Of a stretch of DNA of 64,000 nt, positions 1 through 64,000 are shown in pieces. Every line of letters starts with the position of its first letter. The stretch's first letter is position 1. The notes beneath the pieces are model-generated. The model worked only from the letters and a program-made list of their open reading frames with translations, did not search any database and had not been told where the DNA came from. Source of the stretch: Candidatus Latescibacterota bacterium (GTDB lineage: Bacteria > Latescibacterota > UBA2968 > UBA8231); NCBI GenBank assembly GCA_965203175.1, contig OZ241867.1:3520001-3584000 (forward strand). The letters are read 5' to 3'. The position numbers were made by a program, and so were the translations under genes.

Positions 1-2
1 AC

Positions 3-89
3 TGGCTCTGCGGCATTGACCAAGAGGTCGCGCTGCGCTGGGAAAGGTCGCAGCCGGTTTCCGAACTGATAAAGGAAGGCACTCCATGA
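3..89 (+). CDS. 3' end of an upstream gene (partial, product unknown)
   Basis: Open frame WLCGIDQEVALRWERSQPVSELIKEGTP* whose TGA overlaps the next ATG (ATGA at 86-89). Confidence 0.45.
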   Translation, partial: WLCGIDQEVALRWERSQPVSELIKEGTP

Positions 90-1141
90 CCGCCAACAGA
101 CCTTACGCATTGCGCGCTGTCCCCGGCTTGTACGCCAGCAAGCCGGGAATCCAAGTCGCCGTCCAGACCTCACACAAGGCCAGCGGCGAGGATTTGCAAT
201 TCTTCCAACAACTCGGCGTCGAGTGGGTCATGCTCGGCATTGACGACCCGGCATTGCACAGCGTCGAACACTACAAACAGTTCGCCGCGCGCTTTGCCCA
301 ATACGGTCTGCAGATCTATCGCATCGCCAATCACGCGGTCCACAATGTCTCAGAGATTACGCTCAATCTGCCCGGCCGCGACGAGAAAGTCGAAGAACTA
401 ATCCAATTCATCCGCGATCTCGGTGCCGCTGGTATCCGCTACCACACGTACGCCCACATGGGTAACGGCATCTGGAGCACCGGCCGCACCACCCGTCGCG
501 GCGGCATGAGCGCGCGAACCCTCGACATCAAAAACGCCACGGGTCGCTGGGGTAGCGAGACTTTTGTTGGCGACTTGACCCACGGCCGCGCCTATACGGA
601 AGACGAGCTGTGGGAAAACTACGAGTACATGATCCGCAAGGTCGCTCCGGTCGCCGAGGAAGCTGGGGTCTATATCGGCATCCATCCCGACGACCCGCCG
701 GTCTACGCCCTAGGCGGAATACCGCGCTGCATCTTCGGCAATTTTGCCGGGTACAAGCGGGCGATGGACATCGCCGACAGTCCCAATATCGGCGTTTGTC
801 TGTGCGTCGGCTGCTGGCTGGAGGGCGGCAAGCAGGGTATGGGGGCGTCAGTCGAAGAAGCAATACACTACTTTGGCGCGCGCAACAAGCTCTTCAAAAT
901 TCACTTCCGCAACGTCTCCAACCCCATGCCCGACCCGTGGGTCGAAACCCTGATGGACGACGGCTATCAGGACATGCACAGCGTGATGCAGGCCCTGCGC
1001 GCCGTCGCGTTCGATGGAGCCATCATTCCCGACCACATTCCCGAGATGCTGGGAGGAAGTCGCGTGGGCGTCGCGTACTCCATTGCCTATATGCGGGCGC
1101 TGGTGCAGGCCGTCAACAACGAAAGCGACGGCCCGGCGTAG
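86..1141 (+). CDS. uxuA: Mannonate dehydratase (UxuA) family protein
   Basis: LWENYEYMIRKVAPVAEEAGVYIGIHPDDPP, IHFRNV and IIPDHIP motifs; RBS AAGGAAGG. Confidence 0.75.
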   Translation: MTANRPYALRAVPGLYASKPGIQVAVQTSHKASGEDLQFFQQLGVEWVMLGIDDPALHSVEHYKQFAARFAQYGLQIYRIANHAVHNVSEITLNLPGRDEKVEELIQFIRDLGAAGIRYHTYAHMGNGIWSTGRTTRRGGMSARTLDIKNATGRWGSETFVGDLTHGRAYTEDELWENYEYMIRKVAPVAEEAGVYIGIHPDDPPVYALGGIPRCIFGNFAGYKRAMDIADSPNIGVCLCVGCWLEGGKQGMGASVEEAIHYFGARNKLFKIHFRNVSNPMPDPWVETLMDDGYQDMHSVMQALRAVAFDGAIIPDHIPEMLGGSRVGVAYSIAYMRALVQAVNNESDGPA

Positions 1142-1305
1142 CCGTACCTGCCGCGGCATACTTTATCGGCCATCTGTCCGTCGGTAATCGGGATGACTAG
1201 GCGCACTGCTCCGACTACACCTGCCGAGATGCCGGCTGAGCACTGTCTCCTAGCACGGCGACAGCATCCCCATTTCCTTTCAATCAAATAGAGGAAAGGC
1301 GAGAA

Positions 1306-3336
1306 ATGGCTACCACGCCGACCATCGTTAGTACCGACATCCTCCCCCCGCCCGAGTGGGCGTTGTTGCAGCGTCGCCTGTTCAGCATCTTGGAGACCGC
1401 GGGTGACGTCGCCACGGAGGGCTATGCCCGCTCCGACGGCCGGGTGTACCATTTCTTCGACGTGGATGACGCCTACGAAAGCCGCTCCATGCGCGCCATG
1501 CTCTACGCCCTAGGCGGCCACGAGCGCTTCCTCCACATTGCCAAGCGGGAATGGGATGCGATCACTTGGCTCTACAGCGAAGAGCGCCAACTGACCGACG
1601 ACGAGCCTAGGCATCCCATGTACATGCCGCAGTTGCGCAACGAGTACTGGAACCTCAGCATCCCCTTCAACGCCGACTGGTTCCACATGGGCGAGGGCAA
1701 TCAGATGCTCTACGACTTTGGCGTCGCCGACCCGACCAATCCGTCCAATCGCGAGCGCGCTCGCAAGTTCGCCGCCATGTACATCGGCGAGGATTCCAAC
1801 GCGCCCAACTTCGATACCGAGCACGGCGTCTTCCGCTCGCCACTCCACGGCGGTGCCGGCCCGCTGACGTCCGTGCGCCAGCACGAAGGCATTGTCCACC
1901 GAGGCGGGGACATCTCGGATCACGTCCACTTGGTGCGCCACTGGCTCGATCGCGGCTCGCTGGGCGATTTTGGCCATCGCAACGCGCTCCAGGACAACCC
2001 GAGTACTGAGCCGCTGACGCCTCACTTTCTCTACCCGAAGATCAAGGAGCTCGAGCCGCGGTGGTACGAGGACGAGGCTCGTCGCGAGGAAATCCTCGAT
2101 CTCTTCGACGAGATGGCGCTCCAGGGCGACGAACCAGCTGGCCTCTGCGCCACGGCCTTGGTGACCAACGCCTACCTCTACACCGGCGACGAGAAGTACA
2201 AGAAGTGGGTCCTCGACTACGTCGGCGGCTGGATAGAGCGCATCCGCAAAAACGATGGGGTCATTCCCGACAACGTCGGTCCTACCGGCAAGATCGGCGA
2301 ACACCGCGACGGCCAGTGGTGGGGGGGATTGCACGGCTGGAGCAGCAGCGAGAGCGCGGCCGACCGACTCTTTCTCGGTCTCATCGTCGGGGCCCAGTGC
2401 GCCCATCTGCTCAGCGGCGACGACTACTACCTCGAAGTGTTGCGCTCGCAGATCGTCGCCCTCCTCGACCGCGGCAAGACCGAGCGTGGCGAGTTGGTGG
2501 TGCCGAAGAGCCACGGACCCGACGGCTGGACCGGCTACGCCGAGTTCACCATCCGCGGCGGCCCCACCCATCTGGTCAACCTGTGGCACGAGTCCATGTC
2601 ACAGGGCGACTACGAGCTCGTCACCCGGGTGCGGGACGGCGGCGGCACCGACTGGAACGCGCTCCCGCCCATCGGCGACCGCGGCGGTGCCCGCACTGAA
2701 TTCGCCCGCTTCCAGTATTACGACGGCAAGAACCCGGACTGGCCGGTGCAGTGTTTGCAGACCGACTACCAACAGGTCGCCGATTTCCTCGAGGGTATGA
2801 TGCGCGACACTCGCACCGTCCAGCAGATCATAGCAGACAACGCTTGGCCGCCGAACCCCGTGATCGTCAAGGGCCTCGTACAGACGACTATGGGCTGCCC
2901 TGGTCAACTCTACAACGGGGGAATACTGCGCGCGACCGTGCGTTACTTTGACGCCGACGCCATCCGTCCCGGCCTACCGCCGGACGTGGCCGCCCTCGTC
3001 GATGATCTCTCCGCCAATGGATGCGGAATCCAGCTAGTGAACACCAGCCACAGCGAGTGCCGGAACCTTATCGTCCAGTCCGGTGCCTTCGGCGAGCATT
3101 CCTTCACGGAAGTGGAGTTCACGGGGACGGATTACAGCAGCGACGACCTCAACCCCAATACCCGCGTGCGTTCGAGCAAGACCGTGACCGCCAATACCAT
3201 CCAGGTCAACGGCAAGCACTTCACCGTGACCTTGCCGCCGATGACGTCCGTGCGCCTGGCCTGCGGCCTGAGACGGTTTGTAAACGACCCCAGCTACGCC
3301 TTTCCCTGGCACGGCGGCGAGGTCCCGGTCGAGTAG
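1306..3336 (+). CDS. Hypothetical protein, 676 aa, possible alpha/alpha-toroid
   Basis: Long ORF with strong GC3 bias and RBS; AYLYTGDEKYKKW helix motif reminiscent of six-hairpin glycosidase-like folds. Confidence 0.8.
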   Translation: MATTPTIVSTDILPPPEWALLQRRLFSILETAGDVATEGYARSDGRVYHFFDVDDAYESRSMRAMLYALGGHERFLHIAKREWDAITWLYSEERQLTDDEPRHPMYMPQLRNEYWNLSIPFNADWFHMGEGNQMLYDFGVADPTNPSNRERARKFAAMYIGEDSNAPNFDTEHGVFRSPLHGGAGPLTSVRQHEGIVHRGGDISDHVHLVRHWLDRGSLGDFGHRNALQDNPSTEPLTPHFLYPKIKELEPRWYEDEARREEILDLFDEMALQGDEPAGLCATALVTNAYLYTGDEKYKKWVLDYVGGWIERIRKNDGVIPDNVGPTGKIGEHRDGQWWGGLHGWSSSESAADRLFLGLIVGAQCAHLLSGDDYYLEVLRSQIVALLDRGKTERGELVVPKSHGPDGWTGYAEFTIRGGPTHLVNLWHESMSQGDYELVTRVRDGGGTDWNALPPIGDRGGARTEFARFQYYDGKNPDWPVQCLQTDYQQVADFLEGMMRDTRTVQQIIADNAWPPNPVIVKGLVQTTMGCPGQLYNGGILRATVRYFDADAIRPGLPPDVAALVDDLSANGCGIQLVNTSHSECRNLIVQSGAFGEHSFTEVEFTGTDYSSDDLNPNTRVRSSKTVTANTIQVNGKHFTVTLPPMTSVRLACGLRRFVNDPSYAFPWHGGEVPVE

Positions 3337-3369
3337 GTGGTTTGGGGCCCGGCCTAGCCGCGAGTCGCG

Positions 3370-3398
3370 TTGACTTTGCGCAGGATAGGCCCTAATAT
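3370..3398 (+). promoter_or_regulatory. Sigma70-type promoter of the tRNA pair
   Basis: TTGACT-17 bp-TAATAT, 27 bp upstream of tRNA-Arg. Confidence 0.7.
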
Positions 3399-3425
3399 TT
3401 TTAAATGCTTGCACCGCTTGGCGAT

Positions 3426-3502
3426 GTGCCCATAGCTCAGTTGGATAGAGCATCTGCCTTCTAAGCAGACGGTCGTAGGTTCGAGTCCTACTGGGCACGC
3501 CA
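3426..3502 (+). tRNA. tRNA-Arg(TCT)
   Basis: Acceptor GTGCCCA/TGGGCAC, anticodon arm TCTGC-CTTCTAA-GCAGA, GGTTCGAGTCC T-arm, encoded CCA. Confidence 0.97.
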
Positions 3503-3522
3503 TGCAGCCCTCAAGACATAGT

Positions 3523-3600
3523 GGTGGATGTAGCTCAGTTGGTTAGAGCGCCAGGTTGTGGCCCTGGAGGGCGCGGGTTCAACTCCCGTCATCCACCCCA
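3523..3600 (+). tRNA. tRNA-His(GTG)
   Basis: G-1, acceptor GTGGATG/CATCCAC, anticodon arm CCAGG-TTGTGGC-CCTGG, CCA end. Confidence 0.96.
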
Positions 3601-3622
3601 TCTTTTGACCTCGTCGTTATCC

Positions 3623-4138
3623 ATGCAGTCGCCCGATGGACAGCCGGCCTTGGCCGGTCCCGCCAAAATCATTACGTGCGATCAATTGCTCGCCGTCCGC
3701 AGCCAAGCGAGAAAAGCGCGGCAGACCTTTGTCTTCACCAATGGATGCTTTGACTTGCTGCACCGTGGTCACGTCGAGTACCTGCGCGCGGCGCGTGCCT
3801 TGGGCGACTGTCTCGCGGTGGGGTTAAACGACGACGATGGGGTTCGCGCGCTGAAGGGCCACGGACGGCCCGTCTGCTCGCAAGACGACCGTGCTGCCGT
3901 GCTCGCGGCCTTAGAGTGCGTTTCGCATGTGTGTATCTTCTCTGGTGAAAGCGTCGAGGGCCTTGTGGCCGCGCTCGCGCCCGATGTCTTGGTCAAGGGG
4001 GGCGATTACGCCCCAGCCGCCATCGTCGGCCGCGAACACGTCGAAGCGCGTGGCGGCCAAGTTCGCGCTCTGCCGCTGTGGCCGGGCACTTCCACCACCC
4101 AATTAGTCGAGCGCATCAAGGCGCTGCCCAGCGCGTGA
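3623..4138 (+). CDS. rfaE2: D-glycero-beta-D-manno-heptose 1-phosphate adenylyltransferase (RfaE domain II)
   Basis: FTNGCFDLLHRGH, VGLNDD..KG.GRP and PDVLVKGGDY motifs; start moved downstream of tRNA-His. Confidence 0.9.
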   Translation: MQSPDGQPALAGPAKIITCDQLLAVRSQARKARQTFVFTNGCFDLLHRGHVEYLRAARALGDCLAVGLNDDDGVRALKGHGRPVCSQDDRAAVLAALECVSHVCIFSGESVEGLVAALAPDVLVKGGDYAPAAIVGREHVEARGGQVRALPLWPGTSTTQLVERIKALPSA

Positions 4139-4213
4139 CGAGATTTGGTTTGAGAGGGGGATTATGCTATATTCGTCAAAGATGGTTCATTTGTGCTTCC
4201 AATAAAAAATGCA

Positions 4214-4951
4214 ATGAAAAGCGCTAAAAGCGCGTTGGTGTTGGCCTTGGGCCTTGGGGCTTGTGCTGCGCCGCCGCAAATCGAACAACCCCCCGTCCAG
4301 TGGGAAGATGCCCAGCCAGAGGGAAAAAGCGAGGCCCTCCAGGTCCTCGAACGCGCTGTTGCAGCCGCGTACGAGCGCGAGCAAGCCATGGCCGAGCGCG
4401 TGCGCCAGTTAGAAACATCCAACGCCCAGTTGCGGCAGGCCCTTAGGACCCTCCAAAGCCAGAGCCGCGTCCTGAGTGCGCGGCTAGATTCTTTGCCACG
4501 TCGCGTGAAGCCGCGCGTTGCCGCTAGCACCAGCACCCCCGCTACACGATCCGATGCGACGGCTGCCATCGGCAAAAGAGAGGCGTTCAATATGTATCAA
4601 GGGGCGCTTGCCTACTATCGCCAAGAGCAATACGACCGCGCCTTGGTCGAGTTTGACCGCTTGCTGCAGGAAGCCCCTATGAGCGAGTGGTCCGACAACG
4701 CTCAGTACTGGAAGGGAGAGTGCTATTACGGGCTGCGCAAATACCAGCAGGCGCTCATCGAATTCACCAAGGTGTTTGCCTTCAGCAATACGGGTAAGGC
4801 CGACGACGCCCAAATAAAAATAGCCAACTGCCACATCAAGTTGGACGAACGCGACCGGGCGCTTGCGGCCTTGCGCAAGCTGATTGACGAATATCCAGAT
4901 AGTGAATACGTGCCCATTGTCCGCGACAAGATAAAGCAGCTCGGTGGTTGA
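4214..4951 (+). CDS. cpoB: Tol-Pal associated TPR lipoprotein YbgF/CpoB
   Basis: Lipobox LGAC, coiled coil, TPR with DNAQYWKGECYY and LIDEYPDS. Confidence 0.8.
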   Translation: MKSAKSALVLALGLGACAAPPQIEQPPVQWEDAQPEGKSEALQVLERAVAAAYEREQAMAERVRQLETSNAQLRQALRTLQSQSRVLSARLDSLPRRVKPRVAASTSTPATRSDATAAIGKREAFNMYQGALAYYRQEQYDRALVEFDRLLQEAPMSEWSDNAQYWKGECYYGLRKYQQALIEFTKVFAFSNTGKADDAQIKIANCHIKLDERDRALAALRKLIDEYPDSEYVPIVRDKIKQLGG

Positions 4952-5574
4952 TGAGAACGATCTTACTCCGAGCCTGTTATCGCCTTTTGGCCGCGCTGAT
5001 GCTCTGTGCCACCGCGTCGGTCGCCGTTCCTTTTCCCACCAATATGGACTTGTTGGTCGAGACCGTGGCGAGTGCGGTCGATGAGAGTCTGGCGCGCATT
5101 GAGATGCCGGACGCCGCGGCGACGGCCCCCTTGTTGGTCGTGGCACAGAGCAGGCACGATGCCAATTGGATGGTCGAGCACCTGCTGGCCAATCGGCTAT
5201 TGACGCGCGGCTTTAGCGTGACTTTGGATTCGACGGCAGTCCAACCGGCGAGTATGCGCCTGTCCTACCGGGTGCTCGACCTCGGCGTCTCCGCGCATTC
5301 GGGATTGCGCGGCAGCAAAGTCAGCCGTCAGGGCCGGGTAACGCTCGCCCTGCGCTTGAGCGATGAGCGCGACGATGTGGTCCACTGGCAGGATGAAATC
5401 ACCCGCACGCAGCGCGATCAGATCCCCAAAAAGCAGCTAGAAATGCTCCAGCACGACCAATTCGAATTCGCCAAGACCGAGTTAGAGGAACAAACGTGGA
5501 GCAAATTTGTCGAACCTGTGATCGTATCCACCGTGCTCGGTGGGCTTATCTATTTGTTCTTTTCTAATCGCTAG
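4948..5574 (+). CDS. Hypothetical exported or membrane protein
   Basis: Signal-peptide-like N-terminus, C-terminal TM segment (EPVIVSTVLGGLIYLFFSNR), translationally coupled. Confidence 0.75.
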   Translation: MMRTILLRACYRLLAALMLCATASVAVPFPTNMDLLVETVASAVDESLARIEMPDAAATAPLLVVAQSRHDANWMVEHLLANRLLTRGFSVTLDSTAVQPASMRLSYRVLDLGVSAHSGLRGSKVSRQGRVTLALRLSDERDDVVHWQDEITRTQRDQIPKKQLEMLQHDQFEFAKTELEEQTWSKFVEPVIVSTVLGGLIYLFFSNR

Positions 5575-5577
5575 GCT

Positions 5578-6324
5578 ATGAAATACCTCGCTTTCCCGCT
5601 CGTCTTGTTCATCGCCGCTTGTGCCAGCACGCCGCCCGAGAAACTCCAAGGCGCGGATTACTACTTTGAAGAAGGCCAAAAGGCCATGGAGAAAGACCGC
5701 TGCCTAGAGGCCTCCGAGCACTTCAAGCGCTTAGTTAGTAACTTTCCTGGCTCGCATCGGGTCGCCGAGGCGCAGTTCCTCCTCGCCGAAGCGCACTTTT
5801 GCAATCGCGATTGGGTCAACGCAGCCTTTGAGTATCAGCGCATCGTCGATATTTATCCGTCTAGCGAATGGGCGGTCGAGGCACAGTTCAAGGTAGGCGA
5901 GTCGTACTACAAGCAATTGCGCCGCCCGGAGCTGGATCAGAAGGAGACCTTTGAGGCCCTGACGGCCTTCCGCAACTTTATCGAGGACCATTCCGACTCG
6001 CCCTTAGTTGAACAGGCGCTCCAGCGCATCGTCGAGTGCCGGAGTCGCTTGGCCCAAAAGCAGTACCTAAGTGGCCGCTTGTACCACAAACAGGGCCATC
6101 TCGACGCGGCCAAAATGATCTACGAGGACGTGTTGCGCGAGTACCCGGACGTCGGCGAGTGGTATTACACCACTCTCTTCCGCATGGGCGAAATCGCCCG
6201 CACCCAGGGCGATGTGGACCTGGCGGTGCGCTATTGGAAGGAAGTGCTGCAAGACAGCGGCAACCCGGAGTTGGTGGAGGACGTGCAAAAGCACCTGTCC
6301 GGGCTGAGCCAATCGCCGGGCTAA
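5578..6324 (+). CDS. bamD: Outer membrane protein assembly factor BamD
   Basis: Lipobox IAAC, TPR repeats, ELDQKET.EA..AF.NFI..H.DS motif. Confidence 0.88.
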   Translation: MKYLAFPLVLFIAACASTPPEKLQGADYYFEEGQKAMEKDRCLEASEHFKRLVSNFPGSHRVAEAQFLLAEAHFCNRDWVNAAFEYQRIVDIYPSSEWAVEAQFKVGESYYKQLRRPELDQKETFEALTAFRNFIEDHSDSPLVEQALQRIVECRSRLAQKQYLSGRLYHKQGHLDAAKMIYEDVLREYPDVGEWYYTTLFRMGEIARTQGDVDLAVRYWKEVLQDSGNPELVEDVQKHLSGLSQSPG

Positions 6325-6326
6325 AC

Positions 6327-6911
6327 ATGCGGCGCATCGGCGTCATCGGCGGCACCTTTGACCCCATTCATCACGGCCATCTGCTCTTGGCCCGCTTCGC
6401 CTTAGAGCAAATCCCCCTCGACGAAGTGCTCTTCATTCCGGCTGCCGATCCGCCGCTCAAGCAGGGCGCGTACGCGCCGGCTGAGGAGCGCTGGGCCATG
6501 GTCGAACTGGCCGTGGCTGGCTGCGCCGACTTTGCGGCCTCGCGCTTGGAGCTAGACCGCCCGGGCAAGTCCTATACCGTTGAAACCCTGCGCCTGCTGC
6601 ACCAGCGTTATCCCCATGCCGCGCTATCTTTTATTATCGGCGCGGACAACATCGGCCAGCTAGACGAGTGGCACGATCTTGAAGGCATTTTTGCCCAGTG
6701 TACGGTGGTGGTGGGAGCGCGTCCTGGCGAGGTGGTGGGCGACCCGAAGCTACTGGCGCGCCTGCGCTTCATAGATACTCCGCTCATCGAGCTGTCCTCG
6801 ACCGAGATTAGGACGCGCCGGGCCGCTGGCCTGTCCATCCGCTTCATGGTGCCCGAAGCGGTCGAGGCCCACATACTTGCGAAAGGATTGTACGCCACTC
6901 CGTGTTCATGA
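6327..6911 (+). CDS. nadD: Nicotinate-nucleotide adenylyltransferase
   Basis: GGTFDPIHHGH, SYTVETL, FIIGAD and LSSTEIR motifs. Confidence 0.95.
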   Translation: MRRIGVIGGTFDPIHHGHLLLARFALEQIPLDEVLFIPAADPPLKQGAYAPAEERWAMVELAVAGCADFAASRLELDRPGKSYTVETLRLLHQRYPHAALSFIIGADNIGQLDEWHDLEGIFAQCTVVVGARPGEVVGDPKLLARLRFIDTPLIELSSTEIRTRRAAGLSIRFMVPEAVEAHILAKGLYATPCS

Positions 6912-8077
6912 CGCATTTAGAATGTTCCCGTACGGGCGCACATTACGACGCCGACGTGTTGCAGAACCTGTCGGAGGTCGGTGCGCCCCTCCTCGCCCGC
7001 TACGACCTCGACCGGGCTAGACGCGAGCTGGACCGCGCCGCGCTCAGCACCCGCTCGCCGACGATGTGGCGCTACCGGGAAGTCATGCCCATCCGCACGC
7101 CCGAGGAAATTGTCTCCCTCGGTGAGGGTTTCACCCCGTTGCTCCGCCCGGAGCGCTTGGAGCGCTGGATGGGCTTTTCCCAGCTCTACATCAAAGACGA
7201 ATCGCCCAATCCCACCGGCTCCTTCAAGGCGCGCGGCCTCTCGGCTGCCGTCACTTGTGCCCGCGCGCGCGGCGCAAAAAAGCTGGCCATCCCCACGGCG
7301 GGCAATGCCGGTGGCGCGATGGCGGCTTATGCGGCTGCCTGTGGTCTGCCGGCGATTGTCTTTATGCCCCGCGATACGCCGCAGGCCTTTGTCGCCGAGT
7401 GTCGGTCCTGCGGCGCTGAGGTCGAACTGGTTGACGGACTGATCAGCGATTGCGGCCGCATCATCGGCGAGCGCAAGGAAGCCGAGGGGTGGTTCGAGGT
7501 ATCGACCCTGAAGGAGCCGTACCGCATCGAGGGCAAGAAGACCTTGGGCTACGAGCTGGCCGAGCAGCTAGATTGGTCCCTGCCCGACGTGGTGATATAT
7601 CCCACGGGTGGGGGCACGGGGCTGATCGGGATGTGGAAGGCATTCGCCGAACTGGAGCAACTCGGCTGGATTGGCGAGCACCGGCCGCGGATGATCTCGG
7701 TGCAGGCCGAGGGCTGTGCGCCGATTGTCCGGGCCTTTGCCCGCGGTGATGAAGCCGCCCAGGCGTGGGAAGGTGCTCACACGGTAGCTTCTGGTCTGCG
7801 CGTCCCCAGTGCGGTCGGCGACTTTCTGATGTTGCAGGCGTTGCGAGAAAGCGGCGGCACAGCCATTGCCGTCAGCGACGAGGAATTGATCGCGCATTCG
7901 CACAGTATGGCGGCGCACGCGGGCATTTTCCCTGCACCCGAAGGCGGGGCAACGCTAGCGGCCCTAATCAAGCTCAAGGAGCAGGGGCTAGTGGCCCCGG
8001 ACGAGCGCGTGGTGCTCTTCAATACGGGGTCGGGTTACAAGTACTTGGAAGCTCTGTCCGAGGGGCTCGCGCCTTGA
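6902..8077 (+). CDS. thrC: Threonine synthase (PLP fold type II)
   Basis: SLGEGFTPL, NPTGSFKARG, TAGNAG, YPTGGGTG and FNTGSGYKY motifs. Confidence 0.88.
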   Translation: MFMTHLECSRTGAHYDADVLQNLSEVGAPLLARYDLDRARRELDRAALSTRSPTMWRYREVMPIRTPEEIVSLGEGFTPLLRPERLERWMGFSQLYIKDESPNPTGSFKARGLSAAVTCARARGAKKLAIPTAGNAGGAMAAYAAACGLPAIVFMPRDTPQAFVAECRSCGAEVELVDGLISDCGRIIGERKEAEGWFEVSTLKEPYRIEGKKTLGYELAEQLDWSLPDVVIYPTGGGTGLIGMWKAFAELEQLGWIGEHRPRMISVQAEGCAPIVRAFARGDEAAQAWEGAHTVASGLRVPSAVGDFLMLQALRESGGTAIAVSDEELIAHSHSMAAHAGIFPAPEGGATLAALIKLKEQGLVAPDERVVLFNTGSGYKYLEALSEGLAP

Positions 8078-8102
8078 CGAGAATGGGGGCGGCGTCTATT
8101 TT
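8074..8102 (+). promoter_or_regulatory. Putative sigma70 promoter of tRNA-Arg(ACG)
   Basis: TTGACG-17 bp-TATTTT overlapping the thrC stop codon. Confidence 0.5.
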
Positions 8103-8115
8103 ATGACACTGCTTT

Positions 8116-8192
8116 GCACCCATAGCTCAATTGGATAGAGCACCTGACTACGGATCAGAAGGTTCGGGGTTCGAGTCCCTGTGGGTGCGCCA
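8116..8192 (+). tRNA. tRNA-Arg(ACG)
   Basis: Acceptor GCACCCA/TGGGTGC, anticodon loop CTACGGA, T-loop TTCGAGT, CCA end. Confidence 0.97.
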
Positions 8193-8200
8193 TTAAAAAC

Positions 8201-8236
8201 AACGGGTTACGTCAAAAGACGTAGCCCGTTTTGCTT
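8201..8236 (+). terminator. Hairpin after the tRNA (intrinsic terminator or att-associated)
   Basis: AACGGGTTACGTC-AAAA-GACGTAGCCCGTT followed by TTGCTTT. Confidence 0.7.
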
Positions 8237-8414
8237 TGTGGGAAAGTCGTGTCAGCACTATGTCAGCAGAAAGTAGAAGGAACCCAATGATATGGATGCT
8301 GTTCAAATTGCTGTCGCTATTCGGTCGTGAGCCTCTTTGAAGCCTAATCGGCTGCTCAACGCTGGCTTTTGGCTTGTGCTGAGGCGTGGGCTGGTTGGTG
8401 TGTTTTTCTCCGCC

Positions 8415-8457
8415 TGTCGCTATGTCACCCGCCTTATCACCGACCCGGCCTCCAAAA
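8415..8457 (+). repeat. 43-bp diverged copy of 9216-9258 (fragment of a paralogue of the downstream gene)
   Basis: 39/43 identity; 3 of the 4 differences are synonymous in the CRYVTR(F/L)ITDPASK frame. Confidence 0.85.
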
Positions 8458-8629
8458 TTGGGCGGTAGCCCAGAAGCCCTTTCTGTCGATAGTTTTCAAG
8501 ATCGCGTCCCGACCAAAGACAGGCTTACTGCTGCGCTAAATGCTCCGTTGACAACGCCTTTATCTCCCTCGTATGTTTTCTTACATAACCTGAAGCATAG
8601 CCGCTCTCGTCGCCCGTCGGAGGCCCAAG

Positions 8630-8902
8630 ATGTCGTCTGTAGATATAAAGATTGAATGCCCTGCCAACATTCTGAATGCGCTAAAAGAAACCCCTGATGA
8701 ATTTGCACAGGAAGCACGAATACTTTTGGCTGCAAAGCTTTATGAAATTGGTCGCTTATCCTCAGGGCGAGCTGCAGAACTCGCCGGCCTAGGCAGAGTG
8801 GCTTTTTTTGATATTTTGAAGTCGTACAAAGTTCCTGTTGCGAATTTAACCCGCGAAGAGTTGAAGAAGGACTTCGAGAGTGCCAGAAAGATGCGTGGTT
8901 GA
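8630..8902 (+). CDS. UPF0175 family putative antitoxin
   Basis: LAAKLYEIGRLSSGRAAELAGLGRVAF motif; RBS GGAGG. Confidence 0.88.
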   Translation: MSSVDIKIECPANILNALKETPDEFAQEARILLAAKLYEIGRLSSGRAAELAGLGRVAFFDILKSYKVPVANLTREELKKDFESARKMRG

Positions 8903-8984
8903 TACATCTGTACTACAGTATCTTTTTCGCATCGGCCAATTGGATATTCTCCAGACACTCTTTGATGAAGTTCTATCGCTTTAA
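8880..8984 (+). pseudogene. Truncated DUF3368/PIN-type toxin (34 codons)
   Basis: MPERCVVDTSVLQYLFRIGQLDILQTLFDEV matches the DUF3368 N-terminal pattern and overlaps the UPF0175 stop, then ends. Confidence 0.75.
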
Positions 8985-8999
8985 TAAAAAAAGGCCTTT

Positions 9000-10538
9000 A
9001 TGGCCCTAATTGACATTGGCACCACCCGCCAACTCTTCATTGACGACTACCTGATCGAAAGCCTCCTGCACGCCCGACGGGTGCTAAATCCGGCGCGAAA
9101 GTCGTCCCACAACCCCATCTTGCCCGTCGATCAGCCTTGGGAGGGCACGTACAATCAGGTGAACTACGTCTATTACGACGAAGCCCAACACCACTTCAAG
9201 ATGTGGTACACCACGTGCCGCTACGTCACCCGCTTTATCACCGACCCAGCCTCCAAAAGCTACAACTGCGTCAAGCCTCTGCTAGCCGAGGGTAGTATGC
9301 GCCCGTGTCTGGCCACGTCGCAAGACGGCATCCATTGGGAGAAGCCCGCGCTCGGCTTGGTGGAGTTTGCCGGATCGCGCGCCAACAACCTCCTCCCGTC
9401 TGCGGACGCGGTCAAATACATCTTCCGCGACCCGCACGACCAAGACCCGGCCCGGCGTTTCAAGGGGCTGGTGCGCTACGGCGACAGCGATCCCGCTCGC
9501 GTGCACCAAGTCGAAGAAGCATCAGATATTTACTATACGAAAGCGCCCCACTGGATCGACGATCTCGAAAGGCGAGGAGTCGCGAGCACCACTATATGGG
9601 ACCTCTACTATTCGCCCGACGGCATCACTTGGACGCCCTGCTCGCACAACCCCGTCATCGCGAGCCCACCGCGAGCGCCGCTGCTGGCTGGGCCGACTCG
9701 CTTTATGTGGGATCCCATCCGCGCAACGTATGCCGCCTATACCGAGCCAAGCCAGCACTCGCGCAGTACCGATATGGAGCGCCATGGCCGCACTGTCGGC
9801 CGAGCTGAGAGTGCCGACATGATCCACTGGGACCTGCCCGAGACCGTCATCGTCCCCGATGACCACGACCCGCCCGACGCGCAGTTTTACTTCGCCACCT
9901 TTAGCGCATACCAAGGCAACTACCTCGGCCTGCTCGACGTGTATCGGCTGAATTCCGGCGCGATCTACCCGACCCTAGTCTTCAGCCGCGACGGCATCCA
10001 CTACCAGCGCGATTTCCGCGCACCGGTTATCGAGCTAGGGGCCGCAGACGCTTTTGACGCCAAGGAAATCTACCCGCTCTCTCCCATCGTCCACGGGGAC
10101 CGAGTGTTGCTGTACTATTATGGCTGTAGTTCCGGGCACGACATGGGGCCGATCTACGATGAGCCGCAAGGCGGAGAGGAGATGCGCGCTGCGATCGGCC
10201 TAGCCATCCTGCCCATTGACCGCTTCGTCTCCATCGACGGGGGCAAACAGCCTCCGGGCGAGCTGACCACCCGCAGCTTTACCTTTGCCGGCAAGCAGCT
10301 ACATCTCAACGTATCCGGCCGGGTCCACGAAATGGCGGTGAAGGTGCAGATCCTCGGACCGACTAGCCACATCATCCCCGGCCATACCTATGAGGACGCG
10401 GACCCGATTACCACAGATGGGCTAGATCACATTGCGACTTGGAACGGCAGCGCGGACCTGAGTCATCTGGAAGGCAAGGCGATCAAACTGCGCATCTTGC
10501 TCGAAAAGGCTCGGCTCTATTCCTTTTGGTACAACTAG
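9000..10538 (+). CDS. Five-bladed beta-propeller glycosidase-like hypothetical protein
   Basis: RQLFIDDYLI, repeated SxDGIxW Asp-box-like motifs, NPIL/NPVI. Confidence 0.75.
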   Translation: MALIDIGTTRQLFIDDYLIESLLHARRVLNPARKSSHNPILPVDQPWEGTYNQVNYVYYDEAQHHFKMWYTTCRYVTRFITDPASKSYNCVKPLLAEGSMRPCLATSQDGIHWEKPALGLVEFAGSRANNLLPSADAVKYIFRDPHDQDPARRFKGLVRYGDSDPARVHQVEEASDIYYTKAPHWIDDLERRGVASTTIWDLYYSPDGITWTPCSHNPVIASPPRAPLLAGPTRFMWDPIRATYAAYTEPSQHSRSTDMERHGRTVGRAESADMIHWDLPETVIVPDDHDPPDAQFYFATFSAYQGNYLGLLDVYRLNSGAIYPTLVFSRDGIHYQRDFRAPVIELGAADAFDAKEIYPLSPIVHGDRVLLYYYGCSSGHDMGPIYDEPQGGEEMRAAIGLAILPIDRFVSIDGGKQPPGELTTRSFTFAGKQLHLNVSGRVHEMAVKVQILGPTSHIIPGHTYEDADPITTDGLDHIATWNGSADLSHLEGKAIKLRILLEKARLYSFWYN

Positions 10539-10590
10539 TGGGCTGGGCCGCGTTACCCGGCGCTCAGAATCCACAGAAAAGGAGCTATCT

Positions 10591-11544
10591 ATGGCGAATA
10601 TACCTGTTGGATTAATTGGCTGCGGCGGCCGTGGTCGCGGCCACGTGCGCGCCCTGCACGCGCTGGAAGATGTCGAGTTGGTCGCTGTCTGCGATCCTGT
10701 TGCGGCAAACCGCGAACAGGTGGGCGACGAGTGGAGCGTCGAACGCCGCTACGCGGACGTAAAGGCCATGCTCGACGCCGAGGAATTGGCCGCGGCGATT
10801 GTCGCGACTCCGGCTCATCTCAACGCCGAGGCGGCCCTGCCGTGCTTGGAGCGAGGCATCGACACCCTGCTGGAGAAGCCTCCGGGTATGAGTTTGGACC
10901 AGACTCGCGCTCTCAAAGAGGCCGCTGAGGCCAGTGGTGCCCGTGGCATGGTCGGCTGGAATCGCCGCTTTGATCCGTTGGTCTTGCAGGTGCGCGAGGA
11001 GATTGAGTCTCGCGGCCCGATCTATCAGCTAGTCGGCGAGTTCCACAAGAGCATGAGCGGTTTTATCGCTGGTGGCCGCTTTCCCGAAATCGTCATGGAC
11101 AACATGCTGCTCGAAAGCCCGATCCACGCAATCGATCTGGTGCGCCACCTAGGTGGATCCCCGGTCGCCGAAGTCCACAGCTTTGTCCGGCGCGCATCCG
11201 CCTACAAGGACGTCCACGCTGCCTTGGTCGTCTTTGAGAACGACTGCGTCGCCCAGATCTGCGCCAACTACACCACCGACGCCCGCCTAGAGCGCTACGA
11301 AATCCACGGCCGCGACATCTCGGCCTATATAGAGGGGATTTCTACCTGCGAGTTGGTCTGCGACGGGGAGCACAAGCACTTGCAAAAGGAGGGTACGGAC
11401 AGCACCCTAGCACAGGCCACCCACTTCTTCGACTGCATTAAGGCCGGTCGTCCCATCGGCCCACCGGCTGCGGACTTGGACGAGGCCATGGCTACTATGG
11501 AACTCGCTACGGCTATTTTGGCGGGCCTGCGAGACGACTCTTAA
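10591..11544 (+). CDS. Gfo/Idh/MocA family oxidoreductase
   Basis: GLIGCGGRG, LLEKPP and GWNRRF motifs. Confidence 0.9.
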   Translation: MANIPVGLIGCGGRGRGHVRALHALEDVELVAVCDPVAANREQVGDEWSVERRYADVKAMLDAEELAAAIVATPAHLNAEAALPCLERGIDTLLEKPPGMSLDQTRALKEAAEASGARGMVGWNRRFDPLVLQVREEIESRGPIYQLVGEFHKSMSGFIAGGRFPEIVMDNMLLESPIHAIDLVRHLGGSPVAEVHSFVRRASAYKDVHAALVVFENDCVAQICANYTTDARLERYEIHGRDISAYIEGISTCELVCDGEHKHLQKEGTDSTLAQATHFFDCIKAGRPIGPPAADLDEAMATMELATAILAGLRDDS

Positions 11545-12223
11545 TCGCTCCCCAGGATACCTCTGTTATGGCTGTAGCCAACCGCACGGCCTCAACGGTG
11601 AAACTACAGGCGATGTCGTAGAAGAGCTGGTCGCCACTGATGCGGACGTGGGTCCACACGGCTGGCAACCCGATGATCCCGGCCTCGTCGGCCGCGGTTG
11701 GCCAGTGGACCACGCCCGATCCCGCCCGCGACCACAACCCGCTGTGCCCGACGCCGCCCAACTCCAGCTCATAGGTCCCATCCGCCCGGAAGATCACGTG
11801 CCCGGCCAGCGTCCCATCGGCAAAATTGACGATGCCCCATTGTCCCAACAGTTCGTCGCCTAGTTCCTGTGCTGGTCCTAGGGCGAGAGCCGGTTCGGCT
11901 CCCCAATACAGGCTGTCGCCTACCACTTGGAAGGGCACGGTTTCGCTTTGCTCGGCCAGTATCCCGCTGATGTCTGCGGCGTAGCGCAGGGTCACAACGC
12001 CGTCCGCAACCTCGTACCGACCCCGGTCTTCCGCCACCGGCCGCTCTGGATCGTCCCGGAGTGCGACGCGGCGGAAGCGCCCATCGCTATTGAATTCGAC
12101 GTACAGATGCTCTATGGATGATCCCCACTCGGCCCGACAGCCCTCCCAAGCACCTACTACGCTCGACTGTGCCCAAGCGGTACCGTTGAAGAGTAACAAG
12201 GCGATGCAAACTGTTGTGCGCAT
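11513..12223 (-). CDS. Secreted hypothetical protein with two beta-repeat domains and a C-terminal SWGxIK motif
   Basis: Signal peptide MRTTVCIALLLFNGTAWA; duplicated (V/L)(V/L)GxW...F.xDG(R/T)(F/Y) units; ends ATAITEVSWGAIKSR. Confidence 0.75.
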   Translation of the reverse strand: MRTTVCIALLLFNGTAWAQSSVVGAWEGCRAEWGSSIEHLYVEFNSDGRFRRVALRDDPERPVAEDRGRYEVADGVVTLRYAADISGILAEQSETVPFQVVGDSLYWGAEPALALGPAQELGDELLGQWGIVNFADGTLAGHVIFRADGTYELELGGVGHSGLWSRAGSGVVHWPTAADEAGIIGLPAVWTHVRISGDQLFYDIACSFTVEAVRLATAITEVSWGAIKSRLAGPPK

Positions 12224-12303
12224 GGTAAAATCTACCTCCGTTCCGCGTTGGTTGCCGACGATTGACGCCATGTCCTAATTAGTGATCTAAAAGGAGATTT
12301 TCG

Positions 12304-13101
12304 ATGTCGTTCGAAGGTAAAGTAGCTCTCATCACCGGTGGCGCGCGCGGCTTGGGCCGCGCTTACGTCCTCCATCTGGCCCGCTTGGGCGCGGACATTG
12401 TCATCGCCGACATAGACCTGCAGGCCGCGCGCGAATACGGCGAAGAACTCACGGCCGAGACCGTGGAAGCCGAAGTCGTCCAGCTCGGTCGCCGCGCCGT
12501 GGGCGTTGCCGTGGATGTTACCGACCGCCCAGCCGTAGATGCCTTGGTCGCCGAGGCCCTTGATAACTTTGGCCGCATCGACATACTCGTCAACAACGCC
12601 GGCGGCAATTTGCGCTCGCACGAGGAACAAGCCGCCTCCTTGGCTACGGAAGACCACTACCGCTACATAATGGACATCAACCTCACCGCCACCATCCACT
12701 GCTGCCAAGCGGTCAGTGCGGCGATGAAGAAAGCCCAGTCCGGCAAAATCATCAATGTGGCCTCGCAAGCGGGCTTGTGGAGCGGGCGCGACGGCGGCGG
12801 GATGCCCTACAAGGTGGCCAAGGCCGGCATCGTCCACTACACGCGGGTGCTCGCCGCCGAGCTAGGCCCTTATGGCATCCACGTCAACTGCATTGCCCCA
12901 GGCCTAATTTTGTCGTCCCGCGCCGTGGCCCAAGGCCGCAACAGCGAGGAATCGCGCCGGCACTTAGAGCCGCAGATTCCCCTTCGACGTTTGGGCACGC
13001 CCGAGGATTGCGCTCGGGTGGTGGAGTTTCTGGCGTCCGATCTCTCGGATTACGTCACCGGCCAGTGCATTCCCGTGTGCGGGGGCTTTGTGGCGTTTTG
13101 A
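12304..13101 (+). CDS. SDR family oxidoreductase
   Basis: TGGARGLG, NNAG and YKVAK catalytic motifs. Confidence 0.93.
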   Translation: MSFEGKVALITGGARGLGRAYVLHLARLGADIVIADIDLQAAREYGEELTAETVEAEVVQLGRRAVGVAVDVTDRPAVDALVAEALDNFGRIDILVNNAGGNLRSHEEQAASLATEDHYRYIMDINLTATIHCCQAVSAAMKKAQSGKIINVASQAGLWSGRDGGGMPYKVAKAGIVHYTRVLAAELGPYGIHVNCIAPGLILSSRAVAQGRNSEESRRHLEPQIPLRRLGTPEDCARVVEFLASDLSDYVTGQCIPVCGGFVAF

Positions 13102-13107
13102 TAGCTC

Positions 13108-13557
13108 TCACTCCTCGGGCCGCCTGATGCGCGCTACGAGTCTCATCAGGGCGAGCCGCTCAAAATCGCGTGGATCGTCGGTGCGAATTAGAAAATCTCC
13201 CTCTACGCGGCGCGTTTCCCCGGCGCTGAGGATTACCGGTTGCCCAAATGGTATAAACGCGTCGATTAGAAATTCCTCTTGGTCGAAAAACCGCAAGTCG
13301 TAGCGCACCCATACGGTTTCTTCCCCGACATTGCGAAATACGGCTGCAAAGATTCCCCCGAATTCCGCTATTGACCCGAGTCCCGGCTGCGGCAAAAACG
13401 GCAACCAAGTCAAGCTGTCGATCGACACGCTGCCCTCCAGCCCCTCGTCCTCGACAAACTCCACCTCGCTGCGCAGCACGTCCACCGCGCCACTTGGTCC
13501 GTCCTGTGCGGCAAAGCACCCGACCAGCAACAGTACTAGGGCGATTCCGATGCTCAT
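13108..13557 (-). CDS. Hypothetical lipoprotein-like protein
   Basis: LLLVGC lipobox-like N-terminus; fills the gap convergent to the SDR. Confidence 0.6.
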   Translation of the reverse strand: MSIGIALVLLLVGCFAAQDGPSGAVDVLRSEVEFVEDEGLEGSVSIDSLTWLPFLPQPGLGSIAEFGGIFAAVFRNVGEETVWVRYDLRFFDQEEFLIDAFIPFGQPVILSAGETRRVEGDFLIRTDDPRDFERLALMRLVARIRRPEE

Positions 13558-13633
13558 GGCTTGGTCCCAATTCTCGGTTTGCGTCTGTATTTCTTCGTGG
13601 TGTTCTTTAGAAACTGATTATGTACGGACTTCT

Positions 13634-13668
13634 TAGGTATGGGATGCTTCGCTTCGCTCAGCATGACA
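13634..13668 (+). repeat. Dispersed 35-bp intergenic REP-like repeat, copy 1
   Basis: TAGGTATGGGATGCTTCGCTTCGCTCAGCATGACA; 34/35 identical to 53195-53229. Confidence 0.85.
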
Positions 13669-13697
13669 AAGAAAATGCGTAACTTCATAACAATGCT

Positions 13698-15794
13698 ATG
13701 AAAAAACCCCAGTTAATCCAGTGCCTAACGCTAATCCTGATCGCCGTAGCTGCCCGCGCCGACGATCCTGAACCCCGCTACCAAATGCCCCCCATCGAAG
13801 TCACGGCGACGCGCGCGCCCCGCGAGGGATTTGACCTGCCGCTCGCCACGGCCGTGGTCGCGGATGTCGGGCGCGCCCGACCCGGCCTCTCGCTGGCCGA
13901 GTCGCTGCGTCCGGTGCCTGGGCTGTTTATCGCCAACCGCCACAACCTCTCCCAAGGCGACCGGCTCAGTGTGCGCGGCTTAGGGGCGCGCGCGGCCTTT
14001 GGCGTTCGCGGGATCAAGGTCTTGCTCGACGGTATCCCCCTGACTATGCCCGACGGCCAGAGCCAGCTCAACAACCTCGACTTGGGGTCAACCGGTCGCA
14101 TTGAGGTGTTGCGCGGCCCCAGCTCTTCGCTGTACGGCAATGCGGGCGGCGGCGTACTCGCAGCCCACACCCAAGCTCCGGCCGAGGCGACTGGGCGCGT
14201 GGAGCCGCGCTTGATCGCCGGCAGCAACGGCCTGTTCCGCGCGCAGACGAGCCTTGCGGGACGATCCGCTAACACCCACGCGTTCGCCAGTTTGTACGAC
14301 CTGCGCAGCGAGGGCTACCGCGATCACGCCGATGCCCGCGCCCGCGGCCTCAACGCACTCGTCGGCCATGCCCTCACTCCTAATACTGAGCTGACGCTTC
14401 TGCTGCATTTGTACGATGCTCCTTACTTGTTCAATCCGAGTTCACTCGCTGCGGATGCTGCCCGAGATGCTCCACGCAGCGCGCGTGGATTTGTGGTAGG
14501 GCAGGGGGCATCCAAGCAGGTGCGTCAGGGCCAAGGCGGCATTCGTCTCGAATATCGCCCGCCGCACTCACAGCACCATCGCGCGTCGAGCCTCGTGCTG
14601 TACGGCGTTGGCCGCGCGCTCAAAAATCCCATTCCAGGTCGCATTATCGAGCTTGACCGCCGCGCTGGTGGCTTGCGCACTGAGCACCAATTTGCCTGGA
14701 CCAGTATGCGCCTCGTGACCGGCCTCGACTTGGACTTCCAGCGCGATGACCGCCGCGAGTTTGCCAACGAGGGCTTGCCTGAGGGCGAGCGCGTGGACGA
14801 TGAGCGCGTCTTCGATCTCGTGCAATACGGCGATAGCCAAGTGGATCAGGAGGAACAGGTGCGGAGCTTCGGTCCCTTTGTCTCCTTGGAACAGGACTTG
14901 GGTGATGCACTGACCGCGACCGTAGGAGGCCGCTACGACCGCTACCGATTTGCCGTTGATGACCAGTCGCGCGACATGGATCAGTTCAGTCCGATGGTCG
15001 GCGTGGTGTACCGCCTTGATCCCTTCTCGCGCTGGTACGCCCATGTTGCCACGGCTTTCCAGACGCCCACCACCTCTGAGTTGGGCAACCGGCCTAGCGG
15101 CGAGGGTGGCTTCAACCCGGATCTAGGCCCTGAGCGCGTCCTTGGGTTGGAGACGGGATTGCGCCGCCACGTGCGCCGGGCGCGCATGGATCTGGAGGTA
15201 GCCTTGTACCAACTCCAGATCACCGACGCGCTGATTCCCTTTCAGGTCGAGAGTGAAGACAGTGAGGAGATTTACTTCCGCAACGCGGGCCAAGCGCGCA
15301 ATCGCGGGCTGGAACTGTCGCTTTCGGCAGTGCCGCATTCTGGGTTGCGGGCCGATCTCGCGTACACTTTTAGCGACTATGTTTTTGAAGACTACGAGGT
15401 TGAGACTGACGGTGAACTTGTTCAGCTTGCTGGCAACGAGGTGCCGGGCGTGCCGCGCCATCGGCTCTTCGCCGCGCTGAGCTACGACAGTCCGCAGGGC
15501 CTGTTTGTGGAGGTCGAATCAGAGCGGGTCGGTCGCTATTGGGCCAACGATTTCAACGGCCCTCCGCCCGGAAGTGACGCCGCGTCCGACGAGTTTTTCA
15601 ACTGCGCGTACCTGCGGGTCGATCTGCGCTTGGGGATTGACTATCGCGCAGCGAGGCCGTTTGTCGCGGTCGATAACCTGTTTGATGCCCAATACAACGG
15701 CTCAGTGGTTCCCAACGCCTTTGGAGGGCGCTTTTTCGAACCCGCTGCGGGCCGCACTTGGCGATTGGGGCTTAGCGCTGCGGTTGGTCGCTAA
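13698..15794 (+). CDS. TonB-dependent receptor
   Basis: Signal peptide, IEVTATR TonB-box region, plug motifs SVRGLG and RIEVLRGPSSSLYGNAGGGV, C-terminal NLFD...GRTW. Confidence 0.93.
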   Translation: MKKPQLIQCLTLILIAVAARADDPEPRYQMPPIEVTATRAPREGFDLPLATAVVADVGRARPGLSLAESLRPVPGLFIANRHNLSQGDRLSVRGLGARAAFGVRGIKVLLDGIPLTMPDGQSQLNNLDLGSTGRIEVLRGPSSSLYGNAGGGVLAAHTQAPAEATGRVEPRLIAGSNGLFRAQTSLAGRSANTHAFASLYDLRSEGYRDHADARARGLNALVGHALTPNTELTLLLHLYDAPYLFNPSSLAADAARDAPRSARGFVVGQGASKQVRQGQGGIRLEYRPPHSQHHRASSLVLYGVGRALKNPIPGRIIELDRRAGGLRTEHQFAWTSMRLVTGLDLDFQRDDRREFANEGLPEGERVDDERVFDLVQYGDSQVDQEEQVRSFGPFVSLEQDLGDALTATVGGRYDRYRFAVDDQSRDMDQFSPMVGVVYRLDPFSRWYAHVATAFQTPTTSELGNRPSGEGGFNPDLGPERVLGLETGLRRHVRRARMDLEVALYQLQITDALIPFQVESEDSEEIYFRNAGQARNRGLELSLSAVPHSGLRADLAYTFSDYVFEDYEVETDGELVQLAGNEVPGVPRHRLFAALSYDSPQGLFVEVESERVGRYWANDFNGPPPGSDAASDEFFNCAYLRVDLRLGIDYRAARPFVAVDNLFDAQYNGSVVPNAFGGRFFEPAAGRTWRLGLSAAVGR

Positions 15795-16740
15795 CTGTAC
15801 TCGCCGTCTTGCGCAATCGGCACACGAAAAATCCCTCCATCCCCCTCAGCGGCAAAATCCGCTTAGCCCGCTGCACTTGGGCATCAAACGCCTTCTTTCC
15901 CCGCCACTGGCTCAGGCCCGGTGCCACATTGTCAAAAGGCAGCGCGATGTCCTCGACGGTTAGGGCACCGGCGAACTGCCTCAGCACTCGGTTGATGATG
16001 GCCTCGTTTTCTTCGGGCGCGAAGGTGCAGGTCGAATAGACTAGCACTCCGCCCGGCTTGAGGCATTGCACGGCTGAGTAGCAGAGTCTCCGCTGTTTGC
16101 GGCTGGCCTCGGCGATCTTCTTCTCACTCCAGTAGGCATAGGTTTTGGGCGCATCGGCGCGGAATCGCCCTTCGGACGAGCACGGCGCGTCGAGGAGCAC
16201 GCGGTCGAAGCGCTCTGCATGGCGACGCCAGAAGCGGGTGCCGTCGGCGAGATGGGTTTGCACGTTCTCGGCTCCGTGCCGCGCCAGGTTATCCCGCAGG
16301 CGAAAGAAGCGGCCGCGCACGGACTCCACAGCCCAGAGGCGCCCTTGATTGCCCATTAGTTCGGCGAGCTGCAAGGTCTTGCTGCCTGGGGCGGCCCCGA
16401 GGTCGAGAATGCACTCCTCGCTTTGCGGTGCCAGGAGGATCGGCGGCACCATGCTGGAGGGGTTTTGGATGTAGAGCCGACCTTCGCGGTAGGCTGCGCA
16501 CTCGGTGAGGGCGCGGCGTTGGGTAGCCGGGACGACAAAGGCGTCGGTTTTCCAGGAAAGCGGCGTCAGCGCAAAGCCCTCCGCCGTTAGCTCGGCCACG
16601 AGCGCGTCAGGCGTGCCCTTGAGTGCGTTGGCGCGGAAGGCCGTAGGCTGCTCGGCGGCTAAGCTCTGCCAGCAGGCAGCAAAGTGCTCGGCTGGGAGGA
16701 TGGCCTGTAAGCGGTCGCGAAAGGCTTCCGGTAGAGGCAC
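15772..16740 (-). CDS. RsmB/NOP2 (RsmF-like) RNA m5C methyltransferase, short form
   Basis: LDLGAAPGSKT, LLDAPCSSEG and VYSTCTFAPEENE motifs. Confidence 0.9.
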   Translation of the reverse strand: MPLPEAFRDRLQAILPAEHFAACWQSLAAEQPTAFRANALKGTPDALVAELTAEGFALTPLSWKTDAFVVPATQRRALTECAAYREGRLYIQNPSSMVPPILLAPQSEECILDLGAAPGSKTLQLAELMGNQGRLWAVESVRGRFFRLRDNLARHGAENVQTHLADGTRFWRRHAERFDRVLLDAPCSSEGRFRADAPKTYAYWSEKKIAEASRKQRRLCYSAVQCLKPGGVLVYSTCTFAPEENEAIINRVLRQFAGALTVEDIALPFDNVAPGLSQWRGKKAFDAQVQRAKRILPLRGMEGFFVCRLRKTASTVSDQPQR

Positions 16741-16745
16741 GGTAG

Positions 16746-17573
16746 CTACCTCGGGGGCATCTTGTCGCCGATCGGCACGGGGTGATTGATCCAGTAGCCG
16801 CTCGGGTCGGTGCCGCGGCAGATATAGCCGTGGGCGCGCTTCTCCTCACGGGTGCGCACCTCGGGCGGCATGTAGCGCAGCGTCAGGCCGCAGCGGCGGC
16901 GCGTGGAGCGGTTGGGGGCCGAGCCGTGCAACAGTAGGTCGGTGTGCAGGGACATCTGGCCGGCGCGCATGGTAAAGGCCACTGGCTCGCCACCCCATTG
17001 GAGCGGATCGTGCACGCTCTGCCCCAAGACGTTTTGCTCATCGGCGGTGCTGTGCTCAAAGGGAATCTGGCCGTGCAAATGCGAGCCGGGGACCACGGTC
17101 ATCGGCCCGTTTTCTTCATCCACATCGTCGATGGCCAGCCAAGCAGTCACCACCTTGCTCGGGGTCAGCGGCCAGTACGAGGCGTCTTGGTGCCAAACGA
17201 CTTGTTTTTGGTCGCCCGGCTCCTTGCAAAAGTAGTGGGTCATAACGCTGACGAGGTCGGGGCTGAGGAGGTCTTCGACGTAATCGAGAATGCGCGGCTC
17301 GTGCAACAAGTCGTAGATGCCCCGGCAGTGGCGGTGCCAGCCGTTGATTGAATAGCTGTTGTGCCCGTTGGCCTGGGCCTCGGCCATGAGATTGTCGAAA
17401 TAGCGGCGATTGGCTGCGGCTTCCTCGGGCGTGAATACGTCCAAGGGGCAGATGTAGCCTTGTTCGTTGAACTGGCGGATCTGGGCGTGGGTGAGTTTTT
17501 GTGGGTTGTCGTTGGTTGCGCTGAAAAATTTGAGCTCGCGCTCCATGTCGGGGAGGGCGTCGGTGATGGGCAT
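16746..17573 (-). CDS. Phytanoyl-CoA dioxygenase (PhyH) family protein
   Basis: WHQDASYW HxD motif, VPGSH, LHGSAPNRS..RR. Confidence 0.9.
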   Translation of the reverse strand: MPITDALPDMERELKFFSATNDNPQKLTHAQIRQFNEQGYICPLDVFTPEEAAANRRYFDNLMAEAQANGHNSYSINGWHRHCRGIYDLLHEPRILDYVEDLLSPDLVSVMTHYFCKEPGDQKQVVWHQDASYWPLTPSKVVTAWLAIDDVDEENGPMTVVPGSHLHGQIPFEHSTADEQNVLGQSVHDPLQWGGEPVAFTMRAGQMSLHTDLLLHGSAPNRSTRRRCGLTLRYMPPEVRTREEKRAHGYICRGTDPSGYWINHPVPIGDKMPPR

Positions 17574-17659
17574 GGCGTTCTCCTGTTGAGTTTTGGCGAG
17601 GCGGTGAAAGCTCTATTTTACAACGCGCAAATTTTACGCAAACGAACAAGGAGCACAAA

Positions 17660-18682
17660 ATGACTCAGTACAAAGTCGGTGTGATCGGCTGCGGCAATCG
17701 CGGTCGCCGCCACGCCGAGGGCTACCAAGCCTCCGCCCAAGTCGCAATCGCAGCCTGTGCCGATCCAGTGGAAGCGTCCCGCGCGTCCTTTGTCGAGGAC
17801 TTTGCCGTGGCATCTTCGTACGAAGATTACCGCGCCATGTTAGCAAGCGAAGCCCTCGATGTAGTGAGCATCTGCACGTGGACCGGCCTGCACCGCGAAA
17901 TGGTCGAGGTCGCGGCCGCAGCCGGCGTCAAAGCCATCCACTGCGAAAAGCCCATGGCCAGCACGTGGGGCGATGCCAAGGCGCTGGCGCGGGCCTGTGA
18001 TGACCGTGGCGTGCTCCTCACCTTCTGCCATCAACGCCGCTTTGGTGCTGTGTTTGTCAAGGCCAAGCAATTGCTCGACGCAGGAGCCATAGGCACACTC
18101 CAGCGGCTCGAGGGCGCGTGCTCCAACTTGTTTGATTGGGGCACGCACTGGTTTGACATGTTCTTCTTTTACAACGACGAAGTGCCCGCCGAATGGGTCA
18201 TGGGCCAGATTGCCGTCGAATCCGAGAGCTCGGTGTTTGGCGTGCCTCTAGACACCAGCGGCCTGTCGTGGATCCGCTGGCAAAATGGCGTCGAGGGCCT
18301 ACTCTGCACGGGGGCCGCGCACGTGCAAGGTCCGCGTAATCGCCTCATCGGCAGCGAGGGCATCATCGAAGTCGGCGGTGCGGAGCGCGCACCGTTGCGG
18401 CTGTTGCGCGCGGGTGCGGCGTGGCAGGACTTTGCAGATGAAGAGATCGCCGATGTCGTGCCGCCGGGCGACGACACCGTGCTGTCGGTGCTCGATCTGA
18501 TCGACTGTCTCGAAAGCGGTGCGGAGCCGCGCCTGTCGGCGCGCAAGGCCCTGCAAGCGACCGAACTGATTTTTGCCACCTATGAGTCGAGCCGCCGCCG
18601 CGGCCGGGTGCTGCTTCCCCTCGACGCGGAGGACTCGGCCCTGATTACCATGCTGGAAGAGGGACAGGTCGGGCCGGGTTAG
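17660..18682 (+). CDS. Gfo/Idh/MocA family oxidoreductase
   Basis: GVIGCGNRG, HCEKPMA and HQRRF motifs. Confidence 0.9.
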   Translation: MTQYKVGVIGCGNRGRRHAEGYQASAQVAIAACADPVEASRASFVEDFAVASSYEDYRAMLASEALDVVSICTWTGLHREMVEVAAAAGVKAIHCEKPMASTWGDAKALARACDDRGVLLTFCHQRRFGAVFVKAKQLLDAGAIGTLQRLEGACSNLFDWGTHWFDMFFFYNDEVPAEWVMGQIAVESESSVFGVPLDTSGLSWIRWQNGVEGLLCTGAAHVQGPRNRLIGSEGIIEVGGAERAPLRLLRAGAAWQDFADEEIADVVPPGDDTVLSVLDLIDCLESGAEPRLSARKALQATELIFATYESSRRRGRVLLPLDAEDSALITMLEEGQVGPG

Positions 18683-19860
18683 TCGGTCCCGTGCCGAATG
18701 GCCGAGGCTGCAAAGCGGATCTGAAAGCGAAAGACGCGCTTTTGCCGGCAGATGATTTCGTGCGTTTGGGGATCGATGCGGTGGGGGACCTCGATGTGGT
18801 TGACATCGACGAGGGCCTGATAGCCGCGCTCGGAAAAGATGTCGATCAACATGGCCAAGGCCAAAGGATTTTCAAAGAGTTCGTCCTCGGAGTTGACCAG
18901 CGTCATGCCGGTAATGGCATAGCGGGTGACAATGGGCATGAACTTGGAGTTGACTTTGTCGATGACCTGCTGGAACAGTTCGGGATGATCCTCGTTGTAG
19001 ATCTCTAGCCGCTTGACCAGCTCTTGGCGGGCGTAGAGCACGAGGCGGCTGGCCGGCGTGATGGTGCGGACGCGGTCGAAGGTTTTGTGCGAAAGCTCTA
19101 GCGAACTCTGGTAGGAAAACTCCTCCTCAATCTCCTGTTGCACCTTGGCGAGCGGCTGGCTGGCGTCGATGAAGCGAAAGTGGAAAATGGCGCGCAGCGA
19201 GCGCAGCGCCTCAAAGGTCGTCTCCTTGAAAACTTGGTAGCGCTTGCGCGCAGCCTCTGGGTCGAGGTCGGTGGCGCGGATCTCGGCGAGCTGGCCGACG
19301 CCTAACTCCGTAGTCTTGCGGTTGTGCTCCTGGGCCTCTCGGCCGCGGTGGAGTTGGCGCTCGACGCTGACTTCTTCATCGACAAAGAGCAACACGGTGC
19401 GGAAGAGGGGGCGCGGGAAGTCGTGATTGCGGAATTCCTCGCGCAATTCGGTCATCTTGTCGTAGAACAGCCTGAGGCACTCGACCTGCACTTGGGTACG
19501 CGGGAAGCCATCGACGATCACGCCGCGCTCGTAGATTGGGTCGAGTAGCTTGTGTAAGAGTAGATACGTGACCTCTTCGTCGCCGACTAAGCCGCCGGCG
19601 TCCTTGATCTGTTGGGCGCGGGGACTGTCGAGCAAGTCGCTGATCACGATGGCCGCGGCCGTAATGCCCCGCGCCTCGAGGATGAAGGGGGTATTGGTGC
19701 CCTTGCCAGCGCCGGGCGCGCCGCCGAGCCAGATGATTTCCCCGGGGAAGCAGAGCTTGGCGCGACCGAATTCTTGCTCTAGATCGCTCCAGACGCGGTC
19801 GAAGATCAGGCTGGCGTCCTTGATCTCGAGGTCGATGTGTTTGGATTTGGATTTCGCCAT
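18679..19860 (-). CDS. Extended adenylate kinase family (nucleoside monophosphate kinase) protein
   Basis: GGAPGAGKGT P-loop and VDGFPRT; long C-terminal extension. Confidence 0.85.
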   Translation of the reverse strand: MAKSKSKHIDLEIKDASLIFDRVWSDLEQEFGRAKLCFPGEIIWLGGAPGAGKGTNTPFILEARGITAAAIVISDLLDSPRAQQIKDAGGLVGDEEVTYLLLHKLLDPIYERGVIVDGFPRTQVQVECLRLFYDKMTELREEFRNHDFPRPLFRTVLLFVDEEVSVERQLHRGREAQEHNRKTTELGVGQLAEIRATDLDPEAARKRYQVFKETTFEALRSLRAIFHFRFIDASQPLAKVQQEIEEEFSYQSSLELSHKTFDRVRTITPASRLVLYARQELVKRLEIYNEDHPELFQQVIDKVNSKFMPIVTRYAITGMTLVNSEDELFENPLALAMLIDIFSERGYQALVDVNHIEVPHRIDPQTHEIICRQKRVFRFQIRFAASAIRHGTD

Positions 19861-19879
19861 GCGCTTTTGTGGCCGGCTG

Positions 19880-20236
19880 CTATAGGCTGCGGAACGGTTC
19901 CTTATTGACCAACTCTTCTACGACCTGTCCGCCGAGCAAGTGCTCTTGGATGATGCGCTCTAGCTTTTCGACGGTCATGGAGTGGTACCAGACGCCCTCG
20001 GGATACACCACGACCGTCGGCCCGGATTCGCAGACGCGCAGGCAATCGGCCTTGGTGCGGTGAATGCCGCCCTTGCCCGGATGGCCATAGCCCAATTCGG
20101 ACAACCGCTTTTTCAGGTATTCCCAGCAGTCGGCCCCGGTGCCGTCGCTGTGGCACTTGGGCTTGGTGGGCGTGGCGCAGAGAAAGATGTGACGCTCTAC
20201 CGGAGTGTAGGTCGGATCCGTGGTGTGCTCGCTCAT
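19880..20236 (-). CDS. Thioredoxin-like [2Fe-2S] ferredoxin
   Basis: HIFLC...[21 protein letters not shown] and IIQEHL motifs. Confidence 0.9.
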
Positions 20237-20237
20237 G

Positions 20238-21551
20238 TTAGACCTGCCAGGGTTGGTCGAGGGGGCGATGGGTGAAGGGGCGCTGCTGCTGGCCGTCGTA
20301 CATATCGACGATGTGGCCGTCCCCTTGGAGAATGTACTTGTAGATGACGAGGCCCTCTAGGCCTACCGGGCCGCGGCTGTGCAGGCGGTTGGTGCTGATG
20401 CCGACCTCAGCCCCTAGCCCGTATTTGAAGCCATCGGCAAAGCGCGTCGAAGCATTGTGGATCACCGAGGCCGAATCCACCTCGCGCAAAAAGGTGTGCG
20501 CAGCCTCTGGGTCCTCGGTTACGATCGCGTCGGTGTGGTGGCTGCCGTACGCGTTGATGTGGTCGATGGCCTCGGCCGTGCTATCGACGACTTTTACTGC
20601 TAACATCAAGTCCAAGTATTCGGTGGACCAGTCGGATTCAGTGGCTGGTTTGACTTGCCCGTTGGCGTTGGCGAGGGCGAGGGCGCGCTCGTCGCCGCGC
20701 AACTCCACGTCCCTGTCGAGCAGCGCCGGCACGGCCTGTTGCAAAAAGGCCGGGGCAATGCCACTGTGGACGAGCAGGGTCTCGGCTGCGTTGCACACGG
20801 CCACGTACTGAGTCTTGGCATCGACGGCGATTTGCACGGCCTTGTCCAGATCCGCGCTGGCATCGACGTACACGTGGCAGACCCCGTCGGCGTGGCCCAT
20901 GACCGGAATCTTGGTATTGTGCATGATGTATTGCACAAACTCGTTGCTGCCGCGCGGGATGATGAGGTCGATCAGGTCTTCTTCGCCGAGGAGGGCGCGG
21001 ACTTCCTCGCGGCCGGGCAGGAGTGTCATCCACCCCTCTGGCAGGATACCTTGCGTGGCTTGGCACATTATCTCGGCGAGGGCCTGATTGGTCACGGTGG
21101 CCTCGCGTCCTCCCTTGAGCAGGGCGGCATTGCCGGATTTGAGGCACAGGGAGGCGATCTGTACCAAGGCGTCGGGCCGGGATTCAAAGATCACGCCGAT
21201 CACGCCGATGGGCACGGTCACGCGATAGAGGTGGAGCTGGTCGTCTAGCTCGGTCGCGCTCTGGGTCTGGCCGAGGGGATCGGGCTGGGCGCAGACGTCG
21301 CGCACCATCTCCACTGTGCTGGCGAATTTGTGTCCGCTCAGATCGAGCCGCTTGAGCAAGGGCGAGGCCAGCCCATCTTGCTCGCCGGCTTTTAGGTCTT
21401 CAGCGTTGGCTGCCAAGATGCGCTCGCGATTTGCTTCGAGGGCCGCGGCAATGGCTTCGAGGGCTTGGTTGCGCACCTCCTCGGACGTTGCGGCGAGCAC
21501 GCGTGACGCTGCGCGGGCCGCTAGGGCTTGTTGGCGCACTTGATCGGACAT
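20238..21551 (-). CDS. proA: Gamma-glutamyl phosphate reductase
   Basis: [22 protein letters not shown] and [20 protein letters not shown] motifs. Confidence 0.96.
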
Positions 21552-21553
21552 GT

Positions 21554-23452
21554 CTAACTCTCCTCGGTCGCGTGCTCTGTGGCCGCGCCCATGATGGACT
21601 GCAAGCTCTGGCTCAGCCGCTGTGGATCCTCGACCGTGCCCTCGCCCAGTAAGACGAAATCAACTAGAAAATGCGCCCAGCTTTCCAATTGCTCGGAGTC
21701 GCGGTCGCGCTTGAGCACGGCGGCCATGTTGCGGATGATGGGGTGTTGGCGATTGATTTCTAGCGTGCGCAGCGAGCCCTTGAACTCTTGGTCGGTCATT
21801 TGCATCAGCCGCTCCATGTTGCGGCTCAAGCCGCCTTGACTGGCGACCAGCAGGCAAGGGCTGTCGGTCAGCCGCTTGGACTCGACCACGTCTTCGACTC
21901 GGCCGGCGAGCTTCTGCTTGAGAAAGGAAATCAGTTCGATGGTCTCGGCCTTCTGCTCATCGACGCCCTCCAACTCGACTGCGTCTTCTTCTAAGTCCAG
22001 TTCGGCCGCATCCACGCCAGCGAATTCTTTGTCGGCGAACTTTTGCAGCCCTTGGACGACCCATTCATCGACCGGCTGGTCGAAGTAGAGCACCTCTAGG
22101 CCGCGTTTGCGGAAGGTTTCCAGCAGGGGGCTTTGGGCAATGGCTTCTTTGCTCTCGCCGGCGAGGTAGTAGATTTTGTCCTGCTCGCTCTGCATCCGAT
22201 CGACGTAGGTCTGCAGCGAGATGTAGGGCGTGTCGTCATCGGCTAGCGAGGAGCGGTAGCGCAGGAGCTTGGCGAGCTGGGCTTGGTGCGCGGCATCGGT
22301 GGCCACGCCCTCTTTGAGGATGGTGCCGCAGGCGTGCCAAAAGGTCATGTACTGGTCCTCGTCCTTTTTGGCCATGCCCTCTAACATGCCGATGATGCGC
22401 CGCACCAAGGTGGCGCGGATTTTGGTGATGATGGGATTTTGCTGGAGGGTTTCGCGCGAGACGTTGAGCGGCAAGTCGTCGCAGTCAACCACTCCGCGCA
22501 CAAAGCGCAGCCACAGCGGCAAAAGCTCCTTGCAGTCGTCTTGGATAAAGACCCGCGCAACGTGCAGGTTGAGCGAGATCGTCGGCTCTGTGTGCAGCCA
22601 TTGAATTGGTGCGCGCTTGGGGATGTAGAGCACGGCGTAGAACTGGATCGGCACATCCACGACAATGTGCTCGCGCGCGAGCGGCTCTTCGGGATCGCCG
22701 GTCAGGTGTGTGTAAAATTCATTGTACTGCTCGGGGGTGATTTCGTTGCGCGGCCGGGTCCACAGCGCGGCCGTGTCGTTGACTTGTTTGCCAGCGACCT
22801 TGATGGGGTAGGCGACAAAATCCGAGTGCTTGCGGATGATGGATTCTAGCCGGTGAGCATCGAGGAATTCCTCGCAGTCCGAGCGGATGTAGATCTTGAT
22901 CTCCGTGCCGCGATCGGCTTTGTCCGCTTGGGATAGAGTGTAGGCTCCGTCGCCGGTGGATTCCCACAGCACCCCTTCGGCTTCTGGGTCGGCCGCGCGC
23001 GTGGTGATCACTACTCGGTCGGCGACCATGAAGACCGAGTAGAAGCCCACCCCGAATTGGCCGATCAGTTTGAGCTTTTCTTGCTCGTCGTCGGCTTCGG
23101 CTAGCTGTTGGGCAAACTCAGCCGAGCCGGAGCGGGCAATGGTGCCGATATTTTCACTGATCTCGTCGCGGGTCATGCCGATTCCGCGGTCGCGGATCGT
23201 CAGGGTCTTATTGCTGCTCGATACCTCGATCTCAATGTCCAATTCGGCGTCTGGGTCGAGGATATTGCGGTCGGTCAGCGAGCGGTGATGGATTTTGTCC
23301 AGTGCGTCCGAGGCGTTGGAAATCAGCTCGCGCAAGAAAATTTCTTTTTGGGTGTACAGCGAGTGAACCAACAGGTGGAGTAGCTGTTGGACCTCGGTTT
23401 GAAAAGCCCGTTTTTCGACCTGTGGGTCTTCGGTTTGGACATCTTCGGACAT
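21554..23452 (-). CDS. htpG: Molecular chaperone HtpG (Hsp90)
   Basis: EIFLRELISNASDA, IGQFGVGFYS and DLPLNVSRE motifs; start set at MSEDVQ after the RBS. Confidence 0.96.
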   Translation of the reverse strand: MSEDVQTEDPQVEKRAFQTEVQQLLHLLVHSLYTQKEIFLRELISNASDALDKIHHRSLTDRNILDPDAELDIEIEVSSSNKTLTIRDRGIGMTRDEISENIGTIARSGSAEFAQQLAEADDEQEKLKLIGQFGVGFYSVFMVADRVVITTRAADPEAEGVLWESTGDGAYTLSQADKADRGTEIKIYIRSDCEEFLDAHRLESIIRKHSDFVAYPIKVAGKQVNDTAALWTRPRNEITPEQYNEFYTHLTGDPEEPLAREHIVVDVPIQFYAVLYIPKRAPIQWLHTEPTISLNLHVARVFIQDDCKELLPLWLRFVRGVVDCDDLPLNVSRETLQQNPIITKIRATLVRRIIGMLEGMAKKDEDQYMTFWHACGTILKEGVATDAAHQAQLAKLLRYRSSLADDDTPYISLQTYVDRMQSEQDKIYYLAGESKEAIAQSPLLETFRKRGLEVLYFDQPVDEWVVQGLQKFADKEFAGVDAAELDLEEDAVELEGVDEQKAETIELISFLKQKLAGRVEDVVESKRLTDSPCLLVASQGGLSRNMERLMQMTDQEFKGSLRTLEINRQHPIIRNMAAVLKRDRDSEQLESWAHFLVDFVLLGEGTVEDPQRLSQSLQSIMGAATEHATEES

Positions 23453-23572
23453 CTTGTTGCAACTCCTTTGGCGCTTGTGTTGACGAAACCCCAAAGGTAA
23501 GAAAGATCACCTGCAAAGCAAGTTCGACCTGCGCCCTTGTAGCGAGGGCTGGACGAGCTATTTTCAGGCTAC

Positions 23573-24814
23573 GTGCAAACTTACGATCTCATCATCGTCG
23601 GCGGCGGTCCGGCCGGTGCCACGGCCGCGCTATATGCGCAGCGCCATGGGTTGGCGGCTCTGTTGCTGGACAAGCAGTGCTTTCCCCGCGACAAGATCTG
23701 CGGCGACGCCCTATCCGGCAAGACGGTGGCCATCCTCCACGAACTGGGGCTGTTTGAGGGGCTGTGCGACCTGCCTGGGGCGGCTGTTGCCCGCATTGTC
23801 TTCGGCAGCCCAGACGCGAGCGCTGCGTCTATCGACCTGAGTCGCTATGAGTTGCACAACGCCCTGACAGGTCGGGTACTGCCAATGGAGGGGTTTGTCA
23901 TCCGCCGTGAGGTCTTTGATGACTTTCTCTTTGCCAAGGCGCGGGCTGCGGCTGCCCACACCTTGGAGGGTTTTGCCGTGCGCGAGCTTCTGAGAGAGGG
24001 CGAGCAGGTCTGTGGGGTGCGGGGGCGTACAGCGGACGGCACGCGTTTGGAATTTCGCGCGCCCTTGGTGTTGGGGTGCGATGGGTTCAATTCGATAGTC
24101 GCCCGCAAGAGTGGGTTGTATCGCCACGAGAGCCGTGATTGGATGGTGGCCTTGCGGCAGTACTTCGAGGGCGTGGCGGGTCTGAGCGATCAGATCGAAT
24201 TGCACTTTATAGACGAAGTGCGGCCTGGGTATTTTTGGATTTTTCCCCTAGAGGGCGACCGCGCCAATGTCGGCATCGGCATGGATCATCGGGATATCAA
24301 GGTGCGCGGCATCGATCTCAAGGATTCGCTCGCAGCCGCGGTGGCGAGCACGACCTTTGGCGCACGCTTCCGCGATGCCCGCCCTCTTGAAGACCCGGTC
24401 GGCTGGAATTTGCCGGTTGGCTCGCGGCGGCGACCGGCGCACGGGAATGGCTTTTTGCTTTTGGGCGATGCGGCCGGTCTGATTGACCCGTTCACGGGCG
24501 AGGGCATTGGCAATGCTCTGTACTCGGCTCGTTTTGCTGTGGAGACTGCAACTCAAGCTCGGGGGGTGGGGGATTATTCGGCTGGTTTTTTACGCCGCTA
24601 TGAGGATCGGTTGTGGGATGCGCTGGGCAGCGAGCTAAAGCTGAGCACCAAGCTGCACAATTTGGGCCGTTGGCCCTACTTGATGAACTTGGTCGTTCGC
24701 AAGGCCGCCAAAAATGCCGAGGTCAGCGACATGATCTGTGGCATGATGGCCGACGCCGTGCCGCGCAAGATGTTGACGAATCCGCTGTTTTACCTCCGAC
24801 TGATTTGGAAGTGA
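23573..24814 (+). CDS. Geranylgeranyl reductase family FAD-dependent oxidoreductase
   Basis: GGGPAG, FPRDKICGD, GYFWIFP and GDAAGLIDPFTGEGI motifs. Confidence 0.9.
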   Translation: MQTYDLIIVGGGPAGATAALYAQRHGLAALLLDKQCFPRDKICGDALSGKTVAILHELGLFEGLCDLPGAAVARIVFGSPDASAASIDLSRYELHNALTGRVLPMEGFVIRREVFDDFLFAKARAAAAHTLEGFAVRELLREGEQVCGVRGRTADGTRLEFRAPLVLGCDGFNSIVARKSGLYRHESRDWMVALRQYFEGVAGLSDQIELHFIDEVRPGYFWIFPLEGDRANVGIGMDHRDIKVRGIDLKDSLAAAVASTTFGARFRDARPLEDPVGWNLPVGSRRRPAHGNGFLLLGDAAGLIDPFTGEGIGNALYSARFAVETATQARGVGDYSAGFLRRYEDRLWDALGSELKLSTKLHNLGRWPYLMNLVVRKAAKNAEVSDMICGMMADAVPRKMLTNPLFYLRLIWK

Positions 24815-24990
24815 ACACTCTGTCGGCTAACGTGCGACAGCTTCCTGACGACTTGGATCCGCCGCAGAGTGTGGATCGGATGGCCTTGTCCGCTCGTGTA
24901 TCTGGCCGCTCATTAATAGAATGGCAGGGCTAAGTGAAAATCTCTTGGCCTTGGCGCTTCAAGCCGCGAGTGCAGGAAAAGGAGTCCATC

Positions 24991-26601
24991 ATGATGGGTT
25001 TCAGAAAAACACATCCAATGGGTAGAAGTGGGGCCACTTTATTGCTTATAGCTCTGATGGGAGTGTGCTGCCTTTCAACCTCTGCACAAGCAACAGATAT
25101 GAAGTATAGCCAAGTGCGGATCTTTATTGCTAGCAAAGAAGATCTCCGCTCACTGCAACGAGCCGGCCTGTATTTTGACCATATCCGCTTAAACGGGGAT
25201 TCCTTTGATGTGGTACTGAACGAACACGACCTGGACCTACTGCAACGCATAGGTAGACCGTATGAGATTCTAATTGATGATATGGTCGCCGACTACCGGC
25301 AAAGAGCGGCCCTGCCAGCGGCTAAGCGGGCGGTGTTAGAGCAGACGATCAAAGAGGAATATCCGGTTCAAGGACTCAGATTGGGCAGTATGGGCGGGAT
25401 GTATACCTTCGATGAAGTGGTGACCGCATTGGATTCCATGCGCCTGGTATATCCGCATCTTATTTCTGCTAAACAATCCATAGGCTCATCTTATGAAGGC
25501 AGACCCATTTGGATGGTGAAAATATCCGATAACCCCGGTGCAGATGAGGCTGAGCCCGAGATTCTGTATACAGCCCTCCACCATGCCAGCGAACCTATGA
25601 GTCTTATGGTCGTGCTTTACTTCATGTACTATCTGCTGGAGCAGTACGGGCAAGATCTGGCGGTGACCTCTCTGGTGAATAATCGGGAACTCTACTTCGT
25701 TCCTGTAGTAAACCCCGACGGGTATGTCTATGCCGAAAAGTTGAATCCAGAAGGTGGGCAGGGTTGGAGAGGCAATCGCAATTTATCAGCTAGTGAACAT
25801 GGCGTGGATCTCAATCGGAATTATGGATTTGAGTGGGCGGGGCACGATATCCCATACTGGGGTAGCGCTCCATTTTCCGAACCCGAGACCCAGGCCATGC
25901 GGGATTTCTGCATTGGCCGCGAATTTAAACTTGCGCTCAATTATCACGATTTTAGCAAGAGGTGTTTGCTCCATCCCTGGGGGTACAACTTCAATATAGT
26001 TCACACACCGGATTCTACCACCTACAGGGAGCTTGGGGCCAAGATGACAGCGCTCAATGGATACCCGTATGGACCTGTAGTCGAGCTAATTTACGAATCA
26101 CCGGGCGCCCACGATGACTGGATGTATGGTGAACAAGAGGTAAAGAACAAGATTATGGCTATGGCACCGGAAGTAGGGGCCGGCTTCTGGCCTAGGCCGG
26201 ATTCGATCTTTGTCTTTGCTCATAGGATGCTTCACATGAATCTGGTCTTGGCTCAGGGGCCAGGTGTTATTCCTCCAAACGTTTTGTCAGACATAGAAGA
26301 AAGCGATTCTGACATCTTACCGATGGCCTTCACTTTACTCCAGAGCTACCCCAATCCTTTCAACGCAAGCACAACGATCACGTATCAACTTCCCCAGACT
26401 AGTGATATACAGTTAGCCATCTATAATCTGGACGGACAGAAAGTAGCCACCCTGGTCGCGGGCACCCGAGAACCTGGCATCTACACTTTGCTCTGGGACG
26501 GCCGCGATGATGACAGCCACGCCCTGGCCAGCGGCGTATATTTGTACCGACTTAAGACGGGGACACAAGCACAGACGCGGAAGCTTTTATTACTCCGGTG
26601 A
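24991..26601 (+). CDS. M14 zinc carboxypeptidase (carboxypeptidase T-like) with FlgD/T9SS-like C-terminal domain
   Basis: HHASEP, VVNPDG, GVDLNRNY and PFSEPET motifs; C-terminal YPNPFN...WDGRD...SGVYLYRL; exact start uncertain. Confidence 0.88.
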   Translation: MMGFRKTHPMGRSGATLLLIALMGVCCLSTSAQATDMKYSQVRIFIASKEDLRSLQRAGLYFDHIRLNGDSFDVVLNEHDLDLLQRIGRPYEILIDDMVADYRQRAALPAAKRAVLEQTIKEEYPVQGLRLGSMGGMYTFDEVVTALDSMRLVYPHLISAKQSIGSSYEGRPIWMVKISDNPGADEAEPEILYTALHHASEPMSLMVVLYFMYYLLEQYGQDLAVTSLVNNRELYFVPVVNPDGYVYAEKLNPEGGQGWRGNRNLSASEHGVDLNRNYGFEWAGHDIPYWGSAPFSEPETQAMRDFCIGREFKLALNYHDFSKRCLLHPWGYNFNIVHTPDSTTYRELGAKMTALNGYPYGPVVELIYESPGAHDDWMYGEQEVKNKIMAMAPEVGAGFWPRPDSIFVFAHRMLHMNLVLAQGPGVIPPNVLSDIEESDSDILPMAFTLLQSYPNPFNASTTITYQLPQTSDIQLAIYNLDGQKVATLVAGTREPGIYTLLWDGRDDDSHALASGVYLYRLKTGTQAQTRKLLLLR

Positions 26602-26610
26602 TCCACGAAT

Positions 26611-26641
26611 CGCCATGCTTGCCGTCCTAGCAAGCATGGCG
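26611..26641. terminator. Perfect 12-bp hairpin after the carboxypeptidase gene
   Basis: CGCCATGCTTGC-7 nt-GCAAGCATGGCG; no U-tract. Confidence 0.45.
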
Positions 26642-26740
26642 TGGGCTACAGATACCAGAATTTTGGGGACTTCTACCCTGAGCTTCTTGCCGCTTTTGAC
26701 TCCATCGACTGAGCTAACGAGACTTGATTGGACCAACGAT

Positions 26741-26813
26741 GTATAACAGCACGTTTTGCGCTGCGGCGACCCCTCGACAAGCTCGGGGTTCGCAAACCGA
26801 AGAAACGATAGCT
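26741..26813 (+). other. Degenerate attC-like site
   Basis: GTATAAC ... GTTTTGCG/CGCAAAC arms ... AAC-GATAGCT (GTT mutated); shares GCTGCG with the other attC sites. Confidence 0.6.
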
Positions 26814-26847
26814 GAAATTGAATCAGGAATGCAGAGAATAATGTGAT

Positions 26848-27462
26848 ATGTCGCTGGGTAAGGTCACTTGTTTTATAACGCGTAGCTTGGACGGCCGAAA
26901 GCACTTTCTCCTACTAAAGCACCCCTACGCCGGAAATCAAATACCTGCCGGGACAGTGGAAAAGGGAGAATCCTTTGTCGCTGCGGCACTCCGGGAGGCC
27001 CGCGAAGAAACGGGTCTAGACGGATTGAATGTTGTCGCAGAACTTTTGTCGGAACGGGAGAAGTTACCTCCCAACACAGCCGTCATCCAGCAGACTTCCA
27101 CTGTATACTCTCGACCAGACACTGGCAGTTTTGATTGGGTTACGATTCGCAGAGGTATTCGCGTTGATACCCGAGAAACTGAAAACGGTTTCGTGCAAAT
27201 CGATTATGTAGAAAAAGAGTTGCTCGGTTCGGATAGGATCTCATTTCAAATAACTGGCTGGATACCACAAGATGCTCTGACGACCAATGTTGTGCGTAAG
27301 CACTATCACTTAAGTTGCGCAGCAAGTGATGAGCTTGAGTGGGAAGTCTTTTCTGATCACCACAAGTTTGTCCTAATGTGGCATCCGTTGGCCGAAGATC
27401 CCCAATTGCAGGAACCATTTGGGGAGTGGTTCGACTCCGTCAAGAAGCATCTCGTTGATTAG
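26848..27462 (+). CDS. NUDIX hydrolase (cassette-like)
   Basis: Nudix box GTVEKGESFVAAALREAREETGL. Confidence 0.9.
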   Translation: MSLGKVTCFITRSLDGRKHFLLLKHPYAGNQIPAGTVEKGESFVAAALREAREETGLDGLNVVAELLSEREKLPPNTAVIQQTSTVYSRPDTGSFDWVTIRRGIRVDTRETENGFVQIDYVEKELLGSDRISFQITGWIPQDALTTNVVRKHYHLSCAASDELEWEVFSDHHKFVLMWHPLAEDPQLQEPFGEWFDSVKKHLVD

Positions 27463-27492
27463 CTGCGGTTCGGGGGCATTTCAACGTTAGGC
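27462..27492 (+). other. Truncated attC remnant
   Basis: GCTGCG...TTCAAC-GTTAGGC canonical core just upstream of the next gene. Confidence 0.5.
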
Positions 27493-27516
27493 GTCATATG
27501 ATGAGAAGAGCAACTC

Positions 27517-28335
27517 ATGACCTCAAGTGAAGCCACAACCTCTCTCGGCACGTTCGCTTGGTTCGGCTACCAACTGCCTCTTGCTAAACGCTTGAAGCTG
27601 ATCAAGCAGAGTGGTTTCAGTCACACCTTTCTGTGGATGGGAAGTTCGGAATCCTTGGTGGAATCGGGTCGTGCTCACGAAATGCCGGGAATGGTTGCAG
27701 ATGCCGGGCTTGCCGTCGATCACGCCCATGCGATATATGAAAACGCAAATGCTTTCTGGTCTGATAAGCCCAGCGAACGCGACGCATTGGTCAATGAGAA
27801 CCTCAAGTTAATAGAGTATTGCAGTCGGCATTCGATTTCCTGCATCGTGCTTCACGTAATCAAGGGATCAACACCGCCTCCGCCGCACGTGGAAGGCTTG
27901 GAGATTTTTCGCCGGTTGGGCGAGGAGGCAGCAGATGCTGGGGTCGAGTTGGCTCTTGAGAATACAAGGGGAACCAATCACTTAGACCTCATTCTAAATG
28001 AAGTTCCTTTGGACAGCCTAGGCTTGTGCTACGATAGCTCCCACGACTACTTGCATTCCAGCACTCCTAGCGCTGTGCTTGACAAATGGGCGCATCGTCT
28101 CATCACGACGCACTTTTCAGACACCGACGGACAGGGCGACGTTCACTGGTTGCCGATGAAAGGAATCGCAGATTGGGATGCCGTTTCGAGAGCATATCCC
28201 ACATCGCACCAAGGCCCAATCATGATTGAGGCCGTGCCCCAGGATCGCGCGCAACCGCCCACTGAGTTTCTTGCAGACGCGTACGCAACAGCGATCAAAC
28301 TGAGGGCGAAACTGGTTGCGGACAACAATCAATGA
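27517..28335 (+). CDS. Sugar phosphate isomerase/epimerase (AP endonuclease 2 TIM barrel)
   Basis: LALEN, LCYDSSH and THFSDTDGQGDVHWLP..G motifs. Confidence 0.85.
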   Translation: MTSSEATTSLGTFAWFGYQLPLAKRLKLIKQSGFSHTFLWMGSSESLVESGRAHEMPGMVADAGLAVDHAHAIYENANAFWSDKPSERDALVNENLKLIEYCSRHSISCIVLHVIKGSTPPPPHVEGLEIFRRLGEEAADAGVELALENTRGTNHLDLILNEVPLDSLGLCYDSSHDYLHSSTPSAVLDKWAHRLITTHFSDTDGQGDVHWLPMKGIADWDAVSRAYPTSHQGPIMIEAVPQDRAQPPTEFLADAYATAIKLRAKLVADNNQ

Positions 28336-28366
28336 ATCGGCTATGTAAAAGGAGGGAATTCTAAGG

Positions 28367-29089
28367 GTGATAAAGCGTAGTGTTAGCCTTTTGGCTTTGT
28401 TATGCGGCCTGTTGTGGAGCGTCCACCCCTGCGATGCTCAGACCGCAGAGAGACAGGTTGCACAGAGCCTGGTGCGTACTATTGAGATGCAATATCTGCT
28501 GTATTTGCCACCTGCATATGACAGCAGCGAAGAGAAATGGCCGTTGCTCTTGTTCTTGCACGGAGCGGGCGAGCGTGGAGACGACCTTGAGCTAGTGAAA
28601 GTCCACGGTCCTCCGAAAATGATAGCGCAGGGGAGGGACTTTCCCTTCGTGGTCGTCTCGCCGCAGTGTCCAAAGGATGAGTGGTGGTCCGTGGACGCGC
28701 TGGATGATCTCCTAAACGAGATCGTTGAGACCTATCGCATCGATACGGCTAGGATCTATGTGACCGGCTTGAGTATGGGAGGATATGCGACGTGGGGACT
28801 AGCCTGTACCTATCCCGAGCGTTTCGCGGCCGTCGTTCCCATCTGTGGTGGTGGGGATCGAGAAAAAGCGCCCTTAATAAAGGAGGTCCCGACCTGGGTT
28901 TTCCACGGCGCAAAAGACGAGGCAGTGCCGTTGCAACAATCTCAGGAGATGGTTGATGCGCTCAAGGAGGCCGGGAGCGATGTCCGCTTTACTGTGTACC
29001 CTGAAGGGGGCCACGTGGAAGCGTGGCAAAATGCATACGGCGATCCTGCCCTGTGGGAGTGGTTGGCAAAGCAGCGCCGGGCGAAGTGA
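28367..29089 (+). CDS. Secreted alpha/beta hydrolase (phospholipase/peptidase S9-like)
   Basis: FLHGAGERG, GLSMGG nucleophile, WVFHGAKD and GGH motifs. Confidence 0.9.
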   Translation: MIKRSVSLLALLCGLLWSVHPCDAQTAERQVAQSLVRTIEMQYLLYLPPAYDSSEEKWPLLLFLHGAGERGDDLELVKVHGPPKMIAQGRDFPFVVVSPQCPKDEWWSVDALDDLLNEIVETYRIDTARIYVTGLSMGGYATWGLACTYPERFAAVVPICGGGDREKAPLIKEVPTWVFHGAKDEAVPLQQSQEMVDALKEAGSDVRFTVYPEGGHVEAWQNAYGDPALWEWLAKQRRAK

Positions 29090-29130
29090 AGACACTAAAA
29101 CCCCGGTTTGCTTTTAAAAAGAGATTAGTA

Positions 29131-30069
29131 ATGCTGCCGAAATCCCCGCAAAATACTCACCCTGTCACCTCGCGGACTCAGGTGCAACTGAAGGATATAA
29201 AGAAAAGATTACCCTTCCGAGTCCTTACGTCTCAGGATTGGGAACACTGGACTACTAAAGGTTATATCATCATCAGACAAGCCGTGCCGACAGCGAATGT
29301 GGAGCGCCTTGTCGAGCTCTTGTGGGAATTTGATGAGAAAGATCCGAATGATCCCACGACTTGGTGCGCTCCGCAACGGCGGGAACATAAAATGAAGGAA
29401 CTCAACAATACCGGCATGCTGGAGATCTACAATCACCAGTATCTCTGGGATAATCGACAGGAACCACGTGTATACGATGCTTTTGTCGATATCTGGGACC
29501 GGGAGGATCTCTGGGTCGCCATCGACCGCGCCAATCTCAAGCCTCCAGAGCAGGTCCGCGGCAACTCAGACGGCTTCATTCATTGGGACGTGGATACTTC
29601 GGTGCGACCTCTGCCGATCGGTGTGCAAGGCGTTTTAAGCCTACAGCAGCAGGATGGGGATGTCGGAGGATTCCAGTGTGTTCCAGTCCTGTTTGAAAAG
29701 TTAGAGGAATGGGTCAAGACCCAGCCTGCGGACCGCGATCCTATGCATCCCGATATAACTGGGTTATCCGTCGTGAATATCGAGATGGAAGCGGGCGATT
29801 TGCTCATTTTTAATAGCCTTCTCGCCCACGGCGTGCGCCCTAATCGCTCGAAGGACCGAATCCGCATGGCTCAGTATATTTCGATGCATCCGGCCGAAGA
29901 GGATAATGAAGTAGAGCGGCGGGAACGCATCCGTCTCTGGCGTGAACAGGACCATCCTCAGCGCGATGCTTTTCCCGGTGACCCCCGCGAATGGGAGAGG
30001 AAGCATGCTGAGACCGCAACGCTCACCGAGCTTGGTGAGAAACTGCTCGGTTTGAAAAGCTGGCACTGA
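29131..30069 (+). CDS. Phytanoyl-CoA dioxygenase (PhyH) family protein
   Basis: IHWDVD HxD motif, GGFQCVP, AGDLLIFNSLLAHG..PN...R. Confidence 0.85.
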   Translation: MLPKSPQNTHPVTSRTQVQLKDIKKRLPFRVLTSQDWEHWTTKGYIIIRQAVPTANVERLVELLWEFDEKDPNDPTTWCAPQRREHKMKELNNTGMLEIYNHQYLWDNRQEPRVYDAFVDIWDREDLWVAIDRANLKPPEQVRGNSDGFIHWDVDTSVRPLPIGVQGVLSLQQQDGDVGGFQCVPVLFEKLEEWVKTQPADRDPMHPDITGLSVVNIEMEAGDLLIFNSLLAHGVRPNRSKDRIRMAQYISMHPAEEDNEVERRERIRLWREQDHPQRDAFPGDPREWERKHAETATLTELGEKLLGLKSWH

Positions 30070-30070
30070 A

Positions 30071-32065
30071 TCAGGGCAGTATGGCTTCTATTTTTACTTC
30101 GCCCTCGTCCCAAATCACCGTGCCCGCGCCCATCTCAGCTAGCTCGACTACATCGCCGGGCACCTCCAATCTCAACGAGGTCATCTCGATTCCGCTGTAG
30201 GCGGCAACGTACCTCTTGCCTCCCGGGCAGGCGCAGAGCCATATCGGGCCTTTGTCGCAGGTGAGCGTGGCGCCACCGATGGAGATCGGTCCGGAAGCGC
30301 TCTGGCGGGCGTAGGGCGATTCGTGCATGGGCCAGTCTAGGGAGCCGTCCTGGGTCCAACGCCGCTTTAGCGACCACTCATACAGATCGACTTCAATGCC
30401 GAGTATGCGGTCGTCGCGCGCGTACTCCACGCGGAGCGTGCGCTCGCTACCCGCGGTATAGGTGGCGGGCGGGGCTGCCTCGTCGACGAGCGCGCCGCTC
30501 GCTACCTCGGCGGCAAAATCGGCACCGCTGGCGTAGTCGGTGCGCTCGGCCAGTTCGGCGTAGAAACCGCAGCGGGGCTGGCCCTGGTAAAAGGAGCCGG
30601 GTTTGGCCATTTCCCAGAAAGTCTTGGCCGGTCCCGTATAGTTGTACATCTCCAAGGCCAGATGGCCGTCCAATTCGACCAAACGGATGGGGGCACCGCC
30701 GCCCAGATCGGTCCGTTCGAGCGGCTGGATGGCCGTCCACAGGGTGCCGCTGCCGACGACGACCACCTCGCCTTGCGGTACTGCCGTCGGCAGAGAATCT
30801 ACTTTGCGCTGGCCGATCCAGATCTCGTCGACCTGCTCGATCTCGGTCCATACGAGCACGGCTTTGGCGCTGGTGCGCCGCGTCCAAGCGTCTAGGCCGC
30901 GCGGGGCGTAGACGCCGATGGCGCGACCCCGCTCGTGTACGCCGTAGAAGTGACCCTCTTCGGGAACGACTTGGCCGGGCTCGCGCGACGGCGTCGTCTG
31001 GAAGCTGAGCCACTGGTCGTCGAGTATATAACGGGAAAAGAGCACGCCGCAGCGCGCGCTATCCGGGCGCCGGTACTGCGCGTGAAATACGCTGGACTGC
31101 AGGGCGATAAAGATGACTTCTTGGGTCTTTAGTTCGCAGGAGGCCACGCCTAGGCAGAAAGAGGGACTGTGATAGGTGCTCAGCGCTACGGGCTCTTCGC
31201 CGTGGGCTGTTTCGTCTATTTGCTGCGCCACGTTGGGGCGCTGCAACAGGTCGCCGATCCAGGCGGGTAGCTGTCCGTCATCTAACCAAGTGCGCATGTC
31301 ATCGGCGTTAAAGGCGTTGGCGTTAAAGACGGCATGGCTATAGGCGCGGCTGAAGGGGCCAGCCCAGCAGCCGATGCCGGGATGTACGTGTAACGCGGCG
31401 GAAAGGCCGAGGCGGGCGAGCATGGTGCGGGCGCGGATGCGGGTGTGTTCGTCCTCTGTCAGTTCGGCCAAGCGGCCCAGCACGCGCATGGCGACAGAGG
31501 CGTAGTTGGGGCTGTTGTACTCGGCAGGCAGGCCGTAGGTGTCCACGTGCGCCATCCAGCGCACCAGCTTTTCCCGGCCGCGCTGGCCGATGTTATTATC
31601 GCCCAACAACTGGCCGCCGAGGCAGGAGTTGGCGATGTCCTTGAGGACGATGTTGGTATAGGCCAGGGCTACGTCGATGCGCGCGATTTCCTCCAGGCCC
31701 AGCGCGACGGCGCAGCGCATAGCCGCGACCAAGTCCGGGGGCAGGGCGTCTGATGTTTTGCACAGCACGGGAATGCAATAAAAGAGCACGAACTGCACGG
31801 CATTGAGATCTTCGACGACTTCGTCTTCTAGCTCCCAGCGAAAATTGCCGCGGTGCGGGTCTGTGTCTCGCACTTCTTGGCAGGTGAGCACGGCGCGAAA
31901 GATGGCGGAGGCTTCGGCGATGGCAGCGGGTGCGCCGCTGGCCATCAGCTCAGAGGCCAGTTGAGCCGAGGGTATGGTGGCGTGAAAGATGCGTCCGCGC
32001 ACCTGATGGGTTACCATGTGTGTCTGGACGTCATAATTTTCGGGTAGGACTGGTGGTGATGGCAA
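30071..32065 (-). CDS. Hypothetical protein with a helical N-terminal domain (lyase/heparinase-like, weak)
   Basis: Long host-GC ORF; EYNSPNY motif; TTG start after GAGGA. Confidence 0.75.
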   Translation of the reverse strand: MPSPPVLPENYDVQTHMVTHQVRGRIFHATIPSAQLASELMASGAPAAIAEASAIFRAVLTCQEVRDTDPHRGNFRWELEDEVVEDLNAVQFVLFYCIPVLCKTSDALPPDLVAAMRCAVALGLEEIARIDVALAYTNIVLKDIANSCLGGQLLGDNNIGQRGREKLVRWMAHVDTYGLPAEYNSPNYASVAMRVLGRLAELTEDEHTRIRARTMLARLGLSAALHVHPGIGCWAGPFSRAYSHAVFNANAFNADDMRTWLDDGQLPAWIGDLLQRPNVAQQIDETAHGEEPVALSTYHSPSFCLGVASCELKTQEVIFIALQSSVFHAQYRRPDSARCGVLFSRYILDDQWLSFQTTPSREPGQVVPEEGHFYGVHERGRAIGVYAPRGLDAWTRRTSAKAVLVWTEIEQVDEIWIGQRKVDSLPTAVPQGEVVVVGSGTLWTAIQPLERTDLGGGAPIRLVELDGHLALEMYNYTGPAKTFWEMAKPGSFYQGQPRCGFYAELAERTDYASGADFAAEVASGALVDEAAPPATYTAGSERTLRVEYARDDRILGIEVDLYEWSLKRRWTQDGSLDWPMHESPYARQSASGPISIGGATLTCDKGPIWLCACPGGKRYVAAYSGIEMTSLRLEVPGDVVELAEMGAGTVIWDEGEVKIEAILP

Positions 32066-32123
32066 GGTGGATTCCTCGTTGAAGTTGTGGGAAAAGTAGA
32101 GTTTCAATAGGAGGAAGATAAAA

Positions 32124-33512
32124 GTGAGTGTAAAAAAAAGTGATTTGCTGATCGGGGGCCAAATGTGTCCCCCTGCATCTGGACGCTACTATCCCCTGTA
32201 TAGCCCTGTGGACGGCACATTAGTCGCCGAAGTCGCCGATGCCAGTCGGGCCGACGTGGATCGGGCCGCTGCTGCTGCGCGCGAAGCATTTTATAGAGAG
32301 TGGAAGTTCTGCGGCATTGAGCACAAGCGCGCTTTATTCGCCAAACTGAAAGAGGTGCTCTATGCCATGGCCGACGAACTGGTGGCAGCCAAGGTCCAGC
32401 CCCAGGGAGGGCCAGGCATCCCGCCGCTGGTAGAGCGCGTCATCGACTACTACGTGGGTAAACTAGACGATGGGGCGGGCGCGCTTATTGAGCACGGCGA
32501 CCAAGGCACTAATTACGTATATAGGGAACCGCTGGGCGTCGTTGCGATTTTTGCCCCCTTCAATGGGCCGATGCTGGCTTCTCTTTTATCGGCCTTGCCG
32601 GCACTGGTAGCCGGCAATACGGTCGTGCTTAAAGCACCCGACCAAGAAGCACCACAGGCGCTCAAGACTATGCAGGCATTCCACGAAGCCGGGTTTCCTG
32701 CCGGCGTGGTCAACGCGCTCAGCGGCAAGGGGTCCGAGGTGGGTCAGGCGCTCGTCGCGCACCCAGGTACGCGTCTGATCAGTTTTACCGGCAGCACGGC
32801 GACGGGTAAAAAGATCATGGCCGCGGCCGCCGCAGATCTCAAGCGAGTGCAGCTAAATCTGGGCAACAAAACAGCGCAGATCGTCTTGCCCGACGCCGAC
32901 TTGGAAGCAGCGGCGGCGGCGACCGTGGGATCGGCCTTCCCCGGGCAGGCGTGCTCGGCAATAAGTCGGGTTTTGCTGCACGAATCGCTGCGCGACGAAT
33001 TTATCGCTCTATTAAAAGAAAAGGCGCAGGCCGCAGGGCCCAGCATGTTGATTGACCAGGCGGCGGTAGAGCGCGTGGAGCGCTACGTCGAGATGGGCAA
33101 AGCACAAGGGTCTCTGCTGTTTGGTGGCGCACGTCCGCCGGGAGATGATTACGCCAAGGGTTGCTATTTTGAGCCCACGGCTTTTGCCTTTGCAGATCAG
33201 TCCGGTCCGATTTGCCGCGACGAAATTTTCGGGCCGGTTGTATCCGTGCTGACGTTTGCTAGCGACGACGAGGCGCTAGCGTTGGCCAACGATACGGACT
33301 ACGGACTGCTCGTTTCGCTCTGGACCCGAGAGGCTGAGCGACAGCGGTACTTTGTGCGGCGATTGGAAGTGGGGATTGTGGCCATTAATAGTGCCAGTAT
33401 GCTGAGCCATCGCACACCTTGGGGCGGTTTTAAGCAGAGCGGCATTGGTCGGCGCTACGGCGAGATGGGTCTGGAGCCTTTTTTTGAATGCAAGACGGTG
33501 TGGATTTCTTGA
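32124..33512 (+). CDS. Aldehyde dehydrogenase family protein (general-base Glu absent)
   Basis: PFNGP, FTGSTATG, GQAC, EIFGPV and PWGGFKQSG motifs; QLNLGNK instead of LELGGK. Confidence 0.9.
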   Translation: MSVKKSDLLIGGQMCPPASGRYYPLYSPVDGTLVAEVADASRADVDRAAAAAREAFYREWKFCGIEHKRALFAKLKEVLYAMADELVAAKVQPQGGPGIPPLVERVIDYYVGKLDDGAGALIEHGDQGTNYVYREPLGVVAIFAPFNGPMLASLLSALPALVAGNTVVLKAPDQEAPQALKTMQAFHEAGFPAGVVNALSGKGSEVGQALVAHPGTRLISFTGSTATGKKIMAAAAADLKRVQLNLGNKTAQIVLPDADLEAAAAATVGSAFPGQACSAISRVLLHESLRDEFIALLKEKAQAAGPSMLIDQAAVERVERYVEMGKAQGSLLFGGARPPGDDYAKGCYFEPTAFAFADQSGPICRDEIFGPVVSVLTFASDDEALALANDTDYGLLVSLWTREAERQRYFVRRLEVGIVAINSASMLSHRTPWGGFKQSGIGRRYGEMGLEPFFECKTVWIS

Positions 33513-33603
33513 AAGAGGCGAGTTGAATCAGCAAACCTTGTGCAATTGCAGTCCCAGAGCGACGCCTTCCCGCGCCGCCTAAACTCAAATCATGGGAATT
33601 CTA

Positions 33604-34377
33604 ATGTCCCACCCTGATCTCAAAACCACCTTCAATACCGTTGCCTCGCTCTATGACGAAGTGAGGCCCGGATACCCTGATGAGCTTGTCGAGGATGTCT
33701 TGGATCTTTCCGGAATGGATAGAAGCGGAAAAATCCTAGAAGTCGGATGTGGAACCGGACAGGCTTCGAGATTATTTGCCACCCTCGGTTGCGAAATGAC
33801 CTGTTTGGATATTGGCCAAGAGTTGATCGAGGTTGCGAGGGCCCGACTCAACAACTACAAGAACGTCTGCTTCGTCCTGTGTCCTTTCGAAGATTGGGAC
33901 TCGGCTAGCAAGTTTGACCTTGTGATTTCTGCGCCTGCATTCCGCTGGGTGAGTCCAAGAGTCAGATTCATCAGAGCCCGTGACGCCCTGAAGGCTAGGG
34001 GATCATTGGCCATCTTCTCCAACCAACACGTAAGAAAAGACGAAGGTTTCTTTGCAGAAGTCCAAGAAGTTTATAGCAAGCATTATGTAGTTTCAGATTC
34101 CCCTCGGGATCCCAGTACTCCGACTGCATTAGAGTCTCCAGAACCCGGAACTGCCGCTTTTGCCGATCCTATCCACCGAGTGTACGCGTGGACAGCGAAC
34201 TATTCTGCGGAACAGTACATCAAACTCATTGGCACCTATTCCGACCACATCGCGCTGCCCGAATACAATCGCATGCACCTATTTGACGGTATCGCTGACC
34301 TAATAAACAAGAACTACGGAGGATCGATTGCCAAGCACTACGAAACTGCTTTAGCCTTTCGCAGGAAGAAAGCCTGA
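33604..34377 (+). CDS. Class I SAM-dependent methyltransferase
   Basis: YDEVRPGYP and LEVGCGTG motifs; start at 33592 also possible. Confidence 0.9.
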   Translation: MSHPDLKTTFNTVASLYDEVRPGYPDELVEDVLDLSGMDRSGKILEVGCGTGQASRLFATLGCEMTCLDIGQELIEVARARLNNYKNVCFVLCPFEDWDSASKFDLVISAPAFRWVSPRVRFIRARDALKARGSLAIFSNQHVRKDEGFFAEVQEVYSKHYVVSDSPRDPSTPTALESPEPGTAAFADPIHRVYAWTANYSAEQYIKLIGTYSDHIALPEYNRMHLFDGIADLINKNYGGSIAKHYETALAFRRKKA

Positions 34378-34414
34378 TTGAAGCCAGATGGGAGCATTTC
34401 GGGAGTTGATTTGA

Positions 34415-35395
34415 GTGGATAAGAGATCCCTGCAAACTCTAGCAAAAGACGAAAGAACAGCAGCATTGCACGAGCTTGCCGAAGCCAGTCTTGCTGACTT
34501 CGATTTGACAAGAGGCTCGCTCACGTTGCTGCAGGACTTGGTGAATAGCTCGTTCCGGGTTCAACATGACAGTCGACAGTGGTATCTTCGTATTTACAAT
34601 CCCGACCGGCATAATACATCAGCTATCGAGTCTGAACTCTTATTCTTGGAAGCACTCACCAAAGGTGGCTTTCCAGCGCCGCGGCCGTTGCGTAAGCGCA
34701 GTGATGGGATGCTTTGGGTGGCGTTACAGAGCCCGGTTGTAGACGCAATTCGAATATCAGTATGCTCTTGGCTCCCGGGTGAGATATTGCAGCATGACAG
34801 GACACCACGGCACTATGCCAACTTAGGAACCGTATTAGCAGGACTTCACGAGTTCTCCGCCAAATGGAATCTACCCGAAGGGTTCGTACGTCCCCGTTGC
34901 GATAGTGAAGGTGTATACGGCGAGCACGGTGCTTCAGGATCGCAAGTCATGCGAGGCTGGGACAACATTGACCGTCCTCTGCGCTCGGACCTCGAAGATG
35001 CGAAGAGAGCACTTGAACAGGCCGAGAGCGCTATTGGAACGGATTGCGGTCGCTACGGTTTGATCCACGGTGATCCTAGCTTCGGCAACGTCCTGTTTGA
35101 TGGCGAAATATTATACCTGATTGATTTCGATGATTTCGGGTACGGCTACTATGTCTTCGATCTCGCAGTTGGTCTTGCTGGCGCTTGGGGCAAGCCTGAT
35201 TTCGAAGAGAATCGCGCGGCTTTGTTCGAAGGATATGGGCAAATACGAGAACTGTCGCAGGCAGAAATGGGAGCAGTGCCCGCAGCCATGGCAGCGCGAG
35301 CGGCATCACTCATTTTCTGGGCTGCGGCTCAGTCATCGCAGCATCCATGGATTGAAGGGCAGTGGCAACGCCTCCAGGAATACATGGAATCGTGA
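34415..35395 (+). CDS. Phosphotransferase (APH/homoserine kinase type II family)
   Basis: LIHGDPSFGNVL and IDFDD..YGYYVFDLA motifs. Confidence 0.88.
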   Translation: MDKRSLQTLAKDERTAALHELAEASLADFDLTRGSLTLLQDLVNSSFRVQHDSRQWYLRIYNPDRHNTSAIESELLFLEALTKGGFPAPRPLRKRSDGMLWVALQSPVVDAIRISVCSWLPGEILQHDRTPRHYANLGTVLAGLHEFSAKWNLPEGFVRPRCDSEGVYGEHGASGSQVMRGWDNIDRPLRSDLEDAKRALEQAESAIGTDCGRYGLIHGDPSFGNVLFDGEILYLIDFDDFGYGYYVFDLAVGLAGAWGKPDFEENRAALFEGYGQIRELSQAEMGAVPAAMAARAASLIFWAAAQSSQHPWIEGQWQRLQEYMES

Positions 35396-35776
35396 TCGAA
35401 GGAAGGCATTAAAAAGCCAGACGCATTGCAGGCTCAAAGGAGAATGCTATGACTAAGTCCCGTCTCGACGAGTGCGGATGGACCAGCTTTAGAGCCGAAC
35501 TCTTCTTAGTTGAAAAAGACGAGCCACCCGGCTGAATCTTATACCATAAGGAGGCCCAGAATGACGCAGCATGGTGAATTCGGTCTATCGACCATAGGGC
35601 AAATCTCTGTCACCGTGAAGGACCTCGACAGGGCAGTTACCTTCTACCGCGATCAACTGGGAATGCAGCTCCTGTTTCGGGTGCCGAACATGGCGTTCTT
35701 TGATTGCTCAGGCGTACGCCTTATGTTGAGTATTCCGGAGGAGCAGTCTGACGATATCCACTCTTCTATTCTGTAT

Positions 35777-36936
35777 GGCGTTGTTGCATGAATCATATCT
35801 GGGGCATCATTGTCGAATGTTGTTTTTTGTTCAGTTGATTTTTTCTACTCGATACGACTGGGGTTTGCCCACATGGATCATTCGATTGAGGAGGGCACAG
35901 CCGAGGCGACTTTCGACCTGTTGGTTGATCCAGCTACGCGCCTTCAGCTTGTCGCCGATGAGGTGCTTATAGCGATAGATTTGCGTTTCGGCCAACGAGC
36001 GTCGATGATAGCCACTGGCCTGTTTCCACTCCTTGCGTCCCTTTCGTCGTATGGCCCGCAGGATTTCATCGCGCGCCAACGGGGGGACCTTACAATTACC
36101 ATGCTGATGGATTGTAGCGTCTTTGCGCAGTGCGATGATCGGCCGAATCGAGGGATCACTCCGCGTGGCCAAGGCGTCGAACACCTTCTGTTTGTCATAG
36201 GCCCCATCGCCGCCTACCGCCTCCACCGCCTCGTCGACTTGGGTCAACAGAGGGGCCACCTGCGAGGCATCATCGATCCGATGGGACGTCAACGTCTGCG
36301 CGACCACCTCGCCGGTGGCCTCGTTGACCCCCACATGCAGTTTGCGCCACGTGCGCCGTTTGGTCCAGCCGTGTTGACGGACTTTCCTCTCGCCCTCGCC
36401 ATAGACTTTCAAACCCGTCGAATCCACTACCAAGTGCATCGGGCTAGCCGGGCTATCGGGCTGCTTTTTCGGCAACTCCACCGCCAAGGCCCCTTGGCGA
36501 CGCGACAAGGTCGAGTAGTCCGGCACGGCCAAGGCCAACCCCATCAAGTCCAACAGCGATTGGATAAACCCCTGCGTCTGGCGCAACGGCAACCCAAGCA
36601 ACACCCGCATCGTCAACATCCATTCAATCGCTGGATCCGAATAGACAAACTGAGCACCCCGTTGCGATGGCCCCTGAGCATACCATTGCTTCCACAGACC
36701 ATCGTCCAGCCACACCGTCAGGCTACCACGAGCCACCAACGCCCGATTATACGACGACCAATTCTTAACCCGATACACCGGTTGCGACTTGACCGAGGGC
36801 GAACTGCCAGATACTTTGCTCATCACAGGCTCTTTGGGAAGAAAGGAACGTGTTTCTTGCTGGAAACCACGAACCAATCTAACCGAAGAGCCTGACTCAT
36901 TTCAAGACCCGAACACAGCTTTCATGCAACAACGCC
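35777..36936 (-). mobile_element. IS5 family (IS903 group) insertion sequence, copy 1, 1160 bp
   Basis: TIR GGCGTTGTTGCATGAA/TTCATGCAACAACGCC; 9-bp TSD ATTCTGTAT on both sides. Confidence 0.96.
35831..36823 (-). CDS. IS5 family DDE transposase
   Basis: YRVKNWSSYNRAL..RG, VDSTGLKVYGEGE, DGAYD and YHRRSLAET motifs. Confidence 0.95.
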   Translation of the reverse strand: MSKVSGSSPSVKSQPVYRVKNWSSYNRALVARGSLTVWLDDGLWKQWYAQGPSQRGAQFVYSDPAIEWMLTMRVLLGLPLRQTQGFIQSLLDLMGLALAVPDYSTLSRRQGALAVELPKKQPDSPASPMHLVVDSTGLKVYGEGERKVRQHGWTKRRTWRKLHVGVNEATGEVVAQTLTSHRIDDASQVAPLLTQVDEAVEAVGGDGAYDKQKVFDALATRSDPSIRPIIALRKDATIHQHGNCKVPPLARDEILRAIRRKGRKEWKQASGYHRRSLAETQIYRYKHLIGDKLKARSWINQQVESRLGCALLNRMIHVGKPQSYRVEKIN

Positions 36937-37189
36937 ATTCTGTATTACAGAGTTGATGACATTCATGACGCCTACCGGGTTTTGAAGGATAGGAACGTGC
37001 CGTTCGATGGAGAGCCTCACAAGATTGCTGATCTTCAAGACCACGAGTTATGGATGGCGTTTTTTCGAGATAGCGAGATGAACATCCTTGCGCTCATGGC
37101 TGAGAGGCCCCACGACGAATAGCCTCAGGTTCGTTCCCACTGCGGATAACAACGGTTAGGAACGGAAACGACCATAAGGAAGGGGGCAA

Positions 37190-38410
37190 AGGGGTATTTA
37201 TAGATACATAGTTTCAATAATATCTATTTTGTGCTTCACCAGCGGCGTTATGTCCGATGCTCTCAAGATTGGCTTTTGGGAAAAGCAGCGTAAGGGAGCT
37301 AATCAGCAAAACGAGCGACATCGTCCTGAGTGGTACAGAGCGGCAGGTGAACTGGGACTGGATTATGTTCGGATTTTACCCGATGCATGGCCCGCCGATA
37401 ATAGAGACTTCCTAATCGGCAACGCCGATAATTTCGCAGCAATCAATGAGACCGATCTAGCCCTGTTGATAGAAGCACTCAATGAAGCTGAGAGCAATGG
37501 TATCAAAGTTGTCCTTGCGATGGCCAGCTTGCCTGGCGCACGCTGGAAGCAGTTGAATGAGAACCAAGATGATGGCCGACTCTGGCGCGACGAAAGCTAC
37601 CATGAGCAAGCCTTCAATTTCTGGCGTCAGTTAGCAATGCGTTTGAAAAAGCATCCTGCAATCGTAGCTTACAATCCTCTTAATGAACCACATCCAGAGA
37701 AGGTATTCGGTTTTGAAGAACCGGACGAGAATTTCAGCCAATGGTTTCAGGGCATCCAGAATACGCCAGCTGACCTCAACCGATTTAACCAGCGGATGGT
37801 CGAATCCATCCGTTCAGTAGACGCAGATACACCCATCATGCTCGATGGCTGGTTCTATGCCGCTCCTCAAGCGTTCGACTTCAATCGTCCTGTAGATGAT
37901 GACAAAGTATTGTACGCTTTTCACAACCCCGGGCCGTGGCAGATGGTGACTTATAGAGTCAATAAGGGCCGGTACGCCTATCCAGACCGAGTTCCGAAGT
38001 GGTGGAACGGTCCTGTAGAGTCGTGGACTATCGATCGTCTTGCGGAGGAGACCAACGCGGTGCAGCGGTTTGCTGAGCGATATGAGATACCTTCTCACCG
38101 AATCATAGCTTCAGAATTCTGGTACGACCGCCGGCTCGAAGGCGCTGCAGCCTACCTGAGCGACCTAATAGAAATCTATAACAGCCGAGGTTGGCATTGG
38201 GCGTTTTACGCCTTTCGCGGTGGTGGATCATGGACGGGGTTAGATTATGAGATTGCACCGGATCACAAGATGGATTGGCATTATTGGCAAGCTGTCGAAC
38301 AGGGCAAAGACCCCGAGCAATTCAAGCCACGAGGAATGAACCCCTTGTGGAAAATACTACAACGCCAGTTTCGCAAAAACAGTAAGAGTCATGACGTCAT
38401 TCCCCCGTGA
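37190..38410 (+). CDS. Glycoside hydrolase family 5 protein; start codon apparently mutated
   Basis: YNPLNEP acid/base and ASEF nucleophile motifs; signal-peptide frame begins at AGG (37190) after the RBS, first usable start TTG at 37229. Confidence 0.8.
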   Translation, partial: RGIYRYIVSIISILCFTSGVMSDALKIGFWEKQRKGANQQNERHRPEWYRAAGELGLDYVRILPDAWPADNRDFLIGNADNFAAINETDLALLIEALNEAESNGIKVVLAMASLPGARWKQLNENQDDGRLWRDESYHEQAFNFWRQLAMRLKKHPAIVAYNPLNEPHPEKVFGFEEPDENFSQWFQGIQNTPADLNRFNQRMVESIRSVDADTPIMLDGWFYAAPQAFDFNRPVDDDKVLYAFHNPGPWQMVTYRVNKGRYAYPDRVPKWWNGPVESWTIDRLAEETNAVQRFAERYEIPSHRIIASEFWYDRRLEGAAAYLSDLIEIYNSRGWHWAFYAFRGGGSWTGLDYEIAPDHKMDWHYWQAVEQGKDPEQFKPRGMNPLWKILQRQFRKNSKSHDVIPP

Positions 38411-39404
38411 TCGAGAATCTACGTCACCGATGGTGACGACTGAGGAAGCTTCAGACATTCTCTGGAAGTACTGGGGTATCGCAGCCGTTCAAGTAGAAAC
38501 GCCTACTTCCAGAAACGTCCATTTTGTGCGCAGCGCGCAAGGAGATTCTGTTCTGCGGACCAATCCGGGGTGGGATGGTCCCTCGCCGCCAGAGTTGATC
38601 GTTCGATTTGTGGACCATCTTTCATCCTCGGGAGCACCAGTTCCCAAGATTGTGCCAACTCTTAACGGCGAATTCTCAGTTCCATATCGGGACTATACAG
38701 TCTCCTTGGAGAGCCTGCTTCTAGGCCAACCGCTAGATTCTCGCCATCTCGACTATCTGAAGAAGGCGGGCAAGGTTCTTGCGAGCATTCACAATGCTGC
38801 CGGCTTATTTCAGGAACAGCCAGTGCGCGAGCGATCGGTCCGTCGCTGGGCGCAAGATCGGCTTTCCAGCGCGCTCGATCGGCTTGATGCGGAAATCGCA
38901 CAGCCAGTGCACGAATTAGTGCAACTGCTGGAAAGCAGCCATGCAACGGCTCTTGACGCAAGCGTCCCTTGGATCTTTTGCCATCGGGATGTTCGTGCGG
39001 GTAATGTGATCGGGGCCGGCACTGGCAGTGTCGCGTTCACGGATTTCAGCGGCGGGGAGTTTTCTCCATCTTTGGTGGATCTTGTCATGACGCGTCATCA
39101 GTGGTTAATGGGGGATTTTATGGGTAAATCTAGACCGCTGAATGTTTCGGAGGCGAGAGAGATATTGCTTGGCTATCACGAGGGGAGGGCTCTATCTCCG
39201 TCGGAAATAAGAGCGTTTCCGGTGGTTTGGGCAGCCTACTATGCAGATAGACTCAGCTTTCTTTACCGCAAGTGGGGTTCTAAAGTCACAGGTCCTCCAT
39301 TCTCGAATTTTGATATCCACGGTGAGTTGATGCTCCTACCACATCGAGGAATCGAGATGGGAGACGAATTGCTGGAGAGTGCTGGGATCTCCCACAGCCT
39401 ATGA
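38391..39404 (+). CDS. Phosphotransferase (APH family)
   Basis: CHRDVRAGNV and FTDF motifs; start may be ATG at 38430. Confidence 0.8.
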   Translation: MTSFPRDRESTSPMVTTEEASDILWKYWGIAAVQVETPTSRNVHFVRSAQGDSVLRTNPGWDGPSPPELIVRFVDHLSSSGAPVPKIVPTLNGEFSVPYRDYTVSLESLLLGQPLDSRHLDYLKKAGKVLASIHNAAGLFQEQPVRERSVRRWAQDRLSSALDRLDAEIAQPVHELVQLLESSHATALDASVPWIFCHRDVRAGNVIGAGTGSVAFTDFSGGEFSPSLVDLVMTRHQWLMGDFMGKSRPLNVSEAREILLGYHEGRALSPSEIRAFPVVWAAYYADRLSFLYRKWGSKVTGPPFSNFDIHGELMLLPHRGIEMGDELLESAGISHSL

Positions 39405-39422
39405 CACCGTATGAGGTGCTGA

Positions 39423-40250
39423 TTGGATCGAATAGCGACCTATTACAACAGAAAGAACGAGACCCAGCGTCTCTTTAGTGGCCGGGGTGAGCTAGAATTC
39501 CTCCGCACTAAACAGATCATAGAGCAGTTCCTCCCCGATGAAACTGGTTTGTCGATAGCGGATGTTGGTGGAGGATCTGGACCGTACGCGTTCTGGCTTG
39601 CCGAGAAGGGGCACAAGGTCGCCTTGTTTGATTTGATGCCGAACCATGTTGAAGAGGCCGCGTCGATCAACGAGAAAGCGCCAAATCCGCTCACTCGAAT
39701 CGAGACTGCCGATGTGCGATCCCTTGAACTAGAGTCTCAGCAGTATGATGTAGTCCTACTTTTGGGACCCATGTACCATCTCACCGATGCAAACGAGCGC
39801 AGTCTAGTGCTGCGGAAAGTCGCCGATTGGCTTTCTCCCAACGGTGTCGGATATGTAGCATATATTTCGAGGTTTGCGTCGATGTTGGATGGTTTCATAA
39901 GTGGCTTATTTGAGGATCCGGAATATCTGGATATTGCGCGGCAAGACTTAGAAACAGGTGTCCACCGTCCCAACAAGGACAATACCAAATACTTTACTGA
40001 TGCCTATCTTCATCACCCGGATGAGATCGAACGGGAAGCTGAGGAGGCACATTTACAGATCGTGGACCACGTCGCCATTGAGGGTGTGGAGTGGTTATGG
40101 CAGAATTTTGATCAAATTTGGTCGGATCCGCGACAACGGACTATCATGCTCGAGATGATAGACCGAACCGATCGAGATCGCTCTATGTTGGGTGCGAGTG
40201 GCCATATTCTTCTTGTTGTGAAGAGAGGACCAATCATCGATGGAAACTGA
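39423..40250 (+). CDS. Class I SAM-dependent methyltransferase
   Basis: DVGGGSGPYA and DVVLLLGPMYHL motifs. Confidence 0.9.
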   Translation: MDRIATYYNRKNETQRLFSGRGELEFLRTKQIIEQFLPDETGLSIADVGGGSGPYAFWLAEKGHKVALFDLMPNHVEEAASINEKAPNPLTRIETADVRSLELESQQYDVVLLLGPMYHLTDANERSLVLRKVADWLSPNGVGYVAYISRFASMLDGFISGLFEDPEYLDIARQDLETGVHRPNKDNTKYFTDAYLHHPDEIEREAEEAHLQIVDHVAIEGVEWLWQNFDQIWSDPRQRTIMLEMIDRTDRDRSMLGASGHILLVVKRGPIIDGN

Positions 40251-40620
40251 ACTTACTGCCGAAGATCGGCAACTCCTGCAGCACCTAGAAGAAGAACTGT
40301 GGCGAGCGGAAACGCGTTTCGACTTATCGAGAATGGAGGAAGTCATCGCCGAGGACTTCTTCGAGTTTGGCAGGTCTGGGCGTATCTACCAGCGCGCCGA
40401 CACGCTTGCGGTACCTTCAACGCCCATAGAAGCGGTGATTCCACTTCCAGACTTTGAGGCGCGTCTTCTTTGTGAAGGTGTCGCACAGGTAACGTACAAT
40501 AGTGTTGTCACCTATGGCGAAAATATCGAGGAGGCACGAAGGAGCTCAATCTGGACGCGATCGTCTGGTGGTTGGAAGCTGAGGTTCCATCAAGGGACCC
40601 CATTTTCGAGTGACGATTGA
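40240..40620 (+). CDS. DUF4440 / NTF2-like protein
   Basis: DFFEFGRSG and RSSIW....GWKLRFHQGT motifs. Confidence 0.88.
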   Translation: METELTAEDRQLLQHLEEELWRAETRFDLSRMEEVIAEDFFEFGRSGRIYQRADTLAVPSTPIEAVIPLPDFEARLLCEGVAQVTYNSVVTYGENIEEARRSSIWTRSSGGWKLRFHQGTPFSSDD

Positions 40621-40650
40621 GCGGGCTTCTCAATTGAAAGAGAATCGGGT

Positions 40651-40705
40651 GCAGAACCAATAGTTGATGTCAGTTCGCGGGTTCGTGGGGCCGAGAACGT
40701 TAAAT
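40651..40705 (+). other. Chimeric or shortened attC-like site
   Basis: GCAGAAC...GCCGAGAAC-GTTAAAT; right half matches the attC at 44890-44983. Confidence 0.55.
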
Positions 40706-40734
40706 GAAATAGCATAGAACGAGTCTGAATGTTT

Positions 40735-41229
40735 ATGGAGCGCATCAATTTCGAACGAGTAGTTCCAACCGACCTGAACCGATTTCGTCCACTCGTTGAA
40801 GCGTACTGGCTGGAGATCATGCCACATGCAGATACGGTATGTACATCTGATGGTCGGGATTCGTATTCCGCAGATCGATTTCCCCTTTCCAACACGGAAC
40901 CAAGGGTATTTTGGGGGCTAAGCGGAGGATCCCCGGTGGGATTTATTTCATTCGCCATCTCTGGCACTAGCGCAAAGATAAACGACTTCTACGTCGTTCC
41001 TTCCAAGCGCAGGAGGGGCATTGGGACGTTCTTGGTAAAATCAGCCATAGAAATTACCGACAGCATGGGAGTTGACCGGATCGATTTAAATGTCCGGCGA
41101 GACAATCCAGCAGCTTTGAAATTCTGGGAAGCACAAGGATTTATGATTGGGCACTACGAACTGATTCAATACCGAGATCCGGAAAAGCGAATTGGATTTC
41201 GAGGAGCTCTTTCCTCTGATTTCGTGTAG
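40735..41229 (+). CDS. GNAT family N-acetyltransferase, copy 1
   Basis: FYVVPSKRRRGIG acetyl-CoA motif and N.AALKFWEAQGF. Confidence 0.92.
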   Translation: MERINFERVVPTDLNRFRPLVEAYWLEIMPHADTVCTSDGRDSYSADRFPLSNTEPRVFWGLSGGSPVGFISFAISGTSAKINDFYVVPSKRRRGIGTFLVKSAIEITDSMGVDRIDLNVRRDNPAALKFWEAQGFMIGHYELIQYRDPEKRIGFRGALSSDFV

Positions 41230-41273
41230 TTGTGACGTTTTTTTTACTGTAAAGCGTGGCGTCTCGTCGCTCT

Positions 41274-41540
41274 TTAAATCGTCGTCGCCAAAAATCCTCC
41301 GTCAACGCGGATATCCGTACCGGTGACGAAGCCGCTGGCCGCGTCCGACGCGAGGAACACCGCTGCGCCGACCAGGCCCTCGGGACGGCCAAAGCGGTCC
41401 ATAGGCGTGTGGGAGAGGATTTGTTGGCCGCGCTCGGTTGGGGTACCGTCGTCTTCAAAGGGCAAGCGGCGGTTTTGCTCGGCAGGGAAGAAGCCCGGGG
41501 TGATGGAGTTGACCCGCACGCCTTTGTCGGTCTACTCCCG
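41274..41540 (-). pseudogene. 3' fragment of an SDR oxidoreductase, copy 1
   Basis: VRVNSITPGFF...TPMDRFGRPE.LVGAAVFLASDAASGFVTG..IRVDGG; no N-terminal Rossmann motif; TGG>TAG stop. Confidence 0.9.
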
Positions 41541-41642
41541 CACTGAGATCGGACGGCCTTGTCCTCTCAGCCGCTCGTTGCGATTGCTACTATGCACCAA
41601 GAGACGTACCTTCGTTTCGCATAAATGGCATCTAGCGGCCGT

Positions 41643-41678
41643 TACCTGAACCAATTGTTCGGGTACAAGCAGTTATTG
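41643..41678 (+). other. Palindrome and candidate attI-like site 1
   Basis: TACCTGAAC-CAATT-GTTCGGGTA; CGGGTAC-5 bp-GTTATTG simple-site geometry. Confidence 0.5.
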
Positions 41679-41722
41679 GTAATTGGGATAAATCGGTGAT
41701 TCGATGTAGAAGGGATTTTTAT

Positions 41723-42328
41723 ATGAATGGAAGGCAGCTTAACAACCGATGGAAAGTTGGTGTAAAACATTCTCTTTATAGAGAGTCGGGAGACTGGTAT
41801 CATCAGTTAAAGAGGTTTCCTGGGGCTTTTTTTGATAAGAATGGTTATGTCATATTCAATACAGAGGAAGAGTATAGAAGTTGCCCATATCTACAGATTA
41901 AGCGGGATGTTCATGTGCCTAGTGGCATCTCAGATATGCCCAACTATGTGAGAGTTATAATAAATGGGGAAGAAGTGCTCCCTACACAATCGACCAATGT
42001 CGGCGAAAAAGAAACATATTACGAAGGCAAACTCAAAGAAGTAATTCTTACCAAATACGAGAGGGATCCGAAAGCAAGAGCTAAATGCTTGGAAACGTAT
42101 GGTACGAACTGCACTGTTTGCATGATGAATTTCAAGGATAAATATGGAGAAATTGCCCAAGATATTATTCACGTTCATCACTTAACACCTTTAGCCGTAC
42201 AGAACCAAGAACATATTATCGATCCTATAAAGGATTTACGCCCTGTTTGTCCTAATTGCCATTCTGTAATACATAAAAGGAATCCACCTTTTTCTATTCA
42301 GGAAGTTAGAGCTAAGCTACTCAACTAG
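41723..42328 (+). CDS. McrA-like HNH endonuclease with an unassigned N-terminal domain (gene cassette)
   Basis: YERDPKAR..C..CTVC..F...YG, HVHHL.PL and DLRPVCPNCH motifs; AT-rich. Confidence 0.9.
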   Translation: MNGRQLNNRWKVGVKHSLYRESGDWYHQLKRFPGAFFDKNGYVIFNTEEEYRSCPYLQIKRDVHVPSGISDMPNYVRVIINGEEVLPTQSTNVGEKETYYEGKLKEVILTKYERDPKARAKCLETYGTNCTVCMMNFKDKYGEIAQDIIHVHHLTPLAVQNQEHIIDPIKDLRPVCPNCHSVIHKRNPPFSIQEVRAKLLN

Positions 42329-42345
42329 TAATGAATATCCACTAC

Positions 42346-42438
42346 CAATAACATATCCATTCACGCTGCGCACCATTCGGCGCTTGGGAGTATACCCATC
42401 CCGCATACGTGGGGCCGTGAATTGTGAGGACGTTAAGT
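42346..42438 (+). other. attC site of the HNH cassette
   Basis: CAATAAC...ATTCACG/CGTGAAT arms...GTTAAGT; TACCAATAAC is the exact reverse complement of the cassette start GTTATTGGTA. Confidence 0.85.
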
Positions 42439-42461
42439 GAAAAACCAAAAGGAGAGAAGCA

Positions 42462-42828
42462 TTGCAGCGGCGTAGACGACAAACCCACTCGACGGAAATC
42501 AAGGGTCAGCGGTACATCTGGTACACGGATCGGCTATGGAAGCTAGCTCAAGAAACTACCCGAATTTGAAGTCGAGGTGGAGAGTTTTCAGGAACTAGAC
42601 CAAGACTGCTGGTTTGGCACGGGTCGTACGCCGACCATCCGAGAGGTGGCCGCTCACTGCAAACGAATCAACGAGGCCAACACCGACTTTCCCGTTGTTA
42701 TAAACGAGAACGGCCGTCTGATGGACGGCGGTCACCGTCTGGCTCGAGCCTTGCTTGAAGGGACTGCAACGATCAAGGCTGTCCAATTTGCACAGATGCC
42801 TGAGCCAGACGCCATCGAAGATATTTGA
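42462..42828 (+). pseudogene. ParB/Srx-like small protein, frameshifted (gene cassette)
   Basis: RBS then TTG; an extra A in CAAGAAACTA breaks the frame; C-terminal PVVINENGRLMDGGHRLARA motif. Confidence 0.75.
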
Positions 42829-42844
42829 TAGTGACCATCGCTTA

Positions 42845-44039
42845 AGCGTAGTATCAACTAATTATTGTGAGAATTTGTCATCTACTGTTGTGAGAATCGG
42901 GGATGTATGCAATCCGAATGTGTCGATTCTTTCGTCGGTTCCGTCCTCGCAGATGGGCACTAATGCGGTGCTGTGTGGTCTTGGCATCCGCATCGTCGCT
43001 GTTGTCCAGCATCATCTGCTGGATATCGCTGAAGAGGGTTTCGACCGGATTATCATCCGGACTGCCTTTGGGTAAGCTGATCCAATGCAACTTCAACGTG
43101 CGCATGACTCGACGCGTCTCTTTCGATTTGCGCGGATGCGCTGGATCTTGATCCAAGATGATCCACACTGGTATGTCCGGATACCACGGCCGAATCCGCC
43201 GCATAAAACGGCCCACATAGGAGGAATCTTTGCCCTCATAAAAGGCCCAATGGACGCGACCACTCCCTACCTCATACAGCAAAAACAAATAGAATCGGCC
43301 GCGCGTCTTTTGCCGACGCTCCAGCACCAAGCGTTGCGCCGAGGTATAGCGTCGTCCCCCATACGCTTTGACGACCACCGGCTTGACATCGAAAAAGACC
43401 AAGACGCCCTCGTCGGGCACATGCCGCCAGCGCCAACGAATGCGGGCGAGAATGGCTGGACGCTGGGGATCGCTACTGATTAGCTTACGCTGGACATGCC
43501 GTAAACGGAACCCCCTTTTTTCAAAATGCGTCGAATATATTCACAACTTATTTTGGAGACTATGTGTTGCCGAATCAGATACGTGCGCAGCTTGGAAAGC
43601 GACCAACGTCCATAGGGCAAGCCTACCTCACAGGGAGGCTGCTCGGCCAGGCGACAGATGGCGGCCTTTTGCTCGGTGGTCAGACGAACAGGCCGACCGC
43701 GTTGGGTGGACTGCTCTATACTAGCCAGCCCCCGCTGATTAAAGGCATGCAAATCGGCGTAGATCGTATTGGGGTGGACTTCCAAGGTCTGGGCAATCTC
43801 CGTAGCGTTCATACCTTCGTTATACAGCAAAATAGCCTGTGCGCGACGCTGTTGAGCGGTTTCCAGTGGCTCCTCCACCCAGAGCAGAAGGCGTCCAATT
43901 TCAGCCGCGCAGGGTTTGCGTAATTTCAAAGGACGAGCCATAGTTGACCTCCGATTCTAAAAGAGGAGAGGAAAGGATGCCAATCTATTTTAACATATTT
44001 AGTTGACAAATTCTTACCTCATTTTGTTGATACTACGCT
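42845..44039 (-). mobile_element. IS630 family insertion sequence
   Basis: TIR AGCGTAGTATCAAC/GTTGATACTACGCT, TA duplication on both sides, HTH ORF plus DDE ORF. Confidence 0.92.
42878..43941 (-). CDS. IS630 transposase in two overlapping frames (probable -1 frameshift)
   Basis: ORF A 43480-43941 (HTH, RWSL..L); ORF B to 42878 (FFD, ILDQ, LPKGSPDDNPVE); slippery AAAAAAGGGGG at the junction. Confidence 0.85.
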
Positions 44040-44123
44040 TAACAGCGGGTTAATGCTGCGTAGCCTTCGCCGCTTGGCCCTAATAGGCAACTTCGGAATT
44101 CATCAATCCGCACAACTTTATAG
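44040..44123 (+). other. attC site of the ParB-like cassette, split by IS630
   Basis: Empty site restores GCTTAAC; arms GCGGGTTAATG/CATCAATCCGC; core degenerate (TTTATAG). Confidence 0.75.
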
Positions 44124-44181
44124 GCCCTGACCACCGCTTTCTGCGCTCTGTTTCGATCTTCGTATGGTATTTTCCCTATGC

Positions 44182-44209
44182 TTGACAAGTGTACCATAAT
44201 TGGTACATT
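44182..44209 (+). promoter_or_regulatory. TA promoter with palindromic operator
   Basis: TTGACA-16 bp-TACATT overlapping TGTACCA-TAAT-TGGTACA. Confidence 0.75.
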
Positions 44210-44214
44210 GGAGG

Positions 44215-44568
44215 ATGATGAACAGAGACAAGCCGCTGCCAGTTCGCTTCTTCCGTACGACGACAGGGCGTGAGCCGGTGAGAGCATGGCTGCGCAGCCT
44301 GGATCGAGAGGCGAAGAGGATCATTGGTGCGGACATCAAGACCGTTCAGTTTGGGTGGCCCCTTGGAATGCCGCTGGTACGCAAGCTTGAGAGCGATCTT
44401 TGGGAGGTCCGTAGCACCCTGCCCAATTCGATAGCCCGAGTAGTCTTTACGGTCTACGAAGGGACGATCCTCCTGCTGCACGGTTTCATCAAGAAAAGTG
44501 AGAAGATCCTCGCCAACGATCTCACTTTGGCACGATCCAGATTAGCGATGCTCCGGGAGGCACGATGA
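44215..44568 (+). CDS. RelE/ParE (HigB-like, Gp49/DUF891) toxin
   Basis: GREPVRAWL, GWPLGMPLVRKL..DLWEVR and LLHGFIKKS motifs. Confidence 0.9.
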   Translation: MMNRDKPLPVRFFRTTTGREPVRAWLRSLDREAKRIIGADIKTVQFGWPLGMPLVRKLESDLWEVRSTLPNSIARVVFTVYEGTILLLHGFIKKSEKILANDLTLARSRLAMLREAR

Positions 44569-44843
44569 AAAGACATGTCGGCAGCAGTTTTGATGAATTC
44601 CTCGCAGAAGAGGGCCTGCTCAGTGAAGCAGAGGCAACGGCCGTCAAACGCGTTATTGCCTATCAGTTGAGTCAGTTCATGGAGGAAAACAAGCTGTCCA
44701 AATCGGCGATGGCCAAGCGCATGCAAACTAGTCGGTCGGCGCTGGATCGTCTGCTTGACGCGTCCAATCCGTCCGTAACGCTACAGACCATGGATCGCGC
44801 AGCGCGGGCTCTGGGCAAAAAGCTCCGCATCGAGCTGATCTGA
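44565..44843 (+). CDS. XRE-HTH antitoxin (HigA-like)
   Basis: GSSFDEFLAEEG and MAKRMQTSRSALDRLLD..N.SVTL motifs; ATGA overlap with the toxin. Confidence 0.9.
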   Translation: MKRHVGSSFDEFLAEEGLLSEAEATAVKRVIAYQLSQFMEENKLSKSAMAKRMQTSRSALDRLLDASNPSVTLQTMDRAARALGKKLRIELI

Positions 44844-44889
44844 TTTCGCCTAAGGATTCGTCTTGTAGGCTATCGAATTTTTTCACGGC

Positions 44890-44983
44890 ATATAACACAT
44901 CGGTGTTGTGCTTTGTCGCCTTTCAGGCACCTTGGCCTCCGGCAACCCGCTTCGCAGGTTCGTAGGTGCCGAGAACGTTAAAT
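44890..44983 (+). other. attC site of the TA cassette
   Basis: ATATAAC...TCGG/CCGA arms...GTTAAAT; GCATATAAC complements the cassette start TTTATAGGC at 7/9. Confidence 0.7.
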
Positions 44984-45012
44984 GAAATAGCATAGAACGA
45001 GTCCGAATATTT

Positions 45013-45507
45013 ATGGAACGCATCAATTTCGAACGAGTAGTTCCAACCGACCTGAACCGATTTCGTCCACTCGTTGAAGCGTACTGGCTGGAGATCATGC
45101 CACATGCAGATACGGTATGTACATCTGATGGTCGGGATTCGTATTTCGCAGAGCGATTTCCTCTTTCCAACACGGAACCAAGGGTATTTTGGGGGCTAAG
45201 CGGAGGATCCCCGGTGGGATTTATTTCATTCGCCATCTCTGGCACTAGCGCAAAGATAAACGACTTCTACGTCGTTCCTTCCAAGCGCAGGAGGGGCATT
45301 GGGACGTTCTTGGTAAAATCAGCCATAGAAATTACCGATGGCATGGGAGTTGACCGGATCGATTTAAATGTCCGGCGGGACAATCCAGCAGCTTTGAAAT
45401 TCTGGGAAGCACAAGGATTTATGATTGGGCACTACGAACTGATTCAATACCGAGATCCGGAAAAGCGAGTTGGATTTCGAGGAGCTCTTTCCTCTGATTT
45501 CGTGTAG
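45013..45507 (+). CDS. GNAT family N-acetyltransferase, copy 2
   Basis: 160/164 aa identical to copy 1. Confidence 0.92.
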   Translation: MERINFERVVPTDLNRFRPLVEAYWLEIMPHADTVCTSDGRDSYFAERFPLSNTEPRVFWGLSGGSPVGFISFAISGTSAKINDFYVVPSKRRRGIGTFLVKSAIEITDGMGVDRIDLNVRRDNPAALKFWEAQGFMIGHYELIQYRDPEKRVGFRGALSSDFV

Positions 45508-45551
45508 CTGTGACGTTTTTTTCACTGTAAAGCGTGGCGTCTCGCCGCTCT

Positions 45552-45878
45552 TTAGATCGTCGTCGCCAAGAACCCCCCGTCAACGCGGATGTCCGTGCCG
45601 GTGACGAAGCCGCTGGCCGCGTCCGATGCGAGAAACACCGCCGCGCCGACTAACTCCTCGGGGCGGCCAAAGCGGTCCATGGGGGTGTGGGAGAGGATTT
45701 GTTGGCCGCGTTCGGTTGGGGTGCCGTCGTCTTCAAAGAGCAAGCGGCGGTTTTGCTCGGCGGGGAAAAAGCCCGGGGTGATGGAGTTGACCCGCACGCC
45801 TTTGTCGGCCCACTCCCGTGCGAAGACCGGAGGGCTTTGTCCGCTCAGCCGCTTGTTGCGATTGCGACTATGAGCCAA
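45552..45878 (-). pseudogene. 3' fragment of an SDR oxidoreductase, copy 2, in frame with an unrelated ~18-codon leader
   Basis: MAHSRNRNKRLSGQSPPV followed by FAREWADKGVRVNSITPGFF... Confidence 0.85.
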
Positions 45879-45917
45879 GAGAAAGTACCTTCGTTTCGCA
45901 TAAATAGCATCTAGCGA

Positions 45918-45955
45918 CTTGTACCCGAACTAATTGTTCAGGTACAAGCTTAAGC
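45918..45955 (+). other. Palindrome and candidate attI-like site 2
   Basis: CTTGTACCCGAAC-TAATT-GTTCAGGTACAAG followed by C-TTAAGC (TTRRRY). Confidence 0.5.
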
Positions 45956-46022
45956 GTAAGTGGGCCGACAGAGAGACAACGGGTCACACACTTCTGACAA
46001 TGGAGGGGCGCTGGAGGAATTC

Positions 46023-46376
46023 ATGTCGCGCTGTGGATTGTGTCTACAGGATCGTGTCCTGAGGAAAAGCCATTTGATGCCTAAGTCCCTGTACAAGGTA
46101 CTTAGGAACGCATTTCCAGAGTCTGGAAAGGACCTTGTGTTCTCCTCCATGGAAGAGAGAAGCAGTGTCTATACTGATAACCAAGTCGTGACACCCTTCT
46201 TGTGTGACGCTTGTGAAGGAATTTTGAGTAGGAAGGGTGAACAGACCGTGTGTAGAGAGTGCCATCGCGGCCATGGCAAGTTCATACTGCGAGATGAAGT
46301 CAAGAAGGCCTCGGCCATACTCACCGAGGGTGGTGAGAGGTGGATCAACCCGATCAAGGAAACTACAGATCTGAAC
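46023..46376 (+). pseudogene. Zn-binding HNH-like protein, 3' truncated by IS5
   Basis: CGLC...KSHLMPK and LCDACE motifs; frame runs into the IS TIR. Confidence 0.7.
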
Positions 46377-47536
46377 GGCGTTGTTGCATGAATCATATCT
46401 GGGGCATCATTGTCGAATGTTGTTTTTTGTTCAGTTGATTTTTTCTACTCGATACGACTGGGGTTTGCCCACATGGATCATTCGATTGAGGAGGGCACAG
46501 CCGAGGCGACTTTCGACCTGTTGGTTGATCCAGCTACGCGCCTTCAGCTTGTCGCCGATGAGGTGCTTATAGCGATAGATTTGCGTTTCGGCCAACGAGC
46601 GTCGATGATAGCCACTGGCCTGTTTCCACTCCTTGCGTCCCTTTCGTCGTATGGCCCGCAGGATTTCATCGCGCGCCAACGGGGGGACCTTACAATTACC
46701 ATGCTGATGGATTGTAGCGTCTTTGCGCAGTGCGATGATCGGCCGAATCGAGGGATCACTCCGCGTGGCCAAGGCGTCGAACACCTTCTGTTTGTCATAG
46801 GCCCCATCGCCGCCTACCGCCTCCACCGCCTCGTCGACTTGGGTCAACAGAGGGGCCACCTGCGAGGCATCATCGATCCGATGGGACGTCAACGTCTGCG
46901 CGACCACCTCGCCGGTGGCCTCGTTGACCCCCACATGCAGTTTGCGCCACGTGCGCCGTTTGGTCCAGCCGTGTTGACGGACTTTCCTCTCGCCCTCGCC
47001 ATAGACTTTCAAACCCGTCGAATCCACTACCAAGTGCATCGGGCTAGCCGGGCTATCGGGCTGCTTTTTCGGCAACTCCACCGCCAAGGCCCCTTGGCGA
47101 CGCGACAAGGTCGAGTAGTCCGGCACGGCCAAGGCCAACCCCATCAAGTCCAACAGCGATTGGATAAACCCCTGCGTCTGGCGCAACGGCAACCCAAGCA
47201 ACACCCGCATCGTCAACATCCATTCAATCGCTGGATCCGAATAGACAAACTGAGCACCCCGTTGCGATGGCCCCTGAGCATACCATTGCTTCCACAGACC
47301 ATCGTCCAGCCACACCGTCAGGCTACCACGAGCCACCAACGCCCGATTATACGACGACCAATTCTTAACCCGATACACCGGTTGCGACTTGACCGAGGGC
47401 GAACTGCCAGATACTTTGCTCATCACAGGCTCTTTGGGAAGAAAGGAACGTGTTTCTTGCTGGAAACCACGAACCAATCTAACCGAAGAGCCTGACTCAT
47501 TTCAAGACCCGAACACAGCTTTCATGCAACAACGCC
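46377..47536 (-). mobile_element. IS5 family (IS903 group) insertion sequence, copy 2, no TSD
   Basis: Same TIRs and identical translated ORFs as copy 1; flanks GATCTGAAC and TTTAATAGG differ. Confidence 0.96.
46431..47423 (-). CDS. IS5 family DDE transposase
   Basis: Protein identical to copy 1. Confidence 0.95.
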   Translation of the reverse strand: MSKVSGSSPSVKSQPVYRVKNWSSYNRALVARGSLTVWLDDGLWKQWYAQGPSQRGAQFVYSDPAIEWMLTMRVLLGLPLRQTQGFIQSLLDLMGLALAVPDYSTLSRRQGALAVELPKKQPDSPASPMHLVVDSTGLKVYGEGERKVRQHGWTKRRTWRKLHVGVNEATGEVVAQTLTSHRIDDASQVAPLLTQVDEAVEAVGGDGAYDKQKVFDALATRSDPSIRPIIALRKDATIHQHGNCKVPPLARDEILRAIRRKGRKEWKQASGYHRRSLAETQIYRYKHLIGDKLKARSWINQQVESRLGCALLNRMIHVGKPQSYRVEKIN

Positions 47537-47537
47537 T

Positions 47538-50408
47538 TTAATAGGTGAAAGTAAAAATGACACAGACCGCTGGCGCTTACTTGGGATCGAACCAATTAGC
47601 TATCCGCAATCAAGCGAGGACGATCATAACATACTCTACGTGGGCGTCCGTGGTTTAGCCGACCTTGTCCAGCGCAGTGTCCTCGACTGGCAAGGCAAAA
47701 TTACTGAGATCGCGCAAAAACCACCTCCCCTTGAGGAGGAAATAGCCGACCTCATTGAGGATGCGCTTGAGGACGCCACGAGAACCCGGTTCTTCACCGA
47801 AGCGGCTTCAGATCCCAAATGGATTGATTGGCTCGACAGACGCGGACATCTAAATGCACTATTCGGCGACGAGACGCTCAGCAAGCGGGATAAAATCTTC
47901 TCTAAGTGGTTAGCCCAACAATTTGCATACAACCATGCTGATGCGCTGCTCCTGCTGATTGGCAAGCACAATATGCGCCTGCCTCCGCAACTCTGGTTCG
48001 ATTTGGGGAGAAAAATCTGGGAGGATGAAGATTTTTCGCTGGCTAGAGACGCTTTGTCTCGTTGGATTTCGCTCTTGCTTACTACCATTCCGGTGAATAG
48101 AAGTTCATATGCGTTTCTATTGAAAATAGGCGAGCATTGTATTAAGCGAGGCATGTTGGACAGTCTCTCGCAGATATTCAATGCAATGGCGGGAAGCCGC
48201 TTGCTTCTCAAGAAGGGTTTCGTTTGGCCCGATGCGAATGCGGGCGATGTGAACGCACCGGTTGATGTAGAATTGCCGCTGCTCGGCAATCACCACGCAC
48301 TAAATGAACTGTGGGAGAAAGGTCTGAAACCAAATTTATCTCAAATAGCCGAACCTGTATTTGAGCGGGTTATAAGACATATAGAAGAACAGTACCTCAC
48401 ACAAAATGCTTGGCAGAAGGCGAGTCGTGAGTGGGAAAGAGTAAGCTATAGGCGCTCTGCTATTGAGCCTCACGAGTTGGATAGTCACTCTCAAGCGGTT
48501 GACGTGTTGATCGATGCAGCACGAGACTGTCTTGAATGGTTGATCCTGAATCAAGCAGGTGCAGCGGCGCAGTGGTGTATCCGTCTTGCAAACTCGGATG
48601 CGCCACTGCTACGCCGCCTAGCGGTGCATGGGATATCCGAACGAAAAGACCTGACAGCAGATGATAAAACCGATTGGCTGCTAAAACATATAAATATACA
48701 CGAATTGCCTGTTCACCACGAAGTATTTCGGGCAGTACGGCTAGCTTACCCCAAGGCTAGCCCGGAACTCCGAGAGAACCTCATTGAAACCGTGTGGACC
48801 TATCGTTGGCCGAACGAGGAAGACCCCGACAGGGAAAGTCATACCGCATATCAGTATTTCAACTGGTTTTATTGGCTCCATAAATCAGATCTCAATTGTA
48901 CCATAGCTAAGCAAGCCTTGGATGAGATACAGGAGGAGTACCCAGACTTCAAACCAAGAGAGCATCCAGACCTGACTCATTGGAGTGGTCCAGTCCAGGA
49001 TGTCGTTATGCAAGGCCCTTGGACTGTTGAAGAGCTACTGGCAAAATCGGCTGCGGATTGGCTTGGCGACTTGTTGTCTTTCCAAAGCACTGAATTAAAT
49101 GGGCGCGATTTTTTGGGACTCAGGCGTGATGTCGCAGAAGCTGCAAGACAAAATTTTGATTGGGGTCTTGAGTTGGCCGACGCATTGGCTAAGGATGGAG
49201 AGTGGGACGTTCACTTCTGGGCCGACTTGATACACGCTTGGTCAGAGATGGAGTTGGATGAAGACGAGTATCGTAAAGTGCTTCACTGGCTAGGCAAGGC
49301 CGAGTTGTATCCAAAACACAATCGTGAGATCGCCAGTATGCTTCATGCGCTGGTGAAGGATGGAGGTACTTCCTATGCCTTGAATATACTTTCGCAGGCT
49401 AACAAGACCGCTGTGGCTTTGTGGCATCACTTTGATCGGACTGAGCAGATCGAGAGAACGGACAACTGGCTAGACATAGCCATTAACCATCCTACGGGAA
49501 TCCTTACCGAATTCTGGCTGAAGGGGCTCTCCCTATGGCGAAAGCAACAAGACCCTGAACTCATGAGTATCAGTGACGAGTACCGCATGGCACTATCAAA
49601 CATAGTGCAGGACCAGGAGCTACAGGGCAAACTGGGGCGGACTATTCTCGCGAGTCAATTTGGATTTCTCTTGGCCGTTGATGAGGCATGGACTCGGGAG
49701 AACCTGCTGCCGCTTTTTGATCCTGATAGCGATGACTTCCAAGCTGCTTGGAACGGCTTTCTGATTTGGGGAACCCTCAATCTTGCCGTGGCCGACGCTA
49801 TGGCCTACCTATTCCTCAAGGCTGTTGAGAGGATCGATGACAACCTCTCTAGTAAGCGCGACCGATTTATCAAATATTATATCTCTATGCTTGCGTACTT
49901 CGCTGAAGATCCTATTGGGCAATGGATTCCCGCGTTTTTCCAATGTCGTGGTCAAGAGGCTAAGAACCATTTTGCAGAAGAAGTGGGATATTGTCTGGGG
50001 GATCTAGATGAAGCAGAGCAACGAGAATGGTGGCGGCGTTGGCTTAAGCAATATTGGGAGCATCGCTTACAAGGTGTGCCGGCTGGTACCGTCCTTGAGG
50101 CTGGTGAGATCAAATACATGCTTGGCTGGTTGCCACGCTTGACCTCAGTATTTCCCGAGGCCGTTGATTTAGCAGTTCAGATGCCACCAACCCCATTGCA
50201 GGACTACTGGGTGATACATAAACTAGAAGAAGGCGATCTATGGCGGAGTCATCCCGAAGAGGTAGCGAAATTGTTGGTTCATTGGGGGAAGTGTGATTTA
50301 CAGGAAGAAGCATGGTTTTCAGGGGTGAAACTAATCAATAAGCTCCTTCAGTTGGACATTTCATCGGAACTCAAACAGCAACTGAAGGAACTGAAAGTTC
50401 AACTGTAG
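47538..50408 (+). pseudogene. DUF4020-type large helical protein (usually SIR2-fused), 5' truncated at the IS
   Basis: Frame open right up to the IS end (LIGE...RWRLLGIEPISYP); RSAIEPHE, AINHP.G, AAWNGFL and WL..YW..R.QG.P motifs recalled from SIR2-DUF4020 proteins. Confidence 0.72.
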
Positions 50409-50577
50409 CTATGTGCAGATTGCTGAATCTCCACCGGCCCTAAACTCCTCACATAGATAAAGAAATCCGGTACTATAGCTTACAGGGCCCAAAACTCGGG
50501 TGCCCGCCGGCGTTTCTGCAAGAATAAGGGGAGTAATTGATACGAGACGATTCGTAGATAACCCCAGGAGAAGCGAC

Positions 50578-50838
50578 ATGAGCCGAGTAGATTTTCAGTT
50601 GCCCGATACAGTCTTTGAACGGCTACAAAAACTGGCTGCCCGCACGGGACGCAGCGAAACCGAATATATGATTGAGGCTATCCGAGAGTATCTGGATGAC
50701 CTCGAAGATTTGCATCTTGCCGAACAACGACTGAAAGACATTCACGAGGGGAAATCTCAGACCGTGCCTCTTGAGAAGGTCATGAAAGAGCATAGGCTTG
50801 GCAGATTGAGCTTGCCAAGGACGCCGAGCGCGAATTGA
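50578..50838 (+). CDS. RHH antitoxin (RelB/TraY/DUF6290-like), last codons frameshifted
   Basis: RLQKLAARTGRS..Y...AI.EYLDDLEDLHLAEQRL...G...TVPLE.V motif. Confidence 0.85.
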   Translation: MSRVDFQLPDTVFERLQKLAARTGRSETEYMIEAIREYLDDLEDLHLAEQRLKDIHEGKSQTVPLEKVMKEHRLGRLSLPRTPSAN

Positions 50839-50861
50839 GAAGAATAGATCGACAAGCGGCA
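50792..50861 (+). pseudogene. RelE toxin N-terminal remnant
   Basis: AWQIELAKDAERELRRIDRQAA; ATG disrupted by an inserted A at 50794; remainder deleted. Confidence 0.7.
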
Positions 50862-50880
50862 ATGAAAAGGAGATGGACTC

Positions 50881-51123
50881 GTGATCAAGTCAACTCTAAC
50901 CGATAAATGGCAAACCACCATCCCGGTCGAAGTCCGCAAGGCGCTCCACCTCAAGCCTCGGCAGCAGCTCATCTACGAGTTGACTGACGGTGCCGTTTTG
51001 GTGAAGCCCCAGCCCGAAACGCTCAAGGATCTATATGGCTGTCTTGTAGATGGCAAACCCTCTGCTTCCAAATCCGAGGAACGAGAGACAGCACGCAAAG
51101 CAAGAGCGGTCAGATACGAATGA
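50881..51123 (+). CDS. AbrB/MazE/SpoVT family antitoxin (orphan)
   Basis: STLTDKWQTTIPVEVRKALHLKP...L.G.L motif; RBS AAGGAG. Confidence 0.85.
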   Translation: MIKSTLTDKWQTTIPVEVRKALHLKPRQQLIYELTDGAVLVKPQPETLKDLYGCLVDGKPSASKSEERETARKARAVRYE

Positions 51124-51192
51124 TCAAGTATCTCAAACGGCGCTCGCCATGAACGCTCATCAAGGTACTCGCCGCCATTTGCCCGCCTCAAA

Positions 51193-52110
51193 ATGAACTC
51201 TTTCCGCAACAACCGCCTACGCGACCATGAAACACCTCTGAGCACGGTGTGGCTGCTCAACGACATCGCCGAGTCAAAGGGCAAACAGGAGCTATTCACA
51301 CGCCATTCGCCACAAGCCCTCAAAGCACTTCGCGACATGGCTGTCATTCAGAGCGCTGAATCCTCCAACCGCATTGAGGGCGTGACGGTCGCCCAAGCTC
51401 GCCTTTATCCGCTGGTGCTCGGCCAAGCGAAACCCCGTGACCGCTCCGAGCAGGAGGTGCAGGACTATCGCCGTGCCTTGAACGAAATTCACTCCGACTA
51501 CGCCGCGCTTTCTATCACGCCGGACACCCTGCAACGCCTACATGCCCTTTGCCAATCCGCCAGCGGCGATGCGGGTCAATTCAAACAAGTCGATAACGAC
51601 ATTGTGGAATTCCTGCCCGGACAGGCCCCGGTCGTTCGGTTCCGCTGTGTGAAGGCTGCGGAGACTCCGGCGGCTGTAGAAGAACTCTGCCAGCATTATC
51701 AGCACGCCCTCGACCAAGAGAATATCCCGCCGCTCATCGCCATCGCCGCCCTCGTCTTGGATTTTCTTTGCATCCATCCTTTCCGGGACGGCAACGGCCG
51801 CGTGTCTCGACTGCTTACTCTGTTGGCGCTCTATCAGCACGGCTACGAGGTTGGTATTTACATCAGCTTGGAACGCCTCATTGAGGAATCTCAGGAGGAC
51901 TACTACGAATGCCTCCGGCTCAGTTCCCACCGCTGGCACGATGGCAAACAGGAACTGACGCCTTGGTCCAACTTCATCTTCGCGATCATCCGCCGTGCTT
52001 ACATCGAATTGGAAAAACGCGCCGGTCAGATCAAGGCCCACGGGGTGCCAAGTCCAAGCGGATACTCGCCACCATTCGCGCCCAACCGGGCGAATTCCGT
52101 TATTCAATAA
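51193..52110 (+). CDS. Fic family protein (class II), C-terminus frameshifted and truncated
   Basis: HPFRDGNGRVSR and inhibitory SNRIEG motifs; tail PRGAKSKRIL...GEFR lies in another frame. Confidence 0.88.
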   Translation: MNSFRNNRLRDHETPLSTVWLLNDIAESKGKQELFTRHSPQALKALRDMAVIQSAESSNRIEGVTVAQARLYPLVLGQAKPRDRSEQEVQDYRRALNEIHSDYAALSITPDTLQRLHALCQSASGDAGQFKQVDNDIVEFLPGQAPVVRFRCVKAAETPAAVEELCQHYQHALDQENIPPLIAIAALVLDFLCIHPFRDGNGRVSRLLTLLALYQHGYEVGIYISLERLIEESQEDYYECLRLSSHRWHDGKQELTPWSNFIFAIIRRAYIELEKRAGQIKAHGVPSPSGYSPPFAPNRANSVIQ

Positions 52111-52144
52111 CGGATCACATCCCAATTCCTAACCAAGAGTATCC

Positions 52145-53155
52145 ATGACCACCCTGTTCGTCACCGGCGGTGCCGGTTTCATCGGCTCCAATTTCATTCG
52201 CTACTGGCTATCGACCTATCCCGACGACCGCATTGTCAACTACGACCTGCTCACCTACGCCGGCAATTTGGCCAGCCTGCAGGATGTGGAAGAAAACTAC
52301 GGCGACCGCTACACCTTTGTCCGCGGCGACATCCAGAATGCCGATCTGACCCGCCACCTCTTTGAGGTCCACCGCCCAGACTACGTGGTCAACTTTGCCG
52401 CAGAATCGCACAACAGCTTGGCCATTGTCAATCCTTCGGCCTTTTTCCAGACCAATGTCGTGGGGACGCAAAAGCTGTTGCAGGCCGCGGCTGATGCCCA
52501 AGTGCCGCGCTTCCACCACATTTCTACCTGCGAAGTGTACGGCGATCTGGCCCTCGACTCGGACGAGTCCTTCAGTGAGGAATCACCCTACCGGCCGCGC
52601 ACTCCGTACAACGCGGCCAAGGCCGCCGCAGACCTAGCCGTGCGCGCTTATGGCCACACCTTTGGCCTACCCGTGACGCTGTCGAACTGCTCCAACAACT
52701 TCGGTCCCTATCAATTCCCGGAGAAAGTCATCCCCTTCTTCTTCGTCCGCCTGCTCACCGGCCAGAAGATGCCGCTGTACAAATCCAGCCAGAACCGCCG
52801 CGAGTGGCTCCACGTCGATGACCACTGCCGGGCCATCGACTTAGTGTTAAAAAAGGGCGAGATCGGCGAGACGTACAATGTTGGCAGCGGCATTGAAAAA
52901 GACGTCGAAACCATTGCCGACCTGATCCTCGACGCCTTGGGAATGGACGCTGCGCACAAAACCTACGTCGATGACCGGCCCGGCCACGACCGGCGCTACC
53001 TACTCGATTCGAGCAAAATCCGCACCCAACTAGGCTGGGAACCGCAAGTCGATTTTGCCCAGAGCTTCCGCGATACAGTCCACTGGTACCGCGACAACGA
53101 AGCGTGGTGGCGTCCCCTGCTGAAGAAAATCCAAGTCCGCGAAGAGGGCTGGTAA
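52145..53155 (+). CDS. rfbB: dTDP-glucose 4,6-dehydratase
   Basis: TGGAGFIGSNF, LTYAGNL, AAESH, YNAAK, GPYQFPEK and DRPGHDRRY motifs. Confidence 0.92.
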   Translation: MTTLFVTGGAGFIGSNFIRYWLSTYPDDRIVNYDLLTYAGNLASLQDVEENYGDRYTFVRGDIQNADLTRHLFEVHRPDYVVNFAAESHNSLAIVNPSAFFQTNVVGTQKLLQAAADAQVPRFHHISTCEVYGDLALDSDESFSEESPYRPRTPYNAAKAAADLAVRAYGHTFGLPVTLSNCSNNFGPYQFPEKVIPFFFVRLLTGQKMPLYKSSQNRREWLHVDDHCRAIDLVLKKGEIGETYNVGSGIEKDVETIADLILDALGMDAAHKTYVDDRPGHDRRYLLDSSKIRTQLGWEPQVDFAQSFRDTVHWYRDNEAWWRPLLKKIQVREEGW

Positions 53156-53194
53156 GGGCCTCTTTCTGAACTACTGACGCTGCGCACGATCACC

Positions 53195-53229
53195 TAGGTA
53201 TGGGATGCTTCGCTCCGCTCAGCATGACA
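53195..53229 (+). repeat. Dispersed 35-bp intergenic REP-like repeat, copy 2
   Basis: 34/35 identical to 13634-13668. Confidence 0.85.
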
Positions 53230-53297
53230 GGAGAGGCTGGCATACGGACAGGATGATGCGTAACATCAGTGAATTAGTGAACCATAAACGAGGTAGT

Positions 53298-55280
53298 ATG
53301 AGTACTGATTCCTTTGCAGAAATCGTCGGCCAGACCGATGATGAAATCTATCAAATCCGCACACGCGCTCCTGGCCCCAGCGGCAAGCTGCCGCTGACCA
53401 TAGAGCAAGTAGTAGAAGCGCCGAGCGGCCACATCTTTGGCTACAGCCAGAACGCGGGGATGGGCTGGAACCCCGACGAATTGGGCCGGGGAGAATTCCT
53501 CATCGTCAGCACGCAGGGCGGCATCCGCGCCCCTGATGGCCGGCCGATCGCGCTGGGCTACCACACCGGCCACTGGGAAATCGGCCTGCTGATGGAAGCA
53601 GCGGCCGAGGAAATACACCGCCGGGGCGGCATTCCCTTTGCCGCCTATTGTTCGGACCCGTGCGATGGCCGCACGCAGGGTACGACGGGCATGTTCGATA
53701 GCTTGCCGTACCGCAACGACGCGGCCATGATCCTGCGTCGCTTGATCCGCTCGTTACCGACGCGGCGCGGCGTGATGGGCGTGGGCACCTGCGACAAGGG
53801 ATTGCCGGCGGTCCTCATTGCCCTAGCGGGTACGCCAGACCTGCCGGTCATTGTCGTGCCTGGCGGGGTGACCCTGCCGCCGGAAGAAGGTGAGGACGCG
53901 GGCAAAATCCAATCGGCGGGTTCGCGGCTGGCGCAGGGCGAAATGGATATCGACGACTTTCAGGTGCTCGGCTGCCGCGCCTGTGCCACGCCGGGGGGCG
54001 GTTGCCAGTTTTTGGGGACTGCGGCCACGACCCAAGTTGTGGGTGAGGCGATGGGGCTGTCGCTGCCGCATTCGGCGCTGGCTCCTTCGGGAGAAGCGGT
54101 CTGGCGCGATATGGCCGTGCGCTCGGCGCGGGCGCTGATGGCGCTGGAGGCTGCGGGCATTCGCTCGCAGGAGTTGGTCACCGATCAGGCGCTACACAAC
54201 GCCATGGTAGTCCACGCGGCCTTTGGTGGTTCGACGAACTTGATCCTGCACGTGCCAGCTATTGCCCATGCGGCTGGGCGGAAGCGGCCAGAGGTTGAGG
54301 ATTGGGACCGGATCAACCGCGAGGTGCCGCGCTTGGTGGATGTGCTGCCCAACGGCCCTGAGTTCCACGTTACCGTGCGCGCCTTTTTGGCCGGTGGGGT
54401 GCCCGAGGTCATGTTGCACCTGCGCCGCTTGGGGCTGTTGGAAGAGGGGGTGATGACGGTTACGGGCCGCACGCTGGGCGAAAATCTCGACTGGTGGGAG
54501 GATGCACCGCGCCGCCGCCGCTTCCGCGAGGAACTGCGAAAGCTAGACGGGGTGGACCCGGACGACGTGATTATGGACGCCGATCGCGCCCGCTCTAAGG
54601 GTTTGACTAGCACCATTTGTTTCCCGGTCGGCAATATTTCGCCCGAGGGTGCGGTCGTCAAAAGCACGGCCATCGACGCTTCACTGCTGGACGCGCAAGG
54701 GATCTATCGGCACAGGGGGCCGGCGAAGGTTTTTACCACTGAACGCGACACCATCGCCGCGATCAAGGACGGCAAGATCGAGCCGGGCGACGTGCTGGTG
54801 ATGATTAGCTGCGGGCCGATGGGTACGGGGATGGAGGAAGTGGCGCAGGTTACGATTGCGCTCAAATACACGGATATTGGCAAGCGCGTGGCATTGCTTA
54901 CGGACGCGCGGTTTTCGGGGTTTTCCTCCGGCCCTTGTATCGGGCACATCGGCCCGGAGGCCTTGGCTGGCGGGCCGATCGGCAAGCTACGGGACGGCGA
55001 TTTGATCGCCATTGAAATCGACTGCCACAACCTGCGCGGACGCATCGACTTAGTCGGCTGCGAAGGCGAAGAGTTTGGCGCAGAGGAAGGCCAGCGGGTG
55101 CTGGCCGAACGCACCTTGCGCCCCGACCTTGCACCCGAAGCGGAGTTGCCCGACGACACTAAGCTGTGGGCGGCACTGCAAAACGTCGGTGGTGGCACTT
55201 GGGGTGGTTGCGTCTATGACGTGGACGCGATTGTCGCCACGCTTGAGGCGGGTCGCGCGGCACTAAAGGAGACGTCGTGA
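53298..55280 (+). CDS. YjhG/YagF family D-xylonate dehydratase (IlvD/Edd family)
   Basis: [36 protein letters not shown] and [11 protein letters not shown] motifs. Confidence 0.92.
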
Positions 55281-55897
55281 ACGGCAAGCAGGTCGTCGTC
55301 GGCATTACTGGAGCTAGTGGTGCGCTCTACGCGGGCCGCCTGCTGCGCGCCCTGCTGATCGGTGGGCACCAAGTGCATCTGGTTTTGTCCAAATACGGGC
55401 GCTACCTGCTCGTCGAAGAGTTGGGTTTCCGTCCCAACAAGGAGAACTTGCGCGCGTTTATAACGAGGTGCTACGGGGAGGAGACCCAAGCTGGTGAACT
55501 GCACGAGTACAATGCCAGCGACCTAGCGGCTCCCATCGCCAGTGGTTCGGTGGCCATCGACGGTATGGTGGTGGTGCCTTGTTCGGTCAAGACGCTGTCG
55601 GGCATTGCTCGCGGGGCGTCTGCGAGCCTGATTGAGCGAGCGGCCGATGTCAGCCTCAAGGAGCGGCGACCGCTAGTGCTGGTGGTGCGCGAGACTCCGC
55701 TCAACTTGATTCAGTTGCGCAATATGACGGCAGCGGCTGAAGCTGGAGCTGTCATTTTGCCGGCCATGCCGGCCTTCTACCAAAAGCCGCAGACCTTTGA
55801 CGATTTGGGTGATTTTATCGCTGGCCGCGTCTGCAACGTGCTGCGGATCGAACATCAACTCTTTCCGCCTTGGCAGGGGCCGGAAGGGAAAAAATAA
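55277..55897 (+). CDS. ubiX: Flavin prenyltransferase UbiX
   Basis: [35 protein letters not shown] and PAFYQKP motifs. Confidence 0.95.
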
Positions 55898-55899
55898 CC

Positions 55900-57363
55900 C
55901 TATATCAGCGACGTTAGCTGGGCGCGGAACAACGCGCGCGGCAGCATGCCTTCGATCAGACGGCCTTCCTCTTTGGCGATGGCGCGACAGACGGTCCACG
56001 GCCCAAAACGGCAGAAGATTTCGCCTTTGAGGCTCGTAGGCGGCTCGCAGTAGAGTGGACGCCCCTCGAACAGGTCTTGTAGTTGAGTCCAGTTCAACTC
56101 GATGCTGGGTCCCTGCATGAGATGTCCCCACAGAGCGACGGTTTGTTGGCTCAGGTAGTGGTAGCCTTTGTGGAGGCGAGCCACCTTCATGCCACCGCGG
56201 ACGAAGTAGGGCAGATGCTCTTGGAGCGCTGGGCCGAGGGCAGGTTGTCGGCACAGGTGGCGGTTGCTGAGGGTGAATATCTGGTCCGAGGGGCAGGGCA
56301 GGGTACCGCTCCACCGGCCTTCGATGGCGCGCCGGGACTCGGCAGCGGCGGGATCAGTCGTTGAGGTAGCCCAATCAGGGGCGTCTCCGAGGCTTGGCGT
56401 CGGTGCGCGTTTGGAGAGGCAAGCGACGAAAGCGCCTTCGGTGTCGTGGTGGTGGGGCCAGATGCGGACGCAGCGGGCGAACTCGGCTGGGAATTGGGCG
56501 GCCAGCGCATCCGGCAACGGTGGTCCTTCAAACTCTGCGATGGGGAGGATCGCGACGTCTTCCTTATAGCGGCGCAACAGCCCGAGGAGCACTTCTTCGT
56601 TTTCCTCCAGCGACAGCGAGCACGTCGAGTACACCAAGGTGCCGCCGGGGCGCAGCATCTGGTAGGCGGCGCGCAAAAGGCCCTTTTGTTGCTGCGCGAG
56701 ATGCTGGGCGTCTTGCGGCGACCAGTAGGTGAGCATGTTCTGGTCTTTGCGCACGATGCCGTCGCCCGAGCACGGCGCATCGACGAGGATGCGGTCGAAA
56801 AAGTTGGGAAAGTAGCGCGTCAGCATGGTCCCTGGGGCTTGGGTCAAGACGTGATTGGCCACTCCGCAGCGCTCCAAATTGCCCACGAGGGCGGGCATGC
56901 GTTTGCGCTGGGGTTCATTAGCCACCAGCAGACCGCTGTTTTGCATGCGAGCGGCAATCTGGGTGGCCTTGCCGCCTGGGGCGGCGCACAGGTCGAGGAC
57001 GCGTTCGCCGGGCTGAGGGGCCAAGACCTCGACGGCTAGCATGGGGGCCTTGGCTTGGACGTAATACGCGCCCATGGCGTGTTCAATGGTTTGGCCGAGA
57101 CTGGCGTCGCCCTCCGGTAAGGCGAAGCCCTCGCTGCACCAGGGCACGCTTTGGCCGCGCTGGTCCAAGTGGAGTCGCACGTGTTGCGCTTGGGCTTGGA
57201 GTGCGTTCAAGCGAAGCGAAGCTGGAGGAGGCGTGCGCGAGCACTGATAAAAGGCCGCACGCTCTTCGTCGTTGGGCAGCAGGCGGCCGATGTACTGGAG
57301 CAGGGCCTGTAATTTATCCGGGTCGTACGCTTTGCGCGTAGATGACGTTGTCTGTTTATTCAT
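55900..57363 (-). CDS. RsmF-like RNA m5C methyltransferase, long form
   Basis: LDLCAAPGGK, LVDAPCSGDG, YSTCSLSLEENE and RIWPHHHDTEGAF motifs. Confidence 0.9.
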   Translation of the reverse strand: MNKQTTSSTRKAYDPDKLQALLQYIGRLLPNDEERAAFYQCSRTPPPASLRLNALQAQAQHVRLHLDQRGQSVPWCSEGFALPEGDASLGQTIEHAMGAYYVQAKAPMLAVEVLAPQPGERVLDLCAAPGGKATQIAARMQNSGLLVANEPQRKRMPALVGNLERCGVANHVLTQAPGTMLTRYFPNFFDRILVDAPCSGDGIVRKDQNMLTYWSPQDAQHLAQQQKGLLRAAYQMLRPGGTLVYSTCSLSLEENEEVLLGLLRRYKEDVAILPIAEFEGPPLPDALAAQFPAEFARCVRIWPHHHDTEGAFVACLSKRAPTPSLGDAPDWATSTTDPAAAESRRAIEGRWSGTLPCPSDQIFTLSNRHLCRQPALGPALQEHLPYFVRGGMKVARLHKGYHYLSQQTVALWGHLMQGPSIELNWTQLQDLFEGRPLYCEPPTSLKGEIFCRFGPWTVCRAIAKEEGRLIEGMLPRALFRAQLTSLI

Positions 57364-57404
57364 CGGGCGGTTAGTCAATAAATATAACGCATACAGCAAG
57401 AGGC

Positions 57405-58079
57405 ATGGGCGTCGCACGCTGCTTCGTCGTCAGCGATCTGCATCTCGGATCGGCTTACTTTTATCATCGCCACTTTTTGTCTTGGCTGGATACCTTGCCT
57501 AAAGGGGTGCCGCTCATACTCAACGGCGACGTCATAGATCGGCCGGGCCAAGCCCTGCCCGACGCCCATCGGGTCGTGTTGGAGCGCCTCGTGTGCGAGT
57601 CGCAATCCCGGCCCGTAATTTGGGTATACGGCAATCGCGATGCCGAGTTCAAGTTGGCTGATTCGGGGCAAATTCGCTTCGTCGATAGCTGGCGGCTCGA
57701 CCAACGGCTGCTCGTAATTCACGGCCACCGGCTCGACCGGCTGATGCCTCGGCACTCAGCGTTTAAGTGGGTTTTCCGCCGCTTGCACCGTTGCCGCATC
57801 TGGCTCGGCGGGCGCGATGCCCACGTGGCCGAGTACGCCAAGAAATGGCCTTTGCTCTACCGGGTACTCAACGAGCACGTAGCGCGCAACGCTCTGCGCG
57901 TGGCGCAGCAGGAGGGGGTTGAAGCCGTGGTCTGCGGGCACACGCACTCGGCTATGGCGATTGAGCGGCAGGGTCGGCGCTATTTCAACACCGGTGCTTG
58001 GACCGAAAAACCCCTCCACTTTCTCGAAGTGGCCCCGGATCGCATAGCCCTGCATACATACGAGGACGACTGTGATTAA
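57405..58079 (+). CDS. Metallophosphoesterase, UDP-2,3-diacylglucosamine diphosphatase (LpxH-like)
   Basis: SDLHLG, NGD, GNRD, HG, GHTH and NTGAW motifs. Confidence 0.8.
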   Translation: MGVARCFVVSDLHLGSAYFYHRHFLSWLDTLPKGVPLILNGDVIDRPGQALPDAHRVVLERLVCESQSRPVIWVYGNRDAEFKLADSGQIRFVDSWRLDQRLLVIHGHRLDRLMPRHSAFKWVFRRLHRCRIWLGGRDAHVAEYAKKWPLLYRVLNEHVARNALRVAQQEGVEAVVCGHTHSAMAIERQGRRYFNTGAWTEKPLHFLEVAPDRIALHTYEDDCD

Positions 58080-60264
58080 ATGGACACTTTTATTGGCGGT
58101 GGCTTTGTGGCTGCCGGCCAACGCAGAAGAAGGAGGCCTCATCTGGCCACTGGGCCTTGCACCGGCCCTGACTTCCACCTTCGGCGAATCGCGTTCCCGC
58201 GCCTTCCACGCCGGCATAGATCTCAAGACTTGGGGCGAGACCGGCCACCCCGTCCAGGCCCTAGCCGACGGCTATATATGGCGCGTGAAGACCTCGCCTT
58301 GGGGCTATGGCCGGGTTCTATACCAGAAATTGGCCGATGGCCGCACAGTGGTCTATGCCCATCTGGAGGGCTTTGCCGAGCCCATGGCCGAACTCGTGCA
58401 GCAAGCACAGCAGCAGCGCGGACGCTACAGCGTGGATTTGTATTTTAAGGAAGGGGAAATTCCAGTGCTCGGCGGTTCGGTCATCGCTTGGAGCGGCGAG
58501 AGCGGGGCCGGCCCTCCTCATTTGCACCTAGAACTGCGCGACGCAAATAACGTGGCGGTTAATCTCCTCTTGCACGGGTTCGCCATCGCCGATACGATCG
58601 CGCCGACCTTGCAGCGCGTGGCCATCACGCCGCATGGTCGCAATGCCCAAGTCGAGGGAGGGCACGACCCCTATGTGCTGAATTTGCGCTGGCAGCCGAG
58701 CCGGGGGGAATTCATTGGGGTGCGGACCGTGCAGGTGCTCGGCCCGGTGAGTATCAGCGCGTTGATGTACGATCTCGCCGATGCGGCCCCCAACAAACTA
58801 GCCCCCTATCGCGCGGAATTGCACATCGATGGCGAGCCGGTTTTTGCCGCGCGCTACGAGCGGGTCGGATACGGCGACATGCATCAGATGTATTTGGACC
58901 GGCCGCTGGCTGCCTTTAAGGGCGGGGTGGGCCGCTTTTACAACTTGTGTCGCCTGCCGGGCAATCGCCTCGAATTCTACGAGGGGCCTAGCGATGGCAT
59001 CCTAAACTTGGCCAAGGGGCGGCACGAGGCCGTCGTCGTCGTCGCGGATGTCAATGGCAACGAGAGCCGGGCGCGCTTTGGCTTGGTGGTTGATGAACCG
59101 CCAGCCATTGCCGGGGCGCGGATCGTGGCAAAAGCGGGCGGGACCTTTATCGAGGCGCAGGTGAGCGATGAGGATAACCGGCTCGTGGAAGTAGAATTGG
59201 CTAGTTCCCGCGATGGCAAAAACTGGCGACGCGTAGATCGGCGGCAGAGCCGCTCCGACCCGCTCAAGTGGCAGATCCATCGCAACGCTTCCTATTGGCG
59301 GATCCGGGCGCGGGATCCGGCGGGTGCCGCAGCCTTTGCCGTTTGTCGCCTGCCCGACGACGGGGCCGCTGCGCCGCCCTTTGCCCTAGAACGCCGCCCC
59401 CACCCGGATTTCGTGGAACTCGTGATGCGCTATGAACAAGTGCCTAGCGCTACGCCCTTAGTTCGCGTTGATACCGTTAATATTAGCCCCCGCCAGACCG
59501 GCTTGCGCGAGTTCCGAGTCGCCGTGCCGCTCGATCCGAACGATCCGGCAGCGGGGACGGTTTTGCTGCGGACGCCAAAGGCCGCCGTGCAAAAGGTCGT
59601 CCTCGACCGGCAACTCGTGAAGCCGGGTGCCGCAGCCAAGCTGACCTATGCCAACGGCGAAGTCGAATTGGGTTTTGCCGCGGCGAGCGCGTACGCGCCT
59701 TTCTTTCCGCAGGTCGTGGCCTTTGAGCCGCGCGTATCCACTGCGCTAGTGCCGGCTGGTCCGGCTTTTGCCTTGGGGCCTGACGTCAGTTTTGACCGCA
59801 AGGTCGCACTGCGCTTGCGCTACGACTGGGAAACGCTGCCGCCGGAGAAGCTGGGTATCTACCGAGAGATCGCCGCTGAAAAGTGGTCGCTGGTGAGCAA
59901 TGAATGGGACGCTGAGGCTCGGCAGGTCGTGGCCTTGGTGCGCCGCTTGGGCCGCTATGCGCTGTTGGCCGACCTTGAAGGCCCTGAGATTAGCAGTTTG
60001 CAGCCCGCTGAGGGAGCAGTCGTTGGCCCGCGTCCAGAAATTCGCGGCGCAGTACGCGACCAAGGCGCGGGCATTGGGCGGGAAGCAGACATCGAGTTTG
60101 AGCTCGATGGACGCCCGCTGATCGCTGAATACGATCCAGAAGCCGGGCGCGTGTACGGGCATTTGCTGGAAGATTTGTCGCCGGGTGCACACCGCCTAGT
60201 ACTGAGAGTGCGGGATATGAGCGGCAACCAAGCCGAGGTCCATACGGAATTTACCGTGCGCTAG
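58072..60264 (+). CDS. Secreted M23 family metallopeptidase
   Basis: HAGID, YAHL and SG.SG..PPHLHLE motifs; signal peptide. Confidence 0.9.
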   Translation: MIKWTLLLAVALWLPANAEEGGLIWPLGLAPALTSTFGESRSRAFHAGIDLKTWGETGHPVQALADGYIWRVKTSPWGYGRVLYQKLADGRTVVYAHLEGFAEPMAELVQQAQQQRGRYSVDLYFKEGEIPVLGGSVIAWSGESGAGPPHLHLELRDANNVAVNLLLHGFAIADTIAPTLQRVAITPHGRNAQVEGGHDPYVLNLRWQPSRGEFIGVRTVQVLGPVSISALMYDLADAAPNKLAPYRAELHIDGEPVFAARYERVGYGDMHQMYLDRPLAAFKGGVGRFYNLCRLPGNRLEFYEGPSDGILNLAKGRHEAVVVVADVNGNESRARFGLVVDEPPAIAGARIVAKAGGTFIEAQVSDEDNRLVEVELASSRDGKNWRRVDRRQSRSDPLKWQIHRNASYWRIRARDPAGAAAFAVCRLPDDGAAAPPFALERRPHPDFVELVMRYEQVPSATPLVRVDTVNISPRQTGLREFRVAVPLDPNDPAAGTVLLRTPKAAVQKVVLDRQLVKPGAAAKLTYANGEVELGFAAASAYAPFFPQVVAFEPRVSTALVPAGPAFALGPDVSFDRKVALRLRYDWETLPPEKLGIYREIAAEKWSLVSNEWDAEARQVVALVRRLGRYALLADLEGPEISSLQPAEGAVVGPRPEIRGAVRDQGAGIGREADIEFELDGRPLIAEYDPEAGRVYGHLLEDLSPGAHRLVLRVRDMSGNQAEVHTEFTVR

Positions 60265-61271
60265 CGCAGCGGTACGGGGGCACCAGCTTGGCGTAGCGAT
60301 GCCTGCGCGGCCTCCAAGACCCGCACGACGCGCAGCCCGTCGCGGCCATCGCTGCGGGGTGCTTGGCCAGTGCGCACGCACTCGACGAAATGCTGGCACT
60401 CTAGCTTGAGCGGCTCGGCCATCTGCAGCCGCGGAATGACGACATCGCCAAAGCGCAGCGCGATGGAGTCGCCATAAGAGTCGTATTGCGGTCGCTCGGC
60501 CGATTTGTCGTAGATGCGCACCTTTTCCGTGCTTTCCACATCGTCAAATACCGCCATCTTGCGACTGCCGACCACGGTCAGACGGCGGATGCGGTGCGGG
60601 TCGAGCCAAGAAAGCTGCATCTGCGCCATCTTGCCATCGGCAAAGTGCAAATTGGCAAAGACTACGTCTTCGATGTCGGGTTGTAGATAGCACTCGCCGC
60701 GGGCGCTGACCGCGTCCGGCTCTTGGCCGAGCAGGTACAGGATGACCGAGATGTCGTGTGGTGCCAAGCTCCACAGGGCGTTTTCGTCGCGGCGGACAAT
60801 GCCCAAGTTGACGCGCTGGGAGTACAAATAATACAAGTCGCCCAGCGCGCCTTCCCGCACTAAATCATGCAGCATGTGCACGGCTGGGTGGTACTTCAGC
60901 AGGTGTCCGACCATCAGCACCCGACTCCGCTCTGCGGCTAATTCGACCAAATGGGCCGACGTGGCGGCGTCGAGGGTCATGGGCTTTTCGACGTACACGT
61001 GCTTGCCTCGCTTTAGGGCGCGGTGGGCCAATTCGTAATGTTGAGTGGCTGGGACGGCTAATACCACGGCGTCGAGCGCGTCGTCGCCGAGTATCTCGTC
61101 GTAGTTGGCGGTGATAGGAACTTCTGGGTACTGGCTCTGAATGGCGCTGCGGATTTCCGGGCTGGCGTCGCAGACTTGGCGCAGATGGACGTCGGGCAGG
61201 TCGTGGAAGACGCGCACTAGGTTTTTGCCCCAATACCCAGCGCCGACGCAGGCGATTTGGACGCGGCTCAT
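60261..61271 (-). CDS. Gfo/Idh/MocA oxidoreductase (nucleotide-sugar type)
   Basis: VGAGYWGKN, VEKPM and ENALWSLAPHD motifs. Confidence 0.9.
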   Translation of the reverse strand: MSRVQIACVGAGYWGKNLVRVFHDLPDVHLRQVCDASPEIRSAIQSQYPEVPITANYDEILGDDALDAVVLAVPATQHYELAHRALKRGKHVYVEKPMTLDAATSAHLVELAAERSRVLMVGHLLKYHPAVHMLHDLVREGALGDLYYLYSQRVNLGIVRRDENALWSLAPHDISVILYLLGQEPDAVSARGECYLQPDIEDVVFANLHFADGKMAQMQLSWLDPHRIRRLTVVGSRKMAVFDDVESTEKVRIYDKSAERPQYDSYGDSIALRFGDVVIPRLQMAEPLKLECQHFVECVRTGQAPRSDGRDGLRVVRVLEAAQASLRQAGAPVPLR

Positions 61272-62059
61272 GTGCGCTGGAAATAATTGCCGATGTCGGC
61301 GGCTAGGCTGGCCAAGGCTTGACTGCCCTCGGTTTGGGGATGCGTCTTTACGATCGGCTCGCCTGCGTCGGCTTGGCTGCGGACGAGCGGGTCGAGTGGA
61401 ATTTCACCTAGATAGGGAATGTCCAAGCGGTTGGCTGTGGCACGGCCTCCTCCGGCTCCGAAGATGGGGTCGGCATGGCCACAGTTGTCGCAGTGGAAAT
61501 AGCTCATGTTCTCGACTAAGCCGACGATGGGCACCTCGGTCTGGCGGAACATCTCGACGCCGCGACGCACGTCTTCGAGAGCAATGGCCGAGGGCGTGGT
61601 GACGATCAAGGCCGCAGTCAAGGGTGCCACTTGGGTTAGCGTGATTTGTACGTCTCCGGTACCAGGGGGTAAGTCGATGAGTAGCAAATCGAGCTCGCCC
61701 CAAGTGACGTTGAAGAGGAATTGGTGCATCATCTTGGCCAGCATGGGGCCGCGCCACACGACCGGGGTACCCGCGTCGATTAGTAACCCCATAGAAATGG
61801 CTTTGAGGCCGTGCACGGACAAGGGCTGGATGCGGCCGTCCTCCGCGGTTGGCTTGCCTTCTAAGCCGATTAGGCCCGGGATGTTGGGCCCGTAGATGTC
61901 GGCGTCGAGCAAGCCGACTTGTAGCCCTTGGTGGGCCAAGCTCACGGCCAAGTTGGCGCAGAGCGTGGACTTGCCGACGCCGCCCTTGCCGCTAGCTATG
62001 GCTAGTGTATCTTTAATACCGGTAATGGGTTGGCGGTTGTGGGTTTGTGGGGAGTTCAC
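61268..62059 (-). CDS. mrp: Mrp/NBP35 (ApbC) Fe-S carrier ATPase
   Basis: SGKGGVGKST, DADIYGP, WRGPM, DLPPGTGD and ENMS..CxxC motifs. Confidence 0.93.
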   Translation of the reverse strand: MNSPQTHNRQPITGIKDTLAIASGKGGVGKSTLCANLAVSLAHQGLQVGLLDADIYGPNIPGLIGLEGKPTAEDGRIQPLSVHGLKAISMGLLIDAGTPVVWRGPMLAKMMHQFLFNVTWGELDLLLIDLPPGTGDVQITLTQVAPLTAALIVTTPSAIALEDVRRGVEMFRQTEVPIVGLVENMSYFHCDNCGHADPIFGAGGGRATANRLDIPYLGEIPLDPLVRSQADAGEPIVKTHPQTEGSQALASLAADIGNYFQRT

Positions 62060-62142
62060 TGGAGTTCCTGCTGCGTAGTGGAAAATTTGAAGTATAGAGG
62101 AAAGACCTCCTCGCGGCAAGGGGATAGACAAAGGAGCTAGCC

Positions 62143-62991
62143 ATGTATAAGATCGCGCTTGTAGTGATCGTTTTGGCCCCCTTGGGTTGCACGAATGTCA
62201 ACCAGATGTACAAGCTCTATCAGGAAGGCGACCACTCGCAGTTAGATCGGATCATGGAGATTGTCTCCCGCCAAGACTATCCCTATGCCACGCGGCGCAA
62301 GGCCGCACGCATTCTCGGCGAGATCGGCGACTCGCGCGCCGTGCCAGTGCTGAAAATGGCACTCCAAGACTACGACCAGCGCACGACGCTCAAGCAGGAC
62401 GCGCTCCGCTCACTGGGCACTATCGGCGACCAGAGTGCGGTCCCGGATATAGGAAGGCTACTCGATCGCTCGCTCAATACGGCCGACGCTGAGTTGCGGA
62501 TGGCCGCCGTTGAAGCGCTCGGGAAAATGGGGGGGACCAAGGCGGCTGAAATTCTGGTCAATGCCCTTGGCTACTACGACATACTCACCTTGCGCGCTGA
62601 GCAGCGAACCCGCCGAGGGGTGTTCACCGGTGAGGAGCGGCCCTTTCCCTACGGGCCCTATGGACAGCAATACGCCGACTCCACGGGTGGTCCACGGCGC
62701 TATCCAAATGTGGGACTGGATCCCTTTGGGGAGGGAGGTCAGCCTCGAGTGAGCATGTTCGGCACACCCATTGAGCCTACGCAGATGGAATACGATCCCA
62801 CCCCCGAGGAGCGCGCTCTAACCCATCAGGCGATTACAGCCGTGGGGACGGACGCCATTCCGGTGATTGAAAACTACCTAGATAGCCTGCGCGTAAGCCC
62901 GACCTTGCGCAAGGAACTGCTGACCATAATAAGCGAAATCACCGGTACTCCGCCGCCGGTAAAAGTCGATTCTACAGCCTCTCGCATGTAA
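62143..62991 (+). CDS. HEAT-repeat lipoprotein
   Basis: Lipobox PLGC; repeats AARILGEIGD, ALRSLGTIGD, AVEALGKMG. Confidence 0.85.
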   Translation: MYKIALVVIVLAPLGCTNVNQMYKLYQEGDHSQLDRIMEIVSRQDYPYATRRKAARILGEIGDSRAVPVLKMALQDYDQRTTLKQDALRSLGTIGDQSAVPDIGRLLDRSLNTADAELRMAAVEALGKMGGTKAAEILVNALGYYDILTLRAEQRTRRGVFTGEERPFPYGPYGQQYADSTGGPRRYPNVGLDPFGEGGQPRVSMFGTPIEPTQMEYDPTPEERALTHQAITAVGTDAIPVIENYLDSLRVSPTLRKELLTIISEITGTPPPVKVDSTASRM

Positions 62992-62992
62992 G

Positions 62993-63021
62993 TTGACAAG
63001 GGTACGCCCAGCGTATATTAT
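62993..63021 (+). promoter_or_regulatory. Near-consensus sigma70 promoter
   Basis: TTGACA-17 bp-TATTAT. Confidence 0.75.
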
Positions 63022-63152
63022 AAAACGATTCCAGCCAAAAAATCACCGAAACACGCGATAGGCTTACCCCATTGGAGGCGGGAACGGGGACGCTTGGTTT
63101 GCCTACTACCCCCGGCCTAAAGGCCAAAAATAGTTCGAGGTTTTCACTTATT

Positions 63153-63923
63153 ATGGAAAGTGATATCGGCCCGATCCTCGGCGAGTGGAAATACGCTCCA
63201 GGCGAGTTGAGCGTGCGCAAGATACGAGGCGATAATGGCAGCGCAAAGCTCCAAATCCGCATGGATCTGGGCTTGATGCAGCTGGAGTGGCGGGGTCGTC
63301 CCGACGCGCTTCGTCCGCACGGCTATGTATCGCTGTTGGATTACTACTGTCACAAGCGACGCGAATGGGAAAAAGTGCACGGCCCAGATACCTTTAGCCT
63401 CTCGCACGAGGATTGTTCCGAATTGGCCCAAGAGGCCATGAAATACTACTGGCGGCGGATCGGTTTTTTTGAACTGAAGGAATACGAACGAGCCGAAGAA
63501 GACGCCACGCACAACCTCGCCATCCTCGATTTGTGCTACGAATACGCCGAAGAGGAAGAAGATCGTCAGCTAGGCGAGCAATATCGCGTCTTTGTCACGG
63601 CACATCGGGTGCAGGCGCGGGCGCTGGCTTGTCTAGAGGCTGAGAACCACGCCGAGGCCCTAGCGGAGATCCGCCGGGGTATTGCCGAGATCGAGGAATT
63701 CCTCGCCAGGATTGGTCAATTAGACCAACTCGACGAGTGCCCTGAACTGCTCTTTTTGCGCGAGTGGGAAGGCGAAGTGGAGAGCTCTCGGCCGCGCACG
63801 CTGCGCGAGCGGCTAATGGCCGATTTACAGGCCGCGGTTGAAGCAGATCGATTCGAGTTGGCCGCTTCGCTCAGGGATCGCTTGCGTTCGCTCGAGACCG
63901 AGCAAGCTAGCAGGTCGCCTTGA
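63153..63923 (+). CDS. UvrB/UvrC-motif-containing protein
   Basis: Q.R.DLG..Q.E..GRPD..RPHG N-terminus; C-terminal UVR motif LQAAVEADRFELAASLRDRL. Confidence 0.85.
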   Translation: MESDIGPILGEWKYAPGELSVRKIRGDNGSAKLQIRMDLGLMQLEWRGRPDALRPHGYVSLLDYYCHKRREWEKVHGPDTFSLSHEDCSELAQEAMKYYWRRIGFFELKEYERAEEDATHNLAILDLCYEYAEEEEDRQLGEQYRVFVTAHRVQARALACLEAENHAEALAEIRRGIAEIEEFLARIGQLDQLDECPELLFLREWEGEVESSRPRTLRERLMADLQAAVEADRFELAASLRDRLRSLETEQASRSP

Positions 63924-63945
63924 AAGGGCACTTGCTGCCGCGGAG

Positions 63946-63981
63946 TGGGCCGAGGGGAGCTGTCTCCCGGCCCTTTTACTT
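63946..63981 (+). terminator. Intrinsic terminator
   Basis: GGGCCG..GGAG-CTGT-CTCC.CGGCCC followed by TTTTACTTT. Confidence 0.65.
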
Positions 63982-64000
63982 TGCCTTGTTCGCCCTATTA

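Follow-up and report, generated by a model that had tools for sequence, protein, structure and literature searches.

Repeated SDR gene tails as possible scars of serial integration by small integrase-less modules

The repeated block and its gene neighbourhood

The stretch of DNA analysed here (the window, 64 kb) carries a block of about 1 kb in two copies, each consisting of a GNAT acetyltransferase gene on the forward strand that converges on a C-terminal fragment of an SDR gene on the reverse strand (Table 1). Self-BLAST of the window aligns 40674-41670 with 44951-45949 at 93.9% identity across 999 bp and places the copies 4277-4279 bp apart, start to start, which bears out the spacing of 4279 bp recorded in the first-pass annotation. 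The window holds only four other repeats, the largest being a 1167-bp pair of insertion sequences. The sequence shared by both copies stops at GGTACAAGC (41662-41670 and 45941-45949), and the alignment agrees with the earlier description of this end: copy 1 continues with AG and TTATTGG, and copy 2 with TTAAGCG, the AG being missing. The opposite end of the repeat reaches to the G of GTTAAAT at 40699; the stretch 40674-40704 shows 3 differences in 31 bp between the copies, and the region matches 42399-42447 (nhmmer E 0.032).

Within the block we distinguish a T unit of 443 bp, composed of a 44-bp spacer, an SDR tail and a 132-bp non-coding segment, X; these segments differ by 7-18% between the copies. 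The left end of the unit reads CTG in copy 2 and TTG in copy 1. Tail 1 corresponds to the final third (88 codons and the stop codon) of a conserved gene for an SDR of 268-285 aa, and the tails cover adh_short_C2 profile positions 157/166-235 of 236. The window contains no intact SDR of the tail family, no SDR 5' part and no third tail.

Table 1. Features of the repeat-bearing region and of the related fragment to its left
Feature	Coordinates	Strand	Basis
X0, X-like fragment at the left edge of the low-GC region	24874..24915	+	nhmmer with X1/X2 profile, E 0.006
Repeat left end, to the G of GTTAAAT	40674..40699	+	Resembles 3' half of the attC-type site of the HNH unit
GNAT acetyltransferase gene, copy 1, in the recently shared segment	40735..41229	+	Pfam Acetyltransf_1, E 2.8e-16
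44-bp spacer past the SDR stop codon, forming the left end of T unit 1	41230..41273	-	3 of 44 positions differ between copies
SDR tail 1, decaying	41274..41540	-	Pfam adh_short_C2; alignment to intact SDRs; translation
X1, 132 bp, non-coding	41541..41672	.	24 of 132 positions differ from X2
HNH unit, integron-type cassette	41673..42432	+	HNH ORF 41696-42328; attC-type site 42346-42438; Pfam HNH, E 1.3e-5
Small gene, possibly frameshifted	42462..42828	+	35-codon ORF, then 83-codon ORF in another frame; translations
IS630-like element, TA target duplication	42845..44039	-	Pfam DDE_3, HTH_32; ends and flanking TA
Toxin-antitoxin pair: Gp49/HigB-like gene, then HTH antitoxin	44200..44843	+	Pfam Gp49, E 9e-18, HTH_37; weak HigA match
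GNAT gene, copy 2	45013..45507	+	Pfam
T unit 2	45508..45949	-	Spacer 45508-45551, SDR tail 2 45552-45818, X2 45819-45949
5' part (118 codons) of a 271-aa-family gene, cut by an insertion sequence	46023..46376	+	P0243 (271 aa)
IS5/IS903-like insertion sequence, copy 2	46377..47536	-	99.8% identical to 35770-36936; Pfam DDE_Tnp_1_5

The two tails are separated by the HNH unit, the small ORF, the IS630-like element, the toxin-antitoxin pair and the second GNAT gene, with no recombinase among them, as in a cis-mobilizable element (CIME). The small ORF has no family match. The transposase of the IS630-like element is split across two ORFs; since this element occupies its interval with a TA duplication, the repeating unit measures about 3.08 kb once it is subtracted, in line with the 3.1 kb given earlier. 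The ORF following copy 2 had been taken for a different HNH-like gene. This assignment is not borne out: the ORF has no Pfam, NCBIfam or PADLOC match at E<=0.01 and does not resemble the HNH protein (BLASTP E 0.18). It represents the initial 118 residues of proteins in a family of 262-278 aa that has no Pfam domain, and P0243 is 100% identical to it over a matched stretch covering 85% of the query; residues 130-271 of P0243 have no significant match in the window (best E 0.73). The ORF is cut by the second IS5/IS903-like copy. Copy 1 of this insertion sequence is flanked by the 9-bp duplication ATTCTGTAT, and the flanks of copy 2 differ, without a target-site duplication, so that copy 2, judging by its flanks, appears to be a rearrangement or deletion junction. 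Because this target duplication is missing and both flanking genes are truncated, the array has no right end.

Uneven divergence of the repeated segments

The repeat is a mosaic of two parts of different age, and not a single duplication. Divergence amounts to 1.9% in the GNAT segment, 6.8% in the spacer, 8.6% in the SDR tail and 18.2% in X. The GNAT copies differ at 10 positions in 525 bp, with dS of 0.035 and dN/dS of 0.31. The level of divergence changes at 41229|41230, which is also the point where P0122 and P0208, proteins from other contigs, depart from the window sequence. Direct copies 4.28 kb apart with 94% overall identity could also stem from a plain segmental duplication (about 4.3 kb) whose copies later diverged, or from the co-assembly of two strain haplotypes. 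Such an origin is highly improbable: a simple tandem duplication would have uniform divergence and homologous downstream DNA, whereas the observed divergence is tenfold uneven, shifting at a structural boundary (X 18% vs GNAT 1.9%), and the DNA and genes after the two copies are unrelated. The window's own protein is listed on a contig of 6,579,469 bp, which at the level of the assembly speaks against fragmentary co-assembly.

The tails bear the mark of purifying selection. Their 23 differences fall 2, 3 and 18 on the three codon positions (binomial p 1.3e-5), and dS of 0.37 against dN of 0.013 gives dN/dS of 0.036. The split between the tails is about ten times deeper than that of the adjacent GNAT gene (Fisher p 2.4e-6). 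The low dN/dS and the excess of third-position changes, taken with the low dS of GNAT, indicate that the tails mostly diverged inside working genes, and the disparity in dS that they were not copied jointly with GNAT. Tail 1, the copy farther from the presumed gene, accounts for all four residue-level changes (an in-frame stop in place of W and three others), and tail 2 for none. Tail 2 looks intact: each of its residues is also seen in intact homologues, and the intact 285-aa SDR P0001 is 98% identical to it. Members of the family are 78-98% identical over the tail region, and a conserved gene is a typical kind of integration target. The composition of the tails (GC 64-66%; GC3 0.76 in tail 1 and 0.83 in tail 2) matches that of host core genes (GC3 0.75-0.77), and the tails are set in low-GC DNA, with GC of 48% in GNAT and 38.5% in the HNH gene.

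A single integron-type cassette

The HNH unit starts exactly at AG|TTATTGG, as previously claimed, and the first box of its attC-type site is the exact reverse complement of GTTATTGG: the box at 42345-42352 pairs with 41672-41679 at 8 of 8 bases. A home-made scan of both strands, which differs from the IntegronFinder covariance model, found one site of attC architecture in the 64 kb, the one that closes the HNH unit beside X1; the null mean is 0.47 per window. A second candidate, disrupted by an insertion sequence, has only the first box. The HNH unit alone combines a G|TT boundary with complementarity to its own attC box, and the repeated block has C|TT at the X end of copy 2. The view that integron cassettes serve as variable cargo holds only for the HNH unit, and with one such site in 64 kb, "cassettes" is not borne out as a general label. 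CALINs, clusters of cassettes that lack the integrase, are reportedly defined in IntegronFinder by two or more attC sites close together.

The same features weigh on the wider role of an integron. On this view the T unit, as an atypical cassette or a platform, would belong to a CALIN whose cassettes an IntI encoded elsewhere would duplicate and shuffle, and X would be a site of the attI or partial-attI type. The canonical HNH cassette placed exactly at the end of X1 fits this, the next unit begins with TTAAGT (at 42433) and has GCTTAAC after its ORF, 6 of 7 bases of the expected box, and the 26-31 bp preceding GTTAAAT are similar to the 3' half of the HNH unit's site. We nevertheless consider such a role distinctly unlikely. 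The one attC-type site compares with 0.47 expected by chance in the home-made scan; the triplet at the end of X is GTT in copy 1 and CTT in copy 2, and the one at the left end of T is TTG in copy 1 and CTG in copy 2; no box in X is complementary to the start of the unit; and the left-hand genes (37229-40620) overlap or abut, with no space for attC sites. A cassette fragment would moreover evolve neutrally, and the SDR tails did not. The related proposal of a repeated attI platform whose intI had been deleted finds no support: a scan of 70 ORFs in the window revealed no integrase, resolvase, IntI/Phage_integrase or other recombinase domain, and the GTT of the proposed crossover, present after X1, is missing after X2, where there is a 2-bp gap. 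The substitution pattern of the tails also contradicts a deletion-derived platform, whose tail would be a pseudogene from the start.

Use by IntI of sites other than attI and attC (attG) and of partial attI sites has been described in the cited account (PMC12901181). The HNH cassette, with its canonical attC at the GTT of a sequence that is neither attC nor a recognisable attI, resembles these cases; the repeated block differs from them in having no attC, in the loss of GTT in copy 2 and in the lack of an intI nearby.

The X-tail junction and proposed serial integration at an SDR gene

X1 has no Rfam match and no promoter-like site, and both X segments finish in a palindrome. The arms match at 9 of 13 positions in X1 (41639-41651 and 41657-41669) and at 12 of 13 in X2 (45918-45930 and 45936-45948), and the left arm of X2 is the exact reverse complement of the right arm of X1 (13/13).

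Other contigs encode at least five proteins with the same junction between X and the tail, two of these without GNAT. Among the 14 proteins retrieved out of at least 120 listed, where P0121 is the window's own, nine are tail fragments from other contigs. Four of these nine have a start encoded by X, in the frame of the tail (P0122, P0124 and P0126) or in another frame (P0125). Several tail fragments have frameshifts or have mutations at positions that are invariant in SDRs, as expected of displaced tails. P0122 and P0208 read through the 44-bp spacer as 'PRFTVKKKTSQ' before diverging. The type of X and the residue markers of the tail are discordant, X1 grouping with P0122 and P0126 and tail 1 with copy 2; T was therefore not inherited as a single block.

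This discordance bears on the possibility that the 13-5-13 palindrome serves a tyrosine recombinase acting in trans as its core site, with the SDR tail as a passenger. A circle of 4.28 kb (3.08 kb before IS630) carrying GNAT, tail and X would enter the palindrome of a resident module, and conversion from the resident SDR gene would keep the tail gene-like. We regard this as conceivable, if rather unlikely. In its favour, the homology of the copies stops one base past the right arm, a third GTACC-type half-site lies just upstream within the best-conserved 32 bp of X (41606-41637 in X1), and the arm motif, allowing 0-1 mismatch, is confined to these two loci in the window. The better match between X2 left and X1 right arms than within either palindrome follows the pattern of reciprocal hybrid sites, and arms that appear swapped between X1 and X2 point to a crossover at the palindrome and not at the SDR junction. 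The swap depends on one variable position per arm, with a chance probability roughly estimated at 0.05. The four residue changes in tail 1 are far below neutral decay over the divergence of X, so stacking at the palindrome would need repeated conversion of both tails; the X and tail markers disagree across T units, and no recombinase was found in the 70 ORFs scanned.

We favour, with a probability of roughly 0.45, the view that the T units are attachment scars of integrase-less modules serially accreted at an SDR gene, the integron cassette having been added later. The first-pass annotation had offered a similar account of non-autonomous elements entering an SDR gene, which finds partial support. 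Divergence of the tails under purifying selection, their host-like GC3 and the X-tail junction in other contigs speak for it; the window, on the other hand, has no intact SDR, SDR 5' part or recombinase, and a second tail occurs at none of 80 SDR loci in other genomes (tail identity <=78%). The same loci contain no X-like DNA and no homologues of GNAT, HNH or orf143; one near-full-length match was printed for 76 of the 80, and four fell below the 45% print filter. In a weak test at the protein level, the 7140 pairs formed by 120 intact SDR proteins include no near-identical N-terminal part with a discordant tail.

Under serial integration, each T unit would be an attR-type attachment scar, and X the end of an element, finishing in the palindrome. 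A small element carrying its own SDR 3' end would have entered the chromosomal SDR gene in Campbell fashion, the crossover falling at the fixed junction that precedes codons R-E-W or immediately 3' to it, or else at any point of the shared 311 bp. Its tail would have become the functional 3' end of the gene, and the former tail would have been displaced and joined to X. Repeated rounds would stack the modules, the oldest lying farthest from the SDR gene, and the gradation of decay fits this order: X0 is a fragment, T1 has a stop codon and T2 is intact. The modules might lack a recombinase through decay, or might have been moved in trans like CIMEs. At later stages, an integron integrase may have placed the HNH cassette at the GTT five bases past the X1 palindrome, IS630 may have inserted into the next unit, the GNAT segment may have been exchanged or homogenised between the modules, and the IS5-like element may have severed the array from its former right-hand sequence.

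The near-identical GNAT segments require an additional event, which counts against serial integration. X0 matches X1 at 20 of its first 22 nt and is the best non-self match in the window (local alignment score 34; the highest among 500 shuffles was 26); it has no palindrome, and the absence of an SDR tail beside it likewise runs counter to that reading.

The closest parallel is the prophage e14 in icd, where, in the account cited, a displaced 163-bp 3' end is left and the prophage provides a new one (PMC6379469). Like e14 and phage 21 at icd in Escherichia coli, the modules would combine integration into a conserved gene and a replacement 3' end with a displaced pseudo-copy at the far side (PMC6379469), and here too the 3' ends differ mostly at synonymous sites. 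The e14 prophage has its own integrase and a single 163-bp copy; the present locus has a 311-bp shared stretch, two or three serial scars and no integrase, with the working gene outside the window. A 311-bp replacement is about twice that of e14, a further point against serial integration.

Repeats in CIME, ICE and IME arrays measure tens of bp, not some 300 bp. These tandem arrays adjoin an intact target gene and usually have an identifiable partner ICE or IME with an integrase, neither of which was found here: there is no SDR 5' part in the window, and the right side is the IS junction. The two direct SDR tails 4279 bp apart with the same X junction have the arrangement expected of tandem accretion, for which, as for CIMEs, the cited work offers a precedent (PMC5704250). 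In the tycheposon islands of Prochlorococcus, as the cited preprint describes them, successive integrations push older elements inward, with degenerate partial targets dispersed in the island and elements separated only by partial target copies (bioRxiv 10.1101/2020.12.28.424599). Tycheposons differ in targeting tRNA genes and in carrying tyrosine or serine recombinases.

A broader notion, which we hold to be quite improbable, makes the T unit the portable landing pad of a family of non-autonomous elements that would simultaneously borrow three recombination systems, of the host or of foreign origin. The 311-bp homology anchor to a highly conserved SDR gene would let recombinase-less circles in through homologous recombination and leave that gene intact, and the palindromic core site would stack further modules and accept integron cassettes outside any integron.

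Should serial integration be true, a conserved SDR gene would be added to tRNA genes, icd, fda and others as a place where elements dock on the chromosome, here in a lineage that has received little study, and very small modules (about 2-3 kb, with toxin-antitoxin, nuclease and acetyltransferase genes) could pile up without a recombinase of their own. The HNH unit would then be a natural case of an integron cassette outside an integron, beside the attachment site of another element. For annotation, gene tails that are repeated and differ strongly at third positions would mark serial integration and not duplication. The nearest relatives of the SDR in reference genomes belong to Verrucomicrobiota and Planctomycetota.

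Unequal divergence within the repeat

Copy 1 (40674-41670) and copy 2 (44951-45949) of the repeat are 93.9% identical over 999 bp in the self-comparison of the window, which together with their alignment bears out the ~1-kb repeated block reported by the first-pass annotation. The alignment of both copies stops at GGTACAAGC, beyond which copy 1 continues with AG followed by TTATTGG, and copy 2 with TTAAGCG, the AG being absent.

Features of the two repeat copies and their surroundings; differences are between copy 1 and copy 2
Feature	Position	Strand	Differences	Remarks
GNAT acetyltransferase gene	one per copy	+
SDR (short-chain dehydrogenase) fragment	one per copy	-		convergent to GNAT
Non-coding DNA, ~130 bp	one per copy			terminal palindrome
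First 31 bp	copy 1 40674-40704		3/31 (9.7%)
GNAT segment	copy 1 40705-41229		10/525 (1.9%)
Spacer after SDR stop	copy 1 41230-41273		3/44 (6.8%)
SDR tail	copy 1 41274-41540		23/267 (8.6%)
X	copy 1 41541-41672		24/132 (18.2%)
IS630-like element	42845-44039			TA duplication; between copies 1 and 2
Dsr1-like ORF	right of IS5/IS903-like copy			N-terminal part of model missing; reading frame open to IS end
RHH and PrlF/MazE-like antitoxin genes	right of IS5/IS903-like copy			defence-type set
SoFic-like Fic protein	right of IS5/IS903-like copy			defence-type set

The segments of the repeat diverge at unequal rates. Between the copies, dS is 0.035 in GNAT and 0.37 in the SDR tail, where dN is 0.013 and dN/dS 0.036; the synonymous rates of the two segments are unequal (p 2.4e-6), and the 23 tail differences are distributed over codon positions 1, 2 and 3 as 2, 3 and 18 (p 1.3e-5). 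Plain duplication or co-assembly is one rival explanation for such a pair of copies. In the form of one duplication followed by neutral decay it is excluded by the uneven divergence of the segments, their dS and dN, and the codon-position pattern. As judged from these substitutions, the tails parted long before the GNAT segments, and were constrained to the SDR protein sequence during most of their separation.

The tail, beginning with R-E-W-A-D-K-G, corresponds to the final 88 codons in an SDR family of 268-285 aa, and starts C-terminal to the catalytic Y-x-x-x-K region seen in intact homologues. The family is very conserved, tail identity being 78-98% among the 120 matches listed; tail 2 is 98% identical to the intact database protein P0001, and every one of its residues is also found in intact homologues. 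In tail 1 a W is replaced by a stop, and there are three more changes. The tails have a GC content of 64-66% and GC3 of 0.76 and 0.83, like the GC-rich core genes of the window, which GNAT (48%) and HNH (38.5%) do not resemble. Copying of the tails by a DGR-like mechanism was dropped as an explanation, since 21 of the 23 differences are transitions, in both directions, and the scanned ORFs hold no reverse-transcriptase domain. Alignment also disposes of X as diverged SDR coding sequence, the spacing of the catalytic Y-x-x-x-K being a misfit. No protein-level mosaicism was found among intact SDRs in 7140 pairs.

The T unit and its palindrome

The reading frame running through X and the tail served as the query for a protein database search, from which 14 matching proteins were examined. 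One comes from the window itself, its contig being recorded at 6,579,469 bp, and nine are short SDR-tail fragments encoded on other contigs. In three tail-matching proteins (P0122, P0124 and P0126) the N-terminal residues are encoded by X, with an identical start and in the frame of the tail; the start of a fourth, P0125, is encoded by another frame of X. Several of the tail-fragment proteins are frameshifted, contain deletions or differ at positions that do not vary in intact SDRs. In P0122 and a further match, P0208, the stop is lost and the frame continues through the same 44-bp spacer; both part from the window sequence precisely where the GNAT stop codon ends (41229|41230), which is also the point where the divergence between copies 1 and 2 jumps. 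This coincidence argues that spacer, tail and X together form a conserved recurrent module of 443 bp, the T unit, with GNAT as its separable neighbour. The X type and the residue markers of the tail sort independently across T units, and this discordance implies that tails have been exchanged relative to X. At no fewer than 80 SDR loci from lineages other than that of the window, with tail identity of at most 78%, we found no second tail, no X-like DNA and none of the genes that neighbour the tails here. A distant search of a plasmid collection returned five records, in each of which pieces of HNH or SDR matched over no more than 9% of the query.

The arms of the palindrome that terminates X pair at 9/13 positions within X1 and 12/13 within X2, and the left arm of X2 pairs with the right arm of X1 at 13/13. 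This cross pattern, resting on one variable position per arm, would fit crossover at the palindrome. Under one rival explanation the palindrome is where modules stack, and the tail is a passenger subject to conversion. Of the eight intergenic stretches folded, X2 has a z of -3.8. Folded to a consensus, X1 and X2 show a compensatory change in 0 of 37 pairs; Rfam at E<=1 gave no match over 25-52.5 kb, and no sigma-70-like promoter was found in X. The best non-self match to X in the window is a stretch at 24874-24915, on the left margin of the low-GC region, where GC-rich core genes adjoin; of the first 22 nt of this stretch, 20 agree with X1, and it has neither an adjoining SDR tail nor a palindrome. 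From left to right the state of preservation rises, from a degraded X through T1, which is decaying, to T2, which looks intact. The left homology boundary of copy 2 coincides exactly with the middle of a separate small palindrome at 44940-44962, which has arms of 7 bp around 3 nt. The ACCYG/CRGGT core is present in these arms as in the palindrome of X, and copy 1 retains the right arm only.

An integron-type cassette beside X1

We scanned the window for the attC architecture with a purpose-built pattern, less refined than the published covariance model: AAC is followed by a spacer of 4-6 nt, a box of 7 nt and a loop, then by the complementary box with no more than one bulge, a spacer of 5-8 nt and GTTRRRY. 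Over both strands the scan found a single site, at 42346-42438, directly after the HNH stop; 30 Markov shuffles gave a mean of 0.47 such sites per window. The mark of linearisation at G|TT in a cassette is a unit start complementary to its own attC box. Here the box at 42345-42352 and the eight bases at the junction of X1 and HNH (41672-41679) are exact reverse complements, and this match shows the HNH unit (41673-42432) to be a genuine integron-type cassette. Among the eight folded stretches, an attC-like hairpin occurs after HNH only. A strict search for both 7-bp consensus boxes with folding found nothing at gene boundaries.

An integron platform or a partial-attI cassette is a further rival explanation for the repeat, and X had initially been proposed as an attI. 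The scan detected no attC-architecture site on either strand of the repeated block. X ends in GTT in copy 1 and CTT in copy 2, and the left end of the T unit is TTG in copy 1 and CTG in copy 2. With no attC in the block and GTT and TTG not kept in copy 2, the HNH cassette seems to have entered at a secondary GTT, and does not look like evidence for X as an attI. Integron integrases are known to be able to insert cassettes at a secondary GTT (PMC12901181). Cassettes do not emerge as the general layout either: on the whole the surrounding genes are not arranged as cassettes, and the ORF after copy 2, at first taken for HNH-like, carries no HNH signal.

The unit following HNH starts with TTAAGT, and GCTTAAC stands after its ORF, at the position of the IS630. 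No remaining attC part was found there, and the pre-IS630 site contains no convincing attC. The stretch 42462-42828 holds a 35-codon ORF and then, in a different frame, one of 83 codons, and the two may be a single small gene with a frameshift; neither matches the family libraries, and a D-G-G-H-R motif in the longer ORF is presumably ParB/sulfiredoxin-like.

Proposed serial integration and the edges of the array

The best fit to these observations is serial Campbell-type integration at an SDR gene. A small element carrying a replacement 3' end of the gene would integrate there, and each event would leave behind a scar of X plus the old tail. Successive modules would enter on the right, with older ones lying further left; the series of degraded X, T1 and T2 is the order expected under such entry. 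Serial integration would account for the fixed junction of X and tail, for the tails being under selection and having a host-like composition, for the decayed copies on other contigs and the age order, and for the variable DNA flanking T on both sides, and would call for additional, later events to explain GNAT, HNH and the IS elements. Neither the target gene nor the enzyme is in view: the window contains no 5' part of an SDR of the tail's family, and the recombinase domains among the 70 ORFs scanned are those of IS transposases only.

The same principle is already known from e14 in icd (PMC6379469), from CIMEs and tandem accretion (PMC5704250) and from tycheposon islands (bioRxiv 10.1101/2020.12.28.424599). 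The present case differs from these in having an SDR gene as the target with a replaced end of 311 bp including the spacer, in the very small recombinase-less modules, and in an integron cassette that sits next to the attachment sequence. The literature on these comparison systems yielded no description of docking at an SDR gene, which is no claim of absence from print.

The right limit of the array is an IS5/IS903-like copy at 46377-47536. Its twin at 35777-36936 carries a perfect target duplication of 9 bp, ATTCTGTAT, and splits a glyoxalase-family gene, whereas the copy at 46377-47536 has no target duplication and is flanked on either side by a truncated gene. The left one is a gene of a 271-aa family reduced to its first 118 codons, for the remainder of which the window gives no significant match; the right one, the Dsr1-like ORF, matches only positions 481-1222 of a 1263-position model. 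The missing duplication and the truncated flanks indicate that the original right-hand neighbour of the array has been lost or moved. The left-flank ORF is not the missing N-terminus of the Dsr1-like ORF, as its homologues are 246-278 aa long. The two IS copies are direct, 99.8% identical and bracket 10.6 kb including both repeat copies; the pair could allow composite-transposon movement of the bracketed segment, or its deletion by recombination.

The genes of the defence-type set occupy 47538-50408 and 50500-52110, on the right of the IS. Methyltransferase and APH-family phosphotransferase genes are adjacent twice, in reversed order, at 33592-35395 and 38391-40250. Three dispersed repeats of 35-61 bp and 82-97% identity are located in GC-rich parts of the window (13634-13668 / 53195-53229, 8415-8457 / 9216-9258 and 3429-3488 / 8119-8178). 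The GC skew turns from negative to positive at about 15000-16000 and is mostly positive to the window end, a switch that could be replication-related or an effect of gene orientation.
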